From Thalia democratica (lineage: Eukaryota), in assembly GCA_965202585.1 (NCBI GenBank), contig OZ241826.1:105090001-105154000 (forward strand): DNA of 64,000 nt, in the 5' to 3' direction. The notes beneath the pieces were generated by a model that saw only the letters and a program-made list of their open reading frames with translations, was not told the origin of the DNA and made no database searches. Each line of letters begins with the position of its first letter. Positions within the stretch are counted from its first letter, which is position 1. The translations under genes and the position numbers were made by a program. Positions 1 through 64,000 of this stretch are shown piece after piece.

Positions 1-1981
1 AAAAATAATTTAAAAAATGTCTTTCAAATCATATTTGTAATGAACAGGTCATTTGGCAACAATAAGCTCAGAAATAAGTTGAGCAGATCTTTTTAAACAA
101 ACATCCTAAAACGCTCGTTTTGCAAAAGTTGCTTACAAGCAAGAACTGCATCAAAATTTTTACTTGATGGTCGGATCTTGACCGCAGTTTGCCAATTTCA
201 AGTTAAAGGTATCAAATATATCACATCTGTTTAACTCCTACATTTACTAAGTGAAACATTCGATAAAGTTATATTAGTAAGTATTGAATTTTCATGTTTA
301 TATAAGTTGCATTTTCAAGAGTCTAGTGACTTCACGATTTCAAAATTCGCACAATTTTTATTTGGAAATTGTACAAATTTTTAATCATAAAAAAGTTTTG
401 TTATTACAATTTCCCATTCATTCAGTGGATTGATTTTAAAGCTACACTCAGGTAGCTAAATAATAAATTAATGAATGTTTAATCCACAGTAGGTCTACCG
501 CATTTGGTCGTCAAAGAGAGGAAGGAGTCTTTGTAAATAGTAGATTAAGAACTTTTAAAAAAATATAACTATACTTTTTTAATAACAATTACTTTGGTGC
601 ACTTAATTTTTATTTAAGAATCTAGTTGTAAATATTATGAGTGCTTTCGTGTTTTTAAAAATTATTTTGAAATTTTGCTACAACTTAGTGACGTCACGCG
701 TTGAAAAATTGCATAAAAATAATTTTGAAAATTAATTAAATATTTTCATCCTGCTATAATTTCTCTTTCTTCAGTCATCCTGTTTAAGGAATGGAATTTG
801 AAGCTACTTAATAGTAGCTATACTATAAACAGTTCGCCATTTAAACTGCGTTAGTGGTTTGAACGGTACTGCTCTGCATTTATTAGGAGAACAGATAATA
901 TTGAGCTTTTTAAAAACAAATATTTAATGCACATTAATTTTCAATATCTAGTTAGTGTTTTTTAAAAGAAGATTAGGGGTAGCACATTTAGTGTATTAGT
1001 TAAATACGATTTATGCAAATCTGACTCATCTATTTAAACTAATTATTTCAGCACTTACCTTCAGCACTACAGTGGTAAACTGCGTACCGTCAAGCAAAAA
1101 TGTCTTTGTACTTATTATGTTGAGAACTACTCGAGCAAATAATATCAAGATTTTTAAATTATACGATGATCTTTATTTAGTTTCAGTATCTAGTTGTACT
1201 TATCAAAAAGGAGTAACATTATGATTATTTTGAATTAACATGAGTAGTGCAGATCTGAGACCTCAAATTAGTTATTTAAGCTCTTTAATTTAAGTTCTTT
1301 AACTATCTTAACTCTACTTCTTCTTCTTTTTAATAACTCGAACTGTTTAGTTACTTTTATTTCAAACTCTGCTTTCTCAAACATATAGTGACGTAATGTA
1401 GTTTTAAATAGCAAAAATATGTTTTAAAGTTTGTATAAACACTAAAATAATCTGTCTCAATTATTACGAACACGATTAAAAATGGGTGTATATTTGAAGC
1501 CACGCCATGTGGCTAATACAATGTTATATTAATTTTTATTTTCAAAATTTTAAAAATTCACATGCTCATCATAAATTAAAAACAACATATTATTAATTAC
1601 TTCCCTTAGCTAAGGTTAAAAAAATAAATTTTATGATTACACCATTAGCCGCCAGTTTTCTTTGGCAAAAATTTCATATTACGAAGCTCTTCAAGTTAAA
1701 AGTTGTTTAGTTTAATGATCTCTATATTAAAATATTTTGATGATATTAATACAGTAAAAAATGTTTTTTATCCAATGCTCTATAACACTGTTAGGCAGCC
1801 TTTTACAGGGTTGCCAAAAAACTTGTAATCCTGAAAAAAACCAGGAATTTGAAAAAAAATTGAAAAAACCTTGATTTTGAACATAATTGTAATAAAGTAG
1901 TCATTTAGATAATAAAACGGTTTGCTTAGAATAAAGTTTTAAATGCATAAGAAATACTGGTTTTGCAGAAGTAGTTTCCAA

Positions 1982-2547
1982 TGTCCGTTTGCAGGGCCTG
2001 GCAGCCACAACGGAACAGATACTGCCTCTGAGTAACTTGAAATCATCTTAAAATACTGTTACTTACAATATTAGGCAATATTAGAATATCAAATATGCAT
2101 ATCAACATAGGGAATATAAATATATGGAATCAATAACAAATACTAATAATAATATGAACATTTAACAGGATCTAACAATTTTAAACAATTATATATAAAT
2201 ACAGATAACTTAAACTACCACTAATATACTAAATAAATCACTAGTATATTTTAAACAACTAATTTTTACTAATTTTTATTATTAAACAAATTAGAAATGT
2301 AAACTTCAATTAAAGATAATAAAGAGAGATAAACAGTATTTACAAGATAGCAGTTCTCTGAAGCCTTAACATATTACTTTCAATACATATAATGTCAACT
2401 CAAGCCCTATCATTCAAATCTGCCATATAAAAAAGTGTCTTCAAAAAAACAACAAAACTTATCCATTGTTACGTAATATCTTTTAATTTTAGCGTTCTTA
2501 GAAATAAATAACTTTTTTGTACTTTTTCGAATAAGCCTAACATTACA
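1982..2547 (-). repeat. 3' LTR of the element
   Basis: Matches 5725-6290 by eye except at 1990, 1993 and 1994. Confidence 0.93.
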
Positions 2548-2559
2548 CTATCTTTCCTT
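2548..2559 (-). promoter_or_regulatory. Polypurine tract (AAGGAAAGATAG)
   Basis: 11 of 12 bases are purines, directly before the 3' LTR on the minus strand. Confidence 0.75.
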
Positions 2560-4346
2560 AAAAGTCTATTTTAGAATTACTGCTAGGATTTTCTAAAACA
2601 TTTCAGGATCAACCAGAAGGTTTAAATTAATAAGAAAAAAAAAAAAAACTTTAAAATGTGTGTTAATCTGGTACACCTTTCAAAATTAAAAAAAAACTCT
2701 AAAGCAACATAAAATTTTGAACTCTCTATACAGCAAACACTTCAAACAAACAAAATCAAAATATGATCACTAGCACCAAAAAAAACAAAAAATATATATT
2801 TATACTAAAAAAAAAAGCATGAAGTGTGTTTAATCATTAAATTGCAAAAGTAAATAAAAAGGAATACATTGCTTTCAAGTACCAAAAATTGAAGTAAGAT
2901 TAAACTCTAAAAAAAAATGAAAGCATAAAAAATTATAATTTACATTTGAAACAAAAATTTTATAACAATTTTAATCCAACAACAAAAAATATGTGGTGCA
3001 GTCAATCAATTTAATTGCAAAGTAAACAAAAATAAATAGGAATACATTGCTGTTATGTACCTAAAAAATTGGAGTAAATTTTAACACTTATTTCAAAAAT
3101 AAAAACTTAAAATATAGAAAATTTGGTATGTTAAATGCAATTAAACAACTAAACTATAATAAAAGATAGTTTCAAGATAATCTTTATTAACACTAAAATC
3201 TCTATTGAAACAGTGAATTTGAATTTAAAACTAAAAAAATATTACTTTACACAAAAATATTAATGAATTGTTATTTACCAATTTTATGTTTCAAAATTTT
3301 AAAGTAACATGTTAGGTGTAAACTCAAAATAAAGAAATTAAAGCATAAAAATTCAGTTTTATACATTTTAATAAAAAAAATAAAATAATTTCAGCAAAAA
3401 AAAAAATAGTAATATCTTTAATTTACAGTGTTAAACTTACAAAATGTCACCAAATCCTTCAGCCAATCAGGATTTCCCAAACGCCATTTCACTGACTCTC
3501 CTCCTCAGATCAGTAACTCGCTGCTGGCTCCAACATTGTTGCTCCTCCACAGGCCATCTCCACGGTCTTAGCCTGATTGTCTCCGGCTGTGCTGATAGTT
3601 TGGAATATTGGACTGCTGCCATCGTTTTGCAGTGGACTGCTTCCTGACAGTTGATGAAATGTGACTGCCACCGTCATCTTGCAGTGGCTATTTGTGACAA
3701 CATGCTGCTCCCTCCTACTGTTGAACTCTTAATGAAATGCAACTGCTACTGTTATTTTTCAGTGGCTGTCAGTGACAACTTTCAACCAGTTGAAGAACTG
3801 CTATTGATAAAACTGTTTAAAAAGAAAACAAAAACAGAAAAAACAAACCCATTGAATCAAAAAACCACAAAAAAGTATATATATACCAGCAGGCCAAAGC
3901 CTACTGCAGAAAAATTGAGAAAAAAAAAAAAAAAAAAAATTCCACCAAAGAATATCTATTCATCTAATTCAGACAACACTCTGAAGAAAATAGGGACTTC
4001 AACAAACTACTATTTACCAACAAAAATACCAAGTGTCTTTTTATGCATTTTATTTTAAATTTATTATCTATTTATTAATCCTTTTTATTTATTAAAATTG
4101 TAGGAAAATGAATGAACTAAAAAAAAAAACACAATAAAACAAGAAACCCCATAGTTAACATAGAAAAATTACTAGTTATTAGAACTATTATATATAACAA
4201 TATAATAATTATTTTTAGTTTGCTAGCAATGTAATATAATACTATTACTGTACTTTAATTTTAGTTAATAATAATAAGAATTAAATAAAGAAGTTACTAG
4301 TTACAATAATTAATGTGCGATCTTCCTAATATTTAATCAGTGTAGA

Positions 4347-5789
4347 TTATTTGTGCCGCCATTTGTGAAAAATGGAGAATGAAGCTTTATTTACATCAGA
4401 TACATCTTTAATTATGTATGGCCATATGTGAAAGGTAAACCAACTTAAATACTTTCTCAGATTTTGCTTTTCAACCATAATTTCAAGATCAGGCTTACTA
4501 ATAACTTTTGCTATAGGTGAAAACTCCTTATCCACCACTTTACTGCATTTTTTTTTTGTGCACGACGCTGAAGTCTCTTTTCTTGGTGAAATTTTTGCCC
4601 TTTGGATGTCACTGTGGTTCCTCTTTGTAGAAATCTTGGACACTGTTTCCTTTCGCAGCTCCTTTGCAATAACAATGTCATTTTCCTTAATTGAACTTCC
4701 AGGTTTAACATTCCTTGGCAAGACCTTTGCCCTCTGGATGTCACTGTGATTCCTCTTTGTAAAACTATTGGACACCGTTTCCTTTGGCAGCTCCTCTGCC
4801 CTAAAAATGTCATTTTCCTTAATTGAACTTCCAGGTTTAACATTCCTTGGCAAGACCTTTGCCCTCTGGATGTCACTGTGATTCCTCTTTGTACAACTAT
4901 TGGACACCGTTTTCTTTGGCAGCTCCTCTGCCCTAAAAATTTCATTTTCCTTAATTGAACTTCTAAGTTTAACATTCCTTGGCAAGACCTTTGCCCTTTG
5001 GATGTCACTGTGGTTCCTCTTTGTACAAATCTTGGACACCGTTTCCTTTGGCAGCTCCTCTGCCCTAAAAATTCCATTTTCCTTAATTGAACTTCCGGGT
5101 TTAACTGATTTCTCATCTGGTACATTGGAAAAATCTAATCTTTTAACTGGCAATAATATTTCTGATATGATTGTTTGGGTAGGTAGGGTTGGTTTTTTGA
5201 TGTGGCAACTGGCGTTTGGGTTTAGCTGTCTGGGGGTGGTCTTAATTATTGAGTAAACAGCTTTAGTGTGAGATGGGTAACCCCCAATCACTCTCCCTCT
5301 CACTGCTGGGAGTGTAGCTTTCAGTCTGTTAACCCTGTTCTTCACCTCCTGAAGCTCCTGATCCAATCTAGCAAGTCGTAGTTGAGATTCAAGTGCCTCT
5401 GCCTCTCGCCTTGCTTTCATGAGCTCACGCATCAACTCAACTTCTTGGTTTTGACGTTCAAACCGTTCCTGCTCACGCCTTGTCTCCTCTCTTTCTAAGA
5501 TAAGTTTTTCTAGTTGCTTCTGCTCCTGCTTTGCCATCTTGATCTCAAATGCCTTCTCATTTACTAATCTTTCAAACTGTTTGCTCCTCTGTTTTGTTCT
5601 CTCAAGATCCCATCCCTGCTCTATTGCTAAAGAAGTGTCTCTTGTAGCTATTTCGTGGTCAGTTGCTAATGGGTTGTCGTGTTCCACAATGACATTGTTG
5701 CCAAGTGTTTGGTACGGGTCACCATGTCCGTTCGCGAGGCCTGGCAGCCACAACGGAACAGATACTGCCTCTGAGTAACTTGAAATCAT
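4347..5789 (-). CDS. LTR-element ORF, 480 aa: coiled-coil N-terminus (possibly gag-derived) plus four 44-aa K-rich repeats
   Basis: Uninterrupted ORF in the element's sense orientation; E/R/Q/L heptad-like stretch at ~aa 60-160. No CCHC knuckle, protease, RT or integrase motif recognised. Confidence 0.7.
   Translation of the reverse strand: MISSYSEAVSVPLWLPGLANGHGDPYQTLGNNVIVEHDNPLATDHEIATRDTSLAIEQGWDLERTKQRSKQFERLVNEKAFEIKMAKQEQKQLEKLILEREETRREQERFERQNQEVELMRELMKARREAEALESQLRLARLDQELQEVKNRVNRLKATLPAVRGRVIGGYPSHTKAVYSIIKTTPRQLNPNASCHIKKPTLPTQTIISEILLPVKRLDFSNVPDEKSVKPGSSIKENGIFRAEELPKETVSKICTKRNHSDIQRAKVLPRNVKLRSSIKENEIFRAEELPKKTVSNSCTKRNHSDIQRAKVLPRNVKPGSSIKENDIFRAEELPKETVSNSFTKRNHSDIQRAKVLPRNVKPGSSIKENDIVIAKELRKETVSKISTKRNHSDIQRAKISPRKETSASCTKKKCSKVVDKEFSPIAKVISKPDLEIMVEKQNLRKYLSWFTFHIWPYIIKDVSDVNKASFSIFHKWRHK
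4590..5105 (-). repeat. 132-bp coding tandem repeat, ~4 copies
   Basis: GGATGTCACTGTG recurs at 4604, 4736, 4868 and 5000. Confidence 0.95.
5711..5724 (-). promoter_or_regulatory. Primer-binding site (TGGTGACCCGTACC), possibly tRNA-Trp
   Basis: Abuts the 5' LTR. The first 9 nt are complementary to the ...GGGUCACCA 3' end of metazoan tRNA-Trp; the match is only 9 nt. Confidence 0.7.
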
Positions 5790-6290
5790 CTTAAAATACT
5801 GTTACTTACAATATTAGGCAATATTAGAATATCAAATATGCATATCAACATAGGGAATATAAATATATGGAATCAATAACAAATACTAATAATAATATGA
5901 ACATTTAACAGGATCTAACAATTTTAAACAATTATATATAAATACAGATAACTTAAACTACCACTAATATACTAAATAAATCACTAGTATATTTTAAACA
6001 ACTAATTTTTACTAATTTTTATTATTAAACAAATTAGAAATGTAAACTTCAATTAAAGATAATAAAGAGAGATAAACAGTATTTACAAGATAGCAGTTCT
6101 CTGAAGCCTTAACATATTACTTTCAATACATATAATGTCAACTCAAGCCCTATCATTCAAATCTGCCATATAAAAAAGTGTCTTCAAAAAAACAACAAAA
6201 CTTATCCATTGTTACGTAATATCTTTTAATTTTAGCGTTCTTAGAAATAAATAACTTTTTTGTACTTTTTCGAATAAGCCTAACATTACA
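5725..6290 (-). repeat. 5' LTR of the element
   Basis: Direct repeat of 1982-2547, followed on the minus strand by a TGG-starting PBS. Confidence 0.93.
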
Positions 6291-9200
6291 CCAAGATAAA
6301 ATTGTATCGAAATTTTTGCTTGATTGAATCTTGATCGCAGTTTGCTGATTCTTAATTAACCGTTTAAAATATATCACATCTGTTGAACTGCTTAATACAA
6401 ACTTAATTAATTAAGTGAAAAGTTCGATATAATAGTTTATATTGAATTTTCGTATTTAATAAAAAGTTGAATTCTGAAGAGTCTAGTGACGTCACTTGTC
6501 AAAACTTGCATACTTTTTTTTTGGAAATTGTACAAATATTTTATCATGTTAAAAATTTGTATTTCACATCCACATCATTTAGTAAATTCAATTTTGTAGC
6601 TACTATTAGACAGCTAAGTCAAAAATTAATGAATGTTCAATCCACAGTAGGTCTAAGGCAAATGGCCCGCCAATAGAGGAGTCTTTGTTAATAGTAGATT
6701 GAGAACTTATAAATAAAATACAACTATACTTTTTATTACAAACAATCACTTAATTTTCATTTAAGAAGTTGTGAATATTATGAGTGTTTTCGTATTTATT
6801 TTAAAATTTTGCAACAGCTTGGTGACGTCACGCGTGGAAAAATTGCATAAAAATAATTTTTGAAAATTATTTAAATTTTTTCATCCTGCTTGAATTTCAT
6901 CTTCGTCAACCATCAGATGTTGAAAGAATGGATTTTGAAGCTATCAAGAGTAGCTATATTATAAACAGTTTGCCATCTAGACTGCGTTAGTATTAAGACG
7001 GAACTGCTCTGCGTTTATTAGGAGAACAGATAATATTGAGCTGTTAAAAACCAATACTTCATGCACATTAATTTTCAATATCTAGTTAGTGTTTTTTAAA
7101 AGAAGATTAGGGGTAGCACATTTAGTGTATTAGTTTAATATGACTTATGCAATTCTGACTCAACTATTTAAACTAATTATCTCAGCACTTACCTTCAGCA
7201 CTACAGTGGTAAACTGCGTACCGTCAAGCAAAAATGTCTCCGTACTTATTATGTTGAGAACTACTCGAGCAAATAATATCAAGATTTTTAAATTATACGA
7301 TGATCTTTGTTTAGTTTCAGTATCTAGTTGTACTTATCAAAAAGGAATAACATTATGATTATTTTGAATTAACATGAGTAGTGCAGATCTGAGACCTCAA
7401 ATTAGTTATTTAAGCTCTTTAATTTAAGTTCTTTAACTATTTTAACTCTACTTCTTCTTCTTTTTTATAACTCGAACTGTTTTAGTTACTTTTATTTTAA
7501 ACTCTGCTTTCTCAAACATATAGTGACGTAATGTAGTTTTTAAATAGCAAAAATATTTTTTAAAGTTTCTATAAACACTAAAATAATCCGTCTCAATTAT
7601 TACGAACACGAATAAAATTGGGAGTATATTTGAAGCCACGCCATGTGGCTAATACAATGTTATACTATTATTTATTTTCAAAGTTTAAAATTCATATGTA
7701 CATCATAAATTAAAAACAACATATTATTAATTACTTCCCTTAGCAAAGGTTAAAAAAATAAATTTCATGATTACACCATTAGCCGCCAGTTTTCTTTGGC
7801 AAAAATTTCCTATTACGAAGCTCTTCAAGTTAAAAGTTGTATAGTTTAATGATCTCTATATTAAAATATTTTGATGATATTAATACCGTAAAAAATGTTT
7901 TTTATCCAATGCTCTATAACACTGTTAGGCAGCCTTTTACAGGGTTGCCAAAAAACTTGTAATCCTGAAAAAACCAGGAATTTGAAAAAAATTGAAAAAA
8001 CCTTGATTTTGAACACAATTGTAATAAAGTAGTCATTTAGATAATAAAACGGTTTGCTTAGAATACAGTTTTAAATGCATAAGAAATACTGGTTTTGCAG
8101 AAGTAGTTTCCAAGATAAAATTGTATCGAAATTTTTGATTGATTGGATCTTGATCGCAGTTTGCTGATTCCTAATTAACCGTTTAAAATGCATCACATCT
8201 GTTGAACTCATGTATTTACTAAGTGAAAAATTCAATATAATAGTTTATATTGAATTTTCGTATTAAATAAAAAGTTGAATTCTGAAGAGTCTAGTGACGT
8301 CACTTGTCAAAACTTGCATAATTTTTTTTGGAAATTGTACAAATATTTTATTATGTTAAATATCTCATCCACATCCACATCATTTAGTAAATTCAATTTT
8401 GTACCTACTTTTAGACAGCTAAGTCAAAAATTAATGAATGCTCAATCCACAGTAGGTCTAAGGCAAATGGACCGCCAATACAGGAGTCTTTGGTAATAGT
8501 AGATTGAGAACTTATAAATAAAATACAACTATACTTTTTATTACAAACAATTGCTTAATTTTCATTTAAGAAGTTGTGAATATTATGAGTGTTTTCGTAT
8601 TTAGTTTAAGATTTTGAACAACTTGGTGACGTCACGAGTGGAAAAATTGCATGAAAATAATTTTGAAAATTAAATAAATATTTTCATCCTGCTAAAATTT
8701 CTCTTTAGTTAGTCATCCTGTTAAAAGAATGGAATCGAAGCTACTTAAGAGTAGCTATACTACTAACGGTTTACCATCTAAACTGCGTTAAATTTAAAAC
8801 GGTACTGCTCTGCATTTATTAGGAGAACAGATAATATTGAGCTTTTTAAAAACCAATACTTTATGCACATTTGTTTTCAATATCTAGTTGTGTTTATTAA
8901 AATAAGATATGGGTAGCACATTGAGTGTATTAGTTTAATATGATTTATGCAAGTCTGACTCAACTATTTAAACTAATTATCTCAGCACTTACCTTCAGCA
9001 ATATATAGTGGTAAACTGTTTATCATCAAGCAAAAATGTCTTTGTACTTATTATGTTGAGAACTACTCGAACAAATAATATCATGATTTTTAAATTATAC
9101 GATGATATTGATTTCACTCCAGTTCCTAGCTTATTAAAAATAATCACATTATGATCTTTTTTAATTGATAATGAGTAGTGCAGATCTGAGACCTAAAATT

Positions 9201-9701
9201 ATTATTTCAGCATTTATCAATAATTTACTAGCAAGCCAAGAGTTTTTTGTATAAATTTTTAAATAGCTGTGCTAATAATTAAAAAGTAACACATAGTTTA
9301 AAATCCAACTTGTATTATAAAGATTGTTTGTGGTCTGGAACAAATTTTTACAATGAAATTTTGTTAAAGTTAATATTTGTTTTATAACAACTTCATTGAT
9401 AAATTATATTATTAAAAACTTAATAAACTAGTTGTTTTAAAAGTCATATAACAAATATCTCTGTATATTGTGTAAAAGTATTAGTTAATAAAGTTAAAAA
9501 TCTCAATTTATAAGCAATTCAGCTAAGGATTCAAGTTTAAAAGATAGTTGCACCATAAGCTGTATTTTTAAACTGCTTTATTTGTATTTAATTCAGTTAT
9601 TTGAACGTAGTTAGTTACTAATTTACCGACAAATAAATTGTTTTAAAGACTTGACCGCCTACAAAAAATTAAGGTAATTATAAACTTATATAGAGTTAGA
9701 G

Positions 9702-10044
9702 CAGGGTTTCCCAAAGTGGGCCATGACAGATACTCAGGGAGCCACGAGCAGCAAAGGGGGAAGAGGGGGCCATGAGCAGTAAAGGAGCCACAGGGCGGCC
9801 ATAACTTGAAACTTACACTAGATATTCTTGAGTTGCAGATGAAGAGCAGAAAAAAAAGGTCTTATGTGTATTTTATGGTAGTTTAGAAACTTACACTAGA
9901 TATTCTTGAGTTGCAGACGAAGAGCAAAAAAAAAAAGTCTTTGGTGTTTTTTATCGTAGTTTATGAGTAATCTTGTTGAAGGGGGCCATTGCTTTTTCAG
10001 TTTCTTTTTAGGGGGCCATTTGCAAAAAAGTTTGGGATACCCTG
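9702..10044. mobile_element. hAT-type MITE
   Basis: TIRs CAGGGTTTCCCAAA / TTTGGGATACCCTG (13/14); 8-bp TSD AGTTAGAG / AGTTTGAG (7/8); homologous empty site at ~12730-12750; internal ~78-bp tandem duplication. Confidence 0.85.
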
Positions 10045-11488
10045 AGTTTGAGTAAGTAGTTTATATACTAACAAAAAAATCCATTTACAATACTTATCAA
10101 GTTATAAGTTGAAAATTAAAACATTGATTAGATAAGATAAATGTATAATAGTAGAGATAAATTTATAGTTTCAGTATAAGTCTATTAAAAGCATAAACAA
10201 ATTAATGTGCTTTTAATTGTGTCTTTGTGTATACTTAAGACAACATAATTACACTATCGTCTTTAACTATCTTAACTATACATCTTCTTTTTTTTCCAAC
10301 TCTTTGATTGTTTAATTTTTTCTGCATCTTTATTTTTTCTAACTCGCAACTGTTTTATTTTCTTTTTTTTCAAACTCTGCTTTCTCAAACATGTTGTGAC
10401 GTAGTGTAGTTTTTAAGCAGCAAAAATATTTTTAAAACTCTGTCTAAATACTCTAACATACACTGTTAAAAATTATCTTTGATGCGATTACGTTAAGGTT
10501 ATAATTAAAGCTGCTCAACGTGGCTAATACAATGTTTTATTATATTTATCTTTACAAATTTAAAAAGCTTATATGTACAAACCAAGCCTAAACCACAAAC
10601 AACATATTAATAATTATTCCACTGTAAGCTAAGGTTGAAATATAGTTTTATGATTACACTGTAAAACTTTTTTTTTGGAAAATTTCTTTATAACGTAGTG
10701 CTTCAAGTTAGAAGTTGTATAGTTTGATGATTTCTACATTAAAATATTTTGATAATCTTAATACAGTGTTTTTTTTTTTACAATGATGAACTATAATACT
10801 GTTATAGGCAGCCTTTTACAGCGTTGCCAAAAAGCCTGAAATACTGGAAAAACCTGGAATTTGAAAAAAAAACTGGAATTAAAACAAAAATCACAAAAAA
10901 CTTGGATTTTTAACATAGTTGTAATGGATTGGTTATTTAGTAACATAATTATTTGCTCATAATTAAGTTGTAAACGTATAAAAAATACTGCATTTTGCAG
11001 AATTATGTTGAACAAATGCAAAGAAATACTTGTTTTTAAAAAGTTGTTTTAAAGATAAAAGTGTCTCGAAATATTTGCTTGATTGGATCTTGATCGCAGT
11101 TCGCTGATTCCTAATTAACCGTTTAAAATACATCACATCTGTTGAACTCATGTATTTCCTAAGTAATACTGAACTAGTATAATTTCAAGAGTATACTAGT
11201 AAAAATTTAATGAATTTATACTAGTATAATTTGAATTTTCGTATTTAATAAAAAGTTGCATTCTGAAGAGTCTATTGACGTCACCATGTAAAAACTAGCA
11301 TAATTATTTTTTTGGAAATTGTACAATTTCTTAAACAACTAATTCGCTTTCCTTTCTTCGCTTCGTACAGTAGATTTATTTTGAAGTTGCATTTATGTAG
11401 CCAAGTATAAAATTATTAAAAGCATGACTACGGTATATGGCGCGCCATGAGAGGAGTCTTAGTAAATAGTAGATTGAGAACTTATTGA

Positions 11489-11805
11489 CAGGGTTGCTTA
11501 AAAACCTGGAATTTTAAACAACTTTTACATTTCTTACTACATTTACAAGAAGAAAAATTTCGGTTTGACACAAAAATATATTGTATTGATAACATTCTTT
11601 CGTCATCATCCATTTTTTTTATTAAAAAAGACACATTTAAAGAAGGTTTAACGTGTTTCTTTAATGTAGGTATACTATTTTACACAGTTTTTTGCCTTAA
11701 ATCTAATTTCAATCTAAAAATAGACCCTAAAACGTGTGATTTTAGAAACTTGGCGGAAATTTTAAAAACCTGGAGAAAATTTGCCGAAAATATTTGGCAA
11801 CCTTG
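11489..11805. mobile_element. MITE of a CAGGGTTGC(CA) TIR family, both ends present
   Basis: CAGGGTTGC...GCAACCTTG inverted ends; absent from the equivalent site in repeat copies 1-3; TSD unclear. Confidence 0.7.
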
Positions 11806-14184
11806 AATTGAAAGCATAAGTACACTTTTTAAATAACAATTACTTTGGTGCACTTAACTTTTGTTTTAGAACCTATTTTGCTTATAAATAATAAGGAATT
11901 TTCATATTTAGTTAAAAATTTTGGACTCTGAACAACTTAGTGACGTCACTTGTGGAACAATTGCATGAAAATATTTCAAAAAATTGTACAATTTTTTCAC
12001 CATACAGCAATTTATGTTCGTCTTCTATCATGTATCCGAAAAACAAATTGGAAGCTACCCAAGAGTAGCTATACAACATACATTTCACTATTTTTACTAA
12101 CGACCCTGCAAGCTTGATGCCATGCATTTATTAAGAGAGCAAATAATATTGAGCTCTTTTAATAACAAGTCTTTTATGTGCTTTAGTTTTCAGTATCTAG
12201 TTGTGCTTATCAAAAAGGAGTAACATTATGATTATTTTGAATTAATATCAATAGTGCAGATCTGTGACCTCAAATTAACTATTTTAGCACTAATCAGATC
12301 TATTACTAACAAGTCAAGAGTTTTTAATTCAGATTTTTTTGTACTAGTAATTCTATCAGAAACTTTATTATTGGTTTAGAGAAAATTTTAACAATGAAAA
12401 GTTTTTTGATTTAAAATGAAGTTTATCACAACTGCATGGATAAAATAAAATTTCAATGGCTAAATAAAGTAGTTTGTTTAAAAGTTATATATCATTTATC
12501 TGTTAGTTTTGTGTAAAAATGTTAATTAAGGAATCAATTTCATTCTTACAGGCACTTTTCTTAAATAAACTAAAAGCATAAATACACCATTAGCTGTATT
12601 GTCAAAATATCGACTGCTTAATGTGGTTATAATTTAAGTATTCTAACGCAGTTTATTACTAAAATACCAAAATATAAACGTTTCTAAAGACTTTAACCGC
12701 AAATTTTTTTTAAGGTGATCATAAACTTACTAAGAGCTAGATGAAGTAGTTTATATTTTACAAAAACGCCATTTATTTTCAAGCTTAAATGAAAAACGAA
12801 AACGTTAATCGTAAAGATAAGTAAATAATTACATTATAAATATTTTAAGAGCATAAGCAACTTAATGCGCTTTTAATTAAATTAAGGTATTTACCTTTGT
12901 GTACATTAATAACAACGTATATACTGCTTTTTAATTATCTTGACTCTACACATGCAATTTTTCCAACATGTTAAATTTTTTTTTTCAAACTGCAGTCTCA
13001 ACTGCAATGTAGTTTTTATGCAGCTAAAACATTTTTTTTTTAAATTGTTCTTTACACATACACGTTCGCTGTAATTAATATTTAATAACGGTTGGTATTT
13101 GAAGCTACTTAATAGGGCTTATACACATTTGAAATATGAATATGATTTATAAAAGTTTACTCTTAAAAATACTTTTAATAACTCTTACGGAAGCAAATAC
13201 GAGTATATTTAAAGCCTCTAATATTGTATTAAATATACTTTAAGTTTCAAGTTTTTTTACGATAATCTAATCTACAACATCAACGAAAAACAATGGATTG
13301 CAAACGTTTCGAAACTTCAAGTTTTAAAAAGACTGTGCTCACACATTCAAACTCTGCAGTCTCGCACGCGCAGTGACGCAACGTAGCTTTTGATTGAGAA
13401 AAGTATTATTTGAAGTTGTACTAAATTTTTATCCCAATAATGCCATTAACTATATATCTGAAGATTAAATTTGGGTTCAATTTAAAGTCACGGTATGTGG
13501 CTAATTTAGACAATAGAATAAGCGTAAATTTTACTTTTAAAAGTTTTATGAAGTAAACGAACTTGAATAATTGTTTTGTCTGTATTTAAAATTGGTAGTT
13601 TTACTATAAATTACAAAACGAAAGTTTTACTATAAATTACAAAACGAAATGAATTTGAAAGAATAAATTCATTATTTCTCCTCAAGTAGTTGAGATCTCT
13701 CTATTTGTTTTCTTAAAACCAAAACATATAATAAATTGGAAAACAGTTAAATTTTTTAAACATTTTAAACCTTTTTTTTTTTGTTTTACTGCGCACATGC
13801 ATTCAAAATCTGCAGTCTCGCACGAACAGTGACGTAATATAGCTTTTGATTGAGAAAAGTGTTATTTGAAGTTGTACGAAAATTTAAGCATGTGCGTACA
13901 GTTAACACAGGTTTTTTCCAAACAGGTTCAAATTTAAAGCCACGATATGTGGCTAGTATTAAATAATTATGTAAACATAAATATTACAAATAAAAAGTTT
14001 AATGAAGCTAACTAATTTAAATAGTTGTGTTCGTATTTAAAGTTGGTGTTTTATACCATAAATTACAGCACTGTTATTAAGTTGTGACATTTTAAAGCAT
14101 TTTTTAATATTATGTTACTTTCGTACCTTTTTCTAATATATTTCCGCAATATAATAAATTTAATTCTCGTTATATCATCTAGTA

Positions 14185-14580
14185 TTCTTCCACAGTTCGT
14201 ATTCGCCAAAACACACGAAGCTGCTTGCTTCAACTAACTTCAGTAAACATACATGAATAAAAATATAATTTAACTAACTTAATACTTTTACAGTATTATT
14301 TTCAGTTTGGACTAAAAACTTCTCGTTATAAACCAACTTATAATATTTATCTTATAACTTTATATTTATTTTACAGTCGGTTTCGCAAAATCACCAAAAA
14401 CTTCTTTTTTTATAATAATTTTTAATATTTTATAACTTTTTATTTTTTTTTAGTTCGGATTCGCGAAAACACCAGAAAGTTCTTGTTTTAAAATCACTTT
14501 GATATTTTGTAAATATTTTACAATTTATTTTATTATTATTTAATTTTCAGTTTGGATTCGCGAAAACACCAGAAACTTCG
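14185..14580 (+). repeat. Tandem copies of acceptor plus exon start (5 copies)
   Basis: Exon-start copies at 14196, 14306, 14377, 14454 and the functional 14551. Confidence 0.85.
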
Positions 14581-14624
14581 TGCTTGTGGGTCGAAGGAGA
14601 TGCCAGCGAAAGTTTTTTCAAAAA
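14551..14624 (+). CDS. SPEN: SPEN-like exon (RRM start, FGFAKTPETSCLWVEG)
   Basis: ttttcag acceptor, gtttgt donor, phase 0/2. Confidence 0.8.
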
Positions 14625-17600
14625 GTTTGTTTTTTTATTTTATTTTTGATAAATTTATGTTTAAAAACTTATTTATAATTATATGTTTCAATAAATTCAA
14701 TTTATGAGTTTTTAGATTGAAAATTATTTTTATGTATTCAAAAAAATTTTCATTCAACATTTTAATATATGCCAGTAAAAGTTTATCTAAAAGTTTGTTT
14801 TTGTTTATTTTCAAATCCCTTTTTTAGTAAATATACTGTTTAAATTAAGAAGTTTCAAAAATTTTTTTTAAATTCAAATAATATTAAGCGCTTTTTTTAG
14901 GTAAGTGAAATTAAAAAAATTAAATATTAATATTTTTCAAAATTGGAGTTCGAAAAGTTAATGTGGTTGATAATTTTTTTGGTGTTTAAATTATTTACTT
15001 TTAATCAATTAAACTCAGAGCTATTTTGTTAACTCTTGCTGAAAGCAAATAAAATCCACTTAATTATTATAGTAATTAAATTTGCATTAGTAAAACAAAA
15101 ATAACTTTTTACAACTGTTTAAGCTACTTCATTCAACATATGGTATAATTTATTTAAAAAAAAATAGTTTAAAATTTGTCATTATTTTCAATTGAATTAA
15201 GGCATCGAACTCATTTACTAAATTTGAGGCTAAAATTTGCAAACAAAAAATAATGGTTCTGCTGTAAGTAATAATAACTGTCTGTAATAATAACTGTGAA
15301 TTAATCATTCTGACTTAAGTTAAAGATATTTAGAAAAATAAGATTAAAATTTTAGTTTTTTTAGTAGTTAAATGATATACTGAAAAGAAAACTTTGTTAA
15401 AAAAGAAATTTTAAAACTAGTACCCGTATTTTCACTCCCCTAGTATAGATAAAATATAATTGGCAAGACAGGTAAGTTAATCAAATATTATATGATATAT
15501 TTAAATAATCTTTTTCACTCAGATTCAGAAAAAATAAGCACAGAAACCTTTTGTTAAAAAATGAATGAATTAAAAAAACATATTATTCACATATTTGGCA
15601 TAATAGGCCCGTTAACTCGCAATGAGAAATTGCGTAAATCATTATTTTATAAATTTGCTGTAAACTACCACTAAATCCATTTTTTTAAAATCAATAAATA
15701 AATGACTTTTAATTGAATTTAAACAAACTTATTCTATTCTATTTCTGATTTTTTTAATTATTGTATTATTTATTGTTTTATATATTATATATTTTACATT
15801 TATTATATTGTATATTTATTAACTCGTTAAATATTAGCCGTTTAACTCGCAATGAGAAGTCGCAATGAGAAGTCGCATAAATCATTAAAATTTAATAATA
15901 TAAATCTGCTGTAAACTATTACTAAATCCATTAATTTTTTTTAAACTCAATAAATAAATTTTTAATTTACCTAAATTTAAACAAACTTGTTAACAGATTC
16001 GGCAAGGTGGGCCCACTGACGCGCAACCAGAAGCTCCACCAATCGCTGGTGTTCTACGACAAATGCGAGCACGCCATTGGCGCGTACAGATCCATCCGGA
16101 ATTCCCCGCACACGAAACTGAAAGTTGACTACGCGGACAGATTTCTGATAAAATATTTCGTTCAGATCATGAAGAGATCCGGTTTGTTATTCGTGTATTA
16201 AATTCTAAATGTAGTTTAATCGTGTTGATTAATATTAAATACTAAGCTGAGTCTAGTGCATATAAGTCTCACAATAAAAAAAAAATCAATCAACATTTTC
16301 ATACTAACCACTAAATAGGTCTGATAAAATAACAACAGAAAGCAGGGTTGCCAAAATATCTGGAATTCTGAAAAAGTCTGTAAAAACCTAAAATTTGAAA
16401 ACTTAAGCAAAAAAAAAAAATAAAAATCTGACATTTAAGCATTAAAAAAAACTATGATAAAACCTGGATTTTTAAACCATTTTCACATGTAAAGTAACAA
16501 AGTTTCGAATAAATACGAAAAATCTATAATATATAAAAGTATAATATAGTATAATTTTATCTCTTAACTAAAAAAGACTATGTTTTAAGTACCTTTACAG
16601 TATTTTTCCAATGTAATTATATTGACAGTTTTTAACCTTAAGTTTTGTTGTATACTAAAAATGGACCAAAAAACTTATTTATTAAAAACCTGAAAGAAGT
16701 TCAGGAACACTAGAAGAAATTTACTAATAAAACTTTGAAGGATAACACATATAAAAAAATCTTTTTATATTATGAATAATACTAAATATGATATTATAAA
16801 CTATTATATTAACCAAATGTTTTTATTTTACTCACCAAATAGATTCAGTAAAATCTTCACTCAAAGGTCTTCTGTCGTACGATGCCGCCAGACTCATGAA
16901 ACTTCTCAATTACCCTAGCAACGAAACCTACTCCCTGGTAACCGAGATCACGCTGGAACCGCCTCCCGTTGCTAAGGAGAAGAAGGAAAAGAGTAAGAAG
17001 GATGAGAAGAAGCGGGAGGGCAGGAAGGAAAAGAAAGATAAAAAAGTATGAGTTTAAATTCGTTTAATATGTTCTTTAATAGCTATAGTACAGAGGAATA
17101 AAATATCTAAAAAGAATAATATAAGGTATAGGAATTATATATATAATAAAAATATAAAGGCATTTAAATATTGACATTATTAATTAAATTACAGTTGATG
17201 TATTAATGTATTAAGTGTTAAACTACTTTTTAAGTTGAACAAATCTCAGAAAATTTTCCACCATGTTTTGAACGTTTTATTAAACCTCAATGTTAAAAGA
17301 AGATTTGATAAAAAAAAAATTGAAGTAATTTGCAATTTTGTAAATCAAGTATTTAACATTAATTTTACAATAAAATTAACAAGTTTGTTAATCATTAACA
17401 ACTTTAATTCTTAATAAAAAAAACAAAATCAACTTTCCACAACTAAGTTACTATCGCATTAAAACATAGTATTTTCAGGATAAACCCAAACGTCTAGTCT
17501 AATTATTAACTTAACATAAAAATATATTAATATATAAAATATATTTAAAAAAATATTGAAATAACTTTATAATTTTCAGGATAAAACCAAACGTCTAGTC

Positions 17601-20600
17601 TAATTATTAACTTAACATAAAAGTATATTAATATATAAAATATATTTAAAAAAATATTAAAATAACTTTATAATTTTCAGGATAAAACCAAACGTCTAGT
17701 CTTATTATTAACTTAACATAAAGATATATTTATATAAAATATTTTTAAAAAAATATTGAAATAACTTTATAATTTTCAGGATAAAACCAAACGTCTAGTC
17801 TAATTATTAACTTAACATAAAAATATATTAATATATAAAATATATTTAAAAAAATATTGAAATAACTTTATAATTTTCAGGATAAAACCAAACGTCTAGT
17901 CTAATTATTAACTTAACATAAAAATATATTAATATATAAAATATATTTAAAAAAATATTGAAATAACTTTATAATTTTCAGGATAAAACCAAACGTCCAC
18001 GCAGCGGCAGCAGAGAGTCGAAATCTGAAAAATCTTCACGGAGACACCAGAGAGAAATTGCACGGTTCGTTCTAGTTAATATTCGTCTTTTTTTTTACAT
18101 AAAAGTTTAAGTGTAAACCACATAAAACAACACTTTTGTCTTAATTTTTGCATAATTTCTATCTGAACCTTAATTAATGTACTTTTATGTTCATTTCATG
18201 CCTTAGTAGTTTTAACCTTCAAACATCCCATAGAATGTAATTTTTGCATCCTAGTTCTAAAACATCGTAAAATTTGTTTCCTCTCCCCCTTATCAATTTA
18301 CTCTTTGATCCATAACCAGTCTTTAGAAAAAGTTATAATGTTTCTTTGTTTCCTCAAAACAATCAGAATATTCTCGCAGGTCGGTAACTCCACCGGGGGG
18401 CGTCTACTTGGAAACGCCGCAGCTCGACGACCCGGTTCCCGTGGAAACCACCGAGGTCACGGATGACGTAATAATGGGAGACGAGACGCCCACTAGGGAC
18501 GAAACTTCCGACCACATAATCAGTGAGTACGTGCCGAGGGGAAGTCAGCAGAAACCGAGGAAGAGTTCACAACATGTTAGTTTGATGATTATTTATATTT
18601 GTTATATTTTAAATAATTAAACTATATTGATAATATTAAATAAATACCTAGAAATTTTTACATAGAAAAGGCATATTAGTGGTTGGCTTTGAATAAATTT
18701 AGATTCCGAAGAAATGAGTTTTTTTATGTTTAAATAAAACTAATGGTAAAATTGTATAAAAGTTTTACGTATATTCTATTTTATAAACAAGTTTATGTTG
18801 AAACATTTAGTATTTAATTCTTTTCAGTCAGTTTTACAAATTCTTTATAAATTTATATAATCTTGTAATCAAAATTCTTCCAGCAGTACGAGGTACCGTT
18901 GTCAAGGAGCCCACTTTTAAGCGACGGTGAGGTCATAGAAGAAGTCGTTACGTCACAGTCGGGCAAGGAGAAAAAGAGCAAGAAGCGCAGGAACAAGGAT
19001 GACGTCATCAGTGACGACAGGAAGAAGCTGAAGCTTGATGACGTCACAACGGTCGATGGCAGGGGAGAAAAGGTTCATCAGTCGGGCGGTAAGAAGAAGA
19101 GAAAGTTCAAGCTGCCTGAGAGTGAAAAGAAGAAAGTTGTTGAAGGTTTATATAACTTTATTTTATTTATTATATTTGAATATATTTAGACTGATGGTTT
19201 GCACAGGGTTGCCAAAAAACTGCAATCCTGGAAAAAACCTGTAATTTTACAATTTAGGCTAGAAAATCCTGGTAAAACCTGAAGTTTAAGAAGTTTCGAA
19301 AAAAACCTTGAATTTTGAACGAAAATCAGTAAAATATTAGATATTATATTTGAACATATTTAGGCTGATGGTTTGTATAAATGTTTGTATTTGATAAACT
19401 GATGTTATATCATAAGTAAATTTTTACCACCAAGCTGTTTTTCATTAATCAAATTTTTCTATTCTTAAGTTTTTTTTATATATTCAAAATAATTAACACT
19501 TTCAAGTGAACTTGGAAATTTTGCATTATTAATTGATAAGTGATCCAAAGTTCACTTGGCTTTGTTGGTATTGCTTGAAAGTTAAGTTGTTAATTTGAGT
19601 TATAAAAACCGTGTCCGCTTAAATTTTTATTTATTGCTCTCAGCAAAGGTACATTTTGTTATTAATTCAAGGCCTGTAAATGATCAAACTTACAGTTGAT
19701 AAATTTCATGAATATTAACACAATTAATGTAAAGCTTTCGAAGCCATTTAGTTTAAGCCAATCAAGTATAACAAAGAAAAACTTTATCTTTGAGTCTTAT
19801 TCAAAAAAAAAAAAACTAAAAAAAATGGACAAACAGTTTTAGCAAACAAAAAAGTGCTTAAAATACTTTAGGTATTTGCCTAGGAAATAACTTATTACCT
19901 TTGCACATTTATTGTAACTGTAAAAACTTAAGTTTTCAAGAAACTCACTGTAGTAGCTTGTTAAAATTGTTTGCTGTTTATAAATATACTAAAGATAAAA
20001 ACTGGAATTATCAGAACTTTTACTGTGTGTTTTATGATTAAATGTTTGTAATGTTTGTTTTACGATTAGATTTATTGTTTGTTTGTTTAACGTGTTTACT
20101 ACTGGTAATATATCACTTTGGTTTCCAGGAATTGTCTCATAAATTTTCATAAAACCAGTCATATATCTGAAAATTAATCGAAGTTTTCAAATTTATTAAA
20201 GTATCTTACAGACTTAAATAAGGGTTGATATTTGTCGTTCTACAGTTTAAACAAATATTAAATATCACTTAAAAAAATTGTAAAGGAAGTACTGATACAC
20301 AGTTATAAGTATTTACAAATACAGTTATAAAAATATAATTATTAGTTTGTTTAAAATTGAAAAGTAACTAAACCATAAAAGTTAAGATACTAGATTGCTC
20401 AATTATCTTATTCAGTACACTCAAATCAAAAACTTAAACATACAAACTTATAAAAGACTTAAAAAACGCTATAAAGCAAAATTTACGTTACTTAAATACT
20501 AGAAAAACAACTATGATTTTGAAATTTACTTTTAATGTATGTAATGTAAAATTGCTGTTTATTTACTAACTAACACTTAACTAAGTTAGTTAATTAAATA

Positions 20601-23600
20601 CTCTTTTACAACTATAACTTCTACTTAATAAGATTTTAAACTGTTTGTAATAAAATTATAAATGTTTTAAATTAATGTCGTTATAAGTTTATTAAAAAAT
20701 AAAATTTACTTTGAATCTTTGTTATTTACTTTACACTCAATGTTAGTTTAAAGTTCTTAGTAAACAATTTATAATTAATAAAAAACAGTTTGATGTTCTT
20801 AAACTGTGTATAAGTATACAAAAAGTTATTTTAAAATCATTAATTGTATTAAAAGTAGCAACTAAAACTGTTACCTAATTTAATAAGTGTTGATAACATT
20901 TTGCATTTTAACTAATTTAGATAACTTTTCATATATAAATACACAAAAAATTAATACAATTTTTTTTTCAGAAAAATCCCCACCTCGGAGCAGCAAAAAG
21001 TCTTCGAAATCACAAAAATCCACGAAAAAACCGGAAACCCTCGAAGCCCACAAAGCGTCTCCTATGACGTCACAACCGCTGAAACCGGTCGACCGCGGCG
21101 AAAAATTCAAACCCGCGAAACCGGGAACCCCTAAAACTAACAAATTAAAATCTCCGGTGGAGCGCGCCAAACCGGTCGAGGAGTCGCTGGAGCGTAAAAC
21201 GTGTCACGTGACCAAAACGAGAGAGGTTTGTAATGCGAGAGAAGCGGAGGAAAGAAGTTTTGAGAAGAAGGCCGCCGGCGATCCTGCAAAGAAGCCGAAA
21301 GGTGAGAAAAAAAGTTGAAAGTTTTTCAGAAAAAAATAAAGTTTTTCAGAAAATGTTTTATTCAGACTTTATGAGTCTTTCGAGCGTAACTATAAATTTG
21401 AGTTAGATATTTTTATTTTAAATTTATTATAAACTATTAAAATAACTTACGTTTTAAAAATTGATGTTTATTAAGTGTTTTTTGATAACAGAAAACCTTA
21501 TTTCATATAGAAAAAATATTTTTTTTTGACAGAGCTTTTATTACCTACATATATATTTTTTTCAGATTCTATAGATTTTTACATTTTAATTATTATTTTG
21601 TATACAATGTTAGCAGTAAGGACGTCTTCATCAGGCCAGCAGCAGAAATTTCAAACAGAAAACAAAATAAACAGTAGAGAGGTTAAAGAAGTTAAAAAGG
21701 AAAATAAAAAAGAACAGCAAGTAAAACAACAACACAGGAAAAATTCCGAATCGAAAAGGTTGGTTTTTTCGATTGTTTTTAATCGGTTGTTTACTGGTTT
21801 TTGTGCTTTTGGTTGGCCGGTAGAGTTGTTGATTTATTTTGAAAACTGTTTGTTACGCTGTTGTTAAGAATTATATTTTTTTTTCCTTTAAAGAAGTGTT
21901 GCAGTTTCGAAAAAAATGTTAATGTGCATAGATTGTAGTAATTTTTTATTAAAACTAAATATATTATATATCAAAAGTAATTTTTAAACATTTTAAACTA
22001 CTTTTTACTTTATTAAGTAAAAGTTCCTATCACTTGTTGTTTGTTTTGATTTGCGTCAATCACTTAACTAGTTGTTCGTTGTTTGAAAAATAACAAAAAC
22101 AAGATTGACAAATTAACTAATTATATGAAACAATGTCAGTGTTATTATTAATTATATAAGTTTTATAATAACTAGAAAGAAAATTTCATATGTTTATGGT
22201 TAGATAGAAACAAGTTGTTTTTAGACAAGTCTTGTTTTAAAACTTAAAACATAGTATTTTGTTTTTGTTCTGTTTTGTTTTTAAGTTGGTTTTTATTCAT
22301 TTGGCAAGTAAGACTAGTTTTCCATTCAAAAAAGTTTGGCAGCTTTGTCTTTTAACTGTTAAAAAGGCAGACTGTTAAATAAATATATAATTTATTTAGC
22401 TGGCTTTGTTAGACATAGCAAAACATTTAAAAATAAGTTAGTTTGTTTTTATATAGTTCATCAAAAAACATTCAAAATCAGCTCTGTTTCTGTTTTTTAA
22501 AATTGTTTTGCCCATATAAAATTATGAAGAAAATCAATTTTCCGTGCAACTTCTAAACAAAAAGTAGAGTTTGAGTTTTTTTCATGGGTTTTTTGGGATA
22601 AATGTTTTGTTATGAAAAAATATATGAATTAAAACAGATATTAAAATTGACAGGTTGGAATTAATATTTTGCCTTTGTTTAAAAATCGTCTAATACGAAG
22701 TTAATAAATAGTAAAAGGTAAAAGAAAATACAATATTTTTTATTAGTTTTTTAAAATCTAAATAAGGAACTTGTTTTGTACAAATTTTCATTTGAATGAA
22801 TTAATATTTAAATAAAACGCTGAGTTTAGGCGAACATTTATGAACAACTACTGGCTTTGGTGAAGGAAATTTTTCTTTATTTGAAGTTCTTTGTTGAGTC
22901 ATAAAGTCGTAATTCGATAAAAGTTTTCTTTTGCTCATGAGTGAAAAAGCTTTGTACGAACTTCTACATAATAATTATTGCAGAAAATAAAGAAATTGAA
23001 TTGTTCTTTGTTTGGTTTTTTCTATAAAATTAAAAATCTAAAAAGCTTGTGTTTTTTTTTATGGCAATAGTTTTTGTAAAAACTTATAATTTGTTAAATA
23101 AAAACTTAAGTAAAATTGTTCTTTGTTAAGTTTTTGATATAAAGCAATCCTGTTTTGTGGCAACGTATAAAAGTTCTAAAGGTTTTCGTACTTGAATTTG
23201 AAAACATGAAATAATTCTTTGTTGAAAAGTTTCATGAAAAAAGTCTTTGAAAGTACTGTATTTTTTGTTTGGCCACAAATATAAAAAATAAACAAAGAGC
23301 ACTTTTATTAAAGATACTTATTTTTAAAATAAAAAGTTCCTTGATAAAACAAGTATAAGAAGCTTTTGTTTGTGGTGCTTGTTGAAAGTTTTAATTTAAT
23401 TTCAGCATCTGAATTAAAGCTGTGATTTTTGAAAAAAAAACTACTTATTAGAAGTTTTAAGTTTATAAAAAAAATTAGTCCAGCCAGGTATAATCAAAAA
23501 ATAAGAAAAGTTTGCAAAATCAAGTTTCACCACAAAAACATTACAATAAGTTTTTCTGGTTATGGTATTGCACAAATGTTTTTACGTAAAATAAATTAAT

Positions 23601-26600
23601 TTTACTTGCGGCCTATAAACGTGCTTTATATTAATTTGATTTATTTTTTTGTTTAAAAAATATTATTTCTAAACCAACTTTTGTGATTAGAAACTTGATT
23701 TCAATCCGATAATTTATTTTAAACTTACAGAAAAAACAAATTTAGTACTGAGTAAAATTCAAACATACATTTTCCTCTTTATTTTCATAACATGTATAGA
23801 GTACTTGAAGCTTTGTGTAGGTATAAATAGCTCGAATTTTTTCGGTCAATATTTTTGATTTTTTACCAAAATTGCATCGGATTAAGTTGTTGTTGAAATA
23901 CCACTAAACATGCATAAATTTAACTTAAAATACTTTGCAAATATGAAATTGTAAATGCCAGTAAGATTACTGTAAATAACCTTTTTATCAAAAATGGTTA
24001 CTTTTAGTATGTTATCAACAGTGTTATTATTAAAGTTGTACTAAACTTTTTTACTTCAAAACAATCGAAAAAAAAAAGAAAAAATGTTGCAAATAATTAA
24101 TATTTAATTATTAAATAACATTTGTTAATTAAATTGTTCCAATAATTTCAATCATGAGAACAATATGATTTTTATAAAACTTATTTGTCATTTACACTTA
24201 GTTATCATTAAAATTTTTTTAGGTCAAAATTGTCTATAAAATAAAGCATGTTGTGTTGAAATTTATACAGTTGTGTATTGCATTTATGTATTCTTGAAAT
24301 ATTTTATTGATTTAATAACTTGATGAAAAAACTAATAACAAAAACATTGTTCATTTTATCAGAAATCACTTTATTTTAAACTCAATTATCTACATTTGCT
24401 TTGTTCAGTGATTAGTGGTATCATTTGAACAACTTTTAAGTTATTTATTATGTTTTAAGTTATTAATTATGTTATGTTGTAACTTTATACTTTTGTGTGT
24501 TTCATTAATTTGCTTTAATTTTTTTTTTTCATAAGCTATAAGCATTTAACTATTGTACTTTGATTTTTTTTATTAGTTTCGTGTATTAAAACGGCATAAA
24601 AAGTATTTTTTTAAGGGTTTTTAAATATAATATTTTTAATTTAAGTTTAAACTTCCGTAAACAATAACAATAAAAGTTTAATACACCACAAAATAAAAGT
24701 TAAAAAGAATAACATTTTATACCAATTGTGTAGTTTATGAATTTATTTCAATTTTATTTTTTATTAAGTTTTTTTCGTAACTGGTTTCAGTTTGATTTGC
24801 TAAAAGTTATTTTAACACAAAAGTATTAAGAAAACTGTTCTTTAAAATATATGCTACTTTTAAACCTAATTATGTAAGCTCATAAAAAGACTGAAATACC
24901 AGAAAAAAATTATTTTAAAACATTACATCATTACACACTCGAATATACTTGAACTCTCTTGAATGTTTGTGAACATTTTCACGCTGAATTATTAAAAAAA
25001 AACTTAAAAGAAATTATGATAAGTTGAAATAAATTATAAAAAATAACTTTCAAGCAAGTTGTAATTTGTAAACTTTCAACGTAATTAACCGTATCTGCAC
25101 TAATGGCTTAATTAGCCTTTAGAAACTATTCAAAATTGATTTATTAAAAAATTATAAAAATTTGTTTTAGTTGCAGATATTTTTTACTTGATCTCTTTTG
25201 CAAAAACCAGAAGTCTCTGCATTCAAAATTGATATTTCATGGAAATTTGTCCATAGCTTTTTGTGGTTTTTAAAATATTTTTGAGTTCTTCCTTAGTATA
25301 TGTTCTTTTAGTTAATTGAAATTTTAGATCCTACAGTTTCTAGTTAACGTTTAAATTTTATGATTAGAAAAAAATGTTTTTGTTATTAAGTTATCAATTA
25401 TAAAACATAAAAATAATGTTATTATCACTTCATATATTTATTCAACTTGATGTTTTTGTAAAACATTATTCATAAACTAGTTTACCATGTGTTATTAATT
25501 TTATTTAACTAAGTTTATTAAAAAACAAATATCAATAACAAATATGGTTTGAATTACTTTTAAAACAAGCAAAATTTTTAAAAAACTCATTTCGAAACGC
25601 TAGTAAGTAGTTAAATGCTATCAAAACTCCTTAAATTAAAACTGGAATGTCTAAAATTATCTATAATTAACTCATAATTAATAAGTAATATTGCTAAAAA
25701 ATTGTTGTCAAGTAAACCTGTTTTATATTTGTAATGCAAAACACTGATGAACTCACTTTTGAGACGCTAGTAAGTGTATAAGTGCTTCAGCAAAATTTCA
25801 GTACCAAATAATTTATATCCTGGCGAGTAACCTCAAGCCTGACTAATGACAGAATAATTTCAGAGCTCTCGAATTTAAAATACAAAAATGCAGTTTAATA
25901 TAAACATCTTATAGCCAATTAAAAAATGTTCCTGCACTTTCACTGAAAAATCTGTGAACTCAGTTATAGACGCTAGTAAGCATTTAGTTGAAAATTTTCA
26001 GCACTTTAAATCTCTTCTGGCAAAATACCTCAAGCCTGACTAATGGCAGAATAATTTCAGAGCAAAATCGAAGTTTGCAGATTGCAGCACGCATATTTGA
26101 TTGCAGCAGCTTTTTGCAGTCGAAAATTTATTGTGCCATCGGTGATGTCTGGTGGGAAAAAGTCTGATTATTTTGTTTACGTTTTATTTCACTCCCCCGT
26201 TAGTAAAAACAAAAGCAGCTAGTTTTGTTATTATTACAAAAAAGTGTTTTTTAGTTAAGGAAGGTATATTTGTTTAGTTTAGTGAATCTTAAACATTTGT
26301 CCCATTATTATAACGAAAATTATTTATTTACGATTGCTTTCGTTTTTAAATTTGTTTTTCATCTTAACATGTTTTCAAACAGTCTTAGAATTTAGTATAA
26401 AAAAGGGGTTGTTTAAATTAGATTTAAATAACAGCAGCTGTTATTGTTTATGTTTGTTGCTGGTTTTATTTATAATGAAAACATATGTAATGGTTACAAA
26501 CAATGCTTTTGTTCAGCTACTGAATTACATCAATTAATGATTTTTTTCAAACTAATACTCTATTAAATTTTATTTTTCACTCACTCCCCTTATTAATTTC

Positions 26601-29600
26601 CCTTACCTCTGGTATCCAAATAGATAAGCTAGTTAAAGTCTTATTATTATTATCAGAAGAAAGTTTCTCTATTCTTACAAGCAAGAAAAAACACATAAAA
26701 TACGCTTTTAATGATGTTGTTCAAATTACGTTTTTCTGTTTGTATATATATTTTTCTTTTTCTTCTTTACTTGATTATTATCTACCAGAGTACACTCTCT
26801 TTTATGAAACTTTCTAACAAACAAAAGTATACTTTTTTGTAAAGTAATTTAACTTACTATGTCTATACCTTTGTAGGTTATAGGACAAAAACTTTAGTTT
26901 CTTTTTCGGTAACAAAAAGAGGTTTTTTTAACAAAAAAGTTATCTAAGTCTACTATTTAAACTAAAACATATATATTTCCCACAGAAATAATATAGGTGT
27001 GCTTTGTTAATATATTTTTAAGTACACTGTCTGTTAATCACTGTAGTATATTACAAAAAGGTATGGTTGTTCAAGTTTATAAATAAATTTGTTAGCAAAC
27101 AGTCTTAATTTAAATATGTTTTCTTTTTTGGATATCTAGCTGCAGTTTATATGTTTGGTGTGTAAATAAATGAATATTTTCTTTTTGTTTTTAGTCTTTC
27201 TTGTGTATAAGTTCCAGATCTATATTATTTATTTTTTTGTTGCAAATAGTTTTGCAAAAAAACATTTTGTATTAAAGTAATTTGTTTTATACTATTTTTA
27301 GGCATTAAAAAACAATCAAAAATGAAATAGTCTGTTATTGGTATTTTTTGGCCTTGCATTTTCAATTTTAAAACTATACCTTGTATAGTACGTCACTGAA
27401 AAAGTTTTTAGACTTCCCTAAAAGAACTATCTTAATTAATGCATTTAATTCACAAGAAATGAGTGTAAAATAAAGTTTTTGTAATTAGCTTGTTCTTTAT
27501 AACTCTTCCGATGTAACGAGCATAATGATTTAAATTTAAATATTTTTGTTAGTTTTTGGTTTTATTTCTTTTTTCTTTGAAATAAAAAAAAAATTAACTG
27601 TATCGTATAGCTACGTCAATATTAAAAATAAAATATTTTTATTTTCTCTAAATTATCTTTAAGCTTTAAATTTAATATGAAATTGATTGTTTTATATCAA
27701 ATTGAAATTGCAGCTGATAGCTTGTTTCTGCGTTTATCAAAAACATTTTCGTTTGAAATTAAATTTCAACGACAGCTCTATCTGTTACTTAAGTAAAATT
27801 AATGACGGCATCTAATTTGATGTTTAAAAATTCTTTTAATACATTTATCAAAATTTAAAATGTCTTGTTCTTTATTCTAAAGACGCGTCTATTATTTCTG
27901 TTTTTTTACTTTTTTTTTTATTTACATCATTTTTTTCAGTAAAAAGATGTTTTTGATAAATTATTTATTTGTTTCCGGACATAAGTTGTGGTAAGTAAAT
28001 TTATTTCTCGTAAAACAAAAAAAAAATCCAGTAATTTAATAAAGTCTGTTGTTCAGTTGCAGCTGTTAAAATGTTTATTAAATTCTTTTTAAAATAATTT
28101 TCTAAAAATGTTTATTTAATTATTTTATAAAATACTTTGGTGAAAATTCTCATTTAACCTTTTCCAATCCAATATATAGTAAAATCGTTTCAATAGTTTA
28201 GTTTTAATAATATTTTGCCAAGATTAAAAGTATGCTATATATATATAAATTCTTCGAAAAAAAAGTGTTTTAATTACCAATGGTCAAAAATGTTATTACA
28301 TCTTTAACACATATTTGGCTTTTATTTGCCGATATTGTTTAGGTTTAAAGAAGTTTGCCAATCAAAACTTCAATCGCCTAATGGTTTACTGTAAAAACAA
28401 AATAAAATAATAATGACTATTTCAATCAAAAAATTACAAACAAAACAACCAATTAAATAAACAACTGTCAGTATTAAACAAGTATATTAGATTTTAGATG
28501 AAAATCAAGTAATACTATTAGCATATAAGGTTTTTGATGCAAATCACCAATAAAACGTTCAATCACTCAGATGTATTGCCGGTGAACAAGTGAATTGTGA
28601 AAACTTTTTCCGTCATGCATGGTTGCAAACTGTTGTTACGTCATAAAACTTTCTGTGTTCTCACAAATGTTTTTTGTTTCAAATTTTTTCTCTGCGTCCT
28701 TATAAGGAGCTGAGTGGTTTGACCAAAGAAAAATTTTGTTATTGATAATAACAACTCTGTTAAAATAATTTGTGTGTTTTGTATCACTTTGTTTATTGTC
28801 TTTTTTACACAATGTGTTTAGCCTTATAAGGTTCTCTTTCTTGCTTGTTTGTTATTTCTGCACTCATGTAAAATGATCTATGCTGTTTATGCTCATATTT
28901 ACTTATATTTTTATGCCAGTCTTTTGATATTGGTAATATGATTGACATTTTAATTATAAAAATAATTATCTTAATCTTCTGAGTTCCTTCTAAATAATCC
29001 TCAATAAACTGGTCTTATTTAAGAGACTTATCACACATTATTGACCAGTAATTTCACTGGATTATCTGCAGCTTAGAGAGGATTAAACTTTACGACGATT
29101 AGAGGGGATTCTTTTGATCTTATTGCAGAAAGTTATAATTTAATACAAGTCTTAATTCTAGATGCATATTCTCCTCAATCAAAAAACGTCAATTTATTAC
29201 TTCAAGTTATGAAACCAATCTTATACTCTTGGTATGCTGCGAAAATTTTGCTTAACTTGAAACTTGCTTAAAAAATTTGCCTGTATCAGTGTCAGCATAA
29301 GAACTGAGGAAGTTGTAATGTAAAAATTGTTGCACAGAAAAAATTAGCTTTAAAGCACTCAATTCACGAACTCAAGCTATATTATACACTCAAAACCACA
29401 AGTGTCAAGTTGAAACCGCAATTGAAATTTTGCCTGCAATTCGGTTATGGCATGTACCTAAATTGACTGCCAAAACTCGCAATGTAATAAATCTAAATTA
29501 ACTGCAAACTTTAGTTTGATGTAACTAGTTGGAATTTTAATGGGTCGTTTAACAGCAGGCCACTTCAAAGAATACTTTTACTTTTTCCAAAATGTAAATC

Positions 29601-32600
29601 ATGTTGATAACCAAAGTGTTTGACAAAACTTATTTTGCATTTTTAATTTTTTTACATGCATGTAGACTGTGAGAAACAGAAGTCGAACACATTAACTGCC
29701 AATTAAATAAGTTGCATTAACAAGCACACGTAACTTAACACTGAAGGCTGATATTCTTACTTCTGAAAACTGACGGCTTGTCAGTAACGTAATCTGTTAT
29801 TTTTCAACACTCTACAACAAATGCACTAACATTAAAAACATAAAATTTGTACATTTAAATACGAAATTAAACTTACAAAACGTTTTAAATAAAACACTAC
29901 ATCTGCTAGTCAAAAGCCCTGGCCAGTTATTTGATGCTCGAAACTAAACTCTTGCTTCAGAAAAATGACAAGTTAAGTATTTTTAAGCTACACTTTTTAA
30001 TAAATGCAAAAACAACTAAATTTGTTATTCAAGTATTATTAATGTTATTAAACATTAAAAGTATCGCTGGTACTTCTGCTATTGTCAGTCTTGAGCCAGT
30101 AATTTGATACCAAGATAAATCTTCCTATTTCAGAAAAGTGACATGCTCGTCAGTAACGTAACAAAACTTTCAACAAAATCTTCATGCTCTGTTGGTTTTG
30201 TTAACTCGTCGCGCTTGAATAAACATATTGACAAGTTGTTGTTTATTAGAAAACTTGTTGAAAATTTCGTGGTTTGTACACAATAGATGAATGTTTTTTG
30301 TGCAAATAAGGTCTACTTATTGTGTACAGAAAAATAATATAAAAGAATATGATTTAGTTTTAAAACAGAATATGAATTTAGAATTAATGAATAGAATTAG
30401 AATGAATTTAGAATATGATTTAGGTTTGTTTTTAAAAGCGTTTCTGCTTGTTTTGATTTTCGTATGTTATAAAATGTAAATGTTAAATATTGGCACTATA
30501 TATATAATATCATACAATGAGTATAAGTTGTTATTCAAATAAAGTGTTTTCTGTATATCTTTTAGTCTTTTTTTATTTTACAATAATTGGATAAAAGTAT
30601 GAAATAAAATACATTGATATTTGATTGGCTTAATATTTGTTTCTAAAATAGGTGTGAGAATGTTTCGAGTTCAATTAATCTTACTATGTTAAGTGTAAGA
30701 GACAGTTTTGTCATACCAGATAAATACTTAAGATAAAATTTTTATTATTATAAGTTTGATTGATAAATTGAATAGTGTTTTTTTATTAGTTTTACCTAAA
30801 AACTGTTTAAAAAATCTATTTGTTTCAAATTCACAGATGAGTATGTATTTATAAAGGTTTAATAATTTTGATAGTATATTAGAATCTAGAAAAAATATTT
30901 TGAATGATGGAAAATATGATGATGAAAAATAAAATATTCTGTATACAGTTTAGTAGTTTTGATATCTATCTAGCTGTTATTAAATAAAACATCGTTCATT
31001 TTAAATTTGTTTGTGATAAGTCCTAAGATAAAAGCATAATGTTTATTTGTAGATGGCTGAATAATTAAAAAGGTGCTGTCAGGCAAAACATATTTATTGG
31101 TAAATATCATCACCCGGTTGAAATATAATATTTTATTTAAGTATATTTATTTCTACCAATTAAATATTAATAACGGTCGGCATTTATCTTAATGAAATCA
31201 GTAAAACTTCAAATTACTGAATCTTCTTATTTGGTCATTTTAAATCAACAAGCATGCTAACAATTAAAACTTGAACTATATTTGAACTATGTCAATACAT
31301 AAATAAAAACGAAGCTTTTCATTAAGTTTGTTTTTGTAAACATTAGAAGCTTGTGTGTTTAAGGTTTATCTGTTTTGAAACGTACCTTTGTTTGAAATTA
31401 GTTTATTGACCCTTGGATAGTTTGTAATCCTAATTAATCTCGATAAAATATAATAAACTTTTATATATAGGTAATATGCATAATAAATTTAAGTTTATTA
31501 CTAAGAGTACTACACACCTTTTTAACTTACCAGACAATATAAAATCCACTAATGATAAACTTCTGCATAATTCAATAAACATAAGAGATGTACTTTTAAA
31601 CTTCCTGACAATAAAATCACAAAAAAAGTTAAATTATAAACTTGTAAATATTTGTCTTAATAAAACTTAATAACCGTAGAAAAAACGTCCTCTTTAGTAA
31701 ATGTTAAATCAATACACACAGTACAGTTTAAAGTTTAAGCTTTATAACTCAGGTCAAATTTTTCAAAAAAATTAACTTTTGAAAAAAACTTCAAAACATG
31801 TTTTTTTTCTTTAACCTCATTTCAGTGTACATGTTTGTTATTCATTATTTTTCTCAAATACTGTCAGAAAGAAATATCAAAGTACGTTAATGAAGTCAAA
31901 AAAATTTTAACAAAAATTTAAATGGATACGGATATTTTTTATCTTAATAGAAAAACGTAAATAGTTCTCAAAAACAAACTTGTGTGAACTTTGTGCTCCG
32001 ATATATGAAAAAAAAAACTTGTTTTTTGTACGTACTAAAGTTTTGTCACGATTTTTATAGTTGTTTTAATTAATATATATGCAACGCATCAATGACAGTA
32101 AATTGTCGTTGTAAACATGAAAAAGAATGTTTTACATTCAAAATTGTGTACAACTTTACTTAAAAAAGTTGTTTTTTTTATGTAAGAAGCTTTTCATGCT
32201 CAATTTCAAGTTTTGCTCGCAGAAAAGTTTTTTTTTGAAATTAATACTTTTTTAATACGACTAAAATGTTGTGAAATTCTAATTTGTACCTTTGATCTTA
32301 ACTTTAGAAAATTTGGATTTCGGTCTCTTAGGTATTTCTGTCGTTTTGAAAACATCGATTTTTCTGTTTATATTAAACAATTAAAAAAAAAATTAAATTC
32401 GTGCCCAATGACTCTATTGATGGCATTTTGGTTTGATCATGAAAAAAAAACAACAACTATTCCGCCTATTTTAATTGCTTTCTGCAAATACTTATTGTAA
32501 GTTTTACAATTGCTGCGTGCATAATTACTTTGAAGTTACTGCATTCAATTAAATTAAACCATCAACGATTGACATAGTTCTGTCATATAGAGTTTTATTA

Positions 32601-35600
32601 GTAACAACTAGTGTTAAGGTTAATTGTAACTTTAGGCGTTATTTAATTTTTTTTTTCATAATTTTAACACTCTTGCAAACTACGTTATGCCATATTTAAG
32701 TATAAGTATAAATTGTAAGATCAGATATTATTTTTTACAATTTTTATCATAGTTTAAGCAATCTTTCAATGTCAATAACAATATGCTGTATTTAAGCAAA
32801 AAAATCCTAAAATTTAAAAGTTTTTTTTTGTATTTTCCTTTAATTTAAATCATTTGGCAGAATAGAATTCATTTGCAGATATTGTATTTTAATTAGTTGC
32901 TATTTTTTGCAACATTTAACCTAAATTTACTAACACCTAGTTCCCTTTTATTTCAGCCAGCTTTTATTATTTTCAGAAATATTTTTCTAACGAAAACGGT
33001 ACAACGAAAAAGGCTTATTACTTTTGTACATCATAAGACAATAAGTAACCATGAATATAAAAAACAGTTTTGCTTCCCTAAAGTTTCTTCCAATTTATTG
33101 ACCCTTTAATTTACAAACTGTACCACAATCTGAATTTGATAAATGAAAATTACTTATATCGCAATTTCGTAAAGTTTTATTACATTTACTCGCATTGGTT
33201 GAACGTTTACGGAGTTTACATAAAACTTAAAACAATTTAGTTTAAATCTAAATCACTTTGTTTACTTTGTAAAAAGTTTCTTTGGTGATGTTATGGTCAC
33301 ACGTTGTAAAAATTTTTCCTATGATTTGAAAGTCTTGAGTCTTAACAAAGATAACCGAAAAATATATTCTCAATATAAACACTAAAAATTAAAACTTGTT
33401 TTATGATAACTGTCAGAAGTTTAAATAAAAGTTGAATTTTATACAAGTTGAACTACTTTTTAAAATAACAACCGCAAAAATGTTGTGAATATAAATATTC
33501 AATCAGTACACATATTTGATCTTACTAACAAATCTTGTTCACTTACGACTGTCAAAAAAAGTTATTTAAGTTGTAATTTTATTGAACTTTGTTCTTAAAC
33601 ATAAAAAAATAGTTTTTCACAAAATAAAGTGTTTCATGATGACTTTTTAACTTTTTCATGCAAAATAAATACTTTTCATGTCGCTGTTTTTGTAACGTAA
33701 AAACATTTTTAGCATTAAAATGTAATTTTTGTACTTTAATTTACACTGTTGCTATTAATAGATCTTGTTCACTTAAAAAAAACATACTGAAAAATTTTAA
33801 ACTTCTTTTGAACTTTGTTTTTCAGTGTGCAAATATGTTGTTTTTGACAACTTGAACTTATTCATACAAGTATAAGTTTGTTTGACACACCAAGCCATTT
33901 GTAACGCAGAAAAATTCTTATAATATTGAAAAAGCATATTTTTGTTACTTAAACCTCAACTTATTTTTTAGAATATTTCAAGAAGTTTTTGTTGTCTACA
34001 AAACTTATTTTTTACGAACAATTTTGCAATTTGACACCAGTTTAAGGTCTTGTTAGATACAAAGAAATATGCACTCCTCTTTAAATCACTTTTAATTTAA
34101 ATGTGATTGTTTTTGTTCAGATTTTTGATATTTTTGTAAACCTCACTTGGCTTTAAATTAGTTCTGGTGGCTTAAAATTTTTATTAAATTTTACTTGTTT
34201 ATCAAATTTTTTTCTTTCGAAAACCAGTTTTTAAACTTTGCTTATTACTTGTGTCATAACAAATCTTTAGATCTCTTTGTAGTTCCACACACTTTTTTTG
34301 AAAATTTACAACTTTTGTTTTTAGACTAATCAAATTTATTTACTTTTTAAACCTCAGAGTAGTTCTGGTGGCTTTGGGCAAAAAAATTAATTAAATCCTT
34401 TTCTTCTGAAAACCTGTTTTTAAACTTTGTTTATTACTTGTGTCATAACAAATCTTTAGACCTCTTTGTAGTTCTTCACACTTTTTTTGAAAATTTAAAA
34501 CTTTTGTTGTATAATGAGGGCAAGATGATTGATTACTTTATGACGTCACATTGACCTTCCTGACCACCCTTCAAAATGAAAAATAATCCTAATAAGTTGC
34601 TGGAAATTAAAAAGAGTTTCGATTTCCTGTATAAGTTGATTGTTTTAATTTAGTTCGGCTAATTTAAACCGCAATCTCAATATGATGAATTATTATCTTG
34701 TTGTAAGGCTTGTTACATAAAGTTTTCAATTAAATATTGTGTTTTGTTAATTGAGGGTTGAAACCTATTAGTTCCTAATTAAACTTTGACATAAAAAATA
34801 CCATTTCTTTTATATTTAAATCCGTTTCATAAAGCCGTGATTTTTTTCTATGTTTGATTAGTTTAAAAATCATAAAACAGCTCAAGTATATCAAAGTTTT
34901 TGTATTTTTTCAAATTGCTTATTAAAATGGATCTTTTCAACCTAATACAGTATTTATTTTTTATATTATAATTTTAAACATCCTAGAAACAAAATAACTC
35001 TATAAAACACCAAAAGAAATAAAAACTTTGAAATAAATACTTAGTTTTTCCTTAAAGTACCAAATATACCACACTGACAATTATATATTTTCACTCTTTT
35101 CAAAATCCTGTTATTATTTCTCGAAACTGAATGAGATTAAGTTCTTTTTTAAAGCGGATTACTTGAAAGTTCTAAGAAGTTAATCTTGTTTCGAGTATCC
35201 AGTTATGAGTTGATAGTTTTTGTTGGTTGAAATAACATACTTAAGTATATCTGGTTACTATGAGTGTTGAGTTTACGATGTTATGGTGTAATAATATTAA
35301 ATATTTCAAACAAAAATGTTTGTAATAAAACTCAAAGTGCACTGAAATCATTTTATCTTATTTTCATGCCGAAAATATTTGTAATAAAAACAACCAAAGC
35401 ATATTATTCTATATCCGTGTAATTTGATTAAGTATTTATAAAAAATATATCTTTGAAACGAAAATAGCTTTGTTATATCACACCAAACTTACTGAGTTAT
35501 TTTAAACTGAGTTTATTATACTTATAAATGAAAGTTTATTTTTTTATTAATTCTTCTTAAAATAAAATATAACCTCAGTTGTTTTTGTTTATGTTTTTCT

Positions 35601-38600
35601 CAGAAGCTATAAACATCATACAACACTTATCCGGTTTCACAGTATTGGTTTTATTTTGGTAATATTACATATATTCCAATTGTTTTAGTTTACCTAAACT
35701 GACTTATAACTAATTAGAATTTGAATGTCTACTGTGAATCTATAATGTGTACGTAGGTAATGAAGTTTAATTAATATAAACATAATTTTTTTATTAAATA
35801 TTTTACACAAAGCTAAGTAAAAACATCTAGCAATACTATGAGTTTAATGTATAACAATGAAAAAAACTAAATATAACAACTTAATTTTATACAGAACTCA
35901 ACAAAGACATAGTAGTCAGGATAGTATGAAGTACAAATCAAACACACAACAACCAAGTAGTACAAATGTTAAGAAGCAGCCAGTTGTTCAAGAACCAGTT
36001 AAATACGAACCTCCAGTAGTTAAACAATTGCCCAAAGTTCCTCAACTTACAGTGGATGTTAACAAGGTTTGTTTTATTATTTTGTATTTATTGTTTATTA
36101 ATATGTAGTTAAACAACTGCCTAAAGTTCCCCAGCTTACAGTGGATGTTAACAAGGTTTGTTTGTTTTATTACTTATTACTATTTATTATCTTGTTAAAC
36201 AATCGCCTAAAGTTCCTCAATTAAATGTAGATGTTAATAAGGTTTGTGTGTTTTAATATTTATTTATTATTTTTTTATATATTGTTATTGTTTATTATTG
36301 TTAAACAATTGCCTAAAGTTTTAAAACTCACAGTTGATGTTAATAAGATTTATTTGTGATTATTATAATGTTTTTTTATTTCATAACTTCCTTATAGTAA
36401 TACATATTATAAAAATGACAAGCTATATTATCACACATATATATGTATATATAAGCATAAAAGTATAAATATAAATATAAAACAGCTGTCTAAACTATTG
36501 TTTTCACATAATTAGATAAATATATATGTATATATTTATATTCAGTAAACTTATTTTCACCTATCAAGTTTATTTGAGACGACACTGTTACCATAAAATC
36601 TGGTTTGTGTCTTATATATTTGATAAGGTTTCACTTATTTGAATTAGCTTTTTATTCCACTCAACAGACGGGAAGACTGTCATCGAAAGAACTGCAAACA
36701 GCAATATCTGAGTGGGAAGTTGTTAAGAAATATCAACCTCATTATAATTCAGATGATGAAAATTTCAATTTGGAACCATCGAGTCCCATACTGAAATCAC
36801 CTTGCGCTGAGAGGGAGATATTGAAAACTGTGAGTTTGAGTAGAATTAAATGATATTTTTATTTTAAATATAGTCCTATATTGAAATCACCTTGAGCTGA
36901 GACGGAAATATTGAAAAATCTTAGGTTTTAGTTTAAAAAAAAGTGAAATTGTTCACTTATTTGATGTTTGTGATGAGTAAATTTTTTTTATATTTCAGGT
37001 TTTTTGTAGCAACGTTAAAATGAACTTTTTAAACCAAAAAAACTGTTTTATCTTAAGCCATTCATGTTGAAATACAAATACGTTAGCTGTTTACATAGTT
37101 TATAACTAACTTTAATGAATTAGTTGAAAAAAATATTTATTTGGTTGTAAATAACTTAATTGATTTAAACTTAATTTTTTCTTGACCACAAACTGCATAC
37201 TTTACCGCACAAAACTCAAAAGAAAAAAAAAGCTTAACATAATTCAATTATGTTGATAGGTTGACATTTTAACTTTTAAGTTAGCTATAATATTACCAAC
37301 TTTGAAAAATTGAAACAAGTATTTTCGCGGTCAAAACTACTGCCTTAGATGCATAAATTTCCCATGCATTAAAATAGTAAATAAATAATAATGCTGCCAA
37401 AAATTAAGTTAAAAAGGGTTTGGTTATGAGGACTAGATGGTACATCAAAGTTAAAATAATGATACAGTTGTTTGATCTTTTAGTATTTGTATTTACCTAA
37501 TTCGGATTATACCAATAAGTACAACAATTAGTAATTAGTATTTTTTAGTAAAAAATTTAAAATTATCAAAGAAGGATCGAATAAGGCAATTCTATTAAGG
37601 TTTTCTTTTGCTCCCAAAGCTTAGATTAATTAGAAATTAAGTTTGCCTTAATTTCGAACAATATCTCTTATTAATTTTTTTGATTATTTTTATCATTTTT
37701 TTTTTTTCATTTTCAAAAATTAAATTATTTGAGGATTGTTGTTAAAAAGTCACAAAACACATTTTGAACAAAGATACTTTGTCTAATGTTTTTATTTTAA
37801 TATTTCTATAATTTTATTCTAACAAAGTTCATTAAAGATTACAATATTCTTATTGTTTAAATGCTATTCAAGACGTTTTTTGCCACAAGTTTTTGTTTTT
37901 AAAACAAATTAAATAAAGATGAAAATTTGCAAGCGAATATAATTTTATGTGCTTGTCAATTTTTAAATTTGAATGTTTGACCGCAGAAATCATGTTCCAA
38001 TTTCATATAGTTTCCTGTCATATATAAAAAATCAAACTTTTAAAACATATTTAAAAATGTTGTTATGATCCAAAATATCGCAGTTAAAAAGTATTTAAAA
38101 ACTCAAAAGTTTATGGTTTTGCATTTTAAAGTTTTTGACTTAAAACAGTAAGAACTAAAAGCATACGATTTAGTCTGCATTTTTTCAAAATTAGGAACTA
38201 ACTCTTATGCAGTTTAAAGTCTTATGCTTCAAAAACCACAGAACGAGATTGAAATCACGAAAGTTTGGTTTTTAACACATCTGTTCTTAGAAATAACAGA
38301 CGAAGTTCTCTCAAAAAATTCGTATTTACGTTTTAAACAAAATTACCACAAGTCTTCTTGTCATATGTTGACACCAAATAATTCCCTGTGTAAACTGCTT
38401 TTTAAACATTTTTCAATTATATTTATCTTGTGCTTAAACATCACAAGACTCTTTACGAAGCTCGTGATGTAAACTACTGTTATTTTGGTTTTCAGTAACA
38501 GTCTCCAAAAATAGATTTATAAGTAATTTAAATTGAAGTCTTGTGCTTTTAAGACCACAAACTAATGCAAAAGTCCCTAAAAAAACATGCAAAATTTAAT

Positions 38601-41600
38601 TTTTAATTTTGAGAAATGTAATATTATTTTCTATATAAAGTTAAAATTTTTGTTAACATATATATCAAGTTTTAAATGAAAGGGTAAAATAATTGAATGC
38701 ATTTCGGTTATGATCAAGTTAAAAGTTGAAATTGACAATAAGAATTCTCAACGAAGTGATTTGATAAATAGTATTTTTAAAACACCATAATGTGATGACG
38801 AATAAAATTTTAAAAGTAATATTTTGTTGGAAATATATGCAAATCATGTATTTGAAAATTCTTGTGTTTGAAACACAAATAATTAGATTATTAAAAACTC
38901 CTTATGGTGAAAGCTTAGTTTCAGTCTTTAAATAGATAAAACAATATGACTAATTGTAAGATTTGTACAGCTTCTCTCAGTGAAGTTTGATCTCTTATAA
39001 AAATGTCGCAATTTTAATAGATTGAGACAAATATAAAGTCAGCAGACCACAATGTTTTATAAATAAATTGTTGGCCAAGTGTTAAAAATTCGAAATAAAA
39101 AGTTTTGGCGTTGCATTTTAATCTTGTTTTAGAAACCACACAAAATGAAATAAATTAAATTTTCAAGAGTTTAGTTTCTACATGTTTATTTACTTACATT
39201 GTGTATTGTAATATATTTTTTAAAAGTTTACATTTAGCAAATATAGCACAAAAACATATGTTTTAAGACATTTTTATAATAAGTTTTGCATCAAACTTTC
39301 GAACAATATTTAATGAATCAGTTGTCAGTCTAGTATTAAACGATATTTTACTAAAATAACAAGTTTTGGAGTCTGTTTTATTTTGTTCTAGAAACCGCCA
39401 TATTTTCATAAAATTTACAAAAATTTGCTTTTTAATTTTTTTAATTATTTGTAGTGCGTTTCTCGATATGCATAATAAGTAACAAACATAATAACTTCCA
39501 AATAAGATATAAAGAGTAAAGGTCCCATATTCATTAGTTCACATATTTTAAAACGTTTTAAAATTTTCAATGACCTAAATAAAATAAAATTATAAATCTA
39601 CGAAGTAAGATTATTGAATTTATTACTAAGTCATGATTACACCTGTCTTGTTACTCATAAAAATATTGTAAATAAGAATTCGCAAGTCTATATGAGTTTA
39701 AAGTATCAGTGAAATAGTTTTTATACAAATTTTTCTGTTTTTATTCAGCTTTATCGCCTGAGATTTTTGAACTTAACTATAAAACAGCTGTGTAGTTCAG
39801 TATTTTTATTTGATAGTTTTTATTAACACAACAACTTCTTACTAATAATTAAATTTTTTGGTGTGTTTGTGGTCTTTTTTATTGATTCTTATTAAAATTA
39901 GTCATACAAATATATTTTTATAAAAAAATTATTATGATTATTTTTTAACAGATAAAAATAATTTTACTTAAATATAGTTTTTGTTAAATAAATAATATTA
40001 TTGAACGTGATAGTTAATAACTAAAATAAAAAATAAGAACTAAAATTAGTTAGTTTATTATTTTTATTCAGCTGGAAGGAAAGCAACCGTCCTTACTAAT
40101 CCCACCCACCAACCAGAATCACCATGGTAACCAGCAGCAACCTCCCGTAACAACAACACCGGTTGCTACGGAGAAACTCGTTGCTAAGCTACCAAGCAGC
40201 ATGAAGCTGAAGAAGAAGAAACAGACTACTAACAGCAAAACTGATCAGAACAACAAGAATATTGTTAACAACAACCACGAAAATCATGTTTTGCAGTTAG
40301 TAATTGAAAATAATATTTATTAATATAATTATAAGAAAGTTTTTAGAAATTTTAAAAAATAAGAAAATTAATATCGAATGCCTAAGTTATAATGTTTATT
40401 TTACTTATCAAATTTTATATTTAGTGTTTGTAAAATACATATAAAAAGCTGTAAGAAATAGTTTGATTATGAGGTTTTTAGATTTTGTAACTTAAGCATT
40501 TCAAACAGCACTATACAATTTTCATAAAGAATTTTTTAAATTAATTGCGAAGTTTGTCTAAAGTTACAGCTATAATCAATTTTTACAGATGGTTCACGAA
40601 AAATTAAAAACTTTAAAGTTTATGACCAACTAATTTATTTTTTGTTTAATACTTACTAAATGTCTAATCAATCATTAGATCAAATAATCACCTGACCTAA
40701 TCAATCAAATTTCTCGAAAAGTTATTTCAATGAGCCAACGTTAAAAAAACTTAATTAAGATGCTACATCAACAATATATATATTTTTATTTTTCATAGCA
40801 GACTTATAAAAGTTTTTGGACTTAAGAAACAAAAAACTTTAGATGGGAATATGATGTGTGTATAATCAATAAATAAAATGATAATCTACAAATCTATTTA
40901 ATTAATTTCCTAAAAATCATGAATGCACAATAATATTATTTTTATTGTGGTTTTTCATCTTTTTTTTTTGGTTTTCATATTGATAGACTTATAGACGTCT
41001 ATATGGTAATTTTGATTTACATGGCAAAGTGAAATTAAATAATCGCATCTTAAACTTTGAAAAATATAAATTTAAGCTTTATGACATTTATTAATTTTAT
41101 TAACATATCAAATTGCAGCAGTTTTAAGTTTACTGCATTCATTTAATGATCTAAAAAAACCCTTATAGCCATAATTTATTTAAAGGAATTTATTTGAATA
41201 TAAAGGGCAATAGTACAAATAAATGCTTCAGATAAATAAATCATTTCAATACAAAATTAAAACTGAGTTAAACAATTAAAATACTTCAAAACAACTAATT
41301 CTCACAGTTTTCGGATAAAACTTTGTACATTTCAATGATCATTAAAGAGCTTAAAAAAGCTTCGATTAATTTTCTTAAAAGCGATGTTTAATAAAAAATA
41401 ATAGAAGTAATTAATTATGACAAAATGTAAATGTTTCGTAATCTTTACTAAATAAACAAAAATAAATACGTATATAGTTTAAATAGTTCGGCAATGTTGG
41501 AACGCGATAAACTTCGCCTTCAAAACCTAATGAAAATAAATAAATAAGTTTAAAATATTGTTTATAACTGTATCATCATGCTGTTCAAATAGTAGTATTT

Positions 41601-44600
41601 TTTATTAGTAGTATCTAATTTCATTTCAGCTCAGCAATGTCCGAAAAAAAACGAACTATGCCTACAAAACGTGATGAAATATAAATAAATTAGTTTAAAA
41701 CTTTGTGTAATAAACTATATCATCATGCTGTTTAAATATAAAAAAATTATAAAATAATTTCATTTCAGTTCTGCCATGCTCGAAAGAATTAAACTATGCC
41801 TACAAAACCTGATAAAAATAAATAAATAATTATCATAACAATTAGAAAGTCGGTACATATACATCAGTAAATATTATATTTACATTTCAGCTCTGCCATG
41901 CTTGAAAGAGACGAACTACGCCTACAAAACCTGATAAAATACAACTATATAGTTTTAAGTAAATAAATTAAATATATTATTAATTAAAATTTCTTCTTTT
42001 ACAGCTCAGCAATGTTGGAACGAGACGAACTCCGCTTACAAAACCTGATGAAGTACAACGACGAAACGTATGTTGGAAATGAAAACGAGCAGAGACAACT
42101 GGAAGAACTTCAGAGGCAGTTGGATGAGCTCAATAGGAACGACACCAGTAAGGGATTCTTCAGTTGTTTCGTTGAAAAGCATAATGAGGAGGAGAACAAG
42201 AACAAGGCGGATCTTTTCTGGAAGGACATGGATACGAGGTCTTTGAGATTTGTGTAAAAGTATCTGCATGAATAAAAAAAAATTATAGACAAATTGGCTC
42301 TTTTTAAAAGGAAATGCTTGCTTTATTAGAAAATTTATATTGTATCTCATTAAATGAATTTAAAGATAGCTTTGCATTGCCTTTAGTTTTTAATAACAAA
42401 TTATATAATATCTTTTAGTAGTTTTAGGAGTATTTAAAAAAAGTTTTGTACTTGATTTTTAGAGCATGAATTGAAAGTTTTTATAATTATTTTATGTCTA
42501 CTCTAAGTAGTGTTTGCAATTTGTTGGAAAAAAACTAATAAACTCTTTATATTGTATGTTAAGTTGTTGTTATAATTTAAAATTTGTTTATTGGGATCAA
42601 AAAGGTTTAATTACACTAGTTTGAAAAAATAGTATTGGACTTTTTTTTATAAAGATCTTAGATCTATTTAAATATTTGAAAAAAATATTTTAGTTTAATC
42701 TATTGAATTTAGTAGCTTTATAGACCCTTATATAGTTGTGAATAATTTTTTTACCTTGAAAAGTTAATTGGGGTCCATTAAGTTTTTGTTTTAGAGTATT
42801 TACAAAAAATTTAAAACTGCTACAGTGATCTATGTGAAATAAACAAGTTAATATTTTGTTTAAAAAAGTACTACAGATTAAGTAATGAATGTGTTTTTGT
42901 TTTGTTTACAGAAGTAAACGAATATAGTACTTCTAACAAGTATTTTTTAGGCGTAACTACAGCAAATACTAATATTTTTTTTTAAATTCTAACACATTTA
43001 TATATAATCTTCATTAAACTTCATAGTCTTCTCTTAGACCGCGGTTTGTTGATATAGTATATTGTTGTTAATATTTATTTATATTACCAATTTATATAGT
43101 TTGTGTCACCTACTTGAATATGAACGTTTCATGCTTGTGATAGTTTGTAAGTCTTGTCCTTAATTGTATTTTTTTTAAATGCTGTGAAAATTTCATTTCA
43201 CCCAAATATTAGAAGTTAAAGGTGTCAAATCTAAATATCTTTTGTTTATTGAAAAAAAACTTATACGAATAAATAAATAAAAGATTATGATAAGCACAAT
43301 CAAAATAAAGAAACTTTAAACCTATTATTCCAAATAAAAAATAAATAATATTTAAAATAAATGGAACTTATTTATTAGTTAAAACTGTTTTTTAGTTATA
43401 TTTTTTAGTGATTACTAAATTCATTTTAAAACAGACTATTTATTTTAAATTTGTAAGTTTATTACTTGAATTTTGTATGAAAAAGCGTAATAATGTTCAA
43501 AAGCGATAAAATGACCAATACCTCTAAATATATTAATAACAAAACATAAAATAAAACCAATCAATGTATCAATAAAACATAAAACAATGTAATATTTTAC
43601 AGATAAAAACATATTAAAGCCTAGGAATTGGATGCATTTTCTGTTGACTTTTTGTTCATTTGTTTTAAATGCTTTACGCTATGGTTAGAGGACGTAACAT
43701 ATATATATTATTAATAATACGCTACGGTTTTTTGATACAACTGTTTACCTAGCTTATCGATAGACTAGTTCATCATTCAAGTTATTAGATTGATAATAAC
43801 ATGAAAAATAAGTCAATACACTCATATTCAAGCATGTTGCAATAGTGCTTTAATAATATTACACACCTACAATTCCTTCTGACGAGCCTCAGTTCTACTG
43901 ATTTTTGTAATGCACAATATTACATCATACTGTTTTTTTATTTTTTTGCATAACTTTTGTACAGTGCTTTTTATTTTGAATTTAATTGGCTGATGATTAA
44001 AGCTTTATGAAACATATGTACCATTATTTTTAAAATCTTACTTTTTCAATTAATTATTTAAAAGCCTTTCAAGTGGGCTCAGTAGAAGGTGTTCAAGTTT
44101 GAATAATAACCTTATTTTATATATATATATATATATTTGACTTATAGCTAATTTTCTTATGACGTCACTATTAAACACATTACTACCCTTCATTAAAACC
44201 AACTGAAGTAACATTGAAGCGTTATATACTAGTTTAACGACTTTTAACTTATTTTTAATACTTTAATCTTCTATGACGTCATAATCAAGTATACTACTTG
44301 TACAGACACGAGAGCATATTCTCCTCACCCTCGAAACCTGCGCAAAAAGTTGAGAAAGTTCCTCCGAAGAACATTTTCGAGCTGATGCTGTCGCCCGACG
44401 CGGGAGGAGGAACGAGTAAAAGTGAGGAGAAAATATTTTTTTTATTTTTGGTCTATTAATATTATGATTTGTCCTTTAAAAATAACCTACACTGAAAGTT
44501 ATTACTTGGTTGTACCTAAATTAAGAAGAAATTTTTCAATAAAATAAGTTTCGAGTTTAATTATCTTTCTGTTTTATCTCTAAAAATGAAATAAACAGTA

Positions 44601-47600
44601 CGATCTTTTAACGTAGACACACTGGATAATTTTAACATCATTTTCTCCTGTTCAGAGATACCAGCGGCTTCATCCATTACGTCTTCATCCAACAAAAATC
44701 AAGAGCATTCAAAAAACTTTTCAACAACCAATGAGCATTCAAAAAACTTTTCAACAACAAATGAGCATTCAAAAAACTTTTCAACAACCAATGAGCATTC
44801 AAAAAACTTTTCAACAACCAATGAGCATTCAAAAAACTTTTCAACAACCAATGAGCATTCAAAAAACTTGCACCCTCTCAGTGATCAGCCGGCTTGCGCT
44901 GGGAGCGGAACTGTCAACGCCGGCAACGCGACTACTGTGACGTCACAACCGGACGTCGCGTCGCACAAGGACGATGCGTCACAACACGAACGCGCGTCGT
45001 CCGATAATTTGGTGGAATCCGAATTTAAGGAGAAAATTGAAACGTTTCAGGATGTCGTTGTAAATGACGACGATTTTCCTGGCGACCAATTGGAAGACGA
45101 GATCGTCGTCATGGAAACTTTCGACGCGGAAGTAGTCGAGGAAACGGTGGTTTGCAACGATGACGTCATGAGTTCCGATTCGTATGACGATGACGTCAGA
45201 AACTTCGCGCGCGCCTTGCTCGAAGAGAGAAGTTCCGTTGACGAAACGGAAGTCGTCGCAAAGAAGAAGGTCTCCAAGGAAGAAGCTCCCAAGGTTGAGC
45301 CGAAGAAGGAAAAGTACAAAGTGGAAGCTCCTATTACTTCAAACTACAAACCCAGCAAGCAGGCGCTGGTCAAAAAGAAGGAGAAAAGGTCTTTGGAGGA
45401 GAGGAAAGACAGAAAGATGATACCGAGCAAGAAGAATTCGAAACAAAAGGTGCAGAAGAGAAAGAAGAACTTTCTCGAATCAAGCTCTGAAAGCTCGAGT
45501 TCTCTGAGCGATTTTTCAGACGATGACGATATTATTATGAACAAGTTGGTACCCGAGAGAAAAATGTCACCTCAGAGGAAAATGTCACCCAAGAAAGCGA
45601 AGCACAAGGTTCATTCCAGGGACGAGAGGATAAAATCTCCTCCCGCTGAAAAGAAGAAGAAAAATAGGGAAGAATCTATGGAGATCTCTTCTCCCAAACA
45701 CCACAAGAAAGTCAAGCACAACAGGGACAGCCCCAAAAACAAACCGGTCAAAAGCAAGCACGAGAAAGCGAAGAGTAAACACTCGAGCGAAAAATCCGAC
45801 AAGCCCAAGTCGTTGAAGCCGCACAAGCAAAAGAGCGTTCAATCGACTCCTACGCCTAAAAAGGAGCAGCCTAAAATTTTGAAGAAGAAAAAGAAGTCGC
45901 CTCTCAAGCGTCAGGAGAAAGTGCCTCTTTATAGCACTTCCAGCAGCTCGGAGAGCGACGGGTTCAATTTCGACGACGAAGTTCCGAAATGCGCACCTTC
46001 TAAACTCGACCCGAAGATTTTGGATTCTGAAGAAAGCGACGCGTCAAAAAGGCGCGAAAAATCAAAACTTCCCGATCTTTCAAACTTCTCGTCAACTTCG
46101 TCTTCCTCCAGCAGCGACGACTCGTACATGGAGGGATACATCAAAGAGATGATATCGAGACCGCAGGAGGAAGTCGAGAAAGTGAAGAGCAGGAAGCAGG
46201 GACAGAGCTCGTTTGAAAAACCCAAGAAAGACCCGAAACACGAGGACCAGCAGTCGAAGCAGAAAAATCTTAATAAATCTCAATCCTACAACGTGTGCTT
46301 GTCTTCAGACTCTAGCCTTGATGTCGACGCCAAGCTGCCCCAATCCGCTCCTCCCTACCAACACAGACCCCACGACAAGCAGTTGCCTGGCAACAAGAAG
46401 TCGTCGTTCGCGTCGCCATGCAGGAGTAAAGATCAACCCAAGTTCTCCAGCAAAGTGAACAAGAACAAGAAAAAGTTTTCGTCGCCACCAAGCACCAACT
46501 CTCCTTTCAGGTAAACAATAAATTAAGTATATCATTTAGTTTCACTTTTCTAAATATTTTTTTTATGAACAGAACACACATATATTTCACAAGTACTTTC
46601 GTTAATTTTTATAAATAATAATTTTAACTGTAAAACATGTGTAACTAATATTTTTAAAAATGTTCAGGTACAATAAAAACAAGGGTAGTATAAGAAAAAC
46701 ATTTATTAACAACTCTGTTTTTTTTTTGATAAATATTTTATAGTAATAAATACATATAGATCTTGCTTCAACAAAGAGATGCGTAAACCTTCTTTCGAGT
46801 CTTTCAAACCGGTCAACTTCAAACCTTCGTCGCAAAGCTTCTCATCAACCGACTCAGATAACAGCGACGATTCAGATCAACCTACATTGAACCTGGGCAA
46901 GACGTTGTCAGAAGAGGAACAGAAAAAGTTCATGGGCAACAAAGTGTTTTCAAACGTGCACAATAAGAACAAGTTTGAGAGGAAGGTGTCGAAAGATCAC
47001 GGTGATAAGAGTAAGCAGTGGCTGCATAAGAACAAGAAGAAAAACAAGAAAAGTTCGCAGCAACCACAACAGGTATGAATTAGTTTTCATTGGCTTCGGA
47101 TTTTAAGATTTTAAAACAAAATATAGTGTTAATATATAATTTAATACTTATAGATGTATCATATATTTAAGCCATGTCAAAAAAGTTTTAATAGCTTACT
47201 CCCAGCATATTTACAACATTCTACTTGATAAGTACCACTATATAACAGTTGTTACTAGTCTTTAAATATACTCTTTTACTATACTATCAAACACAAAACT
47301 AAAATTCATACTACTTCCTTTAATAAACTGTCTTTTTTTTCAACATAGGTAAAACCCCCATCAAGCAACCAACACCGCAAGATATCATGGCAATCTAGCA
47401 ACAGTCCATCATACTCATCAAGTGATCACCACCCGAAAGTGTCGAAACTTATGAAGAAATCTTCAGGTTCACCTGCTGTGAACTACTTGAACAGCCCTTC
47501 CAGTGTGAAAGAGAAACTGAAGAACGAGTGGCTTGCATCCAGTGTTGATAAGGTTTGTAACTTAAATATGAAACAATAAAAAATTTGATACATGGTATGC

Positions 47601-50600
47601 TGTGTGTTTTTCTATAAATACAAGTACTCTTCTGTACATGAAAGACAACACTTAAATTTTTATTTTCATTGAGCTACACTAAAGAAAATCTAATTTACGG
47701 TTATAAACTTTAGTTATTTTGAGTAGTTTTTTGGTGTATGAAACAGCTTTTTATTAAAAAATAAATGCATTCACTAAATTTTCTTAATCAGATTTTAATT
47801 CGTTCATAACATTTTCAGGTATGTAACAAGTTCGACAAGCACCAAAAGAAGACATTCTCCCACCAACAACAACCTCAACCCGTGTTGAAGAAATCCGCGT
47901 CCCAGAAAGAAGCCAAACAGCAAGAAGTAGTTGATAAGAAGAAAACACAGGAACGAAGCAAGTCGGCATCAAGTAGTCACCATCATGACAACAAGAAAGT
48001 TTGCAATCTTAAGAGTATAAGGAAGACTTTGAGCAATCAGAGAAGAGGAACTCCTATTACGTCAAGTACTGAAAAAAGGTTTGACTCTTTAGTACAAAAT
48101 TTATTTGATAAAAAACAAAAAACTATTACTATATACTAATATTTAAAAACTCAACCTCTAAGTGTTAAACTCTATAATTAACTTTTTTGTAAGTTTTTGA
48201 TTATTCAACTATGTTTTGTAAAAAAAATAATTTATTTAAAATAGTAGTTAGCTTTCTTACAAACATATGATAAAATTATTATATCTGTAATTTTTAGGTT
48301 CCAACCGAAAAACAAGACCCAAATAAAATCCCCTCTTCGCCAACAGCAACCCCACAAGAAACCCCAAAACATTCCCCAAAACCAAAACTCGTACAAGGAA
48401 GATTTGAAGATGACTGACGACTCTAGCGAAGATTCCACCTCGTCAGATAACATGTGCGCGTTCAACACCGATGTAAGGAGAAAAGTTCCAAGTCAGCCTC
48501 ATATTAGGAAGGAGTTTCATAATAGGGAATTACCCTACAACAAGCAGCAAAGTTGGGCTTCGAGCAATCTGACTTCGTCGAGTTCGGAGAGTTCGTCGGA
48601 TTTCGAACCTGTTAAGGAGGTAAGTTTTTGTTTATTATCTTTTTTTAAATTTATTACATCTTTTTACACACTTCATCTATATTAATTATAATCTATAAAC
48701 AGTTTGTAAAATAGTTGAAGTAAAGAGAAGTTATGGATATAAGTAGAGAAGTTTTACGCTTACCAATTCAATAAGAGTTTAACTTCTTTTAATAATGCGA
48801 ATTGTGAGAAAATATTGACCTTAGTTAAATCAATAAAAAATGTTGCAAATCAATCAACCTAACTTTACCACAGGACGTAGTATCACCACTAGTTGAGGAC
48901 AAACTGCAAATCGACGAGTCTTCTGCGTTGTACGACCAACAGGACAGGAAAGAACCTCAACAGAAGGAAACAAGTGGTAAGGAAGCAGTGAAGCAGGAAC
49001 CAAAGATGTCCAAGCTGGAACTGGAGGAAGCTGCAGTGAGGAGCATCATAGATCCTGTCAGTAGCATTATTGCTCCTCATCAAGCTTCTCCGCAGAAGAA
49101 ACCAAAGTTTGAAAGCAAAGTTAAAAAGGAGGTCAGGGTTTGATTATATGTTTTGATAGATCTCTGTACATTTGGAGGATAGTGGTATTTACGTTTTAAG
49201 TAGTTAAATAAATTTATTGTTCAAAATTCTATGTAAATAGTCTGTCGATGTGTCTCTGTTTGCAAAAAAAGATTTTGTCAATTTAAAAAAAAAAAAAAAA
49301 GACTAGTTTTTTAAAATATATTTAGACCTAGTGTTTTGTGTCTTTTTTAACAAACTTTAAAACACTACACAAAATTATAAACTAACTTAATATCTCAGGC
49401 AAGCAAACCAGATACTTCTTCCAATGTACAACCAGTTCAAGACGATGTTCAGAAACAATTGGACGATGAAGCGAAAGCAGCTGCTGATCTGTTGAGATCT
49501 GAAGCTGAAGAACAAGAACTAGCTGCTGCTGTTAATAGTATTTTCATGGATCCGTTTGGTACACAGAATAATAAGGTAAATATTTAGTTGTTAGATAGTC
49601 AATAGTTTTCAACTAAGCAGTTGTAAAAAGTAGAGTACTTTTTGTAGCCTTTTGACAACTATTTTACCAATAAAAAACATTTTCTGCTAAATTTGTATTT
49701 TTCGCCTTTAAAACTTTTAGTTGGTTGCCATTTATAATTTTTATTTATTTAGGCTGCATCAGATGATTGCGTAGATGAAGACAGCGATTATAACGACCTC
49801 AAGAACATTTCTCCTGATAAGAGAATCATTTCTCCTGAAAAGAAGTTATTTTCGCCCGAGAAGAAGTATGATGATGATCTCAGAAAAATATCTTCTGAGA
49901 AAAAAATCTTCTCGCCAGAGAAGAAGATGTTTACACCTGAAAAGAAAGAACTAGATGTGAGTTTTTCAAATATAAGAGCTTTGATTCAATTGAAAAAAGT
50001 CTAGTATTTTTCTTTAAACTCTTAAAGTTTATTTTAGTAAACAGTTTAGTTTAGTTAAAAATTACCAAGATGATTAATAGAACAGTACTCTTTTTCAGAA
50101 AAAGCTGTTGAATTAAATTTACTTTTGCAACAATTATACTTATAACTAAAATATACTATATAATAACATTAAATGTTTATTTTTTTTGTAGCGCACGCCA
50201 CAATGGAACACATCCAAGTATATTGATTTAAACAAAGAAGAAATAAAACTACCAAGCAACATAAGTGTAACTCCTGAAAAAACTCCTCAATTGAAATCTG
50301 CTAACACTACGCCTCTGTTCGGTTGCAATGTTAGTTATTTTGTTGTTATTTGAAATACAGTAGTTTGAGTTACTTTGTATTTAAAAATAATTTGTAATAC
50401 TGCTTAAAAAAGTAGTAAAATAGTGTTTTTATTTAGTGTTGGAAAAATTATTTATTATAATTTTTATTATCAAACTACAAAATTTTATATTTAACTTTAT
50501 CCTGTCACAAATATTTTGCCAGTTAAATTAGTCATGTTTATTTTTTGGCAAATGAGTTTTTATTAAATTTAAAAAATACGTTATGACATTTCAATACTTT

Positions 50601-53600
50601 TTTTTTTGATAAATTATAGTTACCTTTTATTTATATATATTTTTCTTGTTGTTAAAAATTGTAAAAACCAAATAAAATATTAGTAATAAGCTAGATAGAC
50701 CAAGTAAAAAAAGGTTTTTGATACTCGATAAACCTAAAAGCAAATTATTATTTTATTTTTGTAAAATCTTTTATAACATATTGGGAGTTATACAAAGTGT
50801 GAAATGTAATTACATTATTATGTAAAATTTTACTAATGAGTTGTAGTAAACAGTGTTATCAGTAATAGTGTAAAAGATAAGAAAAATGATAAATTACAAT
50901 AATTTTCACAGATTTTTGATAAGCTACAATTAGTGAGGCTTAGCAAATTGTTTAGACACAGCTAGAAAGAAGAATGATTAAAAGAAAGATAGTAGAAAAG
51001 TATAAATAGAATCAAGAAAAGTTTTAGAAAATATTGAGTGTAAAACATTAAAAATATTTATGTTTTTGTTATAAAAAAAAAGTTTCTAGCTTGAAAAATT
51101 ATGTGTTCTTATAATTCAAGTTACAAATAGTTTATATATTTAATTGTACAAAAATGTGTAATAAATTTTTTTTATAGTTTATTAAAACTTGTTTGTTATA
51201 TATGTATATTATTATACTTAGTAAAAGAGCTAAAAAGTCTTTTAAATATAAGCTTTTTTAGTATTAAATTATTTAAATACAAAATAAAGTATACATTATT
51301 TTTTATAAACTTAAAAGCAGTATACTATAAAATAGTTCAACTTTCATTTGAGTTAGTTTAAACTTGAAGTTTTTTAACCTTTAAATGTTTACTTTTTGTA
51401 TAAACATTTATGTCATTGGATAACATTTAAAGAAATATGATAACTTTATTTCGAATTTAATAAAAAAAATATTATATTTAGTGCTAAAATAGATATGCTA
51501 ATTTTACATAAACTATCCATTTATTTTTGTATACTTAATACAAACGCACATGCTATCATAGAAGTTTAAAGTTAAAAATTAAATAAACAAACTTGAACAC
51601 TTAAAAAAATAAGAACCGCAATATGTTTATATTTATATTAGAATTTCTATGGTTTATTGAATAATAACTTATTATCAAAATATAATTTAATAGTTATCAA
51701 CTAACTAGTATAAGTTTAGACAGAGATATTTAAAATAAATAAAAAGTACAAGACCGATATTTCTAACTTACATGATATCTATTTCGTTGTAATAACGGTA
51801 AAACCAGCTGGTCAAATTGTCTAAATAGCTTTCAGTACAATAAATTAGATTTAAAAGTAGTTAGAATGTTTTTATATATGTAAATTTGAAGCTTTTTTAT
51901 AATAAATTGTTTTAAATTCTCAAGATTACTGTTTCTTATAAAATGGGTTTTAAAAATGCTATTTTATTAGGTTAAGCTTTGCTTGTATGCTAAAGTTATG
52001 GATTTAATAAAAATTTATCTTAATAGTTACAAATTTAAAGTAAAATTCGATATAACATCCTAATTTATTGATTTGTATGTTAAACTATTGTTATATCGAA
52101 TTTAACTTATTTAAAATCTTAACATTTGTCTTTCTTCTAGAAAAGTTTTTAATATCAAATCTTTTGACGTAATTGCTTGAAGCAAGTTAAAATATCACAC
52201 TACTATGAAACAAAATGTTTCATTAAAAGAAAAAATGAATCAAGTTTATCTGTATTTGGTTTTTTGATTTATGCGTTTAAATAAAATCAGTTTCCGGTAC
52301 TTACTTAATAAATATCAATTTTGTTGATCTTGTATATTGCATTGCTAGTTTGTAATGAAAAAAAAAACAGTTAATATTAATAAAGTACTAAACTAGAAAA
52401 TTAGATTTACTTTTAAAAGTGTTTATTGAAGTATATAGTAAATGCTTTTGTCAACTCTGAAACTCTAATCTTTTTGCTTATTTTTTTTTAATTTTCGTTG
52501 TTGAACATGTAAGTTATAATAACAGCTCTATTAAGAAACTTTAGGTCGTAAAACAGAATATAAGCGTACATGATCGTTGTACGTAACAATGTTATTTAGC
52601 AAATACTAGTTTGTATGTTTTTAAATGTTTGAAACTTTGGTTGGCTTTAAAAAAAAACATTTGTGTTTTCAGATAAACTTTGTTTTAATTTTTAAATGTT
52701 AATTTTGGATATTTATGTTACGGTTTGAACAATAACTAAAGTGTTTAATGACACATCAATGTTTTTGGTTCAAGAACAGTTTGGTTTTTTGAGATTATTT
52801 AATTAATTTCTCATACTATCATAAAACACTACTATCTGATAAGTGCTAACAAGGATTCATTTTACATAGCAGTTATTATGGGATTAGATAAATGTTTAGT
52901 CGAAATCATTTAAGCTTTTTTTAATTTTCATTATCCACGAGAAAAAAAAGGTTTAGAAATCAATTTTTTCTAGTTTTAAGTAAAACTCATTTCGATGAAA
53001 TAGATTATAAAAATATTTTATCTTTAAGTGAGCTTAAAAAGGGTACTTATTATGTATTTAAAATATATTAATTTTACACTTATACATACTGCATTTTAAA
53101 GAAAAGCTTAGATTAAAAGCTGTTGTTGTTTTCATTTTACAAATATAGTTTAATACTTTAAGATTTGTCGTATAAAAAAAAGCTAAATCTTGGTTAGAAG
53201 TATTACAATATAAAAGTTTAAGAAAAAAGTGAAAAATAACTATCAAAGATAAACGAATTTTATCAAATATTGATAAAAAAAAAACAAAATCTGAACTTGT
53301 TAGTTAACAAAAATTAAAAAAAGAAAATACTAGCAGTTTAATAAAAAGAATATACTTATCAGTTCACAAAACACGTTCATTTAGTAAAACAACTTATTAA
53401 TAGTTTTACCGAACTCTAAAAAGAAATATTTTTTAACAATTTTTTACAGACATAAATATCAGTTTATTCTAGTATAAATTAATAAAGAAAAAAATTAGCA
53501 TCTTCTTAAATATATTTTTTTTATACACATTTCTTTTTGTGGTTTTAGAACTGTTATAAGAGTAATAACTTTTGACATTTAGGAAATATACATAAGTTTT

Positions 53601-56600
53601 AAAGAAATATTAAATTACAACACTGTTTCAAAGAGTCACGTTTTTTTACACCACAATTTATATTACGCAATTTTGTTGAAATTCTATGAGAAAAAGTTAG
53701 AAAATAACAGTATAACTAAAAAAATATTTTTATATAAGAACAAAAATCAATACATGTTAGTCTGGGAAAACTTTTAAAGCTGGATACAGATTTAAAACGG
53801 TTTTTAAAGTACTTATTACTTCACATTTTAAAAATCAAACAATCAGTTTAGTCTTTCCTTGGCATTAAATTATGTATTTTGACATAATGTTTGATAGACT
53901 ATTTATAAAGTGAAATAAAAATTGTAAATGTCGTTATGTACTTGTACTACTTATTTTTATATAATCAACTATAAGCTGTTAAAAACAAATAAAATGTTGA
54001 AGTTGACAATTTTTTTAACCGCCCAAAACTTTTTTAGCTAAAGAGAAAAAGTGAAGATCTCTCAAAACCGTTCACAACTCCGAAGCTGAAAAAAGTTGAA
54101 AGCAAACCTGACCTTAGTATCAGCAAAGGTTTAGTTTTTATTGATTTAGATTTTTAACTTAAATATTAATAGTTTCAAACTTAAGTTTTAACGTGACTTA
54201 GTTTAACTTACAACTTATAAACAAACGAATACTGATCTAAACATAAAAGATGAAAAGTTAAGACTTTTTATTACAACTTAAATAAGTAAAAATGCTGACA
54301 CTAAGTAGTTAGCTATAAAAGAAAAAGTTTTAGCAAAAACAAAAAGCTTGGTTTAAACGAAAAGTAAAACCAAAATTAAACTTGCAAAATTCTAAAAAGT
54401 TAACTATACAAATAATTTACAATTAATAAAATTTCTTTATCTCAAAACAGCTAAGGAACTCCCAAAGCACCGCCCATTGGTCCCCATAAAATCTCTCAAG
54501 CTCCCGTCGAATCGTGACGTCATAATATCTCCGGAAACCGGCAATAAGAAGGTGCAGATGATCGGGCAACCGGCGCACGTGAGGAAGATTAGCAACGTCG
54601 TGCAACTTGATCCCAACGCCAAGGTTCAGATCCTTCCCATGGAGAAGATAATCGCCCTGACGTCCCAGAAGCCCGTTCTGCTGAAACCAGGCACTCTGAT
54701 CAAGGTGGCGAGCCATGGAGACAAGAACAAGTCGATCCAGGAGCTGCAGAAGCTGGAGGTCTCTCCCAACAGTCTCAAAAACAAAAACGCCAAAATAGTC
54801 AGCCCCGTCCTGCTGAGGAAGCCGACCCAGAGCGCTCAGGATCTCAGGGAGGCCGAAGAAAGGAGGAGACGAGAGGAGCAGCTGAAGAAGGAGCAAGAGC
54901 AGAAGAAGCAGGAAGAAAAAGAGAGGCTGAGGAAAGAAGAAGCTCTCAAGAGGGAGGAAAAGATCCGGAAGGAGAAAGAAGAGCAGCAGAGGCTTGAGGC
55001 GGAGAGAATTCGAAAGGAGAAGGTCGAAGAGGAGAAGATGAGAGCGGAGCAGGAGAGAAAGAGGCAAGAAGCCGAGAGGCTGGAGCAACAAATGAAGGAA
55101 GAAGCTGAGAGGAAGAGGCGAGAAGAAGAGGACAGGTTGAAGAGAGAAGCTGAAGAGAAGCTCAAGCAGGAGCAGCTTCGAGAGGAGGAGAAAAAACGGA
55201 AGGAGCTCGAAATGAAGAAGATCAAAGAAGAGGAGGAGAGGAGACACATTGAAGAGGTGCAGAGAATGGAGCACGAGGAGCAGATCAAGCTGGAGGTGGC
55301 GAAGAAGCAGCAGGAGGAGAACATGAAAAAGATAAAGGAGGCGGAAGAGCAGAAGAAGATCATGCAGGTGAAGCAGGAGCAGGAGATGAAGATCAAGCAG
55401 CAGATTCAGCAGCAACAGGATCAGAAACCCCCCAAGCAGTTCGTCGTCAAGCAGCAGAATCCCCAGCAACAGCAGCTCTACGGCATCCCCTTCAGCGCAA
55501 CCCTGCCATCAAGTGGTGAGCAACCGCGGCTTATGATGAACGCCACTTTTAACTACCGCGCTGCGCTGGGAAATCCCCCAAATCAAAACTCGCCGCATGG
55601 TGGCGCCAAAACGACGCCCTCGAGCGGATACGAGACTTTTAACTTTCCCTTCCAAACTAACCAGCCTGTTAATACTGTTGCTAATCAGGGTAACCCCCAA
55701 AAGCAAGCTACTGGGGCGAACCCACAGCGGGTTCCCATGAGGCCCCCACAGCAGCGCTTACCAACAAGTTTCGTTGCCACTAACAACCAGTTGCCTAACA
55801 ACCAATTGCAAGCTACTAACCAAATGCAAGCCGTTAGAACTCGGCAGCCAACTAACTTGGAAGGTAACTTGTATTGCAAACTACTAAAAAACTAATATAA
55901 TAACTTACATAAGTAGTGATCTAACGGATTTACAAAACAGAGTCCCTGGTATAGATTTTTTTAGAAGTTAAGGTCCTTTTGTTTTGCAAAAACTACTTTA
56001 AGGGTTATTAGTCCTTTAAATTGGAAAACCTTGTAATTTATTAAGTTGTTTACAGTTTTTATTGTTAAAAACAAATAGTGTTTATTTTTTATTTTACATT
56101 TAATACTAAAACTTAAGACCAATCAAACTTTTTCAAGCAAAAGTCTGGTTAGATTCGGTAGATCACTGAATAATAGTAATAATAGTAGTTCAGTAAACTT
56201 TAACTATTTTGGAATGTTACAAGATAAAACTTATAAAGCCAACTAATGTAACAACTTAGTTATATAGTTATAGCAATACTTGACTTGAGATAACCTCTTA
56301 ATATTACTAAGTCTAACAGTTAAGGAACTCCTTAATTTGTTAATACTAATACTTTTGTCCATAAAAGCACTACTTAGATGTAGACCAGTGGTCGTCAAGC
56401 TAATCTAATTCTGTGTACACCAAGCTGCAAAAATTTAAACCGGTGCACACCAAGATCTAATTTTAATAGTGGTTGGACTACGTAAACACTTTTATTAGTG
56501 CATTTATCTTTAAAAGTCATAACTCAGCTTGTATTTACATGCAAACCATTTGACAACTTAAGCTGAAACTTTTTTTCTGATCCACTTTTTAATTGACCTC

Positions 56601-59600
56601 TTCATTTGTTTTACCTTATTTTCACAATGATATTTTAGTTATATGGATTTGTCTTACATACTTGTTAATTGAACACTTCTCCGCAATTACTACAAAATCC
56701 CCGGTTCAGTATTCTTTAAATAGTTTATTAATTATTATTTACATACTTAAACTAACTCTATGTATTTTTTTCTGTAATCTCAAAATTTCGTGCACCCCTA
56801 AATGAGTTTCGTGTACACTAGTGTGCATGTACACCTTGACGACCACTGATGTAGACAATAGCATAGCGACTAAAAGATGATCCTAGAGTTCTAAGATCTC
56901 AATTTATGCTAGTAAAAATTGTGAAAGTGACAATAAACAAAACAATTTTAACTTTCTGTTTAAATAAAAATAACTTTTAAATAACTTTCTATGTCAGTTG
57001 CTATTTATATTTTAACTCAGTCGCTATAATCTATACAATTCCGAATTGACATCCTAGGGTCTTAAATCATGTCCTAGCTAATTATATTACTTAAAAAATA
57101 TTATTACAGCTTGAATAACTGTTTTTTTTTCTAATTACTAAAAGACAAATGTGCTTTTGCAGAATGTAGACATTTTGTATCCAATAAATGCATGCCCTAG
57201 TAGAGGCTAAATGTTTTGCTATGCCCTTAAATCTCCTTAAAAATTTACCCAGAGTTACTTATAAAAGAGTTTCAAATAAAAAATAACTCTTTTTTTAGTC
57301 GAAAACAAGCGTTTAATTAGCATAAGATTCATTTGACCTATATAAATTAAACTACTTTGCAATAACTTATTTGCTAAAAGCTCAAAAGTATTAACAATTT
57401 CTGACTGAATTAGAATTAAAACTTACTAAAATATTATACCAACAGATGCTTACATTTTATAAATTTATTACTTTTTTAAGTATACATCCGTTAATAATTA
57501 AAATATAGTTGCAGAACATGAAATAAACGGTCAACATTTTACAACAGCGACGCAACCACCCATGACGAACTCCGCTTCGCTTCCCGCCAAAATGCCCTCA
57601 ATGACGTCATCATCTCCCTACCCCCCACAACAACAACCCCCTATACAACGTCACCCCACCCAGCAGCAGATTATGACGTCATACGGTATGAACCAGCACC
57701 AGCTGGCGGCGATGATAAATCAGCGAATGACGTTGCAGCATCAGAGAATGCCAGCCAATCAGAGGCTTCAAAATCCTCAGCAGGTTAAAGCTCAAGTTTT
57801 TTAGTGTTTAAATTAAAAGTACAAATTATTCATTTCGATTTATTATAATATATTGATTTATTAGATTATTTTGAAAAACTTTAGTGTAAATTTCCTTAAT
57901 AAACTTAGACTTTTTACAACTTTCAGTTATAAATTTTAAACTAAATTTATAGTTTTAGTAACAAAAGTTCACATTGCACATTAAAAATCTTTTGAACCTA
58001 AAAAAATATATTTATTTTTTTACCTCAGCTACCCAACCAGCAACCGAGGATGCAGATCAAATTCAACAACCCGCAAGTTCCCATGGCAACCATTCCCCAG
58101 GGTAACCACCTCAAACAGCCTCCTCCCCAACAGAGGCAGGTGGCCCCTCCTCCCAGGATGACGGTCACCCCTCCCCAGCAACACGGGGTTGTCAGGAACA
58201 TGGCTGCCACGCAACAATCTGGCCAACAGTTGGCGCCACAGAGAAAATTGCCGACCGTCAAACAAGAGTTGGAGGTATTACAAGTAAAACATATATGTTT
58301 AAATTATACTTATAAATTTTTTTGAAGTGTGTTTATTAACAAAGTTAAAGTTGGCGGATCCGTAGTACACTAGTCTAGATAAACTTGTTTTAAAAATATT
58401 GTCTAGTCAAAATAAAAAATAATAAAATTAATACATTGGATGCTTAACTTTTGCTAGAAAAAAGATATAACAAATGTAATCTCAAGAAGTTTGTCTAAAT
58501 ACTTGAACATTACAAGTACATGAGCTTTTTTCTGTTTGAACACCTTTAGACTCAAACTAGTACTTATACGTTTAATTTATGAACTTGTAAGTTTATGCAT
58601 GAAATAACTATCAAAACAATTTGTTGCCACCAACAACTCACAGCTTTTCGTAACTCACAGGCGAAGAAAAGACAGCAGGCCATAAACGCAGCTCAAACTA
58701 AAGTGAAGGCGGAAAAACAAGAAGCCAGCAAAAGTGAGTTTTATTAATTGAATTTTTATTATTAAAGCAGTTCTAGAGGTTTTAGAAAAATTCAAAGCTT
58801 ATAGCTTTTGCTGAGTTTTCTTTGATGTTACTAGCACGACAACTTAAAGTCTATAAGTTGTTTACAAGAAGTGACAAATGTTTGAAAAATCTTGAGTGTA
58901 AGCTCTTGATCTTTAAAACTTTTACCTGTATTCAAATAAGCCGACTTCAGTTTTCTTGGTAGTGAATGAGTAATCACAAGTGCTCGTAAATACACTCTTG
59001 TTTAAAGATCTACTTGACTACTAAAAATGCGCTGTAATTTTTTTAATTACGACATAAACATTAATATTAATGTGTTTCAGATCGTATAGTTTTAATTTAA
59101 TTTCAAATAACCTGACTCAGTTTTACTTGGTAATGTTTAAACCATTTTCAACTTTTTCGCAACTATACTTTTTTACGATTTATTTGACTACTTCAGCACT
59201 TTTGCTACATACTTTTGGTTACTATTTTTATATTTATGAACTTCAATTTAATTTTAATAAATTTTTTCAGGTCACATGGCGACACCCACCGGAAATAAAA
59301 ACGCGCCAAAAATAAAAACCGAGCCACAAGCTCAGCAGCAGACAAGATTTCTCACCGCTAGTCAGGTAATATTTTAATTTTTCAGAATAAATATAAGTAC
59401 TTTTAAAGGTACTGCAATTGGTAAATACTAAAAAACTTGCTGAAATAAGATTTCATCAAAAGTATTTAATTAAACTAGCTCCATAAATTCATAAAATAAA
59501 ATTATTTGTAGAAGTTTCTTCATTTGCAACACACATACTTTTAAACAAACCTGAAAATTATACATATATGTCGCTGGGTATACTTACAATTCCTACCCGC

Positions 59601-62600
59601 GCACAAATCCCACCGAATTTTTTTAAATATTTTATTTATTAATTCTTTAACATCTCTGTTACCCCTAAGCGTTACCCTTTGTCGGTAAGCGGTTCTCAGA
59701 TTTGATCGGGTGGAAGTTGTGCGGTTTTTATATCGCTTGTACTAACTGTAAATAGTGTTTATTTAAAAGCTATAGTTTTTTATTATATATATCTATTAAT
59801 TGTGATGTATATAAATTTTTCTTAAAATAATCTTTTTTTCACACAGGCGCGCTACACTCCATCACCGAACAGAGCGGCCGCCAAGCAGCAAATTCAACAA
59901 AAAATTCCCCACCAACAAAACCCCATGGCGACGCCGCCCAACACGCGACCCCAGCAGCTCCCGCCCCAACGACCCCAGTACCACCCTCCCACGTCGCAGA
60001 AGCCCCCTCAGATACCAGCCCAGATCCCAACAAGTCAGAAGTCTCAGTTCCCGGGAATACCCAACCCGCTATTGCAGCAGGGCTTCTTCTTGCAGCAAGG
60101 ATTGCAGCAGGGATTGCAGCAGCAGGACATTAACAAGCAATTGCAGCAGGCAGCGCAGCAAGCGGCGGCCCAACAGGCGGCGGCCGGGTTTCCCCAGATG
60201 TACAACATCGGACAGATCGCAGGTTGGGGGAATAACCTTTCTTACAGTTTTGATTTGAATGTTTTTAAAGTGTTCATAAGTGTTTAAGAGTATTAGAGTT
60301 TTAATGTTAATAATTGTTTTGTTGTTTTTCCTTCACAAAATATTTTTTTCTCTATTTATACCAACTTTTAATTTTGTAGTTGATTATACTATCAGTACAT
60401 TTTGTTAATATTTCAATTAAACTTTGTATTATTAGATACTTGGATGTTTTTTTATGTTTACTAAGAAATATATTTTTATTAATACTATACTTTGTACCTT
60501 TGTGTAAATTTATACATTTGACAATTTTTCTAACTTTTTATTAACACTACTAACAACATATTTTATACAAATCTGTAAATTTAGCTCAACAAGACGTTTT
60601 ACAAGGAGCCTTCTATCTTTGGTGTTTGTCAGGTCTAAATAGATAGTTGATATACAAAAAATCAGAAATACAGGCTGCATAAACATAATATTATTAATTT
60701 TTACAATTGACAACTGCATATAGTTTTTTATTAACTATTAATAACAACATATTTTGTACCATTGTGTAAATTTAGCTCAACCAGATGTACTACAAGGTGC
60801 CTTCGATCTTTGGTGGATAAAAGGTAGTGATGAATATTTAATTGATGTAGAAACATGCAGGCTACAGGAACATTATTAATCATACGCTTTATTAAACCTG
60901 GTTGTTGTAAAAAATCCAACAGCCTTGACTAAATTATCACACAAATGTATACAAACAAAACTTTACAAGGATAAATGAAGATTAAAAAAAAACTTCTAAA
61001 CATTAATTAAGCAACCAAAAATAAAAAAAAACACACTAAACTGTTTTGTTGCAATTTATTTTAGTACAGCTATTTACGTTACCATGTATTTTTAATTAAA
61101 ACTTAACCACTTGTAGGCGTCAGAAAGTAAACAAGCAACTCAAGCTTATTTCAACTTAGAGCTAAAAATAACATGGTTTAAAGTTTCAGAATTTTCCCAC
61201 GCTTAATGATTCTTAATGTCGATATTTTACTTTTGTAACTGTTTTTAACTTTTTATCAAGGATATTTTTCAAGACGTTATTTTTGTAAATTGTTGTCGAA
61301 TAAAATACCAAATACTTAAGATGAGGTAAAATTACACATTTATTCGCTACATACTGGCCTGACTAAAAAATGATAAAAACATTATTAGTTGAAAAGTTTA
61401 AGGCTTATGTTGGTTTTACCAATAAAAAGTAGAATTAATTAATTGACAACCTACAATAAACAAAACAACTACTATAAAGCACAAACGTACATATTCAGCT
61501 AACAAACGTTCCTAATAAACAGCACAAACGGACCCACGCCTCTTGTCAATGTTACACCACCAAGCGGCAATTCAGCAGCAACAGCTTCAGGGTCTCACCC
61601 CGAGACCCCAGGGAATTCCCCATCCATACGCCGACCCATTTCATCAGCAAATACTCGCTCACATGATGGTTCGTTTGTTTTTTATTTAATTTTTAGTTTT
61701 GTTGTTAACTTTTTTTTTACATTTTGATGTTTGGTATAGATTTTATTCGATTATGAAACAATATTTACCCAAACTACGTTTTTAAAATTAATACCACTAT
61801 AAAACACTAAATTTAAGTTTTACTTAATTATAGTAAAATATTTTTTTTATAAAAAACTTCTTCAAGTAAAAAATAATACAAAAAACTTAAAAACTTCACT
61901 AAATTTATTCTATAAAAAAATCAATATCATTATATTTTTGTAAATATTATTTTATCCTTACCAGCAACAACAGCGACACCCACTGGTGGCCCCTCCACAA
62001 TCCTCCAAAACTCCCCCCAAACCCGAACCAGCTCCCGTGAAGCAACAGCGGCAGACCCAGCCCCAGCAGCAGCGCCACCACGTGAGAACCCCTCCCGTAA
62101 CCACGCAGCAACCGCGCGGTGTCGCCAGGGAGCAGAAACCCCCTCAAGTGGCGACGAGTCAGGTGAAGTATTCGGATCCCACCAAGAGCGACAAGGACAA
62201 AGTTGAGGAACATTTCATGATGAGCGGTTGGTGGAAATAAATAAATATTAAATAATAAAAAAAATAAAATATATGTTGGTTTTTTATTGCTACTGTGTTA
62301 TCTAAATTAAAATAAAAGTAATTAAGAGTAAGGAATAATTTTTCAATTTTTTGAACAAAATAGCTAGTTTTAATTTTTTATATACCTATTTTAAATGTGA
62401 AAAGCATGCTAATTAATTAAAAGCTACATTTGAATGTTTTTTTCTACTTTATTATATCTTGCTCTATACACTTCTTTAAATATTGTTTTTGTAGTAAATG
62501 GAGTTTTTAAGTTAATTTATTTAGTCTTATTAAAGATTATTATTATTTAGGATTTCCATCCAAAAGCATGCCTCAGCCTTCAGCTAAGCCGAGAATGCCT

Positions 62601-64000
62601 GCTTCGGGTAAATTATTTAATTTACTATTCAACTTTTTATTAATATCTTATATATTATAAAAAATAACACTCATGTATACTTCTGTTATAAAAATTTAAA
62701 AGTTTAAAATGTTTAATTCAAAACCTGATCAAAATTTAAAATAAAACTGAGTCAATGAACCGAAATAACAAACTACTGAAAACAAAATTTACTTATCATC
62801 TTACTTTATCTATTTAAATGAAAAATACTTGCACATACATGCTCTAATAGTAATTAAAAAAGGTTCTAATTAGTAAATAATCTGATCTTAATCAAATATG
62901 TAAACAAAAAGTCTAACCCTATAAATCGACTTATCAACTAATTATGACGCGTCAAAAGTTAAGTAATAAAATTAAAACTTTATAAGTTTATTCAAAAAAC
63001 TTTAGACTAACCCCGATTATGAAACAGTATTTGTGCAAACTACGTATTTAAAACTAATATCACTATAAAACATCATACATTTTGTTTTACTAAGTTACAG
63101 TAAAACATTTTTATTACCTTTGAAACTAAACTGATTGCTTTTAAGCTCCATAAGTTTGTGTGTATAAACAAATAAAGTAATAAGTAGACGACTAGTGTTA
63201 TAAATTAACTTCAAGAGTTTTGTATTAAAAGGAAAAGTAATAACCAAGTAACTTATAAGACAGGCTTGATATGCATCGTTTAGCTTTAATCTACTGTTGA
63301 TTGATCTTATTTCTGATTAAATAGCTTATTAATCAATTGCTTTCTTAACAAATACTTCCTTAACTGCATTAGATAACCAAGCTCAATGTTAAGTATTTTT
63401 GTACCATTAGTAAAGCTAGTAAATATATGTGAGTTGTTTTTAGTTTTAAAACTAACTTTAACTTTTTTATGTTATGTTTATAGGTATAAAAAAGCTAAAA
63501 CAAATAGTATAAACACAGTCTAGTTAAATTTTTATATTAAAAACAAATCTCAAAGCTCTAAAAAACTTAACTTAGTTTATAAACTACTTGTAAATACTTT
63601 TAAATCAGAGGTATATATAATTATGTTATTTTAAACTTTGTTTTAATTAAGTTACTGAAAAAAAAGTATTCTGTTTACTACACTACTACTTTCATATTAC
63701 TCCACTGTTATCAATTCAAATACTGTTTGTATGTTTTAAACAATTTAACACCATTTTTATAGTAAATCAACTCAGAATGTTACTTACAAAAAAAAACTTA
63801 CTCTAAATAAAGATAAAGTATTAAAAAAAAATTAATATTTAAACTAAAACATGTACAAAATACATAAATGTGTATTTATAAATAACAACCTAACTCTTTT
63901 TTCTTAGCAACGCCAGACAAGAAACCAGTGGTGCAGAACAAACCACCCCCACAGCAACAACCCCCACCCCAACCACCCCAAGGGGCCCCGCAACAATTCG
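14551..64000 (+). CDS. SPEN: SPEN/SHARP (Msx2-interacting protein)-like gene, partial, 33 exons, ~3,080 codons
   Basis: Spliced peptide FGFAKTPETSCLWVEG..KFGKVGPLTRNQKLHQSLVFYDKCEHAIGAY..KLKVDYADRFLIKYFVQIMKRS resembles the last N-terminal RRM of human SPEN as recalled (LGFGKSMPTNCVWLDG..KIKVDFANRE..CMEKS). ELAAAVNSI and LEEAAVRSII motifs and the very long low-complexity body fit SPEN. All 32 introns are GT-AG with matching phases. SPOC domain not in window. Confidence 0.78.
15593..15935 (+). pseudogene. Two degenerate partial copies of exon 15997
   Basis: FGIIGPLTRNEKLRKSL at 15593 vs FGKVGPLTRNQKLHQSL in the exon; second copy at ~15828-15935. Confidence 0.8.
15997..16181 (+). CDS. SPEN: SPEN-like exon (RRM body)
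   Basis: aacag acceptor, gtttgt donor, phase 2/1. Confidence 0.85.
16343..16480 (+). mobile_element. One-ended CAGGGTTGCCA-family fragment
   Basis: CAGGGTTGCCAAAA followed by AAACCT/CTGGA subrepeats. Similar fragments start at 1806, 7940, 10819 and 19204. Confidence 0.6.
16843..17045 (+). CDS. SPEN: SPEN-like exon
   Basis: aatag/gtatga, phase 1/0, open frame. Confidence 0.85.
17467..17997 (+). repeat. ~101-bp tandem repeat spanning an acceptor (6 acceptor copies)
   Basis: TTTTCAG|GATAAAMCCAAACGTC with exon starts at 17479, 17580, 17681, 17780, 17881 and 17982. Confidence 0.95.
17982..18064 (+). CDS. SPEN: SPEN-like exon
   Basis: ttttcag/gttcgt, phase 0/2. Confidence 0.8.
18380..18575 (+). 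CDS. SPEN: SPEN-like exon
   Basis: cgcag/gttagt, phase 2/0. Confidence 0.85.
18884..19145 (+). CDS. SPEN: SPEN-like exon (K-rich)
   Basis: CAGCAG acceptor/gtttat, phase 0/1. Confidence 0.85.
19204..19342 (+). mobile_element. One-ended CAGGGTTGCCA-family fragment between 35-bp direct repeats
   Basis: 19169-19203 and 19343-19377 match at 32/35. Confidence 0.6.
20972..21301 (+). CDS. SPEN: SPEN-like exon
   Basis: ttttcag/gtgaga, phase 1/1. Confidence 0.85.
21614..21758 (+). CDS. SPEN: SPEN-like exon
   Basis: TAGCAG acceptor/gttggt, phase 1/2; a 14.1-kb intron follows. Confidence 0.75.
25590..26070 (+). repeat. Degenerate ~200-bp tandem repeat with donor and acceptor motifs
   Basis: ACGCTA|GTAAG three times; CCTCAAGCCTGACTAATGRCAGAATAATTTCAG|AGC twice. 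Confidence 0.75.
29755..30165. repeat. Degenerate local tandem duplication
   Basis: GTCAGTAACGTAA twice; GCCAGTWATTTGAT..TCAGAAAARTGACA twice. Confidence 0.6.
34140..34505. repeat. ~210-bp tandem duplication
   Basis: TAGTTCTGGTGGCTT..ACTTGTGTCATAACAAATCTTTAGA..CACACTTTTTTTGAAAATTTA occurs twice. Confidence 0.85.
35895..36066 (+). CDS. SPEN: SPEN-like exon
   Basis: tacag/gtttgt, phase 2/0. Confidence 0.75.
36019..36350 (+). repeat. Tandem copies of exon end plus donor (4 copies)
   Basis: 48-nt VKQLPKVPQLTVDVNK unit at 36019, 36108, 36194 and 36300. Confidence 0.9.
36668..36829 (+). CDS. SPEN: SPEN-like exon
   Basis: aacag/gtgagt, phase 0/0. Confidence 0.8.
40072..40295 (+). CDS. SPEN: SPEN-like exon
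   Basis: ttcag/gttagt, phase 0/2. Confidence 0.8.
41620..42060 (+). repeat. Tandem copies of acceptor plus exon start (4 copies)
   Basis: Exon-start copies at 41630, 41769, 41891 and the functional 42005. Confidence 0.9.
42005..42238 (+). CDS. SPEN: SPEN-like exon
   Basis: tacag/gtcttt (weak donor chosen by phase), phase 2/2. Confidence 0.75.
44306..44421 (+). CDS. SPEN: SPEN-like exon
   Basis: tacag/gtgagg, phase 2/1. Confidence 0.8.
44656..46510 (+). CDS. SPEN: SPEN-like large exon (K/S/E-rich)
   Basis: ttcag/gtaaac, phase 1/2; includes ORF 44868-46514 and extends it upstream. Confidence 0.9.
44701..44870 (+). repeat. 30-bp coding minisatellite, ~5.7 copies (NEHSKNFSTT)
   Basis: ATGAGCATTCAAAAAACTTTTCAACAACCA unit, in frame within exon 44656. 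Confidence 0.95.
46760..47072 (+). CDS. SPEN: SPEN-like exon
   Basis: tatag/gtatga, phase 2/0. Confidence 0.85.
47349..47552 (+). CDS. SPEN: SPEN-like exon
   Basis: catag/gtttgt, phase 0/0. Confidence 0.85.
47819..48078 (+). CDS. SPEN: SPEN-like exon
   Basis: ttcag/gtttga, phase 0/2. Confidence 0.85.
48298..48619 (+). CDS. SPEN: SPEN-like exon
   Basis: tttag/gtaagt, phase 2/0. Confidence 0.85.
48874..49131 (+). CDS. SPEN: SPEN-like exon (LELEEAAVRSII)
   Basis: cacag/gtcagg, phase 0/0. Confidence 0.85.
49399..49575 (+). CDS. SPEN: SPEN-like exon (EQELAAAVNSIF)
   Basis: ctcag/gtaaat, phase 0/0. Confidence 0.85.
49753..49956 (+). CDS. SPEN: SPEN-like exon (SPEKK repeats)
   Basis: tttag/gtgagt, phase 0/0. 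Confidence 0.85.
50192..50329 (+). CDS. SPEN: SPEN-like exon
   Basis: tgtag/gttagt, phase 0/0. Confidence 0.8.
54038..54128 (+). CDS. SPEN: SPEN-like exon
   Basis: tttag/gtttag, phase 0/1. Confidence 0.8.
54451..55863 (+). CDS. SPEN: SPEN-like large exon (ER/K helix, then Q/P/N-rich)
   Basis: aacag/gtaact, phase 1/1; corresponds to ORF 54477-55895. Confidence 0.9.
56386..56848. mobile_element. hAT-type MITE, 463 bp
   Basis: Perfect 14-bp TIRs CAGTGGTCGTCAAG / CTTGACGACCACTG; perfect 8-bp TSD ATGTAGAC (56378-56385, 56849-56856). Confidence 0.92.
57515..57783 (+). CDS. SPEN: SPEN-like exon (Q/P/M-rich)
   Basis: tgcag/gttaaa, phase 1/0. Confidence 0.85.
58029..58274 (+). CDS. SPEN: SPEN-like exon
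   Basis: ctcag/gtatta, phase 0/0. Confidence 0.85.
58661..58733 (+). CDS. SPEN: SPEN-like exon
   Basis: cacag/gtgagt, phase 0/1. Confidence 0.8.
59271..59365 (+). CDS. SPEN: SPEN-like exon
   Basis: ttcag/gtaata, phase 1/0. Confidence 0.8.
59847..60222 (+). CDS. SPEN: SPEN-like exon (Q/P/A-rich)
   Basis: cacag/gttggg, phase 0/1. Confidence 0.85.
60585..60632 (+). CDS. Candidate 48-nt cassette exon A (AQQDVLQGAFYLWCLS)
   Basis: tttag/gtctaa (weak donor), phase 1/1, paralogous to 60776-60823. Confidence 0.4.
60776..60823 (+). CDS. Candidate 48-nt cassette exon B (AQPDVLQGAFDLWWIK)
   Basis: tttag/gtagtg, phase 1/1; fits between the exons ending 60222 and starting 61523. Confidence 0.5.
61523..61668 (+). 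CDS. SPEN: SPEN-like exon
   Basis: aacag/gttcgt, phase 1/0. Confidence 0.8.
61965..62226 (+). CDS. SPEN: SPEN-like exon
   Basis: accag/gttggt, phase 0/1. Confidence 0.8.
62551..62607 (+). CDS. SPEN: SPEN-like exon
   Basis: tttag/gtaaat, phase 1/1. Confidence 0.75.
63908..64000 (+). CDS. SPEN: SPEN-like exon, runs off the window end
   Basis: cttag acceptor, phase 1, open P/Q-rich frame. Confidence 0.8.

Follow-up and report, generated by a model that had tools for sequence, protein, structure and literature searches.

What are the 14 co-oriented cassettes that lie on the plus strand at positions 326–13954 of this window, the 64-kb stretch of DNA analysed here, and nowhere else in it? Each runs from a conserved promoter-like block through a stretch of 35–43 nt that is free to vary to a short conserved hairpin, in the AT-rich genome of a marine invertebrate. 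The anatomy recurs non-randomly, and two parts, promoter block and hairpin module, have been selectively kept across families. From the sequence, the original prediction proposed a family of ~60-nt Sm-class RNAs with a constant scaffold and a variable guide. We tentatively retain its core, a cluster of small-RNA genes, and not its specifics.

Layout and history of the cluster

The cassettes belong to three types, A, B and C, which were amplified jointly as A-B-C triplets in a super-repeat of roughly 1.8 kb. Their order is A1 (326–457), B1 (688–819), C1 (1388–1514), A2 (6486–6615), B2 (6822–6955), C2 (7523–7650), A3 (8294–8420), B3 (8626–8756), C3 (10396–10525), A4 (11275–11402), B4 (11940–12070), Cx (12992–13120), C5 (13373–13502) and C6 (13829–13954). 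C2 is a near copy of C1 and A3 of A2; A4 and B4 are the most diverged members of their types. The A and B families are homologous to each other, which had been missed.

The super-repeat has been broken up by an LTR element and many MITE-like repeats. The LTR element (1982–6290, minus strand, repeat family D3, with a 480-aa ORF) is not a family member; it was inserted where super-repeats 1 and 2 meet. Between B and C lies a partial unit (1079–1208, plus strand, with a second copy at 7213–7342; repeat families D5 and D9) that repeats a B unit in its downstream part only. The first two super-repeats resemble each other in mosaic fashion, with 97% identity in spacers and 60–83% in unit A. Contigs of a separately labelled DNA run from organism B (0.19–0.23 of sampled words in common) match most of the cluster at an identity of at least 95%.

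Promoter-like block and hairpin module

GTGACGTMA occurs 24 times in the window, counting both strands, against 0.29 expected. The box predicted 109–117 nt 5' of the hairpin is present in 13 of the 14 units. It is exact in nine, reading GTGACGTAA in C1 and C6, and has one mismatch in A1 (GTGACTTCA), A4 (TTGACGTCA), C3 (GTGACGTAG) and C5 (GTGACGCAA). The combined pattern of box, 98–112 nt, AGCYAC, 4–6 nt and GTRGCTA has six matches against 0.00 expected. Relative to the box, a position profile shows an unbroken conserved block from −24 to +58, with conservation returning only 10 nt before the hairpin. Within these 80 bp, the half-palindrome GTGACGT(C/A)A, of CRE type, is followed about 22 nt later by an octamer-like TTGCAT (ATTGCAT in B1). 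The block also holds a T-run and, about 43 nt after the box, TTGTACAA or a TATA-like element. The TTGTAC landmark that had been described as recurrent lies 41–44 nt after the box in A1–A4 (at 369 in A1 and 6528 in A2), B4 (11984), C5 and C6. At that position B1–B3 hold TTAATTAA-like sequence, and C1 and C2 hold GTATAAA or CTATAAA (at about +46 in C1). The CRE, octamer-like and TTGTACAA elements may belong to an snRNA-type promoter, and a TCAC...AAAA sequence in the upstream block loosely recalls the vertebrate PSE. TGACGTCA is strongly enriched in exon-like segments of the window too and is therefore not a dedicated small-RNA promoter mark.

The hairpin has a 6-bp stem, AGCYAC/GTRGCT, and its motif is confined to the cluster except for one poor match at 50922. 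Ten of the 14 stems pair fully on the plus strand and four are damaged; loops differ in sequence and length (5–6 nt), whereas the arms are kept. Pairing is perfect in A1 (440–457), B1 (802–819), B3, B4 and C6, and C1 (1498–1514) carries AGCCAC/GTGGCT. One U-G pair is found in B2 (6939–6955) and in C5 (AGTCAC/GTGGCT), and two G-U pairs in C3 (AGCTGC/GTGGCT); A4 (AGTTGC/GTAGCC) forms five of six pairs, two of them G-U. The claim that such variants pair only on the plus strand holds for the four named, B2, C3, C5 and A4. The stems of A2 and A3, however, would pair by G-U on the minus strand, so that strand-specific cells stand at six plus versus three minus. The stems at 6598 (A2) and 8403 (A3) are indeed weak: in A2 the plus strand pairs at four of six positions, and the remaining two form as G-U on the minus strand only; A3 is more decayed. 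The unit at 13103 (Cx) has, as described, lost its box and carries a broken stem. Its upstream region is of C type, minus the deleted box, and is joined to a B-type hairpin and loop in which a 2-nt deletion breaks the stem; the unit is probably a dead chimeric copy. The proposed stem covariation fared less well. Stem position 4 does switch between T-A and C-G, but it is a single position, probably reflecting one event. Shuffled columns paired as well as the real ones in 2504 of 5000 trials, and the covariation is not significant.

Directly before the stem, where AT(T)TTG/A had been reported, seven of 14 units have AU3-4G(A), among them B1 with AAUUUGA. The others deviate, with AUUUUAA or AUUUAA (A1, C5, C6), AAUUAA (C3), AAUCGA in place of the U-run (B3) and AAUUGGA (B4). 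The Sm site RAU3-6GR (PuAUUUNUGPu) is fully matched, leading purine included, in B1 and B2 only; five to seven units deviate. Outside the box, the only invariant columns are the base before the stem and one U of the U-run.

Between families, the promoter block has a mean identity of 0.62–0.69, 2.2–3.5 SD over background, and the hairpin module 0.55–0.60, weakly above background. Only these two parts, the latter including its AUUUGA-like 5' flank, rise above background; the upstream, variable and downstream segments stay at that level. Unlike the promoter block, the hairpin module does not exceed its flanks in conservation within paralogue pairs, recent or deep.

Readings of the cassettes

With two conserved islands at fixed spacing, the best reading is a set of individually promoted genes of small-RNA type; the finer specifics of the ~60-nt Sm-class proposal were not established. 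We therefore propose, with less than even confidence, that the cluster consists of tandemly amplified, individually promoted genes for small non-coding RNAs of snRNA or SL-RNA type, in the three families A, B and C. The 80-bp upstream block would drive each gene separately, and RNA polymerase II would start about 55–78 nt past the box. The predicted product is 55–75 nt long: a 5' arm under no constraint leads to an Sm-like site rich in U (AUUUGA or AUUUUGA), and the 6-bp terminal hairpin comes directly after it; a site adjoining a 3' stem-loop in this way would have the layout that the SMN/Sm assembly machinery recognises. We infer transcription, start site, polymerase and Sm binding, as well as any role of the 5' arm as a guide. 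If transcribed, the cassettes would represent a new snRNA-type or spliced-leader-type RNA family in a poorly studied marine animal.

Conserved sequence also lies downstream. Blocks of 31–33 nt, missed by the original prediction, are found 51–67 nt 3' of every A and B hairpin and are 87–97% conserved, including those of A4 and B4, so the units are larger than had been described. On the plus strand, the A-family block is at 524–554, with copies at 6678–6708, 8483–8513 and 11453–11483 (51–67 nt after the hairpin), and the B-family block at 875–907, with copies at 7010–7042, 8811–8843 and 12123–12155 (53–56 nt after it). Both can fold as stem-loops, and T4–5 then follows in A1, B1, B3 and B4. In the small-RNA model the block may act as a 3'-end formation signal, at a greater distance than the classical 3' box.

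The stretch once read as a ~35-nt guide is variable, at background identity in several pairs, but it can equally be read as a promoter-to-start spacer, with the downstream sequence better conserved. The latter is true of all four deep within-family pairs (downstream versus variable identity 0.66 versus 0.64 in B1/B4, 0.65 versus 0.55 in A2/A4, 0.69 versus 0.59 in C1/C3 and 0.71 versus 0.49 in C5/C6, whose promoter blocks are 91% identical). Caution is in order: the 'hypervariable guide' between promoter and hairpin may be no more than unconstrained sequence separating a proximal promoter element from the start site.

This conservation bears on a rival that is unlikely but deserves weight, namely that the gene family is the same and the transcript starts at the hairpin (GAAGCYAC...), giving an SL-RNA-like or novel snRNA-like RNA of about 110–125 nt. 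The TTGTACAA/T-run at about −67 to −48 would be the proximal sequence element, the CRE and octamer-like pair a close-set enhancer, and the variable segment a spacer constrained in length and free in sequence. The RNA would open with the hairpin, continue through a linker in which a GTT-type motif resembling a 5' splice site lies 27–40 nt in, and have the downstream block as its 3' stem-loop. The promoter block does end about 50 nt before the hairpin, where a metazoan PSE usually has its 3' edge, and the better-conserved downstream sequence of every deep pair fits, as do the foldable downstream blocks, kept even in A4 and B4, and the T4–5 after four of them. Family-conserved GTT motifs after the hairpin (GTTCGC, GTTTGC and GTTTAC in B1–B3; GTTTAA and GTTCAA in A1 and A2; GTTATA and GTTTTA in C1–C3) resemble GTT-type donors of the neighbouring gene, whose exon boundaries are inferred. 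The opening GAAGCU or GAAGCC also resembles the chaetognath SL 5' end (PMC2481426). However, a start at the hairpin leaves the best-conserved positions before it, the U-run and the A at −1, unexplained, and no conservation 3' of the hairpin was found between the C1–3 and C5–6 subfamilies or between families. A GT lies 27–40 nt past the hairpin start in most units without strong donor consensus, and A3 and B4 have lost it; a GT 8–21 nt 5' of the hairpin, by comparison, is present in 14 of 14 units at family-specific positions, also without strong donor consensus. No known SL sequence, including the chaetognath SLs, occurs in the window, and no Rfam SL family matched.

RNA-type data consisted of contigs from one probable poly(A)-type run (X6) and two marine metatranscriptomes, which under-represent ~60-nt non-polyadenylated RNAs. 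Run X6 is from the same organism and contains 92% of the words of an exon. No discrete transcript from the cassettes was seen in these data, with zero depth in X6 on seven of the eight units examined. C2 is the sole unit overlapped by an RNA-type contig (7576–7726, depth 3), which starts about 2 nt past the TATAAA-like element and ends 75 nt 3' of the hairpin, and therefore looks like background. X6 showed no high-depth short contigs on hairpin-plus-30-nt segments, which counts against a start at the hairpin, although k-31 contigs can miss exons shorter than 31 nt. The cassettes had not been recognised as any known family, and no Rfam family matched at gathering score, nor at E<=10 over positions 1–15000.

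Somewhat less probable again is that no small RNA is made. The cassettes would then be modules that regulate at the DNA level (a promoter or enhancer of CRE/octamer type with a palindromic protein site) or a decaying amplified repeat, 5' of a plus-strand gene that starts near 14.2–14.6 kb, with common descent and patchy gene conversion explaining the shared features. Every unit is oriented towards that gene, the promoter-like block is by far the best conserved part while the hairpin module evolves as its flanks do, and the mosaic identity between the first two super-repeats is what conversion tracts typically produce. The four damaged stems, the non-significant covariation and the lack of support from RNA-type contigs point the same way. 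Between A/B and C, however, everything is randomised save two islands at fixed spacing, which is not what neutral decay would predict. Kept arms with loops varying in sequence and length suit a strand that folds more than they suit the site of a dimeric protein, where the spacing must be fixed, and loss of the box coincides with loss of the stem in Cx.

It is improbable that each cassette is a mini-gene for a very short regulatory RNA, like the nematode 21U piRNA genes, with the variable stretch as product. The promoter block would set the start, the U-run and hairpin would be a pause, termination or processing signal and no stable RNP scaffold, and a genome-wide set of promoter-variable-palindrome arrays would include the cluster as one of its branches. 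The variable stretch does keep its length, and falls to background between alignable neighbours (0.49 in C5/C6 against 0.91 and 0.74 in the two adjoining parts; 0.55 in A2/A4 and 0.59 in C1/C3). Against this, just 14 units of three types in a fixed triplet suggest three defined products and no diversity bank. The variable stretch shows no excess change in the recent duplicates C1/C2 and B1/B3 and no complementarity to the LTR element or other repeats of the window. We give equally little credence to the idea that the cassettes encode natural Sm-class, U7-like guide RNPs, in which a constant scaffold of Sm site and hairpin carries 5' arms that change faster than the DNA around them, as a branch of a genome-wide system of hundreds of mini-genes, though if true they would form an RNA-guided regulatory or defence layer undescribed in animals beyond nematode piRNAs.

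Comparison with known systems

In C. elegans type I 21U piRNA mini-genes, a Ruby-type motif lies about 40 nt before a 21-nt RNA starting with U. The cassettes share with them the many co-oriented units, a putative snRNA-type promoter logic, and an upstream motif that is conserved and keeps a constant distance to sequence that can vary freely. They differ in their upstream block (CRE, TTGCAT and TTGTACAA, with no Ruby-type motif), in a longer variable part followed by a conserved hairpin, and in having three types only.

SL exons are normally the most conserved part of SL RNA genes. In the cassettes, a leader exon ending before the hairpin would fall in the least conserved part, at background identity both within and between families and with no consistent donor consensus, and one beginning with the hairpin shares only its first roughly 20 nt among copies. 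In run X6, whose k-31 contigs can miss leaders shorter than 31 nt, depth is zero on seven of the eight units examined and no SL-type high-depth contigs were seen among those listed; the window has no known SL sequence. Spliced-leader use of the cassettes is unsupported. Likenesses to the SL RNA genes of Ciona, Hydra and chaetognaths exist all the same. The cassettes, too, are tiny putative genes in a tandem cluster, and the GT 8–21 nt 5' of the hairpin, with the U-rich site and the short hairpin directly after it, would give an 'intron half' of 28–38 nt against 30 nt in the 46-nt Ciona SL RNA. Hydra SL RNAs (SL-B to SL-G) carry AAUUUUGA-type sites (PMC7986045). The diverse chaetognath spliced leaders have an invariant 5' end, GGAAGCU or GGAAGCC, which the GAAGCU/C of a hairpin-start RNA resembles (PMC2481426).

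The suggested kinship with U7 was not upheld. In the 55–75-nt model the cassette RNA resembles U7 in size, in its free 5' arm, in the AAUUUG that opens the B1 U-rich site and in the 3' hairpin directly after it. However, AAUUUG is followed by AAGCUAC, the stem, with no UCUAG-type second half and no AAUUUGUCUAG-type U7 Sm site, and the 6-bp hairpin is far shorter than that of U7. The 5' arm of 35–50 nt has no shared anti-histone motif beside the site: CUCUUU occurs in B1 and B3 only, about 30 nt away, and no k-mer is common to the variable stretches of all families. There are 14 divergent copies of three types, no histone gene lies in the 64-kb window, and the U7 covariance model did not match at gathering score or at E<=10 over 1–15000.

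Sm-class snRNA genes are transcribed by Pol II from a PSE at about −55 and an enhancer with octamer and CRE sites, have a 3' box close behind the RNA, and yield discrete stable RNAs that carry a trimethylguanosine cap and bind Sm proteins. Small non-spliceosomal members of the class include the herpesvirus saimiri HSURs and the nematode SmY RNAs (in part after bioRxiv 10.1101/857334). The cassettes depart from the class in having no Rfam match and the full RAU3-6GR in two units only, and in enhancer-like motifs placed within about 110 nt as against about 220 nt. They agree with it as tandem small genes with their own compact control block and octamer-like and CRE-type motifs, and in the U-rich site adjoining a short stem-loop, the layout needed for Sm-core assembly.

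Organization of the cassette array

Fourteen cassettes, all on the plus strand, occupy the first 14 kb of the AT-rich window (326–13954), as the original prediction proposed, at a local G+C of 24–31%. The proposed geometry holds: a GTGACGT(C/A)A box, exact in nine units and with one mismatch in four, lies 109–117 nt upstream of a 6-bp hairpin (AGCYAC-loop-GTRGCT) in 13 of 14 units. Across the window the box motif occurs 24 times against an expectation of 0.29, an excess of about 80-fold. Box, spacer and hairpin taken together as one pattern match 6 times there and never in 100 shuffles. Within the 64 kb, the hairpin motif is confined to the cluster, apart from one poor match at 50922.

The units fall into three types, with hairpins at 440, 6598, 8403 and 11386 (type A), 802, 6939, 8739 and 12053 (type B), and 1498, 7634, 10509, 13486 and 13938 (type C); a dead chimeric copy, Cx, at 13103 is counted with type C. 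A-B-C triplets are the recurring layout, with a super-repeat period of about 1.8 kb, and later super-repeat copies are broken up by very abundant MITE-like repeats, whose depth reaches 4x10^5 in DNA runs. Types A and B are mutually homologous: both have TTTTCGTAT about 35–40 nt upstream of the box, and they also share the box, TTGCAT and a downstream block. Between B and C lies a partial unit that copies the downstream half of B only (repeat families D5 and D9). Cx (13103–13120) joins a C-type upstream region to the exact B1 hairpin arm and loop (AGCTACTTAATAG), which suggests that unit types have recombined or undergone conversion with one another. The cluster may extend past the window start; at its 3' limit it stops about 200–600 bp short of what are probably the first exons of a plus-strand gene.

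Perfect copies of TGACGTCA number 19 in the 64 kb, compared with 5 for the runner-up among CpG-containing 8-mer palindromes. Nine lie within G+C-rich exon-like segments; positions include 19000, 19039, 21065, 44938, 45161, 45191, 54515, 57602 and 57674 (also 34541, 44160 and 44274). The flanks are mostly A...T rather than G...C, and the exon-like copies mostly read ATGACGTCAT/C. The occurrence in exon-like segments indicates that the box is a motif common in this genome, not a private mark of the cassettes.

Conserved and variable segments

Each unit was divided into five segments: the 60 nt upstream of the box, a promoter-like segment (0 to +52), a variable segment (from +53 to 22 nt short of the hairpin), a hairpin module of 42 nt and the 100 nt downstream. 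Between families, identity in the promoter-like segment is 0.62–0.69, which is 2.2–3.5 SD over random background pairs (0.50). The hairpin module (0.55–0.60) exceeds this background more weakly, and the upstream, variable and downstream segments show no excess between families. In a position profile of ten non-redundant units, conservation forms one unbroken block, −24 to +58 counted from the box, and does not resume until 10 nt before the hairpin. This upstream control block contains the TTGTACAA/T-run element; a TCAC...AAAA stretch bears a loose likeness to the vertebrate PSE.

Within families, the variable segment drops as low as background identity where neighbouring segments still align. 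Identities in the promoter, variable, hairpin and downstream segments are 0.91, 0.49, 0.74 and 0.71 for C5/C6; 0.84, 0.55, 0.63 and 0.65 for A2/A4; and 0.81, 0.59, 0.67 and 0.69 for C1/C3. These pairs bear out the hypervariable segment that had been described. Excess change in the variable segment is absent from recent duplicates (C1/C2, B1/B3), and the difference between A2 and A3 there looks like one complex slippage within a CATCCA repeat. Super-repeats 1 and 2 form an identity mosaic (spacers 97%, unit A 60–83%), so segment identity values are shaped by gene conversion.

A 31-nt block lies 51–67 nt past the hairpin in every A unit (524, 6678, 8483 and 11453, plus strand), and a 33-nt block 53–56 nt past it in every B unit (875, 7010, 8811 and 12123, plus strand). 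Copies differ from their family pattern at no more than four positions (87–97% identity); those of A4 and B4 are equally conserved, with surroundings only 59–66% identical to other copies. All of these blocks are able to form a stem-loop, and a T4–T5 run follows in A1, B1, B3 and B4. Extended conserved secondary structure is weak (−4.1 kcal/mol for the A family, −11.5 kcal/mol for B), with almost no covariation outside the hairpin. The conserved blocks enlarge the functional unit from 130 bp to about 330 bp.

Plus-strand stems are fully paired in 10 of 14 units. The claimed stem covariation reduces to a double change at position 4 alone (T-A in A and B; C-G in C1, C2, C5 and C6; T-G in C3), probably a single event, and formal RNA-helix support is thin. 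G-U cells readable on one strand only number six on the plus strand (B2; C3 twice; C5; A4 twice) and three on the minus strand (A2/A3 twice; A4 once). When 3' letters were shuffled within columns, 2504 of 5000 trials paired at least as well as the real stems. Given this thin support, the strand call rests mainly on the U-rich AUUUGA/AUUUUGA directly 5' of the stem. No column outside the box is invariant except in this site, which fits the full Sm consensus in just two units.

Repeats and the neighbouring gene

An LTR element with a minus-strand ORF (1982–6290) is inserted at the junction of super-repeats 1 and 2. Its identical 300-nt ends (1981–2280 and 5724–6023) match at 99%, and it carries a single 480-aa ORF that contains three 132-nt internal repeats and lacks a Pfam domain. 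The closest relatives of the ORF are ENA proteins at 81% identity. The ORF and two large exons matched only marine (Tara) sequences and contigs from genomic metagenomes, with no cDNAs among them; the organism is marine and is present in Tara Oceans metagenome assemblies. Short interspersed repeats occur at 1800–1870, 7930–8000, 10820–10900, 11490–11800, 16340–16480 and 19205–19290, and further at 9700–10050 and 13520–13900. They are extremely abundant (summed depth up to 10^4–10^5 in DNA runs) and also appear in marine metatranscriptome contigs. One abundant family contains GGGTTGCCAAAAAAC...

The exon boundaries of the plus-strand gene adjoining the cluster (14600–21900) were inferred from base composition (G+C) and open frames. 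The gene codes for a protein rich in K and E, with a weak match to DUF382 (SF3B2-type) at 21526–21867. If this match is correct, a spliceosome component gene lies directly downstream of a small-RNA-like cluster, which may be coincidence. Tandem 'decoys', each combining a 3' splice site with the opening 16–20 nt of the next exon, occur at 17460–17990 and 14150–14620. In the former, six copies at intervals of about 118 nt end in the true exon (ttttcag|GATAAAACCAAACGTC...). In the latter, ahead of what is probably the first coding exon (ATG near 14596), there are four more diverged copies. The inferred exon ends at 16186, 17047, 18065, 18577 and 19145 are followed by GTTTGT, GTATGA, GTTCGT, GTTAGT and GTTTAT. 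Intron position +3 is thus T in four of these five donors, which is unusual in animals.

Candidate gene models

Runs X1–X3 are DNA, with flat depth of about 40–55 per contig. X3, labelled as a second organism, has about one-fifth of sampled words in common, and its contigs reach at least 95% identity across most of the cluster. X6, from the same organism (47 Mb of contigs), contains 92% of the words of one large exon and almost none of the cluster, and so behaves as an RNA run. Its depth is zero on seven of the eight units compared. A single depth-3 contig of 151 nt (7576–7726) covers C2, from about 2 nt past a TATAAA-like element to 75 nt beyond the hairpin; we read it as background. In two marine metatranscriptomes the repeats alone are covered, with no unit-specific RNA; taken together, the runs neither show nor exclude 55–120-nt non-polyadenylated RNAs. 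A reading of the units as alternative first exons for the downstream gene was rejected, as X6 has no supporting joints or depth.

The cluster is real and structured, and probably consists of functional small-RNA-type genes of an undescribed family. Two gene models cannot be separated from sequence. Our tentative preference is a slightly enlarged form of the original prediction, a 55–75-nt RNA ending at the hairpin. Transcription would start 55–78 nt past the box, either at TTTT-A-TCA, a conserved motif near +58, or some 30 nt past a TATA-like element near +46. This would explain the U-rich site and why only site plus hairpin is retained between distant copies.

Alternatively, though this is rather unlikely, transcription would start at the hairpin and yield an RNA of about 110–125 nt. 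The CRE and octamer-like pair would be a close-set enhancer and the variable stretch a spacer, accounting for hypervariability under a length constraint without guides. The conserved upstream block would end at about −50, as the proximal sequence element does in metazoan snRNA genes. The better downstream conservation would also be explained, the downstream block being the 3' stem-loop of the RNA. Family-conserved GTT motifs would fall 27–40 nt into it, resembling the GTT-type donors inferred at the neighbouring gene's exon ends.

A non-genic or DNA-level reading of the cassettes is unlikely; hairpin arms are kept and loops vary in sequence and length (5 or 6 nt), a pattern more in keeping with a folded strand than with a dimeric protein site. 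A piRNA-like mini-gene is highly doubtful. Two further readings were dropped on inspection by eye: hammerheads (CUGANGA...GAAA cores incomplete) and Pol III type-3 genes (T-runs not consistently 3' of hairpins; T4 inside the U-rich site).

Rfam returned nothing relevant, including U7, SL, SmY, U4 or snoRNA, for the whole window at gathering score or for 1–15000 at E<=10, and a tRNA scan of the window found none. The cassettes are not U7 genes: the site is not of AAUUUGUCUAG type, no common CUCUUU lies beside it and no histone gene is nearby. A U7-like 'guide' is possible, yet favoured by none of the tests run; variable-stretch targets were absent from the rest of the window and the LTR element, where only AT-rich 12–15-mers matched. 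Eleven matches to the box-spacer-hairpin pattern in JGI metagenome contigs were rejected as chance, all being GC-richer and unrelated. Known spliced leaders (Hydra SL-B 3' part, Ciona 16-mer, chaetognath SL patterns) gave chance-level matches only.

An RNA starting at the hairpin would begin GAAGCU/C, recalling GGAAGCU/C, with which chaetognath leaders invariably begin despite their diversity (PMC2481426, Table 3); this likeness of six letters serves as a lead only. For the preferred RNA ending at the hairpin, all 14 units carry a GT 8–21 nt upstream of the hairpin, and an SL-like variant would leave an 'intron half' of 28–38 nt, compared with 30 nt in the 46-nt Ciona SL RNA (PMC7986045); it would differ in that the 'exon' is the least conserved part.

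Follow-up and report, generated by a model that had tools for sequence, protein, structure and literature searches.

A variable stretch (V) in each of 14 short hairpin cassettes of Thalia democratica evolves at roughly double the rate of adjacent spacer DNA and keeps its length. The cassettes occupy bases 315–14049 of the window (the whole 64-kb stretch of DNA that was analysed), all lie on the + strand, fall into four types (a–d) and are carried by four diverged segmental copies. The new element is the rate itself: V surpasses the spacer. The chances seem to us about evenly balanced that the region lies at the edge of a cluster of snRNA-type mini-genes, each with its own promoter, and that their antisense 5' arms have diversified.

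Anatomy of the cassettes

All relative positions count from H, the first base of the hairpin. The order of parts is a promoter zone with a TGACGTCA-type site, the variable stretch V (H−56 to −11), a U-rich Sm-like motif, the hairpin, and a downstream block, which is the second conserved block (H+72 to +111). The cassettes are listed below with the start of the TGACGTCA-type site; every string quoted in the preliminary description of this DNA was found where it had been placed.

a1, 315–551, + strand: TGACTTCA at 327; V 384–429; Sm-like motif 430–439; hairpin 440–460 (6 bp, intact); downstream block 512–551.
b1, 677–913, + strand: TGACGTCA at 689; V 746–791; Sm-like motif 792–801; hairpin 802–822 (7 bp); downstream block 874–913.
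c1, 1377–1609, + strand: TGACGTAA at 1389; TATAAA-type box at site +45; V 1442–1487; Sm-like motif 1488–1497; hairpin 1498–1518; downstream block 1570–1609.
a2, 6475–6709, + strand: TGACGTCA at 6487; V 6542–6587; hairpin 6598–6618, weakened by two A-C mismatches; downstream block 6670–6709.
b2, 6811–7050, + strand: TGACGTCA at 6823; V 6883–6928; hairpin 6939–6959 (6 bp, one G-U); downstream block 7011–7050.
c2, 7512–7745, + strand: TGACGTAA at 7524; V 7578–7623; hairpin 7634–7654.
a3, 8283–8514, + strand: TGACGTCA at 8295; V 8347–8392; hairpin 8403–8423, broken (C-C).
b3, 8615–8850, + strand: TGACGTCA at 8627; V 8683–8728; degraded Sm-like motif (AATCGA); hairpin 8739–8759 (7 bp).
c3, 10385–10620, + strand: TGACGTAG at 10397; V 10453–10498; hairpin 10509–10529, maintained by two G-U pairs.
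a4, 11264–11496, + strand: TGACGTCA at 11276; V 11329–11374; hairpin 11385–11405, maintained by two G-U pairs; a high-copy repeat adjoins its downstream block.
b4, 11929–12164, + strand: TGACGTCA at 11941; V 11997–12042; hairpin 12053–12073 (6 bp).
x1, 12978–13214, + strand: dead copy; TGACG core deleted; hairpin 13103–13123, broken.
d1, 13362–13597, + strand: TGACGCAA at 13374; V 13430–13475; hairpin 13486–13506 (one G-U).
d2, 13818–14049, + strand: TGACGTAA at 13830; V 13882–13927; hairpin 13938–13958.

The conserved promoter amounts to ~95 nt per unit and has three elements: the TGACGTCA-type site, which starts 108–116 nt before the hairpin; an octamer/TATA-like A/T block 20–35 nt past this site; and a TTGTAYAAAT-type box 42–52 nt past it. 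An ATC/TCA start-like motif is located 56–61 nt past the site. The site is lost in one cassette, x1, near 13000–13125; this sole copy lacking the TGACG core has a broken hairpin as well. The downstream block, 50–90 nt beyond the hairpin, is a candidate 3'-end signal, and no motif common to all four types was found in it; the 3' box of Sm-class snRNA genes stands much closer, within a few bases of the mature 3' end. Each unit has its own conserved promoter, and the 14 units carry at least nine different V sequences. A metagenome scan for the promoter geometry gave 30 chance matches on unrelated, GC-richer contigs, none of them with the tail.

The hairpin stem is 6–7 bp long, intact in 11 of the 14 units and degraded in 3. 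Its pairs comprise 73 Watson-Crick, 14 G-U and 4 A-C, a double change from T-A to C-G separates types a/b from c/d, and in a4, b2, c3 and d1 the G-U intermediates stabilise the fold of the + strand relative to that of the − strand. This preservation of the stem, by way of G-U pairs and a single double change, favours an RNA read from the + strand. The U-rich motif adjoins the hairpin in all units, with the canonical form (A, 3–4 U, then G) in only about half; the variable segment, previously placed just upstream of the hairpin, is indeed upstream, but this motif of ~10 nt lies between the two. In every unit a GU stands at a type-specific spot just before the Sm-like motif, 8–21 nt before the hairpin and in weak context, several units reading GUU there; the segment from this GU to the hairpin end measures 31–42 nt. 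The minimum-energy fold of most units contains the terminal hairpin and gives V no consistent structure; V is thus predicted to be unstructured, as would be expected of a guide arm.

Two other architectures were considered and rejected. For a long hairpin precursor, in which V pairs with the fast stretch after the hairpin, no consistent fold was obtained. As to transcription by Pol III, in 5 of 13 units T4 runs were seen by eye within the predicted transcript, and termination at a T run therefore does not fit type a.

Rate and mode of change in the variable stretch

Changes per ungapped column were counted by the Fitch method in within-type alignments, and the best topology gives the same values. 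V shows 0.69 changes per column (z +5.0 versus spacer), and spacer shows 0.31–0.44. The promoter zone (H−152 to −57) and the downstream block both stand at 0.21 (z −4.3 and −3.3 versus spacer, respectively), the 3' hairpin arm (H+12 to +21) stands at 0.15 (z −2.4), and the Sm-like motif, 5' arm and loop stand at 0.45–0.54, which is about the spacer level. The post-hairpin stretch (H+22 to +71) reaches 0.49 (z +2.2), and V is faster than this stretch as well (z +2.35). All four types individually show the V excess; type d lacks the post-hairpin rise (15/49 versus 26/44 in V).

We also aligned units pairwise with gaps scored as mismatches, and mismatch in V versus spacer was 30% versus 12% (p 4.5e-7), 24% versus 14%, 34% versus 25%, 54% versus 31%, 54% versus 32%, and 62% versus 30% (Fisher tests, p 0.049 to 4.5e-7). 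V is not the sole diverged place, as 2–18% of non-V 40-column windows are equally diverged. Within V, divergence peaks at H−48 to −25, and the substitution spectrum has neither strand asymmetry nor transition excess (Ts/Tv 1.24 versus 0.98 in spacer, from small counts). The preliminary description had held that divergence is concentrated upstream of the hairpins, and these data agree, with V clearly above the adjacent AT-rich spacer; divergence no higher than in that spacer, the contrary outcome it had named in advance, was not what we found.

The sequence of V turns over between paralogues. Most V sequences are no more alike than shuffled sequences: similarity is at random level for a1 and a4 versus the other a units, b4 versus the other b units, c3 versus c1 and c2, and d1 versus d2, with local scores of 10–19 against a shuffled 95th percentile of 17, and the flanks of these pairs can still be aligned. 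This confirms that positionally equivalent cassettes share alignable flanks around an unalignable middle. For example, V of d2 is 45% identical to that of d1, compared with 78% in the 50 nt upstream and 81% in the Sm-like/hairpin part. Closer pairs are c1 and c2, with 4 differences in 46 V columns and an identical 32-nt Sm-like/hairpin segment, and a2 and a3, which are equal in the 3' half of V and different in the 5' half, where a3 has a short slipped repeat. For type b, the fifth and eighth units (b2 and b3) had been said to differ heavily in V and little just upstream; identity is lower in V as claimed, but only mildly so (68% versus 78% in the 50 nt upstream).

The length of V, by contrast with its sequence, is preserved, as had been proposed: the distance from the TGACGTCA-type site to the hairpin stays within its narrow range (mean 111.2, sd 2.3) with V unalignable between types, and indels in V, as frequent as in spacer, are short (8 events, 20 columns). 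That V outruns spacer with its length kept points to either diversifying selection or intense transcription.

The second of these is possible, although we place it below even chances. The same genes would then undergo mutational turnover, heavy transcription raising mutation over the transcribed stretch, the arm being unconstrained and its length kept only through promoter-to-start and start-to-tail spacing. Both tRNA and snRNA genes have been documented as hot spots of mutation (PMC6130373; bioRxiv 10.64898/2026.10.12.758683), and the Sm-like motif and 5' arm are at, not below, the spacer rate, as if a raised mutational input were offset by selection. Because the post-hairpin stretch is also above spacer, part of the excess in V may be mutational rather than selected, with a mutational component acting over the whole transcribed stretch and not arm selection alone. 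However, V outpaces that post-hairpin stretch, type d has no post-hairpin rise at all, and the spectrum of V, within its small counts, lacks strand asymmetry and transition excess; this explanation also leaves the role of an RNA with a meaningless 45-nt head unaccounted for.

Gene conversion could make V only seem fast, either by homogenising the promoter and tail modules or by patch replacement of V from distant members through the flanks as homology arms. The segmental copies are in fact mosaics (copies U1 and U2 are ~97% alike over 900–1981 and only ~80–85% alike over 114–900, and U2 is equidistant from U1 and U3), and V of b2, the most diverged among b1–b3, differs in a burst from both b1 and b3. 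The genome's own reads (two DNA-type runs from one sample) were compared at 85% likeness, at which paralogues are mixed with alleles (letters of b1 turn up on b3 and b2) and only hints of copy number are usable; in them, cassette bodies are low-copy and the 200-nt bins with the b and c promoters are 3–7 times deeper, a pattern also expected if promoters are shared and arms are unique. Nevertheless, we consider conversion improbable: V outpaces even the private spacer of its unit, which conversion within the family would not homogenise, no V is shared between cassette types, and no extra copies of V segments were found in those reads at ≥85% likeness. Position-by-position homology also remains in V of a1 versus a2 and b2 versus b1, so that point changes rather than swaps appear to be responsible.

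It is very improbable, in our estimate, that a dispersed repeat has merely left decaying, non-functional copies here and that the pattern is an aligner artefact. In favour of this, degradation is seen in three hairpins and in several Sm-like motifs, equally diverged windows exist outside V, and spacer that can be aligned gives a biased picture, since badly diverged stretches turn into gaps. Against this, the promoter, 3' arm and downstream block are all more conserved than spacer, changes in the stem preserve pairing, the V excess holds with gaps as mismatches and in unambiguous close pairs, and the same position is hit in four independent types.

Least probable of all is a spliced-leader reading, in which the cassettes would encode SL-type RNAs with polymorphic leaders (V as mini-exon, the GU as donor, the Sm-like motif and hairpin as intron part). 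In its favour, every unit keeps the GU, and the segment running from there through the hairpin is close in length to the intron part of the Ciona SL RNA, 30 nt (PMC7986045). Against it, leaders would vary in nearly every copy, unlike the normally constant exons of SL genes, no cassette contains the 16-nt Ciona leader at ≤3 mismatches, the donor context past the GU is poor, the Sm motif is unlike the Ciona AGCUUUGG, and a GU within ~20 AT-rich positions is not rare.

A putative guide arm on an snRNA-type scaffold

The reading we prefer is that of mini-genes with a guide arm. They would be transcribed from the + strand into an RNA of a predicted ~55–75 nt, with a layout like that of U7 snRNA or a minimal SL RNA: a free 5' arm, the U-rich Sm-like motif and the terminal hairpin. 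The exact start and end of this RNA are likewise predicted, and V would correspond to its 5' arm, perhaps joined by the final bases of the spacer between TATA box and start; V may thus include some untranscribed sequence. Selection would keep the promoter, the spacing and the tail and leave the sequence of the arm free. The tail would load a protein ring, presumably of Sm type, and stabilise the RNA, and the conserved block past the hairpin could signal 3'-end formation. The arm would act as an antisense recognition segment, with divergence between paralogues favoured as each duplicate gains a new specificity.

The preliminary description had likewise suggested a diversifying guide or spacer; the rate above spacer, the kept length and the predicted lack of structure in V are consistent with that suggestion, but complementarity does not add to it. 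Within the remainder of the 64-kb window, neither exact matches to the reverse complements of all 14 V segments nor complementarity with G-U pairs allowed exceeded the level of dinucleotide shuffles; both comparisons are of low power. Counting against the preferred reading are also the Sm-like motif, which is canonical in about half of the units and evolves at the spacer rate like the 5' arm and loop, the 3 of 14 degraded hairpins, and the lack of an Rfam family match: the whole window gave none at the gathering score, and bases 1–15000 searched at E up to 10 gave no U7 or SL, with chance snoRNA/sRNA matches only.

A broader proposal, which we hold to be rather unlikely, is that a planktonic tunicate possesses a large repertoire of Sm-tailed guide RNAs, one mini-gene each, with arms under diversifying selection after duplication. 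Such a system would parallel the nematode 21U mini-genes in a chordate, on a U7-like scaffold, with targets in RNA processing (3'-end formation, splice-site choice) or a role in the surveillance of foreign or repetitive DNA or RNA.

Comparison with known small RNA genes

One close likeness is to U7 snRNA genes. Their product is a short RNA in which the 5' antisense arm is free and precedes a non-canonical U-rich Sm-type motif (beginning AAUUUG/AUUUUG) and a terminal hairpin, the parts predicted for the cassette RNA; their external snRNA-type promoter stands at a fixed distance, as the candidate promoter of the cassettes does. The 5' arm of U7 is one conserved anti-histone sequence, whereas that of the cassettes differs in almost every copy, and the cassettes do not match the Rfam U7 covariance model. 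Type b has 20–30 nt between its pyrimidine-rich part and the Sm-like motif; U7, in contrast, has almost no gap between the pyrimidine-rich part and the Sm site. Homology searches have not found U7 in tunicate genomes (PMC8704543). If the arms are real guides, the cassettes could bear on that absence, and they would represent a new way in which an animal can build up a diverse RNA-guided repertoire, by multiplying a U7-like scaffold and redirecting it. If the turnover is only mutational, they would still be a clean non-vertebrate example of transcription-linked hypermutation in short non-coding genes. With the rate result, the guide question becomes testable.

Nematode type-I piRNA (21U-RNA) loci are clustered tiny units, each of which combines a conserved upstream motif derived from snRNA promoters with its own transcribed sequence, the diversity of these sequences being essential (PMC6436959, PMC6317315, PMC7917550). 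The cassettes resemble them in being individually promoted, each with a unique predicted transcribed sequence, which is a likeness of design and not of descent; they differ in the constant Sm-like and hairpin tail, the predicted RNA length and the chordate host, and the constant tail argues against membership in nematode-type piRNA mini-genes, whose Piwi-bound products are 21 nt long, begin with U and carry no such tail. SL RNA genes (the 46-nt SL RNA of Ciona and the polymorphic SLs of some nematodes) are similar in size and in the order 5' segment, GU, Sm-type site and hairpin; the cassettes, however, have no constant leader and no 16-nt tunicate leader, their donor is weak and their Sm motif is different.

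Variant snRNA families offer a further parallel: human vU1 genes are tandem or segmental duplicates that vary in the 5' recognition end (PMC3561869). The cassettes too are duplicates, of putative snRNA-type genes with a variable 5' end, but vU1 keeps a recognisable U1 body, whereas the cassettes have no known snRNA body and a 5' end that varies without limit. Neither histone genes nor bona fide snRNA genes are present in the window, which does contain an LTR element and several very high-copy repeats.

Organization of the cassette cluster

Self-comparison of bases 1–15000 of the window, which is AT-rich (28% G+C, zero N), revealed four diverged copies of one segment (U1 to U4; these are not snRNA names), and snRNA-style mini-genes (cassettes) of types a, b, and c are repeated in each unit. 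Two type d cassettes and a dead copy, x1, follow the a/b/c units at 13.0–14.0 kb, and all 14 cassettes lie on the + strand. A pattern search of the 64 kb found no cassette-type hairpin outside the cluster, and the window thus contains the cluster's right-hand edge. U1 and U2 (114–1981 vs. 6292–8113) are ~97% alike from ~900 on and ~80–85% alike in the front half, and U2 is equally near to U1 and to U3, a mosaic that suggests gene conversion or unequal exchange inside the array. An LTR element and short inverted-end elements, which are very high-copy MITE-like repeats, lie within the cluster; one of the latter adjoins the downstream block of cassette a4.

Segmental copies and repeats in the cluster (MITE-like depths are summed depths in the genome's own contigs, vs. 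~100 for unique DNA)
114–1981: segmental copy U1
6292–8113: segmental copy U2
8110–9230 and 10330–11030: segmental copy U3
11029 onward: segmental copy U4
1981–6291: LTR element, 568-bp ends 99.5% identical, inserted between U1 and U2 (c1 spacer/a2)
9692–10091: MITE-like repeat, ~600,000
11492–11891: MITE-like repeat, ~90,000
10692–10891: MITE-like repeat, ~28,000
7892–8091 (also ~1800–1890): MITE-like repeat, ~17,000

Every intact cassette opens with a TGACGTCA-type site, and the 9-mer GTGACGTMA has 66 matches in the window vs. 12 expected. The hairpin begins 108–116 nt past this site (mean 111.2, sd 2.3) and is adjoined by a U-rich motif (e.g., AAUUUGA, AUUUUGA).

Promoter elements, by distance past the TGACGTCA-type site
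20–35 nt: octamer/TATA-like A/T block
40–44 nt: TTGTAYAAAT-type box (TATAAA in type c)
56–61 nt: T-rich run with ATC or TCA at its end

Together the 14 stems comprise 73 Watson-Crick, 14 G-U, and 4 A-C pairs, and a T-A to C-G double change separates types a/b from c/d. In a4, b2, c3, and d1, G-U pairs preserve the stem where the opposite strand would have A-C mismatches, and the + strand folds with far greater stability than the − strand. We infer that selection maintains the hairpin as an RNA structure of the + strand. Stems are damaged in a2, a3, and x1, the last also lacking the TGACG core. A possible second hairpin was seen in type b ~25–45 nt past the first (825–870, 6962–7005, and 8762–8805); its stem in b2 is CAGUUUG/UAGACUG, b3 carries pair-preserving changes, and b4 is without it.

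A variable stretch of conserved length

To profile divergence, parsimony changes per ungapped column were counted in within-type copy alignments, with positions relative to H, the first hairpin base.

Changes per column along the cassette (z vs. spacer)
Promoter zone, H−152 to −57: 0.21 (z −4.3)
Variable stretch V, H−56 to −11: 0.69 (z +5.0)
Sm-like motif, 5′ arm, and loop, H−10 to H+11: 0.45–0.54 (z ~0)
3′ arm, H+12 to 21: 0.15 (z −2.4)
Post-hairpin stretch, H+22 to 71: 0.49 (z +2.2)
Downstream block, H+72 to 111: 0.21 (z −3.3)
Units' private spacer: 0.31–0.44

These values were unchanged after the tree was re-chosen, and the excess in V was seen in all four cassette types. When units were aligned pairwise with gaps scored as mismatches, V was more diverged than spacer in six of six usable pairs (p 0.049 to 4.5e-7). 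In many paralogue pairs, likeness in V is at the level of shuffled sequence though the flanks still align; for example, d1 and d2 are 45% identical in V, 78% in the upstream 50 nt, and 81% in the tail. Since 2–18% of other 40-column windows equal V in divergence, V is not uniquely diverged; the significance lies in the recurrence of divergence at this one position in every type. The preliminary description placed the divergence just upstream of the hairpins, and this is borne out, except that V sits 11–56 nt before the hairpin with the Sm-like motif between. The quantified profile, in which V changes faster than private spacer, is new here, as is the second conserved block found 72–111 nt past H.

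The same description held that length is kept while sequence turns over, and our data agree. Indel events in V are as frequent as in spacer but short (8 events over 20 columns vs. 27 over 193), and the site-to-hairpin distance (108–116 nt) varies by at most 8 nt even among types with unrelated V, indicating that the length of V is constrained; part of this constraint is expected from any promoter-to-start spacing. Promoter conservation stops exactly at the ATC/TCA motif near H−55. If transcription starts there, all of V would be 5′ arm in a predicted RNA of ~75 nt, and the TGACGTCA site would be centred ~55 nt upstream, as fits a proximal element. If instead the TTGTAYAAAT box is a TATA box, the start would fall near H−40, the predicted RNA would be ~60 nt, and V would consist of a ~15 nt TATA-to-start spacer and ~28 nt of 5′ arm.

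Processes that could explain the excess in V

Among three processes considered, a guide-like arm under diversifying selection ranks first, only narrowly. The terminal hairpin is present in predicted folds of most cassettes, V has no consistent structure, and a folding test found no pairing of V with the fast post-hairpin stretch. The rate in V exceeds that of the post-hairpin stretch too (z +2.35), and its mutation spectrum is without strand asymmetry or transition richness (small counts). The excess over spacer, kept length, lack of structure, higher rate than past the hairpin, and symmetric, transition-poor spectrum all fit diversifying selection on a recognition arm. Transcription-associated mutation, with no constraint on V, could also produce the excess: the rate is raised past the hairpin as well, the Sm-like motif and 5′ arm are no slower than spacer, and tRNA and snRNA genes are known to be hypermutable (PMC6130373; bioRxiv 10.64898/2026.10.12.758683). 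Conversion or patch replacement between family members could contribute given the mosaic history of the units, but a1/a2 and b1/b2 retain residual base-by-base homology and the genome's own reads hold no extra V copies at 85% likeness or more.

The guide proposed in the preliminary description is favored by the divergence profile, kept length, and unstructured V, whereas no complementary target exceeded shuffles in the window; this interpretation is plausible but unproven. Specifically, when the reverse complements of the 14 V segments were compared with the remainder of the window on either strand, no excess over dinucleotide shuffles emerged (summed P 0.25 for the longest exact match and 0.93 for the best G-U-tolerant 18-nt pairing). 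The space searched took in the LTR element plus four repeats of very high copy number, but the power of this search is low, since 64 kb does not amount to the transcriptome. Public runs containing the region comprised no RNA run and only two DNA-type runs from one sample, probably the assembly's source. When their contigs were aligned at 85% likeness, cassette bodies were low-copy (summed word depth ~70–130) and 200-nt bins with b and c promoters were 3–7 times deeper, a depth that mixes paralogues with alleles because this setting overlays in-window paralogues on one another. Such a contrast would be expected if promoters are shared and arms are unique.

Over its 5′ two-thirds, V of types a and b looks, by eye, rich in C (~25%) and poor in G (~8%) on the + strand, vs. 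~14% each locally, which is weak evidence because the copies share ancestry. This portion holds CUCUUUC/CUUUCUU-type runs, recalling the pyrimidine-rich antisense part of U7.

C-rich V segments (+ strand)
Type a: 384–429, 6542–6587, 8347–8392, 11329–11374
Type b: 746–791, 6883–6928, 8683–8728, 11997–12042

Related systems and neighboring elements

The cassettes share the layout of U7 snRNA, but membership fails: the Rfam U7 model has no match in the cassette region and the 5′ arm is unconserved. Homology searches of tunicate genomes have yielded no U7 (PMC8704543), so a candidate U7-derived family is conceivable. In layout the cassettes are reminiscent of the 46-nt Ciona SL RNA (PMC7986045) as well, and GU is kept ahead of the Sm-like motif in each type; however, the leaders here would all differ between cassettes, which lack the 16-nt tunicate leader at up to three mismatches. 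The nearest design analogue is the nematode 21U-RNA mini-gene, with its own snRNA-derived promoter and unique product (PMC6436959, PMC6317315, PMC7917550), from which the cassettes differ in their constant tail. They are best filed, provisionally, as a new variant among snRNA-type genes.

The LTR element carries a 480-aa ORF (− strand, 4347–5789, no Pfam match) containing a 132-nt tandem repeat (3.9 copies, 4594–5105). Next to the cluster, 14150–14600 holds five diverged tandem copies (period ~78) of a unit that closes with a splice-acceptor-like TTTTACAG, behind which a TCGGATTCGC-type segment is conserved. A likely exon is reached from the last copy, and the repeats may serve as first exons used alternatively or as acceptors for trans-splicing. 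Two young tandem arrays were also seen, at 17471–17997 (101-nt unit, 5.2 copies, 96% identity) and 44703–44869 (30-nt unit, 5.6 copies, 98% identity), the second directly preceding a 548-aa ORF (44868–46514, no Pfam match) with several TGACGTCA sites around.
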